Source: Acaryochloris marina MBIC11017
GTDB taxonomy: Bacteria; Cyanobacteriota; Cyanobacteriia; Thermosynechococcales; Thermosynechococcaceae
Direction of reading: 5' to 3'
DNA: 32,000 nt
Assembly: GCF_000018105.1 (NCBI RefSeq)
Contig: NC_009925.1
Span: 6,240,001-6,272,000 of the forward strand
The notes under the pieces are model-generated. The model made no database searches. It saw nothing but the letters and a program-made list of their open reading frames with translations, and was not told where the DNA came from. The position numbers were made by a program, and so were the translations under genes. How positions within the stretch are numbered: the first letter of the stretch is position 1; each line of letters opens with the position of its first letter. Below are positions 1 to 32,000 of the stretch, piece after piece.

Positions 1-30
1 GTCTGATTGAGGCATTCATTGTCATTCAAG

Positions 31-72
31 AAAAAACACCGCTCTTGGGGAAGAATGTGGTGTTTTTTCTTT
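31..72 (+). terminator. Candidate intrinsic terminator hairpin, possibly bidirectional
   Basis: AAAAAACACCGCTCTT-GGGG-AAGAATGTGGTGTTTTTT is an imperfect stem around a GGGG loop. A T-run (TTTTTTCTTTT) follows and an A-run precedes. No gene is visible upstream inside the window. Confidence 0.4.
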
Positions 73-410
73 TAAGGCGCAAGCTTCATGAGCCATTTTT
101 CGATTAAGAAAGAAAACAGCCCCTACCTTTGTCGTCATAGGGGCTAGATATTCCTATTTCCTTGATGAAGTAATCAGGTTCGTAATAGCTGATTAGACTG
201 ATTTTGCCCAAAGGGACTCAAGATCTAACATCGAGACTAAAAACTTACACCTAGAATTTAGGAGGGAAGATTGTCCAATATCGGTTTAAGCCGCCGTTAA
301 TCATAAAAACAACATTAATTTTTTTATACTTTTTTAACTAAATATTTATAATTTCTTTGGCATTGAATGTTCTCCTCGTATCCGTTCCTCGATCATCTAG
401 TGGAGACATC

Positions 411-590
411 ATGTTTTCCTCCCGAATTTCGCCTGAAGCAGCCACATCTCTATTCGGTCTTACCCTGACTGACATTCGCCAAGCTATTTACAACGGAGAG
501 CTACCTGCACAATGGAATCATGGCTCTCCCTTGTTGTCTTATACTGATTTGCTGAATTATCAATTTAGAAAAGTGTCCAAGTCTGCTTAA
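411..590 (+). CDS. Small helix-turn-helix DNA-binding protein (excisionase/MerR-like HTH)
   Basis: ATG at 411 is preceded by GGAG at 403-406. The sequence SPEAATSLFGLTLTDIRQAIYNGELPA resembles excisionase-family HTH proteins. The TTG start at 357 in the ORF track is less likely. Confidence 0.5.
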   Translation: MFSSRISPEAATSLFGLTLTDIRQAIYNGELPAQWNHGSPLLSYTDLLNYQFRKVSKSA

Positions 591-833
591 CCCTTCAATA
601 CTTGCTTGGAGATTCTATATTCAACACCCAACAGAACGGTCGGTTATACCCAATGATTACTCAAAACATGCAGGTTAAGACTGTCTCCATCCCCCATGTC
701 ATTGAGCTGTGTTGCATACAGCTATGAGGGGAATTATGGCTATTGAACCATAGACGTAGAGATACCTATCACTCGTTGAATTTCAACTCCGGCCTTTAAT
801 TTCGTTAAACCGAATTAAAGCCCCAAGCCCCAC

Positions 834-1247
834 TCACAGACTACTTGGCTGAACCCCTCGAAGGCCAATCTCTCGGATCCATACCTTAGAGAATTGCCCC
901 AAGCTTTTTCCTGGAGTCATCAGGCTTTCAAAGCCCTCACTGAGTTGGACAATGAATCCCTGCCTCCATCGGTCCCAATCGGTTTGCTTGGGATAGTCAA
1001 TCTCGTCACAGTACTCCGTCCAGCTTTCTTGTTGAAACTCGGAAGCACATAAAGAAGTTCCTTTCTCTTGCACCTGAATGAAATGGTGATCAATCAATTC
1101 TTGGATAAATGGTGGGTGGCCGCTTGAAAGTTCATTATCATCCAGCACTGGGAACTCATAGACAAGCCGAAGTTCTTCCACAGAATGTTTTTTAGCAAGT
1201 CTGAGGAGTTCTAGTTGTGGGAGTGAAAGAGATGGGATATTGGCCAT
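834..1247 (-). CDS. Hypothetical protein (137 aa)
   Basis: Uninterrupted ORF. GGAG lies about 8 nt upstream of the ATG on the minus strand. No family recognised. Confidence 0.5.
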   Translation of the reverse strand: MANIPSLSLPQLELLRLAKKHSVEELRLVYEFPVLDDNELSSGHPPFIQELIDHHFIQVQEKGTSLCASEFQQESWTEYCDEIDYPKQTDWDRWRQGFIVQLSEGFESLMTPGKSLGQFSKVWIREIGLRGVQPSSL

Positions 1248-1318
1248 AGGTTATCTCCATCATCCAGATCATGTATATTGAACCAGCTTTAAATATATAT
1301 CTGTGAATTGATAGATGT

Positions 1319-1583
1319 TTACTCAGAATGCCTCAGCAACTTATCGATACCAGCCTTGATTGCTCGGAGTAAATCACGATCCCCGTTGCGACTGTTCATA
1401 CTGACCGTTAGCTACTGGGTTAGAGAGTCCATACGCTGAAATACTCTATCAGCAAGTCTTTTGGTTTCCTCAAATTGTGTCCTCATCGCCTCAATGGATC
1501 GGGCAGTAGACTGGATGATCTGAGTAATTGGGATATACCAGTACTTCAATACGGTCCAGTTAATTTGAGTCAATGCTGGTCAT
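1319..1583 (-). pseudogene. Decayed paralog of the coiled-coil gene at 7090..7410
   Basis: Nucleotide similarity to 7125-7325 is clear by eye (for example CTGGGTTAGAGAGTCCATACGCTGAAATAC versus CTGGGTTAGGGAATCCATGCGCTGAAATAC). The ATG at 1583 overlaps the upstream stop as ATGA, but that frame stops after 7 codons. The homologous frame carries an in-frame TAG at 1412-1414 where the intact copy has CAA. One repeat unit is missing. Confidence 0.75.
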
Positions 1584-1750
1584 CGCTGTTTCTCATCCCT
1601 GGAAACCAAGGGTTGTAGAGATTTGATATCTGTAATCCAGCGATGCAGCGCACTTTCAGCAAGATCCCTTGTGGTACTCACGACCGTCTGAATGGTCTCT
1701 TTGCCACTGGTGTGAAAGACGATGAAGGAAAACTCACGAAGCTCAGTCAT
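1580..1750 (-). CDS. Small putative ribbon-helix-helix-like protein
   Basis: Internal ATG at 1750 overlaps the stop of the upstream ORF (ATGACTGA). The product MTELREFSFIVFHTSGKETIQTVVSTTRDLAESALHRWI has a beta-strand then helix pattern like the 7407..7637 product. The start at 1789 cannot be excluded. Confidence 0.4.
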   Translation of the reverse strand: MTELREFSFIVFHTSGKETIQTVVSTTRDLAESALHRWITDIKSLQPLVSRDEKQR

Positions 1751-1973
1751 CCCCACCTCGTTTAAGCACCCATAATTCAACTGCCTCACCGATTAGGTCA
1801 AGGACTGTTGGAGACGATTCAATGTTAGTGCGTGGGTCGAGGTCATTACCCTCCTCAATGGCTTCCGAAGAGATGCTCTCCATTCCAGCTTCAATCAATT
1901 CATCAGATAGAAAGCTTGGTAATAAATAGTACAAATGCTCTAACTTTTCTCTTTGTACCTCGAAATCGGACAT
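1743..1973 (-). CDS. Hypothetical small acidic protein (76 aa)
   Basis: ORF with AAGGGG about 10 nt upstream of the ATG. It is the first gene of an overlapping three-gene string. No family recognised. Confidence 0.45.
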   Translation of the reverse strand: MSDFEVQREKLEHLYYLLPSFLSDELIEAGMESISSEAIEEGNDLDPRTNIESSPTVLDLIGEAVELWVLKRGGDD

Positions 1974-2353
1974 TTTTCTATACCCCTTTCTATTTCTCGT
2001 CGGAGGCGGTGGCTAGAATGGCTCCACCCAAAGACCGGATGTTTAAGGATACTGCTTGACTTAATACATAAGCTGTTTGGTCTAGAGATTTAGGCAATAG
2101 CAACAACCCAGATTCAGTTGAGGTGGTGCTTGCTATGTTTTGATGAATGGCATTGGCTGGTTTTGCGATGACATCATCACCAACCTGGCCTAAAAAAAGG
2201 TCGAAGCTGAGATATGGGAAATTTTTGTATTAGATCAACAAAATATCGGGAGCTGAAAGCCTTATAGAATTCTAAATATTTCTAATAATTTTGCTGTGAT
2301 TTCTAAAATGTTTTCATAGGATTATTCTATAAACATTAAAGCCCTATATAAAC

Positions 2354-2662
2354 GTGCATTTTTATATTCTACCAGTACTTATTCCTGGCCTAATCATTGA
2401 TATTTTGCTTACCTTGAGCATAATTAGATCTATTCATACAAATGTTGTTCGATTAAGGTATAGAAGGGCACTTGCTGCATTTGTTTCAGCCCCGTCATAT
2501 CTCATCACTGCTTTTTTTATGGCGATGATTTACTCCACTGATTCACGATTTCAAGGTCAAGGAGTAATAGGCTTGATTTTATTTATCGGAATTGGTATCG
2601 CTTGTACTTTTATTCGTTTACTGCTAGGAGTATTTCTTTTTATGATGTTGCAACGAAGATAG
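2354..2662 (+). CDS. Small integral membrane protein (about 3 TM segments)
   Basis: GTG-start ORF with three long hydrophobic stretches and a basic C-terminus. No family recognised. Confidence 0.4.
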   Translation: MHFYILPVLIPGLIIDILLTLSIIRSIHTNVVRLRYRRALAAFVSAPSYLITAFFMAMIYSTDSRFQGQGVIGLILFIGIGIACTFIRLLLGVFLFMMLQRR

Positions 2663-2790
2663 TAGTTCTTCGCTGAACTGAATATCTTTGAGTATATTTC
2701 AGGATACAAATTATATTAATTATCGATTTTAAATCTCCTCAACCTATCATCAAATTTCATCTCTATCGATATGGGGATATTGAATCATTG

Positions 2791-3597
2791 CTAAGCCGAA
2801 CGAACTTGTCGCGTCATCTTCTTCATAGCGATATTGAGAATTTGCCGAACCCGTTCCCGGCTGATGTCAATTTGCTTGCCAATGGCTCCCATTGACTTGG
2901 GCTGACCATCCGTTAAGCCATACCGCTGATCAACGATGAATCTCTCCCGCTCAGTTAAGTAGGCCATGCACCGGGTTAGAGCATCTTCAATTTCTAACCC
3001 ATCCATGATCGAGAGAGGAGCATCTTCTGTTTGGATTAAATCAATAAGAGCATCTTTCTGTTCAGGACCCACGGGCTGATCGAGAGAAGAAACCGCTTGA
3101 AATGATTGCAGGGTATTCCGAATCAGTGAAGACTTTATGCCAGTCGCTGCTGAGAGTTCTTTGAGGGTGGGAGTACGCCCTTTCTCTTGCGTTAATTGGC
3201 GAACAGCCTTCTTGATCCTGTGGGCGCGTTCCCATTGATGAATAGGGATATAGATCGTGCGGGACTGGGATTTCAGCGCCCGCTTAATCGCCTCTGAAAT
3301 CCACCAATAGGCATAGGTGCTGAACTTACAGCCTTGAGCTAAGTCAAACTTGTCAACAGCAGTATTGAGACCAATGCTGCCCTCTTGGATGAGATCCATC
3401 AGGGGTAAACCGAGATGCTGATGCTTCTTGGCAATGGAGACTACCAGGCGCAGATTACACTCAATCATCCGCTGTTTGGCTTTGAGATCACCAGCTTTAA
3501 CCTGTCGGGCCAGTCTGATTTCTTCTTCATGGGAGAGGAGTGGGTAACGTCCCATCTCCTTCAAATAGGCTTGAACGCTATCGTTCTGAATCGCCAT
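2791..3597 (-). CDS. RNA polymerase sigma-70 family factor (group 2-like, lacks region 1.1)
   Basis: Region 1.2/2: [53 protein letters not shown]. Region 3: IYIPIHQWE. Region 4: [15 protein letters not shown]...ISRERVRQI. Start is taken at the internal Met MAIQNDS (3597). The track ORF extends to 3684. Confidence 0.9.
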
Positions 3598-3651
3598 ACT
3601 TAGGGCTTGCTTCGGAAGTCTAAGTTCCAATATTTGCAGTGTATCCAAGTG

Positions 3652-5383
3652 TTGAGGGCCCTTGAGAAGTGCAAGGAAAATCATTCAAAATATTTAAAAC
3701 CCTTGCACCTGCAACCCGATGTATCGCCGTCCATCCCCCGGTCAACTGTCCTTTGAGAACTTCTACTTGCCCTTTGGAGGGAAACTTTCAGGAGAGAATC
3801 GCTGGGTCAAACTAGCCGAGTTGATTCCTTGGGAGAGCTTTGAGTCAGAATATGCAGACCAATTCAGTCAGACCATGGGGGCACCTGCCAAACCCTTTCG
3901 TGTGGCCTTAGGGACCTTAATCATCAAAGAGAAACTGGGTATATCCGACGCAGAGACCGTAGAACAGATTCGAGAGAACCCCTACTTGCAGTACTTTCTG
4001 GGGTTTAGTGAATATCGAGAGAGTGCTCCGTTTGATGCCTCCATGCTGGTTCACTTTCGCCAACGGTTGAATCTAGAGCTGCTAGCTCAAGTCAATGACG
4101 CAGTCGTGGACTCTGTGCTGGCATCCGAGGGGTCTCCTGTGGCGATGTCCCCTGAGTCATCTCCTCCCTCTGACGATGATGAAGATGAGCCTCCTGCCCC
4201 TCCCAACCAGGGCCAATTGTTGATAGATGCGACCTGTGCACCAGCCGATATTCGCTATCCGACAGACTTGGATTTGCTCAATGATGCCCGCAAAGCAAGC
4301 GAAGCCATCCTCGATGCTTTATATGCTCAAGTCATGCTGTCCCTCAAGTGCAAACCTCGCACCTACCGCCAGAAGGCCCGCAAAGCCTATCTGGCCATTG
4401 CCAAAAAACGTCAACCGAGCCGCAAGCTGATTCGTAAAGGGATTCGTCAGCAGTTGGGCTATGTGCGTCGCAATCTAGCCCATATTGATGGGTTGATAAC
4501 ATTGGGGGCTTCCCTATCCCAATTGTCCCGGCGGCAGTACCGTCTGTTGCTGGTGATTCATGAAGTCTTTCGACAGCAAGAATGGATGTATCAACAGTCA
4601 GTACGTCGAGTGGACGACCGGATTGTCAGTATGAGTCAGCCTCATGTCCGACCGATGGTCCGAGGCAAAGCTGGAACACCCGTTGAGTTTGGAGCCAAGC
4701 TATCCCTCAGTTGTGTGCGTGGATGTGTGTTTCTGGAGCGCTTGAGTTGGGATGCGTTCAATGAATCCCAGCATCTTCAACATCAAGTGGAAGCCTTTCG
4801 TCGTCGCTTTGGCCATTATCCTTTCTCAGTCCATGCTGACCAAATCTATCGGACTCGGGCTAATCGACGATGGTGTAAAGCTCGGGGGATTCGCTTGAGT
4901 GGACCGCCGTTAGGAAGACCTCAACAAGACCCACAAGTACAGACCCAACTCAAGCAACAAGCGTGTGAGGATGAAAAGGTGAGGGTCCAGATTGAGGGTA
5001 AGTTTGGGCAGGCCAAGCGACGGTTTGGCTTGAATCGAGTGATGGCGAAGTTAGCGGATACGGCTGCCAGTGCGATTGCTATCACGTTCTTGGTCATGAA
5101 TCTGGAGCGGTGGCTCAGCCACTTTTTATCGTTCATTTTTGGGGTGGGATTGCTGGTTTTGGAAAGCGTTATGGAGCTGTCAGGACTTCCTTGGGGCTTT
5201 GCTAGGGCCAGTCAAAGGATATGGCTCTGGCCGTCACAAATGGGTTGCTTGTACGATTTGATGCATGGAATTTGCTCAATTTACTTTCTCAGCAAACCCT
5301 ACTTAAATTCCCAAACACCGTTGCTAGAGGAATACCCCACCTATCGGAGAAATGGAATAGCTTATTCGTATTTCTTAAAGTAA
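3652..5383 (+). mobile_element. IS5/IS1182-type insertion sequence (boundaries unresolved)
   Basis: Contains a single DDE transposase gene. I could not find convincing terminal inverted repeats. There is a weak candidate pair at about 3652-3685 and 5183-5215 (roughly two thirds identity by eye). Confidence 0.45.
3719..5383 (+). CDS. IS5-family DDE transposase with InsH-N/DUF772-type N-terminus
   Basis: N-terminus: FRVALGTLIIKEKLGISDAETVEQIRENPYLQYFLGF. DDE region: LLIDATCAPADIRYPTDLDLL, VHADQIY, IEGKFGQAKRRFGL. The last ~55 codons may be read-through beyond the IS end. Confidence 0.85.
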   Translation: MYRRPSPGQLSFENFYLPFGGKLSGENRWVKLAELIPWESFESEYADQFSQTMGAPAKPFRVALGTLIIKEKLGISDAETVEQIRENPYLQYFLGFSEYRESAPFDASMLVHFRQRLNLELLAQVNDAVVDSVLASEGSPVAMSPESSPPSDDDEDEPPAPPNQGQLLIDATCAPADIRYPTDLDLLNDARKASEAILDALYAQVMLSLKCKPRTYRQKARKAYLAIAKKRQPSRKLIRKGIRQQLGYVRRNLAHIDGLITLGASLSQLSRRQYRLLLVIHEVFRQQEWMYQQSVRRVDDRIVSMSQPHVRPMVRGKAGTPVEFGAKLSLSCVRGCVFLERLSWDAFNESQHLQHQVEAFRRRFGHYPFSVHADQIYRTRANRRWCKARGIRLSGPPLGRPQQDPQVQTQLKQQACEDEKVRVQIEGKFGQAKRRFGLNRVMAKLADTAASAIAITFLVMNLERWLSHFLSFIFGVGLLVLESVMELSGLPWGFARASQRIWLWPSQMGCLYDLMHGICSIYFLSKPYLNSQTPLLEEYPTYRRNGIAYSYFLK

Positions 5384-5406
5384 AGGGGCGTATTCGGTCC
5401 ATAGAA

Positions 5407-5438
5407 AACGGATGGGTTTTCAAGTGAACCCATCCGTT
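5407..5438 (-). terminator. Rho-independent terminator downstream of the HU gene
   Basis: Perfect 12-bp stem AACGGATGGGTT / AACCCATCCGTT with an 8-nt loop. On the minus strand it is followed by TTTTCTAT. It lies 45 nt downstream of the HU stop. Confidence 0.6.
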
Positions 5439-5482
5439 GAACCACAGTAATGTCATGAAAACAAAGCGTGTTGATTTATCAC

Positions 5483-5758
5483 TTAGTCTCTGACCTTCTC
5501 CTTAAAGTCTTTGCCAGCACTAAACACAGGGGCTTTAGTTGCTGGGATCTTAAGCTGTTTCCCCGTTTGAGGATTCCGCCCATTCCGGGCTTTGCGATCT
5601 CTGGCCTCAAAGCTACCGAAGCCCACGAGAGTGACCTTTTCACCAGAACTCACACTATCGATAATTGTCTCCGTTAATGCTGAGAGTATGGTATCGGCCT
5701 GTTTCTTAGTCGTTCCAGACTTCTCAACAATAGAATCCACTAAATCAGCTTTATTCAT
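5483..5758 (-). CDS. hup: HU family DNA-binding protein
   Basis: MNKADLVDSIVEK...GEKVTLVGFGSFEARDRKARNGRNPQTGKQLKIPATKAPVFSAGKDFKEKV is a full-length match to the HU/IHF fold signature. Confidence 0.95.
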   Translation of the reverse strand: MNKADLVDSIVEKSGTTKKQADTILSALTETIIDSVSSGEKVTLVGFGSFEARDRKARNGRNPQTGKQLKIPATKAPVFSAGKDFKEKVRD

Positions 5759-5961
5759 AGTTACACCTTAAAGAGTGGGTCAGACTTGAATCTTAGGCAG
5801 TTAATGTGGTGTTCTCTTGAGGATTTAAAGCTCATATTAGTGAGTAAGGATATAGCGTAAAACAATCAAAATTCAAGATATACACCAATCTTTACCCTAA
5901 AATCTGACTAGAATCTATATTTACGATTCATAGAAAAATCTTTCTATGAATAACTAACGAT

Positions 5962-6342
5962 CTAAATGACCTTATTCAAATGGATATGCTTCCGCCCCAA
6001 AGAGATTTCAAATTCATCTCCTGGTTGTAGTTCCATCTGCTTGGAGTAGGCAGAACCAATCAGCAATTGACCATTTTTTTGCACACTAATTCGATAACTA
6101 GGACTCCGCCCACTTTGCTTTTGATGGGGGATCACTTTTGCATCTAAGTCCATGCCCTCAGCTTCTAGGAGTGCATTCATTAAAGCCATGATGTTGGCGC
6201 GCTCAGTTCCATTATGAGAAACCTTGTAGTACCCGCAGGCTTTCGCTTTCTCTTCACGGGTCGCCTGTCCGAGTTGTGCGACTTTGGTTATCAAGGCAGC
6301 CCCCTTTAATGGTTTAGGGGTTGATTTCTTCTTTCTGGGCAT
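5962..6342 (-). CDS. Cyanobacterial AbrB-family (cyAbrB/CalA-like) transcriptional regulator
   Basis: N-terminus MPRKKKSTPKPLKGAALITKVAQLG...ACGYY and C-terminal AbrB/SpoVT domain NGQLLIGSAYSKQMELQPGDEFEISLGRKHIHL closely follow the cyAbrB pattern. Start is taken at the internal Met (6342) rather than 6423. Confidence 0.85.
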   Translation of the reverse strand: MPRKKKSTPKPLKGAALITKVAQLGQATREEKAKACGYYKVSHNGTERANIMALMNALLEAEGMDLDAKVIPHQKQSGRSPSYRISVQKNGQLLIGSAYSKQMELQPGDEFEISLGRKHIHLNKVI

Positions 6343-6626
6343 TGAGTTTAATGTGGGTTGATATGTAATACAAGATACAAAATAACAAAATATCTTGAAA
6401 GTTGTTATAGATTTTTGTGCCATTTATAAACTTCTTGAGAATTCATAATGCTTGTTTATCAACAATTAGAGTATCAGCACATATAAGTTCATATATCTGC
6501 TAGTTAAATCTGCTAATTACTCAGGTATTCTTATTCTTTCTGACATTGATTAATAGACATTGTTTTTGATAAGAACTCTTTGCTATCCTATCGCCATTCA
6601 ATATATCAATTGGAAGGGTGAGGGTC

Positions 6627-6890
6627 ATGAAGGATATCAATAGAAATCCTCTACAAAGAGATAAATTTACTGAGAAAAATAGGCTGCGTAATCATCTGCT
6701 GATCTGCCTGAAATATCACCATCATGAGCTTCTTGAGGAAGTGCCTTTAGAAACTGCGATAAACGCTATGCTCCAGGCTTGGAAAGACTGTCAATCTGAT
6801 ATGAATCATTACCCATTCAGTGGAATCCCTACTGAGGTTAACCCTAAGGTGAATACACCCGAATCAGTTGCGCGGCATGTCCATTGCTAA
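6627..6890 (+). CDS. Hypothetical protein
   Basis: ORF only. ATG at 6627 lies downstream of the purine-rich GGAAGGGTGAGGG. No family recognised. Confidence 0.3.
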   Translation: MKDINRNPLQRDKFTEKNRLRNHLLICLKYHHHELLEEVPLETAINAMLQAWKDCQSDMNHYPFSGIPTEVNPKVNTPESVARHVHC

Positions 6891-7089
6891 AGGGTATTCC
6901 TGGTTGAGTGTAACGCCATAACATCTCCCACCTGGAGCTGCTGAGAGAGTGAGCCTAGGTCAAAATCGATGTCTATTGAAAGTACCTGGCTGGAGCATGA
7001 CGGCCAAAGACTACCCTTCAGACATCTCACCCAAATCCCAGCAGGTGTATCCTTGATTTCTACTTTTGTAGATTTCCCCTAAGTCTGAC

Positions 7090-7410
7090 TCACTGATCAG
7101 ACCGTCTCAGTAGTCTATCTATGCCCGCCTTGATGGTACGCAGTAAATCGCGGTCCTCATTTCGGCTACTGACTATTGCTGATAGTTGCTGGGTTAGGGA
7201 ATCCATGCGCTGAAATACCTTGTCAGCCAATTTTTTAGTTTCCTCGAAATGTGTCCCCATGGCTTCGATGGAACGGGCATTAGATTGGATGATCTGAGCA
7301 TTAGACTGCACAATTCCTTCAATACGAGATAGACGTTCATTGGAATCAATAATTGAACGTTCTAGTAATGCCTCAATGCGATCTAGCCTATCTGGGCCAT
7401 CAGTAGTCAT
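7090..7410 (-). CDS. Coiled-coil protein with repeats (IVQSNAQIIQSNARSIEAM)
   Basis: Heptad-like repeats run throughout. The start overlaps the upstream stop as ATGA (7407-7410). A decayed paralog lies at 1319-1583. Confidence 0.65.
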   Translation of the reverse strand: MTTDGPDRLDRIEALLERSIIDSNERLSRIEGIVQSNAQIIQSNARSIEAMGTHFEETKKLADKVFQRMDSLTQQLSAIVSSRNEDRDLLRTIKAGIDRLLRRSDQ

Positions 7411-7637
7411 GATTTATCCTCTAGATTTCCCATTAATTCACGCCTTGCAGCTTCAGTAACAACCCGCCGAAGCCATGCAGACCGATCTGGTAAAGCACGA
7501 ACAACCTTATCTACACTCTTCGTCAGACGAAACTGGATATTTCGGTCTGCCAGCTCTTCAATCGTTTCATCAGATCGCTTAAAACGGCTAGACACAAACT
7601 TAGGTGGCATGACCGGATCTGGGTTGCCTTTAGGCAT
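7407..7637 (-). CDS. Small putative ribbon-helix-helix-like DNA-binding protein
   Basis: NIQFRLTKSVDKVVRALPDRSAWLRRVVTEAARREL gives a strand-helix-helix pattern. It is translationally coupled to 7090..7410 and lies next to a repeat-containing divergent intergenic region. Confidence 0.55.
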   Translation of the reverse strand: MPKGNPDPVMPPKFVSSRFKRSDETIEELADRNIQFRLTKSVDKVVRALPDRSAWLRRVVTEAARRELMGNLEDKS

Positions 7638-7693
7638 AACTTAGGGAGCAATACTTCATCTAAAGCTTAATCGACAAATAACCCTGTAGTACA

Positions 7694-7784
7694 GGCATAA
7701 GTAATAGTTATTGGCCTAGCCACAACGGCATAAATAATATCATAGCAAAACCATTGTATTATGCCTGTGTTAAAGGCATAATAA
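7694..7784. promoter_or_regulatory. Four copies of a GGCATAA(N)TAA motif (candidate operator or iteron set)
   Basis: GGCATAAGTAAT at 7694, GGCATAAATAAT at 7727, GGCATAATAC on the minus strand at 7765-7756, and GGCATAATAAGG at 7775. All lie in the divergent region between 7407..7637 (-) and 7864..8241 (+). Confidence 0.4.
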
Positions 7785-7798
7785 GGTCAGATAAAACA

Positions 7799-7835
7799 AA
7801 GGCATCCGGTCCCGTGGAAAGTTCTCGGATGCCTT
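7799..7835. repeat. Perfect 10-bp inverted repeat AAGGCATCCG / CGGATGCCTT with a 17-nt spacer
   Basis: Read directly from the sequence. It sits 29 nt upstream of the ATG at 7864 and shares the GGCAT core with the repeats above. Confidence 0.6.
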
Positions 7836-7863
7836 AGTCAATACCCAATCACAGGAATCAACT

Positions 7864-8241
7864 ATGCCTACTCTACTCGAAACACCGATTCTTCGCTTTG
7901 GTGTTGAGCGTCAAACCCAGCCTGATATGTGGCTGGTTCAGACTGAAGCTGATGGGATAGCCTTCATTAACGAGCACACCGAAGATCCGCTTTGCCCTCC
8001 CTATACGTTGGCTTGCATTCAGACAAAGGACTGCGGCCCCTTCGATGCTGATATCGATTTTGATGAATATTGGGTGCTGATGGTGACCCGCAAGCCAACC
8101 GCTGACGAGCGCACGACCCAGACCCGGATCGAGAACTGGGTTCTTAATCACCTTGAGCTTAAGGGTGTTCTCAGTGACTGGTTCACCGTGCCCGCCGATC
8201 AGACGGTTCGAGCTGAGAACGATTACGAGGACGAATTTTAA
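7864..8241 (+). CDS. Hypothetical acidic protein (125 aa)
   Basis: AGGA lies about 9 nt upstream of the ATG. The ORF has an acidic C-terminus (ENDYEDEF) and lies immediately upstream of the ArdC-like gene. No family recognised. Confidence 0.55.
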   Translation: MPTLLETPILRFGVERQTQPDMWLVQTEADGIAFINEHTEDPLCPPYTLACIQTKDCGPFDADIDFDEYWVLMVTRKPTADERTTQTRIENWVLNHLELKGVLSDWFTVPADQTVRAENDYEDEF

Positions 8242-8311
8242 AATCGTCCTGGGGCACCTTTGCCCCTCCTACTCCACACATACCCGCTCGCTACAAAAGG
8301 GGATTAATATT

Positions 8312-9181
8312 ATGACCACTCAATCCAAGCGTGAGAAGGCCCAGGCTAAACAACAAGCTGCATTGGAAAAGCTAGAGCAAGGCATCCTGAATATAGCCAG
8401 TGAAGCTGACTGGAGAAAATATCTAGACTTCCATTCCAAGTTCTATAACTACTCTGCCAGTAACACAATGCTCATTTATGGCCAATGTCCCGAGGCCAGC
8501 CACGTAGCAGGATATAAGGCTTGGCAAAAACTTGGGCGACAGGTCCGCAAAGGAGAGAAGGGCCTCGTTATCCTTGCCCCTTGTAAGAAAAAGGTAGAGG
8601 ACAAGGAAACGGGGGAACCAGTTTGGAGAATATACGGTTTCAAAACCTCCACTGTATTCGATATTAGCCAGACTGACGGCGATGACTTAGAGGAAACAGA
8701 TATCAAGGCCCCAACCACAGAGGCCGAGCTGTACCGCAATCTAAAGGCGTTCGGTGAGGCTCAAGGTTTCACAATCCTAGAGAAAGCCTACCCAGGCGCT
8801 TACGGCGTTTGTATCTACAAGCCTAATAGTATTGAGATCCAAGTTGATCCGCTGTTGAGCGTGGAGCTGAGAGCTAGCATCCTTGCCCATGAGTTGGGCC
8901 ATGCCTTAATGCATAGTGCGGCTGAGTATCACGACCACACCCCCACCTCAACCAAAGAACTAGAGGCTGAGTCTGTGGCCTACTGCGTCACCCAATATTT
9001 CGGAGTTGCAGAGGATCAGAAACGCTCCTTTGCTTATATCACCTGTTGGAACCGGGAAAGCGATCAGGCTCTGGGGCAATTCAAAGCATCGATGGATGCG
9101 ATCGCAAAAACAGTCAAGGCAATTATTGAAGGCATTGAAAGCGTTGCCTCCAATGAATCTAGCACTTTAGTAATTGCCTAA
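8312..9181 (+). CDS. ardC: ArdC-like protein: N-terminal ssDNA-binding ArdC-N/DUF1738 domain plus C-terminal HExxH metalloprotease domain
   Basis: YNYSASNTMLIYGQ...GYKAWQKLGRQVRKGEKGLVILAP matches the ArdC-N pattern. LAHELGHALMH is a zincin HExxH. ATG at 8312 follows AAAAGGGGA. The track start at 8153 overlaps the previous gene. Confidence 0.8.
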   Translation: MTTQSKREKAQAKQQAALEKLEQGILNIASEADWRKYLDFHSKFYNYSASNTMLIYGQCPEASHVAGYKAWQKLGRQVRKGEKGLVILAPCKKKVEDKETGEPVWRIYGFKTSTVFDISQTDGDDLEETDIKAPTTEAELYRNLKAFGEAQGFTILEKAYPGAYGVCIYKPNSIEIQVDPLLSVELRASILAHELGHALMHSAAEYHDHTPTSTKELEAESVAYCVTQYFGVAEDQKRSFAYITCWNRESDQALGQFKASMDAIAKTVKAIIEGIESVASNESSTLVIA

Positions 9182-9299
9182 TGACCTGGCTTGGGTGAGC
9201 CATTAATCACCCAACCATTTCAGATTCCAGAGAGATTTTGAAAACTTAGGGGGCAACGATGAACGGTTACACCCTCATCTGGTTCTTGTTTTGGCAATT

Positions 9300-9378
9300 G
9301 GGGTCCGACAACGATTCATGTAAAAACTGATCATAGGGCTGAAAGCTATATCTGATAGCTATTTCAGGCGACGATTTT
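9300..9378. repeat. Tn3-family terminal inverted repeat, tnpA-proximal end
   Basis: GGGGTCCGACAACGATTCATGTAAAAACTGATCATAGGGCTGAAAGCTATATCTGATAGCTATTTCAGGCGACGATTTT matches the reverse complement of 14114-14192 at about 70/79 positions (hand alignment). Confidence 0.9.
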
Positions 9379-9470
9379 AGGGTTTTGGCAAAATACGAAG
9401 TCTATTTCGGTACTGATACCCCATTCTTAAACTCTCTTTCCAACTGACCAACATAGATTTTAACCACCGA

Positions 9471-12400
9471 CTACACCAATATGGGCTCAGCCTCTTGTTC
9501 CTTTTGAGCAATCGGAATTTCGAAATTGATCGGTGGTGGATTGCGCTGTTGATCTAAGAAGAACAGCCCGAACCGATTGAGATGGTCCATCCAATAAGGG
9601 CTCAGTAATGCCAGAACTTCTGCATCATACGTGCGGCCATTTTGGGCTTCCTCATTGAGGATACGACTCATCTCTGAAACGTTGTAGAAAATGAGGCAGT
9701 TGGCCACCAGGTGATTGTATTTGATGCGCTTTCGAAGTTCAGCCCGGTTGTTGCTAGAGAGGACTTGGTTTTCACCGCCAAAAGCGATCCACTTAATAAA
9801 GCGATTAAATGCCTCGCACTTGTTGGTTTCAGCATGGATCGTTTCCTGCATTTGAGGATCGTTGATGTACTGCAGTAAAAAGATAGTTCTCAAGACGCCC
9901 CCAAGTTCATGAAAGGCTTGAAATAGCTTATTCTTACGGCTATTGGTTCCCAACTTTCTCAACAGGGTAGAGGCTTGAACTTTCCCGTCCTTAATGGACA
10001 ACGCCACCCGCAACATGTCCGGCAGGTGCGTCTCAATCAGATCCCAGTCCGTCACTTCGGTGAACAAGCTGTCCAAATGCTTGTAGCGGGTGCCCCGAGA
10101 CGGTCGATAGAACGCTAAGTTCTGCCAACCTCGAATGCGGGGCATTAGCGTAATGCCCAATAAAAATGCCAAGGCAAATACCGTACAGCTTTGGGATTGA
10201 GTATCGCCATGAATCGTGTCCGGTTGGATCTCGGAAGTATTCTTGAGCAATCCATCGAGGATGTAAACGGCTTCCCAAACACCACAGGGAATAAAGTGAC
10301 TGAACAGAGCAATGTAGGTATCGGAGATGTGGTAGTAGCCAATGCCGCCATACCCGCCATAGTGGATGTGATATTCCGCCAATAGATTCTGCTCATACAT
10401 ATCCCACTTGGTACCATCCACAGAAGCCTGTTTGCCGGACCCCCAAACCTTGGGAAGCGAAAAGCGATTGTAGGAATCGATAATCCCAGTAATGGCCTGT
10501 TGTATTTTCTCTTCACTGATATGGCGATGATGAATCCACCAGATTTGGCGACGGTCACTCCCTGGAACTGACCGTGCCAGCTGGTTGGGGCCAATGTTGC
10601 AGCCATAGCAAAATGTCGTGGTGATATAGCGTTCGACCGGATCTATGATCTTGGTATCAAAGCCAGATAGGGGCCCGAAGCACTGGGTCCAGTTGAGCCA
10701 TTTCTCGGTGTCACACAGCACATCCAGAATAGAGACGGGTTTGATCTTCCGTTCAATGAGTGCCTTCACTTCCGCCAATCCTTCAGGTAATTGACGTTGG
10801 CGTTTGTGGATCACCAGGCGGTCTTTTTTGAAACTCAAGTGAGCATTGGTGGGAAAGGCCTGATCTGCCGTCTTAGCCGCCGTTCGCAACCGCTGCTTCA
10901 TCTCTTGAACAAAGGCCTTACCCTCCGTTGGCAGATTGATCATCTTGCCATACTCTTCAGCTGAGTCCTGGTATTCTTCCCAAGAAATCAACTGGCTGTA
11001 ATAGTCCCCAAATTCATTACTGCCAGGAATATACAAATCCCCCGACTGCAGTTCCAGACTGATATGAGAGAACACGCACAACTCAAAGTAAAGGCGATGA
11101 ATTTTAGTGGGCGTAGTCTGTTGCGGGTCAGTGATCAATGACCGCCACTTGTTAGGCACCCAACTGAGATCCAGCAACGGGACAACCGCTTCATCAGGGG
11201 TGCCCTGATTGACGATCTGGGTCATCGGCACCCATTTACTGCGTTTGGACCGATGGGCTTTGATAAATTCAATCGCGTTGATTAAAGACTGGTCCTGGGT
11301 GCTAGAGCACAAGGGAAGTTGCTCTAGGAGTCGGAAGAATACGGCTCGATGGCTACGATAGAAACGAGTCAAAAAAGAGAAGTAGTTGTTGCCCACGTAG
11401 GCTAAGTGCTCTTGGCAATCGTCAATGAGCGGTTGTGGATCATCCCCAATCACAATTTTCATCGACTTGAAGCGTGTGGTGATCCGGCCTTCAGAGTCAT
11501 AGGCCAATAGAACATGCAAGAAGATATCGATGAGTTCATCCGTGCGAGCTTGCGTCCTGCGACGATAGTCACTCAGGGCTTCTGCCCCCTTGTGATGGAG
11601 CTGGCGGTCCCGTTTGATAAACATCTCCGCGAGATCATCCAGGGTGTTGGCATATTGAGTCGATAGCAAGGCCAGGGCTAAGGTATAGCGTTTAGCATCG
11701 CTCATTTCTTTCATGCGAGCGGCATCTAAAGACTGGGCCTCTGCGGCGAGGGCCTTGAGCTTGACGGCGGGAATATCCAGCAAACCGGAATTTGGGATCT
11801 GCAGATCAGCCAACCATTCCAATCGCTCAATCCACTCTTGCAGCCGCGAGAGCAAGGGTTTACCAGGGTCTTCCTTCAAGCGGTTCCACAACGATTTCTC
11901 TGCTAGAGAAGTCGACACAAATAACCGATTCAGCTTCACCCGCTCCGCCCGCTTTAAGGTCTGACTGACTTGTTCATACAGCTGAGTAGATACGGCTTGT
12001 CTGACCTGACGGGCTGCGCGATCTAGGGCAATAAAAGCGGGTAATTCCAATCGATGGCGGACCAATTCTTCAATGGCCACATTGATGAGGTCAGCGAGTT
12101 CATGTTTCGTCACTGCGGCCTTTTCCATGGACTCCTCAATGACCGCTTTGGCTTGAGGGCCATACTTGGTGATTTGTAGATACCCCCGAATAATATTCAG
12201 GTGCCGGTAACGCGTGGGGGAGCAATCATAAGTCGTCAGATCCAATTGGAAACCGTGCAGGCCAACTATAGTGGCGATGTGACGCACAGCAGCAGCGGGC
12301 ACATCACTGGTCTTGATGGCATAGCCCAAGCGCTGATAGGTTTTGAGCATCACCAAAAACCCCAATTGAGTTTGAGGACTACGGGTGAGGTGCTGCGCTA

Positions 12401-12500
12401 GCGCCATTTCCTCTTTAGTGGGAGTGTAGATAGCTGAAAGGTCTTGATCTGAAGGATTCCGTTTCAAACGTGGATAGGCGGTTTCATGTACACTGGCCAC
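9471..12500 (-). CDS. tnpA: Tn3-family transposase (DUF4158 N-terminus plus DDE_Tnp_Tn3)
   Basis: About 1009 aa with Tn3-type N-terminal features (RNPSDQDL...LGFLVMLKTYQRLGY) and a large C-terminal DDE domain. The GTG start at 12500 is preceded by AAGGAG. The track ORF extension to 12677 overlaps the upstream gene. Confidence 0.93.
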   Translation of the reverse strand: MASVHETAYPRLKRNPSDQDLSAIYTPTKEEMALAQHLTRSPQTQLGFLVMLKTYQRLGYAIKTSDVPAAAVRHIATIVGLHGFQLDLTTYDCSPTRYRHLNIIRGYLQITKYGPQAKAVIEESMEKAAVTKHELADLINVAIEELVRHRLELPAFIALDRAARQVRQAVSTQLYEQVSQTLKRAERVKLNRLFVSTSLAEKSLWNRLKEDPGKPLLSRLQEWIERLEWLADLQIPNSGLLDIPAVKLKALAAEAQSLDAARMKEMSDAKRYTLALALLSTQYANTLDDLAEMFIKRDRQLHHKGAEALSDYRRRTQARTDELIDIFLHVLLAYDSEGRITTRFKSMKIVIGDDPQPLIDDCQEHLAYVGNNYFSFLTRFYRSHRAVFFRLLEQLPLCSSTQDQSLINAIEFIKAHRSKRSKWVPMTQIVNQGTPDEAVVPLLDLSWVPNKWRSLITDPQQTTPTKIHRLYFELCVFSHISLELQSGDLYIPGSNEFGDYYSQLISWEEYQDSAEEYGKMINLPTEGKAFVQEMKQRLRTAAKTADQAFPTNAHLSFKKDRLVIHKRQRQLPEGLAEVKALIERKIKPVSILDVLCDTEKWLNWTQCFGPLSGFDTKIIDPVERYITTTFCYGCNIGPNQLARSVPGSDRRQIWWIHHRHISEEKIQQAITGIIDSYNRFSLPKVWGSGKQASVDGTKWDMYEQNLLAEYHIHYGGYGGIGYYHISDTYIALFSHFIPCGVWEAVYILDGLLKNTSEIQPDTIHGDTQSQSCTVFALAFLLGITLMPRIRGWQNLAFYRPSRGTRYKHLDSLFTEVTDWDLIETHLPDMLRVALSIKDGKVQASTLLRKLGTNSRKNKLFQAFHELGGVLRTIFLLQYINDPQMQETIHAETNKCEAFNRFIKWIAFGGENQVLSSNNRAELRKRIKYNHLVANCLIFYNVSEMSRILNEEAQNGRTYDAEVLALLSPYWMDHLNRFGLFFLDQQRNPPPINFEIPIAQKEQEAEPILV

Positions 12501-12504
12501 GACC

Positions 12505-12978
12505 TCAAACTCCTTGGATCTGCTGCTGGGTTTGATAGGGGGTTCCGCAATAGGGGCAAAAACGATGCTTGAGGGAGGTAATGGGTTCTTGGCAGCTGAT
12601 ACAGCGATCTTGTAGTCGAGTGCCGCAAGCAAAACAGTGTTTAGATCTGATGTCCATCCACAGCGGCTCTGGAGCACTGCCTATGCGCCAACACTGGGGG
12701 CAGAATTTCAAAGTTTGCGTGGCTTGGATGGCTCGACCTCGGCTGATGGAATCCAAGTAATCAGGTGGAATTTGTAAGGCACAAGCTAAGCCCTGACGAG
12801 TTTTATGATTGAGGGACAACGTTTTGCCGCGCTCCAGCTTACTCAAGCTTTGGGCATGAATATTGGCCTTGAGAGCGACTTCCTTCTGGGTGAGACCGAG
12901 TCTGACTCGCAGACGGCGAAGATACTCAGCCAAGGATTCATCGGCAAGGGGGAGGGAATCGGATTCTAAAGGTTGCAT
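12505..12978 (-). CDS. XRE-family HTH protein with C-terminal double zinc ribbon
   Basis: HTH: LGLTQKEVALKANIHAQSLSKLERGK. Four CxxC pairs: CPQC, CFAC, CISC, CPYC. Start is taken at MQPLES (12978). Alternative ATGs lie at 13020 and 13086. Confidence 0.7.
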   Translation of the reverse strand: MQPLESDSLPLADESLAEYLRRLRVRLGLTQKEVALKANIHAQSLSKLERGKTLSLNHKTRQGLACALQIPPDYLDSISRGRAIQATQTLKFCPQCWRIGSAPEPLWMDIRSKHCFACGTRLQDRCISCQEPITSLKHRFCPYCGTPYQTQQQIQGV

Positions 12979-13058
12979 GGATTTATCACTGGATATTTCT
13001 TCCCCAGAGGTATAGTGCATGAGGCGAAGTGAGTCTTTAGATTTAAGCAAAGCTCCAG

Positions 13059-13955
13059 ATGAATCAGCCTTTAGCCACCGTGGCAACCCAGTTTTTAGAT
13101 CGCCCCCATCTGGCTACGAGCACAGCCCGCTCCTATGAACTGACCTTGATGCCGTTACTGAAGCGATATGGCAGCTGGTCAGTGGAATTATTAGATGCTG
13201 ACATCCTGTCTGAGTATCTCAATAGCCTGACGCACCTGTCTTACACGACTCACCATCGGCATCAAGCCACCCTCAAGGACTTACTCAACTTTGCTGTGCG
13301 CCAACGGTATATTCGCAGCAATCCCATTGCCCAGTTAGAGCATCGTTCACCGGATAAAGCCAAGGGAGAGCATCTAAGTGATCAGCCCATTCGGTTCTTG
13401 AAACCCGAGCAATTGACCACCCTATATCAAGCTATTTATAACGATGCACGTTTGTATGCACTGGTGAAGCTATTGCATCACAGTGGGGCCCGCATCTCAG
13501 AAATCTTGGCTTTGGATTTAGCAGAAGTCGATCTGGGGCAACGGCAATTTCAGGTCGTGGGTAAAGGCAACAAAACCCGTTGGTGCTTTTACAGTGAAAA
13601 TGCAGCTGCAGCCTTGCAGACCTATATTCAGCACTATCGCTATACGCCTTCGCCAGCATTGTTCACGGCTAGAAAGACCCCTACGAGTCAAGTGACCCGT
13701 CTGAGTTACAGAACAGCCCATCATCACTGGCATCAATCGATTCAAGGCTATCCACAAATCCAAGGGATAAGGTTGCACGATCTGCGTCATACTTTTGCGA
13801 CAGAGCGAGTGGGACTAATGGGGTTGGAGGAACTCAGAGCGTTAATGGGGCACCAGCATATCCAGACCACCCTCCGATATCAGACCGTCACATCTGAACA
13901 AGCAAAAGGGGCAGCGCAAAGAGCATTTCAACATTTAGAAAATGCAGTTCAATAA
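13059..13955 (+). CDS. Tyrosine recombinase/integrase (likely the transposon cointegrate resolvase)
   Basis: N-terminal SAM-like domain, then SGARISEILAL (Arg), LHDLRHTFAT (HxxR) and LMGHQHIQTTLRYQ (His...Tyr). All catalytic residues are present. Confidence 0.9.
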   Translation: MNQPLATVATQFLDRPHLATSTARSYELTLMPLLKRYGSWSVELLDADILSEYLNSLTHLSYTTHHRHQATLKDLLNFAVRQRYIRSNPIAQLEHRSPDKAKGEHLSDQPIRFLKPEQLTTLYQAIYNDARLYALVKLLHHSGARISEILALDLAEVDLGQRQFQVVGKGNKTRWCFYSENAAAALQTYIQHYRYTPSPALFTARKTPTSQVTRLSYRTAHHHWHQSIQGYPQIQGIRLHDLRHTFATERVGLMGLEELRALMGHQHIQTTLRYQTVTSEQAKGAAQRAFQHLENAVQ

Positions 13956-14113
13956 TGATGTTCTCAAGAAGATGACGTGGGTAGGTTAGAATTGACCATC
14001 TTACCGAACACATTGGAGATCTCTCAGAGTATTGAAACTACTCTGCAATCAAACAGTGAGTTTAAAAACGGGTCCAAAACAACGATATGAACTTCTACCT
14101 CACCTCAAAACAC

Positions 14114-14192
14114 AAAATCACCGACTGAAATGGCTATCAGATATAGCTTTCAGCCCTATGATCAGTTTTTGTACGAATCGTTGTCATACCCC
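14114..14192. repeat. Tn3-family terminal inverted repeat, recombinase-proximal end
   Basis: The reverse complement reads GGGGTATGACAACGATTCGTACAAAAACTGATCATAGGGCTGAAAGCTATATCTGATAGCCATTTCAGTCGGTGATTTT. Confidence 0.9.
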
Positions 14193-14609
14193 TTCGGATT
14201 GCTAACCCTGGAAGCGACGGGTCTAGAACAGCGAAAAACTAATAAGGCCAAATGCTCTCCCCTAAAAGAGGCTGTATTCAAAGTGCTTAAGCAGGTAGCA
14301 GGCCAAGACATTTTGATGATCGTTGCCCTAAACGAACTGATGGATCAACTCACGGTCACTCGCATCAATAGCTGGGAGACCTTCTTTAAGCAACTTGCCA
14401 TTAAGCGAACTGAACTGGAATCTCTGGCCGATACCGTGTATGAACTCTCGGGGGTTTCTCCTGGGGCGGTTGAAGACCTCGACGCTGTGATTGTGCCCCT
14501 CTACAACGAAGCAAAAGGCCAAGACATCAAAGCGATTAACTGGGAACGTCGCTCTTGGTGGGACTGGGCACACAACCATTTGCTTGAGCAGGTTAGCAAA
14601 GCAGCTTAA
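14193..14609 (+). CDS. Hypothetical protein with unresolved 5' end
   Basis: The track ORF 14130..14609 has its only ATG and first 21 codons inside the Tn3 inverted repeat. The native start is therefore lost or is a non-ATG codon downstream. No family recognised. Confidence 0.4.
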   Translation, partial: FGLLTLEATGLEQRKTNKAKCSPLKEAVFKVLKQVAGQDILMIVALNELMDQLTVTRINSWETFFKQLAIKRTELESLADTVYELSGVSPGAVEDLDAVIVPLYNEAKGQDIKAINWERRSWWDWAHNHLLEQVSKAA

Positions 14610-14700
14610 CCCTCTCCCCCTGTCTGTACCTGGGTCAGCCCTGTGGCGATCCCCCCCAGCAATCGGGGCTGGCCTTTCCTCACCACTTTTGGAGAAAACC

Positions 14701-15081
14701 ATGCAAGCCCATCACCTTAATTTGCCAGAATTTCTACTCAACCCGCCTACGGTTAACCTCGCCTATTCTCCGGTGGCAGTCATGACGGTAGCAACGGCAA
14801 AAAACCTGATGCAATCCCAGGAGTTATTGCTCAGTGGTGCCCAGAAACTGTTTAATCCAGCGGTCTGGCCCCAGCTAGAACCAGAGATTGAGCGCATTCC
14901 CTTTGACCGACAAAAAGCCCAGTGCTTCCGTGATTGTGTCGCCTATCTGATGGCCGAGGCGACGACGCTGAGATCGGAACGGCGGCATGTCGATGCCCTC
15001 AAACATATGGAGACGGCACTGATGCTAGAGGCACTGATCCATGGCGGCTATGTCGATGTGCCATCCATTTCAGAACAGTAA
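14701..15081 (+). CDS. Hypothetical protein (126 aa)
   Basis: ATG at 14701 is preceded by GGAGAAAACC. The longer track ORF from 14491 overlaps the previous gene. No family recognised. Confidence 0.55.
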   Translation: MQAHHLNLPEFLLNPPTVNLAYSPVAVMTVATAKNLMQSQELLLSGAQKLFNPAVWPQLEPEIERIPFDRQKAQCFRDCVAYLMAEATTLRSERRHVDALKHMETALMLEALIHGGYVDVPSISEQ

Positions 15082-15154
15082 AAGGCATCGCCAAGCTCAG
15101 GACAAGTCAAACGATGCCTTTTATTGAACGAACCATTCAACGAGGTTATTCAAA

Positions 15155-15487
15155 ATGAATCATACAACTCTTCCCCGACTAGTTATCGACAGCATTGCTC
15201 TGCCTTCCTACGAACTCCATGCCAGACCGACTGGTGAGAACGACCGCAAGCTCAATGTCTTTTTCGGCAGTCGGTTGATCGGGTATGTCTACATCAACTT
15301 TATCCAGGGTCAATCCAATTACGTCGGCACCACGCTCAGACATCAGTCCTTCGGCCCTTATTCTCGCAGGATGGAAGCCGCTGAGGCTGTCTTAGAAGCG
15401 TTCAATGCAGGACTCACGGATGAGCAACGGCTGAGGGTCGCTCTTGCTCATGAGATGGCCGAGAACATGACCGTCATTGCTTGCTAA
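15155..15487 (+). CDS. Hypothetical protein (110 aa)
   Basis: GAGG lies about 10 nt upstream of the ATG. Same strand and tight spacing with its neighbours. No family recognised. Confidence 0.55.
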   Translation: MNHTTLPRLVIDSIALPSYELHARPTGENDRKLNVFFGSRLIGYVYINFIQGQSNYVGTTLRHQSFGPYSRRMEAAEAVLEAFNAGLTDEQRLRVALAHEMAENMTVIAC

Positions 15488-15519
15488 TCCCCAACAGCTA
15501 GAGATTTGGAGTATTCATC

Positions 15520-15930
15520 ATGCCCACTATCCACATTGCCAATCTGAGAAAGTCCCGGCAGCTTCAACCCGGTGTTCGATGTGATCGGGGGACTCCTTTA
15601 GGCAATCCTTTCCATATGTTCGCTGAATCAGAGCGAGATCGCTGCATTGCGGCTTTCCGAGTCTTCTTGTATGAGGTTGCCATTCTGGGAAATGAACCTA
15701 GCCAAGACTTGATTCGCAGGATTGCTGAGCAGCACAAGATTATGCCCAGCGGTAGTTATAAACCATTCGGTCGAGGTGCAATGATGGCAGCGCTGGAGGC
15801 GCTGGGCCAGAAGTCTGAAGTAACGTTGCTGGGCTGGTGTCATCCCAAACCCTGTCACTGTGATGTGATCAAGGCTTTCCTTGATTGGAAGTGCCCAACC
15901 CCCCAGCAGCAAACATTGGAGGTTCTGTGA
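15520..15930 (+). CDS. DUF4326-like protein
   Basis: CDRGTPLGNPF near the N-terminus and LLGWCHPKPCHCDVIKAFL near the C-terminus match my recollection of the DUF4326 pattern. GGAG lies upstream of the ATG. Confidence 0.65.
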   Translation: MPTIHIANLRKSRQLQPGVRCDRGTPLGNPFHMFAESERDRCIAAFRVFLYEVAILGNEPSQDLIRRIAEQHKIMPSGSYKPFGRGAMMAALEALGQKSEVTLLGWCHPKPCHCDVIKAFLDWKCPTPQQQTLEVL

Positions 15931-16316
15931 TGCCGATGATTCGGGCACGATACCCCGATAACTGGGATGAGATTGCGTTGCAGGTCAAGGATGCGGCTGA
16001 CTGGTGCTGTACTGAGTGCGGTAAACCCTGTCGAAAGCCGGGGGTTGAGTGGCTACACTTCTCTTTCTGGCTGATGATTACCCACCCTGAATGGTTCCCG
16101 ATCACTTCAGAGAGGGAGGAACAGAAGCCTCAGCGATTCACTCTCACAGTGGCGCACCTTGACCAAGATCCGCAGAATAATCACCCAGACAATCTCAAGG
16201 CCCTGTGTGCGCCGTGCCATTTGAAATTTGATGCGCCATTCCGAAAAGCCAATGCTTTCACCAAGCGGGAGTGGTTTGGACAGATGAAGTTGGAGGATTT
16301 GACCAATGAAACGTAA
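15930..16316 (+). CDS. HNH endonuclease
   Basis: CTECGKPC ... LTVAHLDQDPQNNHPDNLKALCAPCHLKFD is the HNH/zinc-finger signature. The ATG overlaps the DUF4326 stop (TGATG). Confidence 0.85.
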   Translation: MPMIRARYPDNWDEIALQVKDAADWCCTECGKPCRKPGVEWLHFSFWLMITHPEWFPITSEREEQKPQRFTLTVAHLDQDPQNNHPDNLKALCAPCHLKFDAPFRKANAFTKREWFGQMKLEDLTNET

Positions 16317-16348
16317 AAGGGCATATTGAATTGCTGAAATACCTGAGC

Positions 16349-16666
16349 TTAAGAATCAAACTTCATCCAGCCAAGACATAGCTTTTTCATACAATTCCCC
16401 CAAACTAGCAAGCCAATACCCATCCACTCGACTTTTTTACCGTCAATAAAACCACCATCTCTAAGGTTAATACCGGCATTCCAATCAATCGCTAACTCTT
16501 CACGCATTTCATCAGTGACCATTTCATGATCAATGAATTCTTGAGCCATACAATCACACATTTCTGTGGCCATCGAATCACTCATGAATTTTAATGAGTG
16601 ATTCATACAGGATTGGAATAACTTCGACTTCATTGACTGATCGGCAGAAGATGGCGGTTCATTCAT
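16349..16666 (-). CDS. Hypothetical Met/Cys-rich protein (105 aa)
   Basis: ORF only, with 12 Met and 6 Cys in 105 residues. No family recognised. Confidence 0.4.
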   Translation of the reverse strand: MNEPPSSADQSMKSKLFQSCMNHSLKFMSDSMATEMCDCMAQEFIDHEMVTDEMREELAIDWNAGINLRDGGFIDGKKVEWMGIGLLVWGNCMKKLCLGWMKFDS

Positions 16667-16710
16667 TCAATTCATCCTTATGAATGCAACAAGGATTTAG
16701 AGCCCAAAAC

Positions 16711-16915
16711 CTAACTGTACCTGTCGTTCCTTTCTAGCACCTCCTGGAAAGGTTCTGGTTGATCTGATTTTTCTGGACAATATCTTTGATACCCAAAGCG
16801 ATCGCAATGTTGTCCCACCTCCGGTTCCCCTTCTTGATCCACCCTGAGCTTCCCTGCTAAGTCCCCAATCAGCTCCTGACCCCGCTAGCGATGCGGTGAA
16901 GTGACTTCAAACGTG
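16711..16915 (-). pseudogene. 3' fragment of a PD-(D/E)XK nuclease gene paralogous to 20482..21270
   Basis: 16745-16915 aligns by eye with 20525-20700 at roughly 70-75% identity. It translates to ELIGDLAGKLRVDQEGEPEVGQHCDRFGYQRYCPEK, compared with EDMAMKLRCDQEWKPVTGQHCDRCGYQKYCPAK. An in-frame TAG at 16885-16887 interrupts it and nothing homologous lies further upstream. Confidence 0.75.
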
Positions 16916-17186
16916 ATTTTTGGGCCATATCACAAATAAATCAGACTCAATCTTCGAAGGTCCTGGTAATTAGCTCTAAAACCTAAGATCACCCTCTAAA
17001 TCACCGATTATCACGCCTAGCTTGTGATCCAGCTTAGAGAAAATCTTTGACAGAGCCGATAGTTTACTTACAGAGAGAAAAACAAATCCAAAACAAGCAA
17101 TCTAATTCATTAGAAAGTTTGAAATGATTCTCTCTTATCAGTACCGATCAACGTTCATTTTCTTATCAATTGCAGGATAATCCATC

Positions 17187-17498
17187 ATGCTAAAGCCAAT
17201 CAAAGTAACGCTGCTAGGCATTATGGCAGCAACGACAGCAACAATTGCCATCCCCCAAGCAAACGCTTACTCTTCTTTGGTTGGGCAACAGTCTGAAGCC
17301 ATAGAGCAGAATGATAGTTCACTCGTTGCCTCTCATCGCCGTTTCCGCAGAGGTCGTAGAGTTCGACGAATTCGCTGGCGCAGAAAGTGGGTTTGCTATC
17401 GACGCCCCCATGTGTTCTATCGTCATGGACGTAAAATCGTGAAGTTCAAGCGTCATTGCTTCTGGAAAAAGTATCGCCATTCTGGCCATCATTTCTAA
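17187..17498 (+). CDS. Secreted precursor of a hyper-cationic Arg/Lys/His-rich peptide
   Basis: AGGA lies upstream of the ATG. The product has a signal peptide (MLKPIKVTLLGIMAATTATIAIPQANA), an acidic 22-aa segment, then a 54-aa tail with 17 Arg, 6 Lys, 7 His, 2 Cys and no acidic residues. Confidence 0.5.
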   Translation: MLKPIKVTLLGIMAATTATIAIPQANAYSSLVGQQSEAIEQNDSSLVASHRRFRRGRRVRRIRWRRKWVCYRRPHVFYRHGRKIVKFKRHCFWKKYRHSGHHF

Positions 17499-18480
17499 GT
17501 AGATACGGACTGAATTTACACCTTAGCTACGATTAACCCGTACTCCTCCCATATAGCGATCTGTGGACTGATCTAAAGGACTAACCCTGAAAGGGCAGTT
17601 CATCGATTTTGGAGTGAAGATTTTGGATCGCTAGATTGAAGAAACAGGTGGCGGCTATGAACAGAACCAATCAGGACTTTAAAGAATTTCTATGGTCCTT
17701 CATTTGAGTATTCGTTGCTATCCCCCAGTAAGATGAGCGCTCATCGGGTGATACCACTGCTCCAATCCCGTCTCATCCCCCACTACAGGATCAAAGAATG
17801 CACGAATGACTGAAATTATCGTGTATTTGTGCCAGGGGAAACAGCATGTTTGCCACTCTAAATCGGACCGAGCTTGCCGAGGTGGCCGCAATATCCAACT
17901 GTAAGTCTTTGCGACATTGGACTTTAATGATCCTACAAATGAGGTGGTATGAGCCTTGGCTTTCAGTTGTGTTGAGCATTTGAGCTATTCCCCATCACCA
18001 CTGATGATTCATTACGGAAAGTTGGTGGAGTCATCGTCACACAACCATCAACAGTTTGAAGAGAATATCCATATTTCAAAAACCCACCAGAACTCAATCT
18101 TGAGTACGGCATACCCTGTATGGGACTTCGAGCAGTGGTAAAACCTTTATTGCTTTGAATTTTTTTACTGAACTTTCCACTGAATAAATCTGAACTTTTC
18201 AGGATTTTATCTACCAAGAATATTGGCGATATTGAGGGCATCAAAGTTAAAGGAAGCAAGCTAAACCATTATATCTACTGGGTTACTGAGTTTACATCTT
18301 AGTTGTTGCCTCCTGGCAAACAACTCTTACCACCAAGCTTAGCCCTGACTTCAGTACTCAGTACTTACTCATCCAGATAACATTTCTGGTTTTCAAATGG
18401 CAGATGAGAAATGGTCTGCAAGCTTGTCATGCCTAATTTTTGATTTTTCACTCACATGTTGACTCAAATACTAAACTCCG

Positions 18481-19068
18481 ATGCTATTAGAAACATCTTC
18501 TTCAGCTCAAGAAATCATTGTCATCAATCTAGGCTTTGCATTTTGTGGTGGAGCAATAAAATACATTGATGATGCTTTTGATTCTAGTGATCATGGAAAA
18601 ATTTTAGCGATGATTTTTGCTCCAATTACAGGAGTTATATGTTATTTGCTCATAGCAACTGATATTGCAGCAGCGACAATTCTATTAGCTATTATGCTAG
18701 GAGTCGCCCTCAAAGGGAAAATCGATACAGTAGGTCATTTACTAGCATTAGCCATTGTTCTTTTACTTTTATATGTAAATCCTCCTGAAATCATGTTACT
18801 TCCCTGGCTAGTTTTAGGTCTCGCGGGTTTCGCTGATGAAATAGGGAACGATTTTGTTGACTCTCGGCCTAATCTCTTAAAAAGAGCTTCTTTTTGGAGT
18901 GGAACGAAATTCACCTACTTTTTTCTTGAATACCGTTGCTTCATGAAGGTGATGATGATAATTCTCTTCTTTATGAATATATTAAGCTGGCACTATTTAG
19001 TCGCTTTCCTGTTCTTTGATCTTGCATATCATCTTACGGGTACTTGGTCAGAACACTGGATAGCCTAA
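18481..19068 (+). CDS. Polytopic membrane protein with two Asp-rich motifs
   Basis: Five to six hydrophobic segments. Motifs YIDDAFD and FADEIGNDFVD. No family recognised. Confidence 0.55.
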   Translation: MLLETSSSAQEIIVINLGFAFCGGAIKYIDDAFDSSDHGKILAMIFAPITGVICYLLIATDIAAATILLAIMLGVALKGKIDTVGHLLALAIVLLLLYVNPPEIMLLPWLVLGLAGFADEIGNDFVDSRPNLLKRASFWSGTKFTYFFLEYRCFMKVMMIILFFMNILSWHYLVAFLFFDLAYHLTGTWSEHWIA

Positions 19069-19346
19069 GCCAATATTTACTTGGAACATATTTTGTTCCA
19101 GTAAAACTCTAAGTTATGCAATGAGAAGTAAGGACATCTAGAATACCTATTTCTCTAAATGTCCTTTAAAAAAACCGAAGCAACGTGATATTGCATAAAA
19201 GACAATGACAACTATCAAAAAATTAGTTAATACATGAATAAAGACAACTGCAATAGCGAGCTATAAGTCATGCTCAACCATGAAACCTAAAGATAGAAAT
19301 TTGGATTATAAATCTACTTTTTATATCACCAATCACATCATGCTTT

Positions 19347-20291
19347 ATGTCTAGAAATATAACGATTGAAGAGCAAGGTATAAGGTTAAGCATATTGGGC
19401 AACCTCTTCATGGCAGCCCTTGGCCTTTGTTTTGCTAGCTTATCCCACTCAGAAATGATTCTTCTAGATGGAGTATTTTCTTTAATTAATCTAGTTATTG
19501 CTTATCTATCTCTCAAGATATTAAGACGATCCAAACAGTCAAACGATTACTATAATTCTATTCCCTCAATTTATTTTGAACCATTGATAAACTTAGTAAA
19601 AGGCGTCATCTTAACTATTGTCTGCCTCTTAGCTTTTGGGTCTTCAGTAATTATTATCCTAAACGGTGGTCATGCTATATCTACAGGAAAAGCCATTTGG
19701 TATGCACTATTGGCAACATTAGTCTGTATGACTATTGCGCTCAAGCAAAGAAAAAGAGCAAAAGCATGTAATTCTTCACTCATTGAAGTAGATGCCAAAA
19801 GTTGGTTCATCGATGGTTTATTGAGCGGAGTTGTAGTCTTAGTTTTTACAATTGTGTTTTTCTTGCAAAATACAACATTAGCAATATTCTTACCCTACGC
19901 TGATCCTATTCTAGTTATTTTCTTGTGTTTAATAGTAGCTCCTATTCCTGTGGAGATTGTAAAGGAGAACTGGCCTAAATTAGTAGGGGAAAAATATGAT
20001 GTCCAGCTTGAATATAAAATCATTGATATTATAGACAAACATATTCCAAAGACAACAATACAAGACTACTATGTTAGTCATGGATACTTAGGTGATAAGC
20101 TTTACGTGCAATGTCATCTTTTAGTAATTGAAGAAATAAGTCAGAAGTTAAGTTTAGCCGAGCAGGATAAAATTCGTGCTTTTCTTTATCAGAAGCTAAG
20201 AGATGACTTTCCTAGCCTAGCCATTGATATAAATTTCATATGTGATCCAATATGGGTTGAAAGAAGGATATTGCATGTGAGTAAAGCTTGA
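19347..20291 (+). CDS. Cation diffusion facilitator (CDF)-like transporter, divergent
   Basis: Six TM segments plus a C-terminal cytoplasmic domain. CDF-like TM2 (SHSEMILLDGVFSLINL) and TM5 (SSLIEVDAKSWFIDGLLS) patterns are present, but the usual His positions appear substituted. Confidence 0.6.
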   Translation: MSRNITIEEQGIRLSILGNLFMAALGLCFASLSHSEMILLDGVFSLINLVIAYLSLKILRRSKQSNDYYNSIPSIYFEPLINLVKGVILTIVCLLAFGSSVIIILNGGHAISTGKAIWYALLATLVCMTIALKQRKRAKACNSSLIEVDAKSWFIDGLLSGVVVLVFTIVFFLQNTTLAIFLPYADPILVIFLCLIVAPIPVEIVKENWPKLVGEKYDVQLEYKIIDIIDKHIPKTTIQDYYVSHGYLGDKLYVQCHLLVIEEISQKLSLAEQDKIRAFLYQKLRDDFPSLAIDINFICDPIWVERRILHVSKA

Positions 20292-20337
20292 CTGATCCAA
20301 ATATCTTTATAATGAAGTTCTCTAGTATCTCATTGGA

Positions 20338-20465
20338 TAAGTCAAGATATCTCGACCATGAAGCCGGCACACGATGTCCTGGTATCCACTGAATATGTTT
20401 CATCAGAACCCAGCGTTATGCAACCGTGTCAGCAATAAGCATCTGAAACTGTTCGTACTGAAACT
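20338..20465 (-). pseudogene. C-terminal fragment of a tyrosine recombinase gene
   Basis: Minus-strand translation gives FSTNSFRCLLLTRLHNAG, then after a frameshift VLMKHIQWIPGHRVPASWSRYLD (box II-like). The nucleotides resemble 23425-23500 (about 70% by eye). Confidence 0.55.
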
Positions 20466-20481
20466 TATAAATTCAAAAAAA

Positions 20482-21270
20482 TCACAATCCCAAAGCCAAC
20501 TGCACTTGCGTAACCTCCTTAGCCTCTTGCGGTAGGGGTTCTGGTCTAGTATTTTTCGCGGGGCAATATTTCTGATACCCGCAGCGATCGCAATGCTGTC
20601 CCGTCACGGGTTTCCATTCCTGATCGCATCTGAGCTTCATCGCCATATCTTCAATCAGAGATTGGGCTTGCTGGTGATGGTCAGGTGTGACCTCATAGGT
20701 CAGTTTCTCGTTAGAACGCAAGTAGATGAGACTCAGGCGTTTGAGCGCTTTCTTGTAGATCTGTTCCAGAATCAGATAGTAAAAACCCAATTGGATATCC
20801 ACTGATGGAGGAGGATTAACGGATTTGCTTGTCTTGTAATCAATCAGTTCCAGACCATCATCGATATAATCCAAGCGATCATACCGACCAGACAGGGTAA
20901 ATTCGATATTACGGACTTGGAGATTTGCCCTGACCTTTGTCTCAATCCCCAGCGGTTTGCGGATTTGGGGGAGTGAGGAAATATACCGCTCATAATAAAG
21001 CTGTAGTGCTACCCACCCCTCATGGACCTGAGTTGGGGTCAATTCACTCGTATGCTGCTGCCAACAAACGGCAAACCAATCGAGGGAAGGAAGAGGGTAA
21101 GCGTAGTTCCAATCCTTGTAGACATTGGCTAACGCTGCATGGAGAGCATTGCCAAGCTTGGTGGAGCCGAATATGGTTGGTGAAGGTAATTTATGCTCAT
21201 ACCTAAATTGATAGGATTTTGGGCACTGTCCGTAGGTTTTGAGCTTGGTGGCTGACAGGGAATAGGACAT
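20482..21270 (-). CDS. PD-(D/E)XK nuclease, Cas4/RecB-like with a four-Cys cluster
   Basis: N-terminal YGQCPKSYQFRY, the core GRYDRLDYIDDGLELIDYKTSK (D...ExK), and C-terminal CDRCGYQKYC. This arrangement is typical of Cas4/AddB-type nucleases with an Fe-S cluster. Confidence 0.85.
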   Translation of the reverse strand: MSYSLSATKLKTYGQCPKSYQFRYEHKLPSPTIFGSTKLGNALHAALANVYKDWNYAYPLPSLDWFAVCWQQHTSELTPTQVHEGWVALQLYYERYISSLPQIRKPLGIETKVRANLQVRNIEFTLSGRYDRLDYIDDGLELIDYKTSKSVNPPPSVDIQLGFYYLILEQIYKKALKRLSLIYLRSNEKLTYEVTPDHHQQAQSLIEDMAMKLRCDQEWKPVTGQHCDRCGYQKYCPAKNTRPEPLPQEAKEVTQVQLALGL

Positions 21271-21507
21271 GGGCGTGTGTTAGCGCATGAACCTATGGTA
21301 GATCAGATGTATTAAGTCTCAATCATCGATTCAGTTTTATCGTCTCTTCCTCAGCGGCAATATACTGATCTGCTGCCGCTGAAAAGCCATAAAGTAACGG
21401 TGACTAAACTTGCCAAAACTCTTTAGGGATTTCCGATCTTGGCTCTCCCTGAACTGTCTTGCTAGCATGGTTCACTGAACACCATTTATTCATCCTTTCC
21501 ACGCCTA

Positions 21508-21717
21508 ATGTCAGAGCAAGATAAATACGCCCCAGCCCCCACTCGAAATACGGAGGAGATTCAGAAGAACTACAACAGCGATGCCAAGGCAATGCGGGCT
21601 AAAGCTGCTAGGGCCAGGATTGCTGCTCGACAGAAAGCGGAACGAGATGCACGGCAGAGAGCGGCGATTGAGAAGATTCCGCTAGAGCATCGATACGTGC
21701 CTGATCAGGCTAGTTAG
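21508..21717 (+). CDS. Hypothetical Ala/Arg-rich small protein
   Basis: ORF only with no obvious SD. It overlaps an antisense ORF of similar size. Confidence 0.3.
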   Translation: MSEQDKYAPAPTRNTEEIQKNYNSDAKAMRAKAARARIAARQKAERDARQRAAIEKIPLEHRYVPDQAS

Positions 21718-21915
21718 TATATAGGACTTTCTTTATCAATACTGAGGTAGATCTGCTTTGTGCTAATGTTTACAGCCATTCTGAATGTTCTGGTGTAGAG
21801 AGGGTACCGAAAAGTTCAACTTATCTGAATCCTGGCCAAAGCCTTTAGGTTCGTAGTTTAGAACCCATTCTCAACATCAATTACAGTTGTAATTTTAAAT
21901 TTTGCTCTACGTTCA

Positions 21916-23034
21916 TCAAACTGTGGAATCTGTTTCTATCCAATCGGGTAAATATTCAGAGTTCAGATTGTCATAAGTTGATAAGGTCTCATGATCATGA
22001 ATAGATGGGAGCTGAAGGAAAGGAAGCTTTCCAGAAGCTGGCATAGTATTTTTTGCAGATACCAAAGGCAAAGCCTTTTTCTTCGGGGGTAAAGGCTCTG
22101 CGACTTCGTCAGCAGCTTTGTTTAATCGCTCCTGTCCATATCTCTGGGAAGATAGCTTCGATGGGTAGGCAGCATCTACAGTTTTTTTAGCCAAAGTTCG
22201 CTGGGGTAGAATCACATTTTGAAATACGAATTCAACCGTTTCAAATTTGAGCCAGCCCCGAGACACCAAGATTTCTCCAAATCGCATTTCCGTAGAATCT
22301 TGATCCGATAAGACAACTTCTACTTGAGCCAAGGACAATAAGCCTGCATCAACTAGGTAACTACCAATGCGTTTAATGCCAGGATAGCGGGATGCATCTG
22401 TCCGACGATGTACTGTTTGTTTTTGTCTCAAACGGTTTTGGCGTTTTTTTGACTGAGTTTTATTAAAGTGCTTTTTCGGTTTGGAGGGTGTGGTGAGAGA
22501 GGGTTTTTCTGTACTTTTCAGCCAACTCAACATATTCAATGGGTTTAATCGCATCCAATGGCCCGAAATTTGAATCGTGATGATACCTCGCTCACAGACC
22601 AAGTTTTGGATAGGATATAAAACACCTCGATAGAGGATAAGTAAACTCATTAAAGAGCGCTGTTTATTCTCTTTTTCATACCTCCACCAGGCTTGTAATA
22701 AGTCTAGGGAATTAGTAAAGTGAACACTATAGTTTTTAGGAATATCAATAGGTTCATATTCATAAAAACCTGAAATGTTTGACTGGCGGATGGGCAAACA
22801 TTTTTGCTTGGCCATAGATTCATGCAACTGTGACCAAAAGCTAGACTTATAACGAATTGAGCTAAAGCGTCGTTTACCAGATAATTTAGCTGTAGCAATT
22901 AATCCTTCAGATTTAGCTAATAGTTGCAAAGTATCTCCAATTGGCTCAAACCTAAGCTCAGCATTGCTCTCAAATGCTGAGTAGCCTGAAAGATAACTTG
23001 ATACAAATACTTTTAAAAGTTCGGCATTGTTCAT
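21916..23034 (-). CDS. Hypothetical protein with a central basic linker and an MshEN/T2SSE_N-like domain
   Basis: RIGSYLVDAGLLSLAQVEVVLSDQ - DSTEM - RFGEILVSRGWLKFETVEFVFQNV comprises two tandem 24-residue motifs separated by 5 residues. The N-terminal 180 aa are unrecognised. Confidence 0.6.
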   Translation of the reverse strand: MNNAELLKVFVSSYLSGYSAFESNAELRFEPIGDTLQLLAKSEGLIATAKLSGKRRFSSIRYKSSFWSQLHESMAKQKCLPIRQSNISGFYEYEPIDIPKNYSVHFTNSLDLLQAWWRYEKENKQRSLMSLLILYRGVLYPIQNLVCERGIITIQISGHWMRLNPLNMLSWLKSTEKPSLTTPSKPKKHFNKTQSKKRQNRLRQKQTVHRRTDASRYPGIKRIGSYLVDAGLLSLAQVEVVLSDQDSTEMRFGEILVSRGWLKFETVEFVFQNVILPQRTLAKKTVDAAYPSKLSSQRYGQERLNKAADEVAEPLPPKKKALPLVSAKNTMPASGKLPFLQLPSIHDHETLSTYDNLNSEYLPDWIETDSTV

Positions 23035-23496
23035 AAGGGTAGAGTATGAACTTTAGTTGAGATAATAGAAGCCATTCCATCATACGATTGTTCTCAAACA
23101 GGTTGAGTGATCTATATCAATGACTGTTATAGATTTTATCTCTCATGAAATATATTAGGGAAACCACTCAATAAAATTCTCAGATTTCAAACTAAATAGC
23201 AGAGCGCTTAAGATCATGGAATAGCTTGATAAAAATGAGAAATAATTAATTTAACCCCAGCAACACCCCTATAATCTCTCCCTGAAGATTCTTCCAATTA
23301 TTGTCGTATTTAAGCACCGTTTTAGATTCATTAAAACACCAGCCATGCAATCACCCTCTCCACCTATCGGTGACCTCAAGATAACCCTACAATGCGGCCA
23401 GCGTCCTGTGCCTTGAGATTCGCTGAACATGCTTCGTCGGCACTCAAGCGTTATGCATCCGCACCAAAGCTGTGCATCTGAAGCTATGGGTACTAA

Positions 23497-23504
23497 ACCT
23501 TTCC
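23497..23504. repeat. ISL3 target-site duplication, left copy (ACCTTTCC)
   Basis: Identical 8-mer at 24890-24897, directly abutting the IRs. Confidence 0.9.
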
Positions 23505-24889
23505 GGCTCTCTGGGAATTAGCGTGTAGCAGTCCTACATTTAGTGTGTTTCCTTTTTCATCCCTATGGAATGATCTGAGGTAGTACTTCAGAGCAATGGC
23601 GTAATGGATAACTCAATTCGCATCCCGCTCAACCTTCCTGATATTCGAGTTCTAGAGCTATCGAAGACTGAGAGAGGGGATTGGCTCATCAAGATTGAGA
23701 GTACGCTTCAAGGAACAACCTGTCATCAATGCGGACGTGAGATTACTGACCTCCATTGTCATGATCAGCCTTTTCGGATTCGTCACCTGCCATTATTTGA
23801 AGTCCCCGTTTACTTAGAAATTCGGCCCAAGCGTTATCGATGCAAGTATTGCGATGACCATCCCACAACAACTCAACATTTAGAATGGCACGAACCTCGC
23901 AGTCCCAATACAAAAGCATATGAGCGTTGGCTTCTGCGAATCTTGATCAATTCAACGGTCTCAGATGTTGCCAGAAAACTAGGCGTTAGTGAGGATATCG
24001 TCAGTGGAATCATTGATCGTTGGATTGCCGCTCAAGTTGACTGGAGCGAATATGCAGACCTCAAAGTTATGGGGATGGATGAGATTTCTCTCAAACGAGG
24101 CCATCGTGATTTTGTGGTTTTGATCACGATTCCTACGACGGATGGGGTGGATATATTGGCAGTTCTAGCCGACCGTAAACAGCAGACAGTGGCAAATTTC
24201 CTTCAATCGATTCCCATTGATTTACGCCAAACCATTGAGCGCGTCTGTACGGACATGTACCAAGGATTTGTCAGTGCAGTCCGAGAACAATTGCCGCAAG
24301 CCAAAATTGTCATTGACCGCTTTCATGTGACCAAAGCCTATCGTAATTGTGCTGATACGGTTCGTAAACGTGAGGTCAAACGTCTACGACGAGAGCTCTC
24401 TAAGCAAGAGTATGACAGCATCAAAGGCGCGATGTGGCCTTTTAGAAAACGACCAGAGAATCTGAAAGAGTCAGAGCAACAACTCCTTGAGCGATTGTTT
24501 GCTTATTCTCCACAACTGAAACAGGCGTACAACCTCCGAGAGAAACTCACGCAGATATTTGAGGGCAGGTACACCAAGCACGGAGCTAAATGTGCCATCC
24601 GTGCTTGGTGTAAACAAGTACTCAAGAGTGACATCAAGGAATTCGATTGTTTTCTGACCACTATCAATAATTGGATGGACGAGATGACCAACTATTTCCT
24701 GGAGGGGTGGACCAGTGGTTTTGTGGAAGGATTTAATAACCGAGTCAAAGTCTTAAAAAGACGATGCTACGGTATTTTCGATATTGAAAGACTCTTCCAA
24801 AGGATTTCTCTTGACCTCAATGGGTATCAGACATTCGCTGTGACCTAAACACTATATCTAGCGGCTACCACGCTAATTCCCGGAGAGCC
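23505..24889 (+). mobile_element. Intact ISL3-family insertion sequence (1385 bp)
   Basis: Imperfect ~26-bp IRs: GGCTCTCTGGGAATTAGCGTGTAGC (left) versus GGCTCTCCGGGAATTAGCGTGGTAGC (right, reverse complement). Flanked by identical 8-bp ACCTTTCC. Contains a single full-length transposase. Confidence 0.95.
23604..24848 (+). CDS. ISL3-family transposase
   Basis: N-terminal zinc finger (CHQCG...RYRCKYC), an HTH, and a DDE_Tnp_ISL3-type C-terminus (GMDEISLKRGH..., VCTDMYQGF..., GFVEGFNNRVKVLKRRCYG). Confidence 0.95.
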   Translation: MDNSIRIPLNLPDIRVLELSKTERGDWLIKIESTLQGTTCHQCGREITDLHCHDQPFRIRHLPLFEVPVYLEIRPKRYRCKYCDDHPTTTQHLEWHEPRSPNTKAYERWLLRILINSTVSDVARKLGVSEDIVSGIIDRWIAAQVDWSEYADLKVMGMDEISLKRGHRDFVVLITIPTTDGVDILAVLADRKQQTVANFLQSIPIDLRQTIERVCTDMYQGFVSAVREQLPQAKIVIDRFHVTKAYRNCADTVRKREVKRLRRELSKQEYDSIKGAMWPFRKRPENLKESEQQLLERLFAYSPQLKQAYNLREKLTQIFEGRYTKHGAKCAIRAWCKQVLKSDIKEFDCFLTTINNWMDEMTNYFLEGWTSGFVEGFNNRVKVLKRRCYGIFDIERLFQRISLDLNGYQTFAVT

Positions 24890-24897
24890 ACCTTTCC
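24890..24897. repeat. ISL3 target-site duplication, right copy (ACCTTTCC)
   Basis: Identical 8-mer at 23497-23504. Confidence 0.9.
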
Positions 24898-25468
24898 AGT
24901 CCCACACGAGCAAAAGTATGCCTAAAGATTCGGTCTGCTGAACTCACCCGGATATAAGAACGGCCATGCCAACCGGGGGAAATAGGTGCGAGTTGGGTCA
25001 GGTGAATAAGCCACTAAATAGTCATACAGCTAGGGATGCATCGGCACTTCTCGCGTATCCCAATTGCCCTTCGTTTGATGCCAGCGAAACAACACCGAGG
25101 GTTTGGGTTTACTGGCGTTGACCACATCACTGGTGAGTAATGTACAGGCTTCACCGATCCTGAATCCGGTATAGAGGCAGACACCGAGCAAGGCTGATAA
25201 TCTCACTTAAATTCAAGATCAAAGCACTCTTGAACATGGGAATAATGGCGAAAGAGTTTCACAAAATATCTACATCGCGCTGCTATATAAACCCCGTTTC
25301 ATATTGACCATAAATCGTCCACTGATGTTGATCTCAGTACGATGTTTTCAGTTCGAAATTACTTGAGAAAACCTTTATTATTATTTGCCTAAGAAAGTAA
25401 ATAATTAGGCTACTCATAACTAAGGAAAATCATCTTTCATTTAGTAACTTTAAACCAAGATGTAAACC

Positions 25469-26653
25469 ATGAAGTCCTCTAACATTGAGAGTATAAAATC
25501 CTCCCATTGCTGGAAAATAATTGTTGTTGATGATAAGGAACAAGTTCATGCCGTTACTCGTCTGGCACTCCAAAATTTTCAATATAAGCACAAATCTCTA
25601 GAGCTTATTTCAGCCTATTCTAGTAGTGAAGGGCAACAACTATTAGAGCAAAATCCAGATACAGCCGTGCTGTTGCTGGATATAGTCATGGAAAGAGAAG
25701 AGGCTGGTTTAGATCTAGTTAAATATACTCGTGAGAAACTGCATAATCGGTTTATTCGTATAATTCTACGGACAGGTCAACCATGGATTGCTCCCGAACA
25801 GTCCATTATTGAAGAATATGACATCAATGGGTATATTTTAAAGACTGAATTAACCCAGCACAAACTCTTTTGTTTTCTATTAACAGCAATTCGAAACTAT
25901 CACAACTTACTGACTGTAGAAGAGGCTCGTCAGCATATATCTGCCCAAAACAAAGCACTAGAGAACTCTAATCTCATTTTGGAAAAGAAGGTGCAAGAGT
26001 ATACCCAGATATTACAAAAACAAACTTTAGCACTTGTCGAAAATAATAAAAAGCTCGAATTAGAAGTTCAGGCTAAGCTCCATGCTCAACAAAATCTAGA
26101 AATAATCAATGAAAAGCTTTTTGAGGCGAATAAGAAGCTCTCCCTACTTGCCAACCAAGATGCATTGACAGGTTTGGCTAATCGTCGTTATTTCGATGTG
26201 TATTTGCAACAAGTTTGGGAATCTGCTCAAGAAAACAAGCATCCATTGAGTATATTGATTTGTGATATTGATTTTTTTAAGGGTTATAACGATAGTTATG
26301 GACATCCAGAGGGTGATCATTGCCTTCAAAGGGTCTCCCAAATCATTCACCGAGTTGCTGGGAAATCCGAGGGCTTCGCTGCACGCTTTGGTGGTGAAGA
26401 GTTTGCTATGGTTCTACCCAATACCAACCTCATAGATAGTCAAACAATAGCTGGTAAGTTAAGGTCAGAGATTCACAACGCTCGTCTCCCTCATCGAGCT
26501 TCAACAGTTAGTGAGTATGTAACAGTGAGTATTGGTGTGACCTCAATACAATTTCAGTCAGATGGATCAATAAATGACTTGATCCATCGGGCAGATCAGG
26601 CCCTCTATGGAGCTAAAAAACTAGGACGCAACCAGTTCGTTACCCTTCACTAG
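25469..26653 (+). CDS. Response-regulator receiver - coiled coil - GGDEF diguanylate cyclase
   Basis: REC domain: VVDDKEQ, LLLDIVM, ILRTGQP, GYILKT. A long coiled-coil linker follows. GGDEF domain: DALTGLANRR, ICDIDFFKGYND, RFGGEEFAMVLP. Confidence 0.9.
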   Translation: MKSSNIESIKSSHCWKIIVVDDKEQVHAVTRLALQNFQYKHKSLELISAYSSSEGQQLLEQNPDTAVLLLDIVMEREEAGLDLVKYTREKLHNRFIRIILRTGQPWIAPEQSIIEEYDINGYILKTELTQHKLFCFLLTAIRNYHNLLTVEEARQHISAQNKALENSNLILEKKVQEYTQILQKQTLALVENNKKLELEVQAKLHAQQNLEIINEKLFEANKKLSLLANQDALTGLANRRYFDVYLQQVWESAQENKHPLSILICDIDFFKGYNDSYGHPEGDHCLQRVSQIIHRVAGKSEGFAARFGGEEFAMVLPNTNLIDSQTIAGKLRSEIHNARLPHRASTVSEYVTVSIGVTSIQFQSDGSINDLIHRADQALYGAKKLGRNQFVTLH

Positions 26654-26955
26654 AATCTAGAAGGTAACCCAATTGAAAAGTTACTAACTGAATCTCCTTG
26701 TTTAACATTCCTACTCCCACCACCTCTCCCTAAAGGTCTTTCTGATTATCTTCAGGCAATCCCTCCGCTAACTGGTCATAGACAGTAAAAACTTGAGTGA
26801 CAATGAAGCATAAAAACTATGGCATGCCCTGAATCCCTGGAGCTGGGAGTTCCAGCAGTTCAACCTCAGAGATATGTTGGCTTCGCTGCTGTTTGTTGCC
26901 TTCACGAAGCCAGACAACAGCAGAACTGGTACAACCTTGCCGCGCTGATATGATC

Positions 26956-28629
26956 TCATCTACCTACCCTTAATTGTTCAGCCACATGGAATCCTAAGAG
27001 ATAAGCGGTCATTTGCGGACTGACACGAGGTAGGGGTACCGAGGATAAATCTGCAACATGTACATTATGGGTTCCGGATACTTTGCCAGTATCTTCTGGG
27101 TTGTCTAGGCCCTTGTCGAGTACTGATCCGTAGAGACATCCTCCAGCTAAATGCTGCTCGGTTAGTAGAAATTTTCGACTATAGGTTTCGACATAATTAT
27201 CGACTTGACCTTTGGTATAGGGAATCCGAGTTAGACATCGGAGCAGACATTTCACAAACCAGTGAGGCTGATAACCAAGTTCATTCAAAAAGTCTATATG
27301 GTCCTTGATTACAGTTTTGGCAACTTCTTTATCCTGATTAAAATTAGTGTTCGGATCTGGGGCGAAGAAATCTAGAGTAATTCGTGAACTATCTTTGACG
27401 TAATATCCTGCTGAACGGGGTTTGAACTTCAGAATAGCAGTGACAAGCTCCAACTCTTGCTGGCTCGGTTTGCCTGTGAGGCCATTCCACACAATCCTCA
27501 CTCTATTGATGAAAAAGGCGACAATCTGGATCAAAATTCGTACTGCATTCTTGGTAAAGGTGAAGAGCTTCGGATATTTAATTACCTTTCGTTTGAGACA
27601 ATTTGGTAAAAGTAGAGCCAGAAATAGATGAGAGACCAGAAAAATAAGGCGATCAAAATCACCAGCAAAGAAGTCAAAGGTGCAAACAGTCGCTTCAGAA
27701 TCTGGATCGTCTCTCCATAAAGTCGTCGCAAACACAGGAACATAGTTATCCTTAGGAGTGGTGACAATCCCTTCTTTAGGTATGTAGAGTCCCAATGGTA
27801 AAAGGATATGGTCGCTTACATGATGACCAATTTCGCCCTGACCCGTTTTTTCTCTGTAGGGTTGTAATAGGCGAGGGGTTGCCGCTCCAGCACAAAGAAT
27901 GACTTTACAAGTCTCCTTTAGGGAAATACATTCAGAGGTTTCATCAACAAGATTTTTAACATGGACTGCGCTACACCTTAACTCGCCCGAATCAGTCGCC
28001 TCAAAATCCAGGTGTTGAACGCGACACTGGGTTCTTAGAACGATCCGGTCATCAAACCAATTAACGATGGAAACACCACTATGGGTGCGCTGACCAAATG
28101 GGTTGAAGAGAGAGGGAAAAAGGTGGAGGAGCTTCTCATCTTGTTCTGGGTGATTCGGAATATTTTCAAATTCGTCATTACTTTCCCGAAATCCAGCTTT
28201 TGTAGCTATCTTCAGCACATGTTGGGTTATCGGAGAGAGATCTTCTCTTGGGTCATCTCGGTTAAATTTGTAATTCAACTTTTGTTTTAGATCCTGCCAA
28301 TATCCAACAGGTTGACCCACATGAGCTGACAACCATTCGGACGATTCATGTATCATCGTGTAGTTAATCGACCCACCACCACCCATCGTGCAGGCTCTTC
28401 CAGAAATAATCGGTATGCCATTGGGGGTTTGAGTATTATGCAGCTTAAAGATTTTACCTTCAGAAAAGGATTTAAGCCAATTTAGCTGATGGGCAATATC
28501 ACTACTGTAGAAAAAATCCTCTCCTTCTTCCAAAACCAGAACTTTACCTTTAGCTTGGGAGTCCAAATAACGGCTGAGAAACCCACAGGCCCCATTACCA
28601 GAACCAACCACAATATATTCGAACTCCAT
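26956..28629 (-). CDS. GMC-family FAD-dependent oxidoreductase
   Basis: N-terminal YIVVGSGNGACGF (GxGxxG), CTMGGGGSINYTM, and C-terminal HLAGGC...HNVHVADLSSVPLPRVSPQMTAYLLGFHVAE. An unusual hydrophobic segment lies in the middle. Confidence 0.7.
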   Translation of the reverse strand: MEFEYIVVGSGNGACGFLSRYLDSQAKGKVLVLEEGEDFFYSSDIAHQLNWLKSFSEGKIFKLHNTQTPNGIPIISGRACTMGGGGSINYTMIHESSEWLSAHVGQPVGYWQDLKQKLNYKFNRDDPREDLSPITQHVLKIATKAGFRESNDEFENIPNHPEQDEKLLHLFPSLFNPFGQRTHSGVSIVNWFDDRIVLRTQCRVQHLDFEATDSGELRCSAVHVKNLVDETSECISLKETCKVILCAGAATPRLLQPYREKTGQGEIGHHVSDHILLPLGLYIPKEGIVTTPKDNYVPVFATTLWRDDPDSEATVCTFDFFAGDFDRLIFLVSHLFLALLLPNCLKRKVIKYPKLFTFTKNAVRILIQIVAFFINRVRIVWNGLTGKPSQQELELVTAILKFKPRSAGYYVKDSSRITLDFFAPDPNTNFNQDKEVAKTVIKDHIDFLNELGYQPHWFVKCLLRCLTRIPYTKGQVDNYVETYSRKFLLTEQHLAGGCLYGSVLDKGLDNPEDTGKVSGTHNVHVADLSSVPLPRVSPQMTAYLLGFHVAEQLRVGR

Positions 28630-28884
28630 CCTTGCCTCCCTAGGCTATAGCTATGTTTCAATAACAGCGCGAAATCAATATCGATATTGCGGTTAAAGTT
28701 TTGCTATTTAAAATCTATTTTAAGCCGCATAAAATAAAATAAGTGAGCTAAAAGGGGAGCGTTAAGAATTTAAAGTTACCCATCGATTCTCTCCAAAATT
28801 ATGGCCAAAAATTTATAATCAGAATTATCACAAATCTACTACAGAATATTTATACTCACCTTCCTTGACCTCTATATGTGGTCA

Positions 28885-29733
28885 CTAAATTTTTCTTCTG
28901 AGTTTTTTTAGAAACTCTAAAGTTGTTTCTGCTGTAGCTTCTTTTATAGCGCTGAAATCGCAGGGAGCCAGATGACCACCTGATAAAACAGAAAAAACAG
29001 CAGGTCGGATATTGTCTTTTAGCCAAAGGATCGTATCTCTAGCAATATTGTCTGCTTTATAAGAGACAATACCCTCTAAGTTAAACAAATTACTATTGTG
29101 AATAAGACAATGAGTCTCTTCCACATTAGGTTTTACATCCAGTCCAATCCTTTTTATCAAATCAGCGAGAAATCTAATTGGTACAGCACTTTCAATTCCT
29201 GTAATTGCAGGAGCTAATAGAACAGAAGGCTGGTTTTTAATAGAAATATCAGCTAAATCTGTCTTACCTAAACTAGATTGGATCTGCTTAAGCTGATTTT
29301 CACCTACACATTTTCCAAGTGACTTGCTAAAACCTCTGGTTTCAAGATCTGCTAGCAACTCTAGTAAAGCAATATACTTACAGCCAACACTATGGCCGAC
29401 CCAAAAGTAATTTGCTTTTCTGGATTTAGGATCCTCATTATATATTGAGAAATCATATCCTAGTTTTTCAGCTCTTTTCTTGATAGCAGCTACCACCCGA
29501 ATACGCTTCTTCACTAACTTAATAGCAACTTTCCAATGGTTTGAAGTAAATTGATAGGGAGTCGCTATTACAGTATATCCAGAATCGAAAAGTTGTCTTA
29601 GCAAATGACGATAGAATATGCTAGGGAAGCTTCCAAAAAAGATGCCTCCAATAACCTGAACAACACCAATTGGGTTAGGATGGATGCTCACCCATGAGAA
29701 TCCAATTGGTCTTAACTTAAATTTTGCATCCAT
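28885..29733 (-). CDS. DUF1350-like alpha/beta hydrolase-fold protein
   Basis: WVSIHPNPIGVVQVIGGIFFGSFPSIFYRHLLRQLFDSGYTVIATPY follows the DUF1350 pattern, and GHSVG is a nucleophile-elbow motif. ATG at 29733 follows GGAG. The track start at 29745 is a TTG. Confidence 0.7.
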   Translation of the reverse strand: MDAKFKLRPIGFSWVSIHPNPIGVVQVIGGIFFGSFPSIFYRHLLRQLFDSGYTVIATPYQFTSNHWKVAIKLVKKRIRVVAAIKKRAEKLGYDFSIYNEDPKSRKANYFWVGHSVGCKYIALLELLADLETRGFSKSLGKCVGENQLKQIQSSLGKTDLADISIKNQPSVLLAPAITGIESAVPIRFLADLIKRIGLDVKPNVEETHCLIHNSNLFNLEGIVSYKADNIARDTILWLKDNIRPAVFSVLSGGHLAPCDFSAIKEATAETTLEFLKKLRRKI

Positions 29734-30114
29734 TTTGTTCTCCAATTTTTATAACTTTTATTGGATTAAATATATATAGTCTGCAACTATTACACAGTTA
29801 CCAATTATTGATCTGTTGAAGTACAATGCATCGCATAGTGGATTTACTGTTTAATATTTACTTTGATCTTTTACTAGAATTACACCTGGCTGCATACATT
29901 TAATATGATAATGAAGACGTACTAAATCCTCTTCTAGGATATAGAATTTATCTATAAATAATATTTTGATGCTTTGAAGGTAGATGGTCTATATGTAAAC
30001 TAATCAGGTTGGTTATATACAAATTACGACAAAGGAAATATATCTTAAATATTTCAGATTTCTAATGAAAATTAGCTTTAGATAAAAAGATTTTTTACTG
30101 CGGCATAAATTTAC

Positions 30115-30228
30115 TAGACCTCTTGCATAATTCAGCTACTGATATGGTAGAAGACTAAAAATTCAAGTCAAATCGCGGCATGAATTGAGCGCACAACACA
30201 TCATGAAGTGAATATTGCAAGAGGTCTA
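30115..30228. repeat. Perfect 13-bp inverted repeat TAGACCTCTTGCA / TGCAAGAGGTCTA flanking 88 bp
   Basis: Read directly: 30115-30127 and 30216-30228. It lies 7 nt from the 3' end of the recombinase remnant. Confidence 0.7.
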
Positions 30229-30234
30229 CTGAAA

Positions 30235-30640
30235 CTACAACCTACCCCACTGAAATTCCCCCAACCGCTTCGAATTCAGCTTCATATATGTCACTGTATG
30301 CTGAATATTTAGATGCCCCAACCAATCTTGAAGCAACATTGTATCCAACCCCTGATTCGACAGGTGATAACCACAGCTACGGCGCAACTGGGGATTAAGT
30401 GTCATTCCCAGTTGCGCCAACTCCCCACAGCGATTGATCAGACTTGTCAACGCATAGCACTTAATCTGATCCCTCCTCCGACAAATCTGACAGCACCCCC
30501 GTCACCCCTTCCAGAAGAACCTTCCGGTTATCGTCGTACCACATCACCATTTCTGGCTTCACTTGGCGTGGGAGCTGCTTCACTGCCCGGACATACCCCA
30601 CCTACCTGAGGAATCCACCACCGCAGTATTTAAACCTCGT
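30235..30640 (-). pseudogene. Remnant of a FimB/FimE-like tyrosine recombinase
   Basis: The 71-aa ORF ends ...PQLRRSCGYHLSNQGLDTMLLQDWLGHLNIQHTVTYMKL, which is box II with both His of the HxLRH motif substituted. The upstream frame is broken by several stops yet still reads ILRWW... Confidence 0.6.
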
Positions 30641-30661
30641 CGATGCGTGGCGTTAAAAGTT

Positions 30662-31027
30662 TTATTTTCGATTCTTAAGATATGACCTTTTCGATTTTAT
30701 TTTTTTATTCTCAAAGGTAAACACATCGCAGCCATCCACCTTAATTTTTGTACCATCTTTTGTTGTACCGACAATTGTCCACTCTGAGCAGCCATAGTTA
30801 TCTTGTGAGAAATGGATTGCGTTTTCAAATCTTACATTTGGAATATCTGTCCATACTTCAATGAATCGTGCCCTCACAGCATCATGACCTTCATAACTGG
30901 TGCCAAATCTCTCGGGTCCACCTCCAGGTTCGAAAACACAATCTTCTGTCATGAACTTCATGATTTTATCGATATCATGCTCGTTCCAGGCATCACTGTA
31001 CTCTTGTAGTTCTTTCGAATTCATCAC
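30662..31027 (-). CDS. SnoaL-like / NTF2-fold protein
   Basis: YSDAWNEHDIDKIMKFMTEDCVFE...GHDAVRARFIEVW...CDVFTFENKKI is typical of SnoaL-like (ketosteroid isomerase-like) domains. Confidence 0.8.
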   Translation of the reverse strand: MMNSKELQEYSDAWNEHDIDKIMKFMTEDCVFEPGGGPERFGTSYEGHDAVRARFIEVWTDIPNVRFENAIHFSQDNYGCSEWTIVGTTKDGTKIKVDGCDVFTFENKKIKSKRSYLKNRK

Positions 31028-31347
31028 TCTTTAGAAGTACTCATAACATCCACAATCACTGGGCTAAAAAGAGTGATTGTCCATTTAAAATACTCCTAAC
31101 TTGGCGGCTCTAATTAATAAGGGTGATTAAGATTAGAGGAAGTCGTGTAAATTGGAACTTCCAGCTTATCAAACACTTTTTCTGATCCAGAGAGGACACC
31201 CCACCCCCCCAACCTGTCTTAAACGGTCTTGTTGTATGGGGCGAATATACATGCTCTTTGTTTCAAAAGACCTCCTAACGAGGTCAAAGTATTGGAAGTT
31301 CGTGGATTTGATCTAAATTAGGCAGTAAGATCGAGCTTATTGAGAAT

Positions 31348-32000
31348 TTATCCACCCGAGCTATTGAGCCGATAGCCCATCCCTCTGACCGTCTCAATGT
31401 ATTGACTACCGAACTTTCGCCGTAAATGTCGTATGTAGACCTCGATGATATTGGAGCCTGGATCGTAGTCGTAACCCCAAACTCGATTTAGAAGCTGCTC
31501 TTTACTCATCACCTGCATCGGATGCCGCAGAAGCACTTCCGCCAAAATAAATTCTTTCGCCGACAACTCCACCACGCGATTACCCACCCAAGCTTGCCGT
31601 GTCAATAAATCTAGCGATAGATTGCCGACCTGTAAGTGTGTCTCGGAAGGAGGTTGTGCCCCAATGCGACGATCGCGCAGTTGCACCTTTATACGGGCCA
31701 ATAACTCTTCAAAGCGAAAGGGCTTGGTCATATAGTCATTCGCGCCTCTTTCCAGAGCCTGAACGGTGTCATCTACACCATCCCTAGCAGTAAGGACGAT
31801 GATAGGCAGCAATTCACCTTGCCCCCGAATCTCCCGCAATACAGTGAGGCCATCCTTTCTAGGCAAACCTAAATCTAAGATAAGCAGGTCAAACTGATCA
31901 CTACAGGCCAAATTGGCAGCCTGGCCACCGTCTTCTGCCACCAGAGCTGTGAATCCATGGGCCTTGAGACCAGCCTTCAAAAAGTCAACAATGTGCGGGT
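31348..32000 (-). CDS. OmpR-family two-component response regulator (5' end beyond the window)
   Basis: Receiver domain: LLILDLGLP, IIVLTARD, ANDYMTKPF. Winged-helix domain: LSAKEFILAEVLL...VWGYDYDPGSNIIEVYIRHLRRKF...VRGMGYRL. The frame stays open to position 32000. Confidence 0.9.
   Translation of the reverse strand, partial: PHIVDFLKAGLKAHGFTALVAEDGGQAANLACSDQFDLLILDLGLPRKDGLTVLREIRGQGELLPIIVLTARDGVDDTVQALERGANDYMTKPFRFEELLARIKVQLRDRRIGAQPPSETHLQVGNLSLDLLTRQAWVGNRVVELSAKEFILAEVLLRHPMQVMSKEQLLNRVWGYDYDPGSNIIEVYIRHLRRKFGSQYIETVRGMGYRLNSSGG

Follow-up and report, generated by a model that had tools for sequence, protein, structure and literature searches.

The region from 7.4 to 16.3 kb of the window, by which we mean the whole 32,000-nt stretch of Acaryochloris marina MBIC11017 DNA analysed here (NC_009925.1:6240001-6272000), is a partly destroyed chromosomal copy of a gene array found on Acaryochloris plasmids. 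We consider it reasonably probable that this is a copy of a plasmid 'establishment' operon under the control of a repressor. The array probably helps incoming plasmid DNA to survive; an anti-defence role is plausible, and the array is put forward as a candidate for it only. The initial annotation had proposed an ArdC-led, plus-strand array resembling a plasmid leading region or anti-defence cargo. All the ORFs it named are in the ORF list (Table 1), and homologous arrays do lie upstream of mobF on MOBF plasmids; the copy in the window, however, is chromosomal.

A plasmid-derived array on the chromosome

The window replicon is a chromosome and not a plasmid; AP026075.1, the chromosome of A. marina MBIC10699, matches 99.99% of the window DNA and encodes the exact ArdC protein. 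From -5696 to 16301 the window is collinear with positions 151279 to 124930 of pREC4, where the collinear stretch stops 3.3 kb before mobF. The array thus belongs to an island, at least 22 kb long and derived from a plasmid, whose counterpart is the relaxase-proximal flank of pREC4. Relaxase and T4SS genes, which had been suggested as nearby landmarks, were not found from 9 kb upstream through 6.6 kb downstream of the window, and because transfer genes are absent nearby the chromosomal copy is most likely a relic. All homologous arrays found are on MOBF plasmids of Acaryochloris, which are typed as conjugative or mobilizable, and an uninterrupted version, for which the initial annotation had proposed a search, is present on pREC1 of the same strain.

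Sequence identity to the plasmids changes along the array. Positions 7794-9213 are 80-85% identical to the pMB08/S15 plasmids, identity to pREC1 is 95-100% from position 9185 on, and the HNH gene is nearer to pREC4 than to pREC1. The chromosomal array is therefore a recombinant with a pMB08/S15-like, ArdC-led head and a pREC1/pREC4-like body, joined within the shared linker 9185-9213. Homology to the pREC1/pREC4 arrays ends at 16301, beyond which the C-terminal residues of the HNH protein are replaced, so the genes that follow in the plasmid arrays are missing from the chromosomal copy.

Table 1. Features of the chromosomal array and of the inserted transposon (window coordinates)
Feature	Position	Strand	Basis
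Coiled-coil-like gene, 106 aa, after the 76-aa gene	7090-7410		
Divergent small gene, 76 aa	7407-7637	-	ORF list; no Pfam match
Array promoter and leader	7711-7866	+	alignment of 7 array heads
Acidic head protein, 125 aa	7864-8241	+	pI 4.14
Linker, head gene to slot-2 gene	8242-8311	+	kept in 10 arrays
ArdC-like gene	8312-9181	+	ArdcN and Peptidase_M78
33-aa hydrophobic peptide gene, first 13 codons	9259-9299	+	full-length plasmid copies
Tn3-family transposon	9300-14192	.	86-nt IRs, TnpA
TnpA	9471-12677	-	PF01526
HTH and double-zinc-ribbon protein	12505-13086	-	
Tyrosine recombinase	13059-13955	+	
Remnant of 218-aa gene, C-terminal 138 codons	14193-14609	+	ORF from 14130 includes 21 IR codons
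126-aa protein gene	14701-15081	+	15 clusters
Second hairpin	15076-15126	+	kept in 4 plasmids
110-aa protein gene	15155-15487	+	14 clusters
DUF4326 gene	15520-15930	+	Pfam
HNH nuclease gene	15930-16316	+	PHROG 1571

The element within the array belongs to the Tn3 family, having inverted repeats (IRs) that start with GGGG and a transposase matching DDE_Tnp_Tn3 (PF01526) at 9.7e-143. Its IRs are 86% complementary and start GGGGTCCGAC and GGGGTATGAC, agreeing at 33 of their first 38 positions; a copy of 88.9% identity resides on an A. marina S15 plasmid. The array had been described as split by this element, but the damage is more than a simple split: no 5-bp target-site duplication is present (flanks CAATT and TTCGG), and 686 bp of the intact pREC1 array (L001 12116-12801) are missing beside the transposon. 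Such a deletion without duplication would fit either intramolecular replicative transposition or a later adjacent deletion. Compared with pREC1, it truncated the conserved 33-aa membrane peptide and removed the 108-aa gene and the first 79 codons of the 218-aa gene. As annotated, the ORF at ATG 9259 is preceded by AGGGGG and runs for 13 codons before it reaches the left IR; its full-length counterparts on pREC1, pREC4 and S15 unnamed15 have the same Shine-Dalgarno sequence and overlap the gene that follows by ATGA. In the ORF at 14130-14609, the first 63 nt (21 codons) do belong to the right IR. Since the first 79 codons of the 218-aa gene are lost, this ORF is a remnant rather than the intact gene listed at 14193, and its 14193-14609 part is 100% identical to pREC1 L001 12803-13216.

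Several features would fit a copy kept because it is useful to the host, for example by protecting or helping incoming DNA in trans. The ORFs for the head, ArdC, 126-aa, 110-aa, DUF4326 and HNH proteins are undamaged, and the array retains its promoter, its hairpin and the divergent small gene. None of the strain's own four plasmids carries this ArdC-like gene, and ArdC of plasmid R388 is active when expressed in the recipient (PMC7213743). We nevertheless regard such retention as unlikely, given that the damage has cost the array about 2.5 genes in addition to the missing distal ones, and that the transposon now lies between the promoter and the genes downstream of it. IS elements are also abundant in the island and identical to plasmid copies, suggesting recent arrival. 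Moreover, positions 14193-15517 show no nucleotide difference from pREC1 (dS = 0), so the chromosomal copy adds no independent evidence of selection.

Promoter, linkers and the ArdC-like gene

The array leader consists, in order, of a -10-like CATAAT, a hairpin at 7801-7833 (GGCATCCG-N17-CGGATGCC), TTAGTCAATACC and the ATG. Across 14 copies of this 5' hairpin, 92% of cells are paired and both sides are changed in 3 of 8 pairs, giving a consensus fold with compensatory changes; its pattern has 0 expected chance matches and its fold a z-score of -2.3. The linker between the head gene and slot 2 combines a GGGGCA-N4-TGCCCC hairpin with a Shine-Dalgarno sequence, and it is shared by arrays in which the next gene is ArdC, DUF6876, DUF3768 or a 93-aa ORF. 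The second hairpin, with the stem core GGCATCG/CGATGCC of the 5' hairpin and A- and T-runs on either side (-23.9 kcal/mol, z-score -4.55), is kept in pREC1, pREC4, S15 unnamed15 and pMB04. Lying between the genes for the 126-aa and 110-aa proteins, it resembles a terminator or attenuator. A search of Rfam returned no match for the array hairpins. The arrays are modular, with a repressor-type promoter and kept, hairpin-bearing linkers between swappable genes.

Lineage-specific, operator-like repeats mark the array promoters, and a small repressor-like gene is divergent from the array in every case examined. In the window this is the 76-aa gene, probably encoding a repressor of the ribbon-helix-helix (RHH) type that acts on the array promoter, a role read from its sequence pattern. 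At the equivalent position pREC1 encodes a 65-aa RHH-like protein (RHH read from the sequence by eye), pREC4 has a gene annotated as an HTH regulator, and S15 unnamed15 has one annotated as terminase-small-subunit-related.

The ArdC-like assignment was borne out. The ORF, which at its longest starts at TTG 8153, encodes a protein matching ArdcN (PF08401; residues 19-116, 53.1 bits against a cut-off of 22.6, 4.8e-14), Peptidase_M78 (30.4 bits against 22, 3.8e-7; HELGH at residue 193) and the 'anti-restriction' PHROG 7245 (3.2e-18); it is predicted to combine an ssDNA-binding N-domain with a gluzincin (IrrE/M78-like) metalloprotease domain. The gluzincin motif of R388 ArdC comprises HExxH and a downstream glutamate helix (PMC7213743), and the HExxH and ELEAE of the window protein align to its HEATH and EELIAE. 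The two proteins thus share a two-domain ArdcN and gluzincin protease architecture, and R388/pSa ArdC (IncW), like the Acaryochloris plasmid copies, is encoded on a MOBF plasmid upstream of the relaxase. Its structures 6I89 and 6SNA are the only PDB relatives, but the similarity is distant (3.5e-9, residues 66-263 aligned), the Acaryochloris host is a cyanobacterium, the window copy is chromosomal, and its ssDNA binding and anti-restriction are predictions only.

The protease domain raises the alternative that the array is a regulatory or DNA-processing module, in which an ssDNA-sensing ImmA/IrrE-type protease cleaves the neighbouring repressor to switch on genes serving replication or recombination rather than anti-defence. 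The Peptidase_M78/IrrE match, weak matches of the C-terminal domain to the spr1629 repressor/antitoxin, RmrA and CapP protease models, the constant divergent repressor-like gene, the DNA-metabolism functions of HNH, AAA_24 and SSB, and the dispensability of R388 ArdC protease activity for anti-restriction (PMC7213743) all accord with it. We judge it improbable, because DUF6876 or DUF3768 proteins without a protease domain replace ArdC while the promoter/repressor layout is unchanged, so the switch cannot depend on ArdC; the top whole-protein matches, furthermore, are ArdC and the anti-restriction PHROG.

DUF4326, HNH and the orphan proteins

The DUF4326 and HNH assignments also stood. The 136-aa DUF4326 protein matches PF14216 (70.7 bits against a cut-off of 25, 1.7e-19) and PHROG 464 (3.1e-17). 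DUF4326 is a predicted ADP-ribose-phosphate-processing enzyme (PMC9503650, PMC7824862), and its setting here beside nucleases and restriction-modification-related functions agrees with those predictions. The array protein has the same Pfam domain, at a strong score, as the rhodanese-phosphatase-like DUF4326 proteins of NAD/ADP-ribose conflict systems in phages and giant viruses, but it stands alone, without Macro, SLOG or NADAR fusion, and is coupled to the HNH gene, its stop overlapping the HNH start (TGATG). The 128-aa HNH protein matches the 'HNH endonuclease' PHROG 1571 (1.7e-19) and shows the CxxC...H-N-N...CxxCH motif (CTEC...VAHLDQDPQNNHPDNLKALCAPCH), in keeping with a beta-beta-alpha-metal nuclease that has zinc-binding CxxC pairs; its score against Pfam HNH_3 is 17.6 bits, under the cut-off of 24.8. 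The next gene on the plasmids encodes an 86-aa zinc-ribbon protein and completes a translationally coupled trio; after it comes either a 191-aa gene (pREC1/pREC4) or an AAA_24 ATPase gene and ssb (pMB04).

Coding conservation of the array genes was evident from protein alignments and from dN/dS of 0.05-0.20 (0.05 for the ArdC-like gene, 0.07-0.08 for the HNH gene). For the 125-, 126-, 110- and 218-aa genes, whose coding nature had been the point in doubt, dN/dS is 0.11-0.20, and they are under purifying selection. No relatives of these four proteins were found beyond the genus Acaryochloris. The acidic head protein (25 D+E against 9 K+R, dN/dS 0.11-0.15) has a conserved C-terminal tail, ...RAENDYEDEF; it forms 15 clusters whose named sources are all Acaryochloris, and only 3 true relatives occur among 1.84 billion representatives. 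The clusters of the 126-aa protein (dN/dS 0.14) and the 110-aa protein (dN/dS 0.14-0.17) likewise have only Acaryochloris as named sources. The former has a conserved C..C pair and is probably all-alpha, judged by eye; the latter is predicted to form a beta-sheet followed by two helices. Full-length orthologues of the 218-aa protein are encoded on 5 plasmids, and paralogues (30% identity) lie downstream of ArdC as the next gene in pMB08 and with two genes between in S15 unnamed10. The suggestion that the four orphans are anti-defence genes gained nothing from homology or structure: searches of Pfam, PHROGs, NCBIfam, PADLOC and PDB sequences gave no match for any of them, anti-defence families (ArdA, Ocr, KlcA and others) included, and the AF2 models of the head and 110-aa proteins (pLDDT 40 and 46.6) were unusable for fold search.

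That the array is instead a host defence island, in which HNH, the nearby Cas4-like PD-(D/E)XK nuclease gene (20482-21270) and partners protect cell or plasmid from phages, is very unlikely: the HNH domain resembles that of ZorE (PADLOC, 1.1e-11) and plasmid copies adjoin MoxR-VWA, NACHT and caspase/WD40 genes, but the ZorE likeness is at the domain level only, PADLOC shows single-domain matches without a complete system or any further Zorya component, the HNH protein has only 128 aa and no sensor partner, and the literature ties ArdC and DUF4326 to counter-defence.

Plasmid position and proposed role

On the plasmids, the array runs from promoter and hairpin through the head gene, slot 2 (ArdC-like, DUF6876 or DUF3768), the 33-aa peptide and the orphans to the DUF4326-HNH-zinc-ribbon trio. 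It lies 8-64 kb upstream of mobF in 7/7 plasmids. The ArdC-like genes are 11-15 kb upstream of and co-directional with mobF in each of the five Acaryochloris plasmids carrying such a gene, whereas the DUF6876-type arrays, 26-27 kb upstream in three plasmids, are divergent from it; given the two orientations, both cannot have the transferred strand as template. The ArdC-like genes are directed towards mobF, unlike R388 ardC, which we take to be directed away from oriT. We know of no demonstration that these plasmids conjugate. The search for an oriT or nic site found none, and the label 'leading region' is therefore a reading from position.

The gene content agrees with such a position: besides the ArdC-like gene, the pMB04 array ends in AAA_24 ATPase and ssb genes, and pREC1 carries umuD and a gene for a zeta toxin downstream of its array. 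Islands of conjugative plasmids bounded by oriT and umuCD hold SSB and toxin-antitoxin genes (PMC11541004). The arrays resemble these leading-region anti-defence islands (Samuel et al. 2024, PMC11541004) in their small, variable same-strand genes near the presumed transfer-origin side, in their anti-restriction, SSB, toxin-antitoxin and umuD neighbours, and in the conserved structured DNA between swappable genes. They differ in that nearly all their genes are genus-restricted orphans; psiB, ardA, klcA, acr and methyltransferase genes were not seen among them. The hairpins, with 8-bp stems downstream of a normal -10 box, are also unlike the long, promoter-mimicking Frpo/ssi type, a comparison of stem length and placement. 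With pLS20-type and IncW establishment genes the arrays share a divergent small repressor gene, operator repeats over the promoter and an ArdC gene in the regulated set (PMC8708921), but regulation of the Acaryochloris arrays is deduced from sequence layout alone.

As an establishment operon, the array would be silenced by the product of the divergent small gene and would fire when the plasmid enters a repressor-free cell. The ArdC-like protein would then bind the incoming DNA and blunt type I restriction, like R388 ArdC; DUF4326 may remove ADP-ribose-derived signals or modifications, the HNH nuclease, with the ATPase and SSB where present, may process DNA, and the acidic head protein and other orphans may act on host defence or DNA-handling proteins. 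The chromosomal copy came in on a plasmid segment; the Tn3-family element and the 686-bp deletion beside it damaged the copy afterwards, and its downstream end was lost at 16301.

A further possibility, to which we give a low probability, is that the arrays of these megaplasmids represent an undescribed, modular, hairpin-punctuated establishment operon whose linkers enable gene swaps by recombination, and that the orphans are new cyanobacterial anti-defence or establishment factors. The proteins concerned are the head protein, with its SSB-tail-like C-terminus, the 33-aa membrane peptide, and the 108-, 218-, 126- and 110-aa proteins.

Cyanobacteria are notoriously rich in restriction systems, and almost nothing is known of how their large plasmids establish themselves and evade restriction. 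The window copy mainly documents plasmid-to-chromosome transfer, recombination at kept linkers and transposon-driven decay. The ArdC-led, relaxase-proximal operon of the plasmids provides a short, concrete list of candidate genes, and may aid the development of transferable Acaryochloris vectors.

Gene content of the array and the transposon-linked deletion

The ORF list and Pfam scans of the window agree on the genes named in the initial annotation. The ArdC-like protein carries a HELGH motif at residue 193, and the full CxxC/H-N-N/CxxCH motif is readable in the sequence of the HNH protein. Both transposon junctions were likewise as described: the ORF starting at ATG 9259 behind AGGGGG runs into the left inverted repeat (IR) past codon 13, and the right IR supplies the first 21 codons of ORF 14130-14609. 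The Tn3-family element encodes a 1068-aa DDE_Tnp_Tn3 transposase (TnpA) along with an HTH and double-zinc-ribbon protein and a tyrosine recombinase. A copy of the element with 88.9% identity resides on an A. marina S15 plasmid, and pMB04 bears a partial one (zinc-ribbon gene and recombinase).

Coordinates of the array and associated features (window positions unless a plasmid sequence is named)
Feature	Position	Strand	Remarks
IS5-like ISAcma17	3597-5305		99.9% identity to pREC1 copy
GGCAYCSS/SSRRTGCC hairpins	7801-7833; 15084-15118		
Acidic 125-aa ORF (head)	7864-8241	+	pI 4.14; 25 acidic vs 9 basic residues
ArdC-like gene	8312 (likely ATG)-9181	+	ArdcN 53.1 bits; Peptidase_M78 30.4 bits
Tn3-family element	9300-14192		86-nt terminal IRs, 86% complementary, GGGG at both starts
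HTH and double-zinc-ribbon gene	12505-13086	-	within Tn3-family element
Tyrosine recombinase gene	13059-13955	+	within Tn3-family element
ORF	14130-14609	+	no Pfam family
ORF	14701-15081	+	no Pfam family
ORF	15155-15487	+	no Pfam family
DUF4326 gene	15520-15930	+	1.7e-19
Small HNH nuclease gene	15930-16316	+	PHROG 1571 at 1.7e-19; Pfam score under cut-off
Cas4-like PD-(D/E)XK nuclease gene	20482-21270	-	
ISL3-like ISAcma10	23505-24890		100% identity
GGCAYCSS/SSRRTGCC hairpins	pREC1 region (L001) 6-40; 11183-11215		
GGCAYCSS/SSRRTGCC hairpins	sequence L133 3024; 8889		
MoxR/VWA genes	L001 2090-7209; plasmid sequences L002 3371-5978, L011 1484-4092		
AAA_24 ATPase gene and ssb	pMB04 region (L012) 11714-13108		

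An uninterrupted version of the array, which the initial annotation had proposed to look for, was found on plasmid pREC1 of A. marina MBIC10699. Window 9185-9299 corresponds to L001 12001-12115 and window 14192-16301 to L001 12802-14911, and the 686 bp lying between these two pREC1 segments is absent from the window. The element does lie inside the array, but the array was not simply split. Lost with this DNA were 20 codons from the end of a 33-aa hydrophobic ORF, all of a 108-aa gene and codons 1-79 of a 218-aa gene. The 33-aa ORF is a real gene: pREC1, pREC4 and S15 unnamed15 all conserve it, together with its Shine-Dalgarno sequence and its ATGA overlap with the gene that follows. Since the 218-aa gene lost its first 79 codons, the candidate gene previously placed at 14193 comprises only the C-terminal 138 residues of that protein. 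The element is flanked by CAATT and TTCGG, with no target duplication. A Tn3-family element with a flanking deletion and no duplication is what remains after intramolecular replicative transposition, or after a subsequent deletion next to the element, and we infer that one of the two took place here. At the right end, plasmid homology stops at 16301; in the plasmids, an 86-aa zinc-ribbon gene overlaps and follows the HNH gene, and is itself followed by a 191-aa gene in pREC1 and pREC4 or by an AAA_24 (RecA-like) ATPase gene and ssb in pMB04.

Plasmid origin and mosaic ancestry of the chromosomal copy

DNA matches to the array region came from Acaryochloris plasmids only. Window -5696 to 16301, and then 21415-21716, is collinear with pREC4, which like pREC1 is a plasmid of MBIC10699, from 151279 down to 123448, the upstream flank of the pREC4 MOBF relaxase gene mobF (154605-158534), and the chromosomal homology ends 3.3 kb before mobF. 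The initial annotation had suggested looking for relaxase or T4SS genes nearby; a search that took in the window together with about 9 kb on its upstream side and 6.6 kb on its downstream side detected no relaxase, coupling protein or T4SS gene. The collinearity and the lack of transfer genes nearby together indicate that the array is plasmid-derived DNA that is now chromosomal and without transfer functions. No tRNA gene was found in the window.

This island is interrupted by ISAcma17, the Tn3-family element and unrelated low-GC DNA at 16301-21415. Within the latter, the stretch 18000-20300 (GC 0.34-0.37) contains a cation-efflux (CDF) gene and small uncharacterised ORFs, matches no plasmid and seems to have been inserted from another source. 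The Cas4-like nuclease gene is solitary, without CRISPR-Cas neighbours; pREC1 also has a PD-(D/E)XK gene about 4 kb downstream of its array. ISAcma17 and ISAcma10 match copies on pREC1 and pREC4, and the IS elements are actively moving between replicons. The exact ArdC-like protein is encoded on AP026075.1, the 6.4-Mb chromosome of A. marina MBIC10699, which is 99.95-100% identical to the window except that it carries one additional IS630-type (DDE_3) insertion, about 1.14 kb long, at approximately window 22001-22003. The insertion is polymorphic between two versions, or two isolates, of one chromosome.

Comparison with the plasmids revealed two parents for the window array. Window 7794-9213 resembles the pMB08 and S15 plasmids (80-85% nucleotide identity), the sequence from 9185 onwards resembles pREC1, and the 29 bp at 9185-9213 is common to both. 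Judged from these alignments the array is a recombinant, apparently joined within this shared linker. Window 14193-15517 is nucleotide-identical to pREC1, whereas the HNH protein (comparison stretch 15868-16301) is 93% identical to that of pREC4 and 89% to that of pREC1; this contrast indicates that the chromosome and the plasmids recently exchanged DNA or underwent gene conversion, with a mosaic result.

Common plan, hairpins and linkers of the array family

A common plan was drawn from the annotated regions of seven Acaryochloris plasmids. One to three small divergent genes, annotated as HTH or RHH-like by reading of their sequences, precede the arrays, and the array promoter has lineage-specific direct or inverted repeats across the -35/-10 area. 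There follow a conserved TATAAT, about 20 nt, a hairpin with an 8-bp stem (GGCAYCSS...SSRRTGCC), the box YNAGTTAAAACC and the head gene. Every array head gene has such a hairpin in its leader. Among 14 copies, 92% of stem cells are paired, both-side changes occur in three of the eight pairs and the loop length varies, a pattern that suits a folded single strand better than it does a dimer operator. Ten arrays conserve the linker that joins head and second gene, including a GGGGCA-N4-TGCCCC hairpin, irrespective of the second gene's product (ArdC, DUF6876, DUF3768 or a 93-aa protein); linkers 8242-8311 and 9182-9258 are conserved among arrays with differing flanking genes (ArdC, DUF6876, DUF3768). 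Between the 126-aa and 110-aa genes (15076-15126; z-score -4.55) is a second, terminator-like hairpin, which shares its stem core with the leader hairpin and is flanked by A- and T-runs.

Rfam matched no family anywhere in the window. Reading the leader hairpin as an R388-like oriT (IR2 and nic) was not adopted: the likeness is confined to GGTGC...TTGT, pREC1 has two copies separated by 11 kb, and the array itself contains a third type. An integron-like attC was rejected, as the flanks misfit GTTRRRY/RYYYAAC cores and no IntI gene is adjacent. A leader-hairpin scan of a genome collection was discarded because the pattern is too degenerate (at least 119 chance matches in unrelated phyla), and a stricter pattern had no match in the JGI metagenomes collection.

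Upstream of the divergent regulators, at a distance of a few kb, three plasmids carry MoxR-type AAA ATPase genes and VWA genes; this block includes a NACHT gene in pREC1 and is missing from the chromosomal island. The pMB04 array continues into the AAA_24 ATPase gene and ssb, which we take to resemble a phage-type single-strand annealing/recombination pair inside a plasmid establishment array.

Uncharacterised genes and the leading-region question

The uncharacterised ORFs had been proposed as four novel genes. Their dN/dS values against plasmid orthologues are 0.11-0.15 (head), 0.11-0.20 (218-aa C-terminus), 0.14 (126 aa) and 0.14-0.17 (110 aa), compared with 0.05 for ArdC and 0.07-0.08 for HNH, and protein alignments display conserved cores with variable ends. 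The ORFs are protein-coding. The proposal thus holds for conserved coding sequence, but one of the four is the 218-aa fragment. Each family consists of only 14-15 clusters, every named source being Acaryochloris. Remote-homology searches of Pfam, PHROGs, NCBIfam, PADLOC and PDB sequences gave no match, and viral contigs held no relatives of the 125-, 126- or 110-aa families. Three true relatives of the head came out of a full HMMER profile search against 1.84 billion representatives; the other matches, repeat proteins with a short 'DMWLVKTDANG' motif and scores summed over 3-7 stretches, were judged spurious. Structure prediction by AF2 was unusable for the head (pLDDT 40, 15-sequence alignment) and the 110-aa protein (pLDDT 46.6). 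Functional hints come from context only. The head protein is strongly acidic, and its C-terminus is invariably an acidic run followed by Phe or Ile (EDEF, NEEF, AEEF), which might, as an idea only, recall DNA mimics or the SSB C-terminal tip. DUF4326 is predicted in the literature (PMC9503650, PMC7824862) to be a rhodanese-phosphatase-like enzyme of virus-host conflicts, with ADP-ribose-derived phosphates as its substrates.

The array had also been likened to a plasmid leading region. In PLSDB, 1,799 plasmids carry an ArdC-like gene, and about 80% of these plasmids are typed conjugative or mobilizable. All five Acaryochloris plasmids with such a gene have it 11-15 kb upstream of mobF and in the same orientation. 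With ssb (pMB04) and, downstream of the pREC1 array, zeta toxin and umuD genes, the content matches the leading-region islands of Samuel et al. (PMC11541004). DUF6876-type arrays lie divergently 26-27 kb upstream of mobF in pREC4, CP071723 and CP064927 (56-64 kb in pMB04 and pREC1). However, with ArdC-led and DUF6876-type arrays oppositely oriented to mobF, the transferred strand cannot be template for both. The array hairpins are unlike Frpo, and no oriT was found when the DNA upstream of mobF was searched for an oriT-like inverted repeat. A relaxase-proximal establishment operon is supported; a leading region is an inference.

The finding is real and the initial annotation partly right. PADLOC gave no support for a defence-system reading, and the array is of an ArdC-led plasmid establishment or anti-restriction type; the window copy is most likely a chromosomal relic, damaged by the transposon-linked deletion and with its distal end missing. 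As a family, these arrays are a new instance, restricted to one genus, of a kind of system already known, and their conserved hairpin linkers and orphan genes are the parts deserving experimental follow-up.

Follow-up and report, generated by a model that had tools for sequence, protein, structure and literature searches.

A gene in Acaryochloris marina MBIC11017, located within the 32,000-nucleotide stretch of DNA analyzed here (referred to as the window), is best seen as a member of a new family, confined to Acaryochloris, of gene-encoded cationic hairpin peptides of a predicted secreted, cystine-stapled type. A sequence-only reading of the window had described its product as the precursor of an extremely cationic, two-cysteine peptide, laid out like eukaryotic precursors of antimicrobial peptides. 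As an observation, this was confirmed with small corrections; the interpretation was supported in part, and an antimicrobial function is something that we infer. The features of the gene, its upstream region and its product are collected in Table 1.

Table 1. Features of the gene, its upstream region and its product (positions are those of the window)
Feature	Position(s)	Strand	Remarks
AGATCAC, direct copy of operator half-site	16986..16992	+	22 nt (start to start) before left palindrome arm; invariant in 9/9
Operator-like palindrome TATCAC-N9-GTGATC(CAG) / TATCAC-N9-GTGATCCAG	17009..17032	+	Arms invariant in 9/9; spacer varies
-10-like box TAGTTT (fits TAnnnT)	17060..17065	+	TA..TT invariant in alignments A2 and A4
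Small 5'UTR hairpin TCTAAT-TC-ATTAGA	17101..17114	+	Moderate support; longer in orthologs (CTATT...AATAG)
Conserved 5'UTR box GATCAACGTTC (consensus AATCAGTCAACGTTC)	17146..17156	+	Nearly invariant in alignment A4
Shine-Dalgarno-like AGGA	17174..17177	+	9 nt before ATG
ORF, ATG start, 103 aa	17187..17498	+	Translation identical to that quoted in the sequence-only reading
Sec-type signal peptide, residues 1-27 (MLKPIKVTLLGIMAATTATIAIPQANA)	17187..17267	+	Predicted signal peptidase I cleavage after A27 (AIPQANA/Y)
Acidic/polar spacer, residues 28-49, net -3	17268..17333	+	22 residues; ends in conserved [ST]LV[AS]S junction
Poly-Arg arm, residues 50-63 (HRRFRRGRRVRRIR), net +9	17334..17375	+	Length varies among orthologs
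Cationic aromatic beta-hairpin, residues 64-97, net +14, 9 aromatics	17376..17477	+	Predicted strands 64-79 and 82-97; turn H80-G81
Cys70 and Cys91 codons	17394..17396 and 17457..17459	+	Opposite each other in predicted hairpin
His-rich C-terminal tail (HSGHHF) and stop	17478..17498	+	Varies or missing in orthologs

Coding status and distribution

Judged from a comparison of the family's copies, the ORF is a genuine protein-coding gene under selection. Among seven independent coding sequences, pairwise dN/dS ranged from 0.085 to 0.24, with dS values (0.2 to 1.8) near saturation. Frame +1 is the sole frame open across all copies, every indel in the family keeps that frame (all of them mapping to the poly-Arg arm or the C-terminal tail), and both the start codon and the Shine-Dalgarno sequence are kept among orthologs. 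The odd composition of the product, together with the lack of any Pfam or other family match, might have indicated an ORF that arose by chance in Arg-codon-rich DNA, or one whose conservation stems from an overlapping noncoding or antisense feature. However, the low dN/dS, the in-frame indels and the single open frame exclude a chance ORF, and, with start codon and Shine-Dalgarno sequence conserved and no Rfam family found at gathering score (positions 16300 to 18500; two subthreshold, chance-level matches both lay outside the ORF), we assign this explanation a negligible probability. An antisense or alternative-frame gene was rejected as well, with the other frames closed in all copies.

The 54-residue tail has the composition originally claimed, with 17 Arg, 6 Lys, 7 His, 2 Cys and no acidic residue; 11 of its residues are aromatic. 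The cysteines, C70 and C91, have a spacing of 21 (20 intervening residues) rather than the 22 initially reported. Noncoding DNA does flank the gene on either side (520 nt upstream and 982 nt downstream). The accompanying description of an AT-richer stretch applies to these flanks (GC contents of 0.417 and 0.420, respectively) and not to the coding sequence itself, which, at 0.481, lies above the window mean of 0.441. The two genes next downstream have a GC content of 0.345.

A search of 5.8 billion proteins yielded 13 relatives of the 103-amino-acid protein, at 61 to 99% identity, and a profile search contributed two more, namely P0014, which is divergent (54%), and a truncated copy (a pseudogene). 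All 15 relatives, homologs of the kind for which the sequence-only reading had suggested a search, belong to Acaryochloris. In an exhaustive phmmer search of 1.84 billion cluster representatives, the sole match was the representative of this family itself, with no other family found, and in a pattern scan of 185,579 GTDB species-representative genomes, the gene was found in three Acaryochloris metagenome-assembled genomes only. Neither a tblastn search of 72,556 plasmids plus 50,697 phages nor a comparison of the protein with Pfam (at E ≤ 10), NCBIfam and PADLOC gave a match, a sequence-based profile search of the PDB came back empty, and we found no paper on this or a similar peptide from Acaryochloris or other cyanobacteria. 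By these sequence searches, the family is an orphan confined to one genus, that of the chlorophyll-d cyanobacterium Acaryochloris, in which the gene is an accessory one. With no bacterial relatives outside Acaryochloris in the searches made, the layout can indeed be called unusual in bacteria.

Genomic contexts and upstream region

Three unrelated neighborhoods harbor the gene. In context A, it adjoins a DUF1350 gene, a gene encoding a 494-amino-acid protein and uvrB; in context B, it is located between a GNAT gene and a transglutaminase-core gene; and in context C, that of the window, it lies between a 105-amino-acid ORF and a gene for a 195-amino-acid membrane protein, followed by a CDF transporter gene. 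DNA similarity between these contexts extends from about position -225 to the stop codon only (with some 90 nt further downstream for A versus B), thereby delimiting a common cassette of approximately 0.65 kb that contains the palindromic operator-like site, the -10-like box, the structured 5'UTR, the Shine-Dalgarno sequence and the coding sequence. In one lineage (L018/L019), the gene copy has decayed: the ATG, the 3' end and part of the operator are gone. The window also contains a 155-nt fragment (positions 16705 to 16860), immediately upstream of the cassette, that shares 79% identity with the 3' end of a PD-(D/E)XK gene (positions 20482 to 21270), and, similarly, context B has a fragment of the transglutaminase-core gene on the upstream side of the cassette. 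Both fragments suggest insertion or recombination, not a location fixed by ancestry. Overall, the gene presents itself as a self-contained, regulated, dispensable accessory gene in island-like DNA. The window contains no tRNA gene and, except for one insertion sequence (IS) element, is 99.98% identical to the chromosome of A. marina MBIC10699 (AP026075; PMC9324425).

A nearby immunity or export function, which the sequence-only reading had proposed to look for, did not emerge: across contexts A, B and C, there is no conserved immunity, processing, outer-membrane or other export partner gene. This counts against an antimicrobial role, as it leaves release from the cell and self-protection unexplained.

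The cis-elements in Table 1 were defined on nine orthologous upstream regions from the three contexts. Among 19 fetched loci, amounting to approximately 190 kb of Acaryochloris DNA, the sequence ATCAC-N9-GTGAT occurs only upstream of this gene, with decayed copies lacking the palindrome. In the window, the palindrome has a single exact match, and matches with two mismatches occur at chance level. We presume it to be a binding site for a transcription factor; NtcA, CRP, Fur and LexA boxes were rejected on an informal comparison by eye with their consensus sequences. A sigma-70 consensus scan returned no promoters, and no terminator was found after the gene. Transcription probably starts near positions 17072 to 17073, within a conserved AGAGAGA tract. 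The small 5'UTR hairpin (helix 2 of the structure tested on alignment A4) has 95% of its cells paired, shows compensatory changes in two of five pairs and is seen in most single-sequence minimum-free-energy folds. In most orthologs, the Shine-Dalgarno sequence reads GGAGGA and could pair with an upstream UCUUCU, a weakly supported helix (83% paired, no compensatory pairs). In summary, the gene is probably transcribed from its own promoter, under the control of the putative operator, into an mRNA with a structured 5'UTR of about 115 nt.

Signal peptide and acidic spacer

Read by rule from the sequence, the N-terminus fits a cleaved Sec signal, with an n-region (MLKPIK) of charge +2, a Thr/Ala-rich h-region (VTLLGIMAATTATIAI) of 16 residues and a c-region (PQANA) with Ala at -3 and -1; the -3/-1 and positive-inside rules for signal peptides have been reviewed (PMC9360617). 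In the alignment, AIPQANA, including the proline at -5 that precedes the A-x-A site, is invariant, and the signal as a whole is almost so. A pN/pS of 0.088 makes it the region of the protein under the tightest constraint, an unusual finding for a signal peptide. The hydrophobic segment is preceded by a charge of +2 and followed by one of -1 within the next 15 residues. On the basis of this charge balance, the short h-region and the invariant Pro...A-x-A site, we consider the segment to be a probable cleaved Sec signal, and the cleavage after PQANA that was originally put forward fits both the n/h/c layout and the invariance of its site. Other leader types were rejected: there is no lipobox (the first Cys is residue 70), as would mark a lipoprotein; the n-region does not contain the twin-Arg motif of a Tat substrate; and the leader lacks the GG motif of a GG-leader bacteriocin.

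Alternatively, the protein might not be exported at all, with the hydrophobic segment acting as an uncleaved anchor or being ignored and the remainder serving in the cytoplasm as an Arg-rich module that binds RNA, DNA or ribosomes. Very basic beta-ribbons typically bind nucleic acid, as is the case for the generic structural matches discussed below (HU, PriB, NusG and ribosomal proteins), and under the positive-inside rule (PMC9360617), the massive positive charge behind the hydrophobic segment disfavors translocation. We nevertheless regard this as improbable, since the flanking charges have the orientation of a signal peptide, the hydrophobic segment is only 16 residues long, and the canonical A-x-A site with its upstream proline is invariant. 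Moreover, two invariant cross-strand cysteines would be sensible only in an oxidizing compartment, and a Sec substrate carrying a cationic cargo would need just such a conserved acidic spacer.

That spacer, in which Q34, Q35, E37, E40, L46 and V47 are conserved (pN/pS, 0.36), had been interpreted as an anionic propiece neutralizing the cationic peptide. Its charge of -3 is no counterweight to the +23 of the tail, and the precursor without its signal still carries +20. We therefore abandoned this view, and the spacer more plausibly renders the cargo compatible with Sec than neutralizes it; its proposed main role is that of an export-initiation region, with a possible second one as a propiece. 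According to Andersson and von Heijne and to Kajava et al., the first ~15 to 20 mature residues of Gram-negative Sec substrates reportedly must be neutral or acidic, since positive charges block translocation; were a +23 cargo attached to the signal with nothing in between, one would expect it to jam or to invert. Sec export of such a charge is energetically unfavorable, which counts against the export route that we favor. For a second processing step, the conserved [ST]LV[AS]S junction is the only candidate site.

Predicted hairpin, poly-Arg arm and C-terminal tail

Run with a 14-sequence alignment, AlphaFold2 predicted a long two-stranded antiparallel hairpin (pLDDT of 84 to 96), and a single-sequence run on the 54-mer gave the same strands (pLDDT of 72 to 90). 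In the predicted register (i + j = 161), C70 pairs with C91 and W68 pairs with W93. A cross-strand cystine beside a Trp-Trp pair is a standard hairpin staple, and the predicted C70-C91 cystine would make sense only outside the cytoplasm. Conservation of the hairpin is strong (pN/pS, 0.14): 16 residues are invariant (W64, K67, W68, C70, R73, P74, V76, Y78, R82, K83, V85, K88, R89, H90, C91 and W93), and the choice between Lys and Arg is fixed at six positions. Cationic belts (residues 64 to 67/94 to 97, 72 to 73/88 to 89 and 79 to 82) and hydrophobic/aromatic belts (68 to 71/90 to 93 and 74 to 78/83 to 87) alternate along the hairpin. In a residue-by-residue reading of the register, its faces are not cleanly amphipathic, an observation that counts against an antimicrobial role. 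So does the lack of a significant structural neighbor when both models were compared with the PDB by Foldseek (best E values of 1.0 to 1.4); the weak matches, all nonsignificant, were to generic long hairpins (stems of pore-forming toxins, HU, PriB, NusG and ribosomal proteins).

The poly-Arg arm preceding the hairpin was modeled by AlphaFold2 with low confidence, and its length changes by in-frame gain or loss of RRV/RW units. Its RWRW and RRKW motifs resemble known Arg/Trp antimicrobial motifs. Taken together, the antimicrobial-precursor layout that had been proposed stands in that the peptide is host-defense-like and has a predicted hairpin with facing, invariant cysteines, and falls in the matter of the neutralizing propiece.

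On the other side of the hairpin, the His-rich tail is found in about half of the family members, with orthologs ending in VRHF or HHGGHHF, and is not a core feature. Still, 7 His and 2 Cys in 54 residues (RHCHW, HHGGHHF) led us to consider a periplasmic metal-handling peptide that binds Zn, Ni or Cu, the more so as, in the window, a gene for CDF cation efflux is located 1.85 kb downstream and a ZraP/CpxP-like LTXXQ/Metal_resist gene is found upstream in several context-A loci. However, H90 is the only invariant His, the His-rich C-terminus is absent in about half of the orthologs, and metal binding does not need 23 Arg/Lys residues. Additionally, neighboring genes differ by context, and the CDF gene, with its GC content of 0.345, is separated from the gene by 982 nt of noncoding DNA and another gene. 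We consider metal handling improbable, slightly more so than a cytoplasmic role.

Possible functions

In the explanation that we favor, and to which we give a little less than an even chance, the product would be an exported, Arg/Trp-rich, disulfide-stapled polycation that binds anionic envelopes, most likely with a role in antimicrobial action or competition through lipopolysaccharide (LPS) and anionic membranes. With a flexible poly-Arg arm ahead of a rigid, stapled hairpin, the mature product would have to be a strong binder of polyanions. A pre-(pro-)peptide would be exported by the invariant Sec signal, after which signal peptidase I would cut behind AIPQANA. The 22-residue acidic/polar spacer would keep the early mature region free of positive charge, allowing Sec to start on the +23 cargo, and might be removed later at the conserved LVAS junction. 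In the oxidizing periplasm, a C70-C91 bond would then close the 34-residue hairpin, rich in Arg, Lys, Trp, Tyr and Phe and preceded by the floppy poly-Arg arm, and the resulting polycation could bind LPS and anionic lipids and permeabilize or disorganize target membranes in the manner of arenicin, tachyplesin and lactoferricin-type peptides. Export, disulfide formation, the role of the spacer, processing and target are all what we infer here. The antimicrobial component of this explanation is based on an architecture like that of arenicin, capitellacin, tachyplesin and lactoferricin, on the Arg/Trp motifs and on the behavior of the gene as an accessory gene, its distribution (three contexts, island-like DNA and one pseudogene) being typical of competition genes. 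A charge of +14 and 9 aromatics in 34 residues are within the range of beta-hairpin antimicrobial peptides (by comparison with PMC7761999).

The strong purifying selection and the fixed Lys/Arg identities, for their part, seem to point at least as much to a specific ligand or partner as to a generic membrane-lytic peptide. They would fit an endogenous ligand, and a possible, if unlikely, alternative is that the exported hairpin stays on the surface or in the matrix of the producer and binds the cell's own LPS, sulfated or acidic exopolysaccharide or extracellular DNA. It might then be no weapon but a cross-linker or wet adhesive that, by cation-pi chemistry, serves in biofilm formation, epiphytic attachment or envelope stabilization. 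The same features (+23 and 11 aromatics in 54 residues) would serve this purpose, the missing immunity gene would be natural if the peptide is harmless to its producer, and the generic structural analogs, albeit nonsignificant, include nucleic acid-binding beta-ribbons (HU, PriB and ribosomal proteins). Furthermore, Acaryochloris lives attached in biofilms (PMC9324425), which suits such a role. On the other hand, no matrix or exopolysaccharide genes are linked to the gene. Its occurrence in the genus is patchy, with no copy in the other GTDB representatives scanned and a decayed one in one lineage; the patchy presence and the decayed lineage argue against a core envelope component.

Returning to the antimicrobial explanation, we speculate, with considerable doubt, that the peptide might be an independently evolved, host-defense-like weapon. 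It would then be the first bacterial example of a Sec-exported, unmodified, disulfide-stapled giant hairpin polycation, with an acidic spacer as the Sec adaptor for a +23 cargo, encoded by a self-contained cassette of ~0.65 kb that has its dedicated operator and structured 5'UTR and moves between Acaryochloris sites.

If the peptide is antimicrobial, disulfide-stapled beta-hairpin defense peptides, so far an animal specialty, would extend to bacteria, the 34-residue hairpin would offer a new scaffold for the design of peptide antibiotics, and Acaryochloris would have a competition factor in its biofilm and ascidian-associated niche. If, instead, its ligand is matrix or DNA of the producer itself, the peptide would be an extracellular polycation of a new kind, serving adhesion or the structure of biofilms. 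Whatever its function, an acidic spacer followed by a +23 cargo makes a natural test of how Sec copes with extreme positive charge, and the invariant putative operator and 5'UTR would form a small regulatory module in a cyanobacterium for which only a few regulons are known.

Comparison with known systems

The basic arms of HU/IHF, PriB and ribosomal proteins are, like the predicted Acaryochloris hairpin, long and highly basic two-stranded beta-ribbons. They differ in being parts of larger cytoplasmic folds, without a signal peptide or a cystine, and their Foldseek matches had E values of at least 1.0.

Small, often strain-specific genes for secreted peptides are known in cyanobacteria as GG-leader bacteriocins and ribosomally synthesized, posttranslationally modified peptides. 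The gene described here resembles these in being a small cyanobacterial gene for a peptide of a predicted secreted type; in contrast to them, it has a Sec-type signal with an A-x-A site and no GG leader, and its neighborhoods contain no C39-peptidase ABC transporter or modification enzyme.

Sec-dependent, unmodified class II bacteriocins, such as enterocin P and lactococcin 972, are found in Gram-positive bacteria. Similarities with these include ribosomal synthesis, the lack of modification, a cationic nature, a Sec signal in place of a GG leader and ABC transporter, and a location on an accessory gene. There is no homology, however; the charge of the Acaryochloris peptide is far higher, and its cargo is separated from the signal by an acidic spacer. 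Moreover, an adjacent immunity gene, as expected for class II bacteriocins, is found in none of contexts A, B and C, and in a diderm cyanobacterium, unlike in the Gram-positive producers, the Sec step reaches the periplasm or thylakoid lumen only.

Finally, the precursors of disulfide-stapled beta-hairpin host-defense peptides consist of a signal, an acidic pro-region and a C-terminal cationic peptide (PMC7761999, PMC6265681). We compared the Acaryochloris peptide with arenicins, capitellacin, nicomicins, tachyplesins/polyphemusins, protegrins and lactoferricin B. It has no sequence match or significant fold match to these animal peptides, and its producer is a bacterium. Whereas the animal hairpins comprise 17 to 25 residues, the predicted Acaryochloris hairpin has 34 (two 16-residue strands) and thus about double the length, with an invariant Pro in strand 1, one cystine only and an extra poly-Arg arm. 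Its pro-region of 22 residues (net charge, -3) is devoid of a BRICHOS or cathelin domain (Pfam, E ≤ 10), and, by this sequence criterion, the peptide is not a member of the BRICHOS-related or cathelicidin-type families. The gene is also under strong purifying selection, unlike the diversifying selection of the animal peptides. Nonetheless, both have a gene-encoded precursor with this three-part layout, and both combine an Arg/aromatic-rich antiparallel hairpin and a cross-strand cystine (here as predicted by AlphaFold2) with a similar charge density. The resemblance extends to the surroundings of the cystine, which is flanked by K/R-W-(x)-C and C-x-W motifs in arenicin and tachyplesin, as it is in the Acaryochloris hairpin.

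Putative regulatory elements around the peptide gene

The gene encoding the predicted exported, polycationic 103-aa precursor travels in a cassette of about 0.65 kb, upstream of whose coding sequence a putative operator, containing an invariant sequence and two conserved GATC sites, is followed by a -10-like box and a 5' untranslated region (UTR) of approximately 115 nt (see the table). This 5'UTR contains a covarying hairpin and a conserved GATCAACGTTC box; additionally, an outer stem (AGAGAG/UCUCUC) could be formed and, in orthologues, a putative hairpin involving an anti-Shine-Dalgarno sequence. Scanning positions 16300-18500 against Rfam yielded no match for the operator and 5'UTR region.

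Downstream of the gene, both in context A (beside DUF1350, a 494-aa gene and uvrB) and in context B (between a GNAT gene and a transglutaminase-core gene), two conserved stem-loops are found within some 90 nt of the stop codon. One has a CTCAGGCCTGAG core between ATTGAT and ATCAAT flanks, while the other, GCTCTAGG...CCTAGAGC, shows compensatory changes; these probably represent terminator or stabiliser elements. No such stem-loops were recognisable in the window.

Finally, context A also harbors a decayed copy of the gene (L018 and L019), with another sequence in place of the ATG, a degenerate operator and a premature TGA 3' of the second cysteine codon, showing that some lineages can dispense with the peptide gene.

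Features in the window and in related Acaryochloris loci (window positions unless a locus is named)
Feature	Position	Strand	Remark
Mobile-element island	~7100-16320
Tn3-family transposase	9471..12677	-	island
Tyrosine integrase	13059..13955		island
DUF4326	15520..15930		island
HNH-like ORF	15885..16316		island
PD-(D/E)XK/Cas4-like fragment	16705-16860		counterpart region 20475-20635
Fragment ORF	16711..16842	-	within fragment
Putative operator region	16986-17032		AGATCAC, then TATCAC-N9-GTGATCCAG
-10-like box and 5'UTR	within 17060-17177
195-aa membrane protein and CDF transporter	18481-20291
Full PD-(D/E)XK/Cas4-like gene	20482..21270	-
372-aa gene	21916..23034	-
DDE_3 IS	L012 14818-15958		missing from window (~22003)
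ISL3 transposase	23604..24848
DUF1350 protein	28885-29745	-
Downstream stem-loops	L001 8310-8400; L010 8328-8420		equivalent regions in L004, L006, L007, L009
Decayed copy	L018 4700-5240		also in L019
Transglutaminase-core fragment	L009 1487-1723; L010 7159-7392

Genomic surroundings of the cassette

A mobile-element island, which besides the listed genes carries an ArdC-like gene and an HTH regulator, occupies part of the window; left of position 16124, the near-identical metagenome contig L013 no longer matches the window. That contig also lacks the ISL3 transposase gene, and the chromosome of A. marina MBIC10699 (AP026075) contains a 1.14-kb DDE_3 IS that is missing from the window and interrupts the counterpart of the 372-aa gene encoding an MshE-like c-di-GMP-binding motif (NF053729). 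The presence or absence of these two elements indicates that IS activity differs among near-identical strains.

The genes for a 195-aa multi-pass membrane protein, without family match, and a CDF cation-efflux transporter have a GC content of 0.345 (versus 0.441 for the window) and were probably acquired horizontally. Together with the peptide gene, they lie in a 3.6-kb segment bracketed by a full PD-(D/E)XK/Cas4-like gene and a 155-nt fragment with 79% identity to the 3' end of that gene, in which the QHCDR.GYQ.YCP motif is retained. This arrangement resembles the scar of an integration event at the nuclease gene's 3' end. Further away, 11 kb downstream of the peptide gene, the window encodes a DUF1350 protein that is 54% identical to the context-A DUF1350 protein encoded directly 3' of the peptide gene; it could be a paralogue or, alternatively, a relic of ancestral synteny.

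A similar pattern of partial duplication surrounds the cassette in context B, where a fragment corresponding to the first ~78 residues of the transglutaminase-core protein (47-61% identical) precedes the cassette and the full gene follows it, resembling the situation in the window.

Follow-up and report, generated by a model that had tools for sequence, protein, structure and literature searches.

A candidate c-di-GMP effector of the MshEN_N-only kind in Acaryochloris marina MBIC11017, with an N-terminal domain of a cyanobacterial family and a conserved C-terminal motif

The window analyzed here is the whole 32,000-nucleotide stretch of contig NC_009925.1 of Acaryochloris marina MBIC11017 from position 6,240,001 to position 6,272,000, and the coordinates used below count from its first letter. 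The protein of principal interest, the target, is encoded on its reverse strand; its parts and the relevant neighbors are as follows.

21916..23034, reverse strand: the whole gene, a 372-residue open reading frame comprising an N-domain, a linker, an MshEN_N module, a disordered tail, and a C-terminal motif
22501..23034, reverse strand: N-domain (residues 1–178), globular alpha/beta according to AF2 and free of any Pfam match
22372..22500, reverse strand: basic linker (residues 179–221, KPKKHFNKTQSKKRQNRLRQKQTVHRR…), very basic, disordered, and poorly conserved
22213..22371, reverse strand: MshEN_N motif (residues 222–274), two 24-residue half-sites and a 5-residue spacer
22006..22212, reverse strand: residues 275–343, the end of helix 4 (ILPQRTLAKK) followed by a variable, Pro-rich, low-confidence segment
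21940..22005, reverse strand: C-terminal linear motif (residues 344–365, SIHDHETLSTYDNLNSEYLPDW), conserved in homologues
23505..24889, forward strand: ISAcma10 (ISL3 family), 1385 bp, with transposase domains, lying between the target and the cyclase
25469..26653, forward strand: (REC-like)-GGDEF diguanylate cyclase (GGDEF Pfam E 1e-49)
3719–5383, 8153–9181, 9471–12677, and 13059–13955: mobile-element genes (DDE_Tnp_1_2 transposase, ArdC-like/M78, Tn3-family transposase, and phage-type integrase)

Homologues of the 372-residue protein align with it starting at Met1 (alignment of 25 homologues), and one family sequence (P0001) is 100% identical to it. The mean column identity in the homologue alignment is highest in the MshEN_N module (0.85), is similar in the C-terminal motif (0.70) and the N-domain (0.69), and is about 0.35 in the linkers; the basic linker at residues 179–221, with a value of 0.38, also has a pLDDT below 50 in the AF2 model. 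The pLDDT is again below 50 from residue 290 onward, and residues 275–343 vary in length among the homologues. The 53-residue, four-helix MshEN_N module is thus embedded in a long disordered stretch that follows the compact N-domain, and the preliminary description of this DNA, which had reported a very basic linker and an N-domain of about 180 residues belonging to no recognized family, was accurate on both points. Within the C-terminal motif, Ser344, His346, Glu349, and Thr350 are invariant or nearly so; the family consensus is SIHDRETLxTYDKLxxEDLPDW, with variants of the form S[IV]H[DES]RET[LF]…DLPDW, and the motif is present across the whole clade of proteins that combine the N-domain with MshEN_N, including the members P0052–P0060. 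The architecture of N-domain, MshEN_N, and tail was found only in Acaryochloris, Acaryochloridaceae, Thermosynechococcaceae, and Petrachloros, and the MshEN_N subtype by itself is widespread among Leptolyngbya-type cyanobacteria.

Translation of the reverse strand between positions 22213 and 22371 gives RIGSYLVDAGLLSLAQVEVVLSDQ-DSTEM-RFGEILVSRGWLKFETVEFVFQNV, exactly as previously quoted. The first block, RIGSYLVDAGLLSLAQVEVVLSDQ, conforms to the published consensus RLGxx(L/V/I)(L/V/I)xxG(L/V/I)(L/V/I)xxxx(L/V/I)xxx(L/V/I)xxQ at all fixed positions with the single exception of an Ile for Leu, a fit that had been noted before and is reproduced here, and Gly224, Leu227, Leu232, Leu242, and Gln245 are invariant in the 25 homologues. 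A profile search of this module had been proposed in the preliminary description, and it yields significant matches. Residues 222–267 match the NCBIfam model NF053729 (“c-di-GMP_motif, MshE-related”) with 38.6 bits and an E-value of 6.8e-10, but it should be noted that the curated cutoff of this model is 38 bits, leaving a margin of 0.6 bits, and that the alignment covers only model positions 1–46 of 53. Weaker NCBIfam matches are to the MshEN regions of glycosyltransferases of the NfrB type (PRK15489) and of EpsG. A profile built from the 25 homologues matches the N-domain of Vibrio cholerae MshE (PDB 5HTL, residues 7–75) with an E-value of 5.7e-10, and also matches the three MshEN repeats of Thermus PilF. 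In a Pfam scan of the 372-residue protein at E ≤ 10, no match was obtained to any model, including T2SSE_N (PF05157); this is explained by the observation of Wang et al. (PMC5013675) that helices 1–3 of MshEN_N are not covered by the Pfam model. Residues 222–274 are, on sequence comparison, a genuine MshEN_N-type motif, matching far beyond chance, and the profile alignments establish it as a homologue of the bundle with which V. cholerae MshE binds c-di-GMP.

The roles of individual residues were assigned by mapping the 5HTL profile alignment onto the contacts described by Wang et al. (PMC5013675). In half-site 1, Arg9, Leu10, and Gly11 of MshE correspond to Arg222, Ile223, and Gly224 of the window protein, Leu14/Val15 to Leu227/Val228, Gly18 to Gly231, Ile19/Val20 to Leu232/Leu233, Leu25 to Val238, Leu29 to Leu242, and Gln32 to Gln245, so that all contact or scaffold positions of this half-site are retained. 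In half-site 2, Arg38, Leu39, and Gly40 correspond to Arg251, Phe252, and Gly253, Leu43/Ile44 to Leu256/Val257, Gly47 to Gly260, Phe48 to Trp261, and Leu49 to Leu262. The end of half-site 2 can be aligned in two ways. In an ungapped alignment, Val267, Phe271, and Val274 take the places of Leu54, Leu58, and Gln61; with the 1-residue gap chosen by HMMER, these places are taken by Thr266, Val270, and Asn273, and the following conserved “LP” is then also aligned. Thr266 is invariant in the family, and the terminal residue is Val274, which falls outside even the relaxed class [QNKRYWST], in the ungapped alignment and Asn273 in the gapped one. Of the tandem arrangement previously proposed, the 5-residue spacer and the Arg-Phe-Gly, Leu-Val, and Gly-Trp-Leu elements of the second block are present, and the end of this block has Val or Asn where MshE has Gln. 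The mapped contact positions are invariant or nearly so among the 25 homologues, and most are 90–100% conserved among 84 unique cyanobacterial MshEN_N sequences of this subtype, whose consensus is KRLGxYLVEAGLLTxAQVxVALNDQxxTGMRFGEILVARGWLKxQTIEYLMxKVILPER; some orthologues, however, have Lys, Gln, or Cys instead of the first Arg (position 222). AF2 places helices at residues 223–229, 235–248, 252–258, and 264–289 with moderate confidence (pLDDT 60–77). Beyond the bundle the chain is disordered, and neither an MshEN_C (T2SSE_N1) subdomain nor a GspE-type ATPase was detected by Pfam at E ≤ 10. A resemblance of residues 7–44 to the start of a PilF ATPase core (“ASDIHIEP…RIDG”) was considered and ruled out, the match scoring −1.1 bits and Foldseek giving no PilB/PilT-like fold.

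It should be recognized that the motif in this exact protein was published in 2016. Wang et al. (PMC5013675) list AM1_H0057 (residues 214–292) and AM1_6196 (residues 179–257) of A. marina MBIC11017 among the MshEN proteins in their Supplementary Table 3 and Fig. 3c, with the sequence ASRYPGIKRIGSYLVDAGLLSLAQVEVVLSDQDSTEMRFGEILVSRGWLKFETVEFVFQNVILPQRTLAKKTVDAAYPS, and residues 214–292 of the window protein are identical to that 79-residue string, barring text-recognition noise in the stored supplement. The two entries are identical copies of the motif, one on the chromosome (AM1_6196) and one on a plasmid (AM1_H0057); the paralogue AM1_1361 and further MshEN_N proteins appear in the same supplement, and the 12 MshEN_N proteins that this census assigns to Acaryochloris are an unusually large set (PMC5013675). 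In the part of the table in which they stand, AM1_H0057 and AM1_6196 share a column with MshE, PA2677, and NfrB, for which binding has been proven, and the nonbinding PilB and GspE of V. cholerae are found in the second column (PMC5013675); the meaning of the columns is inferred from this pattern of binders and nonbinders. The motif itself adds nothing beyond that catalogue. When the preliminary description spoke of an “otherwise unrecognised protein,” this was justified for the N-domain, which has neither a Pfam match nor a similar solved structure. The arrangement of N-domain, MshEN_N, and SIHDRETL motif, for its part, is absent from the architecture table of Wang et al. (PMC5013675).

Modeled alone, the N-domain (residues 1–178) is predicted by AF2 with a pLDDT of 92 and a pTM of 0.85, the order of elements being helix, four strands, helix, three strands, helix, and five strands; its conserved features are an LLQxWW motif and Tyr93, Pro99, Tyr102, and Trp171. 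Structure prediction of this domain, which had also been suggested earlier, thus provides a confident alpha/beta model with no similar solved structure in the PDB: the best Foldseek match there has an E-value of 0.04, with TM scores of at most 0.23 (fragments of beta-clamp, YjbR, and Tudor structures), and a search of BFVD returned only sub-matches of 60–70 residues to small barrels. The full-length model gave nothing significant against the PDB, probably because one-third of it is of low confidence. An exhaustive profile search at E ≤ 1e-3 delineates an N-domain family of 211 clusters at 50% identity, 187 of them with E < 1e-10; all members with a named source are cyanobacterial, and a profile search for named or model-organism members yielded nothing but entries labeled “hypothetical protein,” belonging to Halomicronema, Leptolyngbyaceae, and metagenome-assembled genomes of marine origin. 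MshEN_N occurs only in the clade nearest to the target (P0001–P0060), the other members being stand-alone or joined to different C-terminal modules, and among 63 proteins scanned the N-domain lies downstream of pentapeptide repeats (three cases), REC (two), PAS (two), and a Ser/Thr kinase (one). Given these fusions to REC, PAS, Ser/Thr kinase, and pentapeptide domains, a role in protein interaction or signalling output is the most likely one for the N-domain.

Several other arrangements were seen in these searches. Many of the N-domain proteins outside the MshEN clade (P0062–P0198) have a C-terminal segment, GRLYIQTAIGEVVVEGxNLKFWLN, similar to the final hairpin of their own N-domain, whereas the C terminus of others is formed by a “CPxWVIE” module or a coiled coil. 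The idea that a “YRDRE” motif is a general C-terminal feature of the more distant N-domain proteins was considered and set aside as too thin, the motif being present in only 5 of 98 (0.2 expected by shuffling). Three proteins of 234–250 residues (P0049–P0051) consist of a disordered N terminus, one MshEN_N with PIG in place of RIG, and a long disordered tail with a conserved “ENLVWIG” C terminus; they make up a minimal MshEN_N architecture, the second one seen in cyanobacteria.

The window protein is rather probably a cytoplasmic receptor for c-di-GMP of the “MshEN_N-only” class, and binding of c-di-GMP by its module is likely. Isolated MshEN_N binds this ligand at 0.35 μM, and binding survives fusion to unrelated domains (PMC5013675); as of 2025, no binding assays on cyanobacterial MshEN domains had been reported (PMC12448109). 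By analogy, one c-di-GMP would be sandwiched between the two half-sites, with Arg222 and Arg251 stacking on the guanines and the backbones of Gly224 and Gly253 bonding to their Hoogsteen edges, whereas the hydrophobic triangles would be formed by Ile223, Val238, Leu242, Phe252, and the Val267/Phe271 region, Gln245 adding hydrogen bonds. Ligand binding may then order the MshEN_N bundle inside the disordered region, and this ordering could alter the engagement of the N-domain and the C-terminal motif with each other or with a partner. Since the AF2 full-length model has no confident contact between domains, this output mechanism is something that we purely infer.

The alternative to be taken most seriously, although it appears appreciably less probable than binding, is that the module is a degenerate MshEN_N-like bundle that does not bind c-di-GMP and has only a structural role or one in protein interaction, like the N-domains of XpsE/GspE and of PilB from V. 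cholerae. The altered end of half-site 2, which has no Gln and requires a 1-residue gap relative to MshE, is consistent with this alternative, and Q61V is among the changes found, with G11V, R38G, G40L, L54H, and others, in the nonbinder XpsE (PMC5013675), the equivalent of Gln61 in the window protein being Val274 or Asn273. The NF053729 match covers 46 of 53 positions with a score at the threshold, some orthologues have Cys or Gln in place of the first Arg, and reviews describe the MshEN domains of Synechocystis as not having a fully conserved motif. In addition, Tyr226, Asp244, Trp261, Thr266, and Glu268 are invariant in this subtype but not needed for the ligand, suggesting some other constraint. 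However, the two Gly residues that are critical for binding (Gly11 and Gly40 of MshE; PMC5013675) and almost all of the hydrophobic contact positions are retained and strongly conserved, and of the many simultaneous disruptive changes in XpsE only that of the Gln61 type is present. Substitutions of Arg9 and Gln32 change the affinity by less than five-fold (PMC5013675). The reading as a candidate c-di-GMP effector, which the preliminary description had put forward, remains the best one, and the lack of a significant profile match, which that description had named as refuting it, was not observed; the novelty of the motif is not supported.

That description also drew attention to a REC-GGDEF cyclase 2.4 kb away at position 25469. 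The distance and the GGDEF domain are confirmed, but the REC match, at 24.5 bits, is below the Pfam cutoff of 30.2. The intervening ISAcma10 has inverted repeats ggctctc(t/c)gggaattagcgtg and lies between the two perfect copies of an 8-bp target-site duplication (acctttcc, 23497–23504 and 24890–24897); it represents a simple insertion, and its 100% identity with copies on plasmids of A. marina MBIC10699 marks this insertion as very recent. The possibility that the insertion sequence created the adjacency of target and cyclase was ruled out, a simple insertion with an 8-bp duplication meaning that the adjacency is older. Separately, a segment of about 150 bp upstream of the insertion site (23332–23497) is about 80% identical to two stretches of another Acaryochloris contig (L010, 233–384 and 6977–7091) and may be a small dispersed repeat.

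Co-occurrence in relatives is not consistent with the target and the divergent (REC)-GGDEF gene forming a dedicated local cyclase-effector pair, which is very unlikely even though the two genes are so close in the window and were only about 1.04 kb apart, in divergent orientation, before ISAcma10 was inserted. Among 84 related loci, which together span 1.23 Mb, only 5 have a GGDEF gene within the fetched flanks; this corresponds to about 1 per 245 kb, which we take to be about the genomic background for such genomes and not an enrichment, and only two of the five loci encode full-length family members; none was seen in the homologue contexts first inspected. The nearest homologues lie in unrelated contexts and have only about 200 bp of upstream sequence in common with the window. 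The cyclase with an integrase remnant (about 25067–26714) is 92–96% identical to part of the conjugative plasmid pREC2 of A. marina MBIC10699 (L085, 4001–5648), where the cassette adjoins a porin gene and no relative of the target is found, and a tblastn search of the PLSDB plasmids with the target protein gave no match. The cyclase and integrase remnant are, on this comparison, a portable cassette, and the window as a whole is packed with mobile elements, at a density that gives it a plasmid-like character. The neighboring GGDEF gene is probably not a dedicated partner, and the adjacency is specific to this strain. Weakest of all is the proposal that the module recognizes another cyclic dinucleotide such as 3′3′-cGAMP, which is hardly credible: an altered half-site 2 could change specificity and VcMshEN does bind cGAMP weakly (0.33 mM; PMC5013675), but this is about 600-fold below its affinity for c-di-GMP, the guanine-recognizing Arg-hydrophobic-Gly elements are kept in both half-sites, and the homologue neighborhoods examined contained neither a CD-NTase nor cGAMP machinery.

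For the candidate c-di-GMP receptor, the only lead to a partner comes from the gene order in relatives. A fused double ABC ATPase of 625–661 residues, of the GsiA/YejF/Opp type, is encoded directly upstream in 10 of 19 full-length loci (L011–L018, L020, and L021; for example, L013 at 7966–9912), on the same strand and at a distance of 86–343 bp, its best NCBIfam matches being GsiA and YejF, both below their cutoffs. These loci, which span Acaryochloris, Petrachloros, and Thermosynechococcaceae, include those of the older, AM1_1361-type paralogues; the window protein's own clade has left the ABC ATPase context. The ABC ATPase gene and the N-domain/MshEN gene may form an operon. A more specific proposal, that the protein is a c-di-GMP-gated adaptor, composed of a cyanobacterial signalling N-domain with no solved relative, MshEN_N, and the SIHDRETL motif, whose original target was the upstream fused GsiA/YejF-type ABC ATPase, is speculative and on balance improbable; if true, it would constitute a new class of c-di-GMP output in cyanobacteria, where receptors are scarce. 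On the other side of the target in the window, a gene for a PD-(D/E)XK/Cas4-like nuclease (20482–21270, reverse strand) lies 646 bp downstream, and in L005 the homologue is separated by 4.5 kb, occupied by an ABC transporter cluster, from a PDDEXK_1 gene, a weak and partial synteny with the window.

Cyanobacteria have many c-di-GMP cyclases but few known receptors, and the present family offers a clean test case in which an isolated MshEN_N lies between a well folded domain and a conserved tail motif; binding and a partner, if shown, would add an output pathway. Judged from its sequence, the protein is a candidate effector of a known kind, and what the analysis contributes is an N-domain family that is now defined, a conserved tail motif, and the synteny with the ABC ATPase.

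The nearest counterpart is the MshEN_N module of V. cholerae MshE (5HTL; PMC5013675), with which the window protein shares the tandem 24-residue half-sites of the form R-h-G…G-h-h…h…h…Q, the 5-residue spacer, and a predicted four-helix bundle. They differ in that the window protein has no MshEN_C/T2SSE_N1 or ATPase and carries the module internally (residues 222–274) rather than at the N terminus; its half-site 2, which the HMM alignment makes shorter by one residue, has Val/Asn where that of MshE has the final Gln, and its subtype has the extra invariant residues Tyr226, Asp244, Trp261, Thr266, and Glu268. The “MshEN_N only” proteins of Wang et al. (PMC5013675), EpsG (MshEN_N-AAA_31), Bd2402 (REC-MshEN_N-UNK), and AM1_1153 and AM1_1657 of A. 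marina, are similar in joining a stand-alone MshEN_N to unrelated or unassigned domains, but the domain order of the window protein is not among theirs. NfrB of Escherichia coli and the PRK15489 glycosyltransferases give weak but specific matches and likewise have the module downstream of another domain; however, the MshEN of NfrB is complete, with N and C subdomains, and the window protein has no glycosyltransferase domain. CdgR/ComFB, the only characterized widespread cyanobacterial c-di-GMP receptor in the literature, is a small cytoplasmic effector that acts through protein-protein interaction, a role for which the window protein is a candidate, but the two are unrelated in fold and motif, and CdgR has been validated experimentally, whereas the function of the window protein is predicted.
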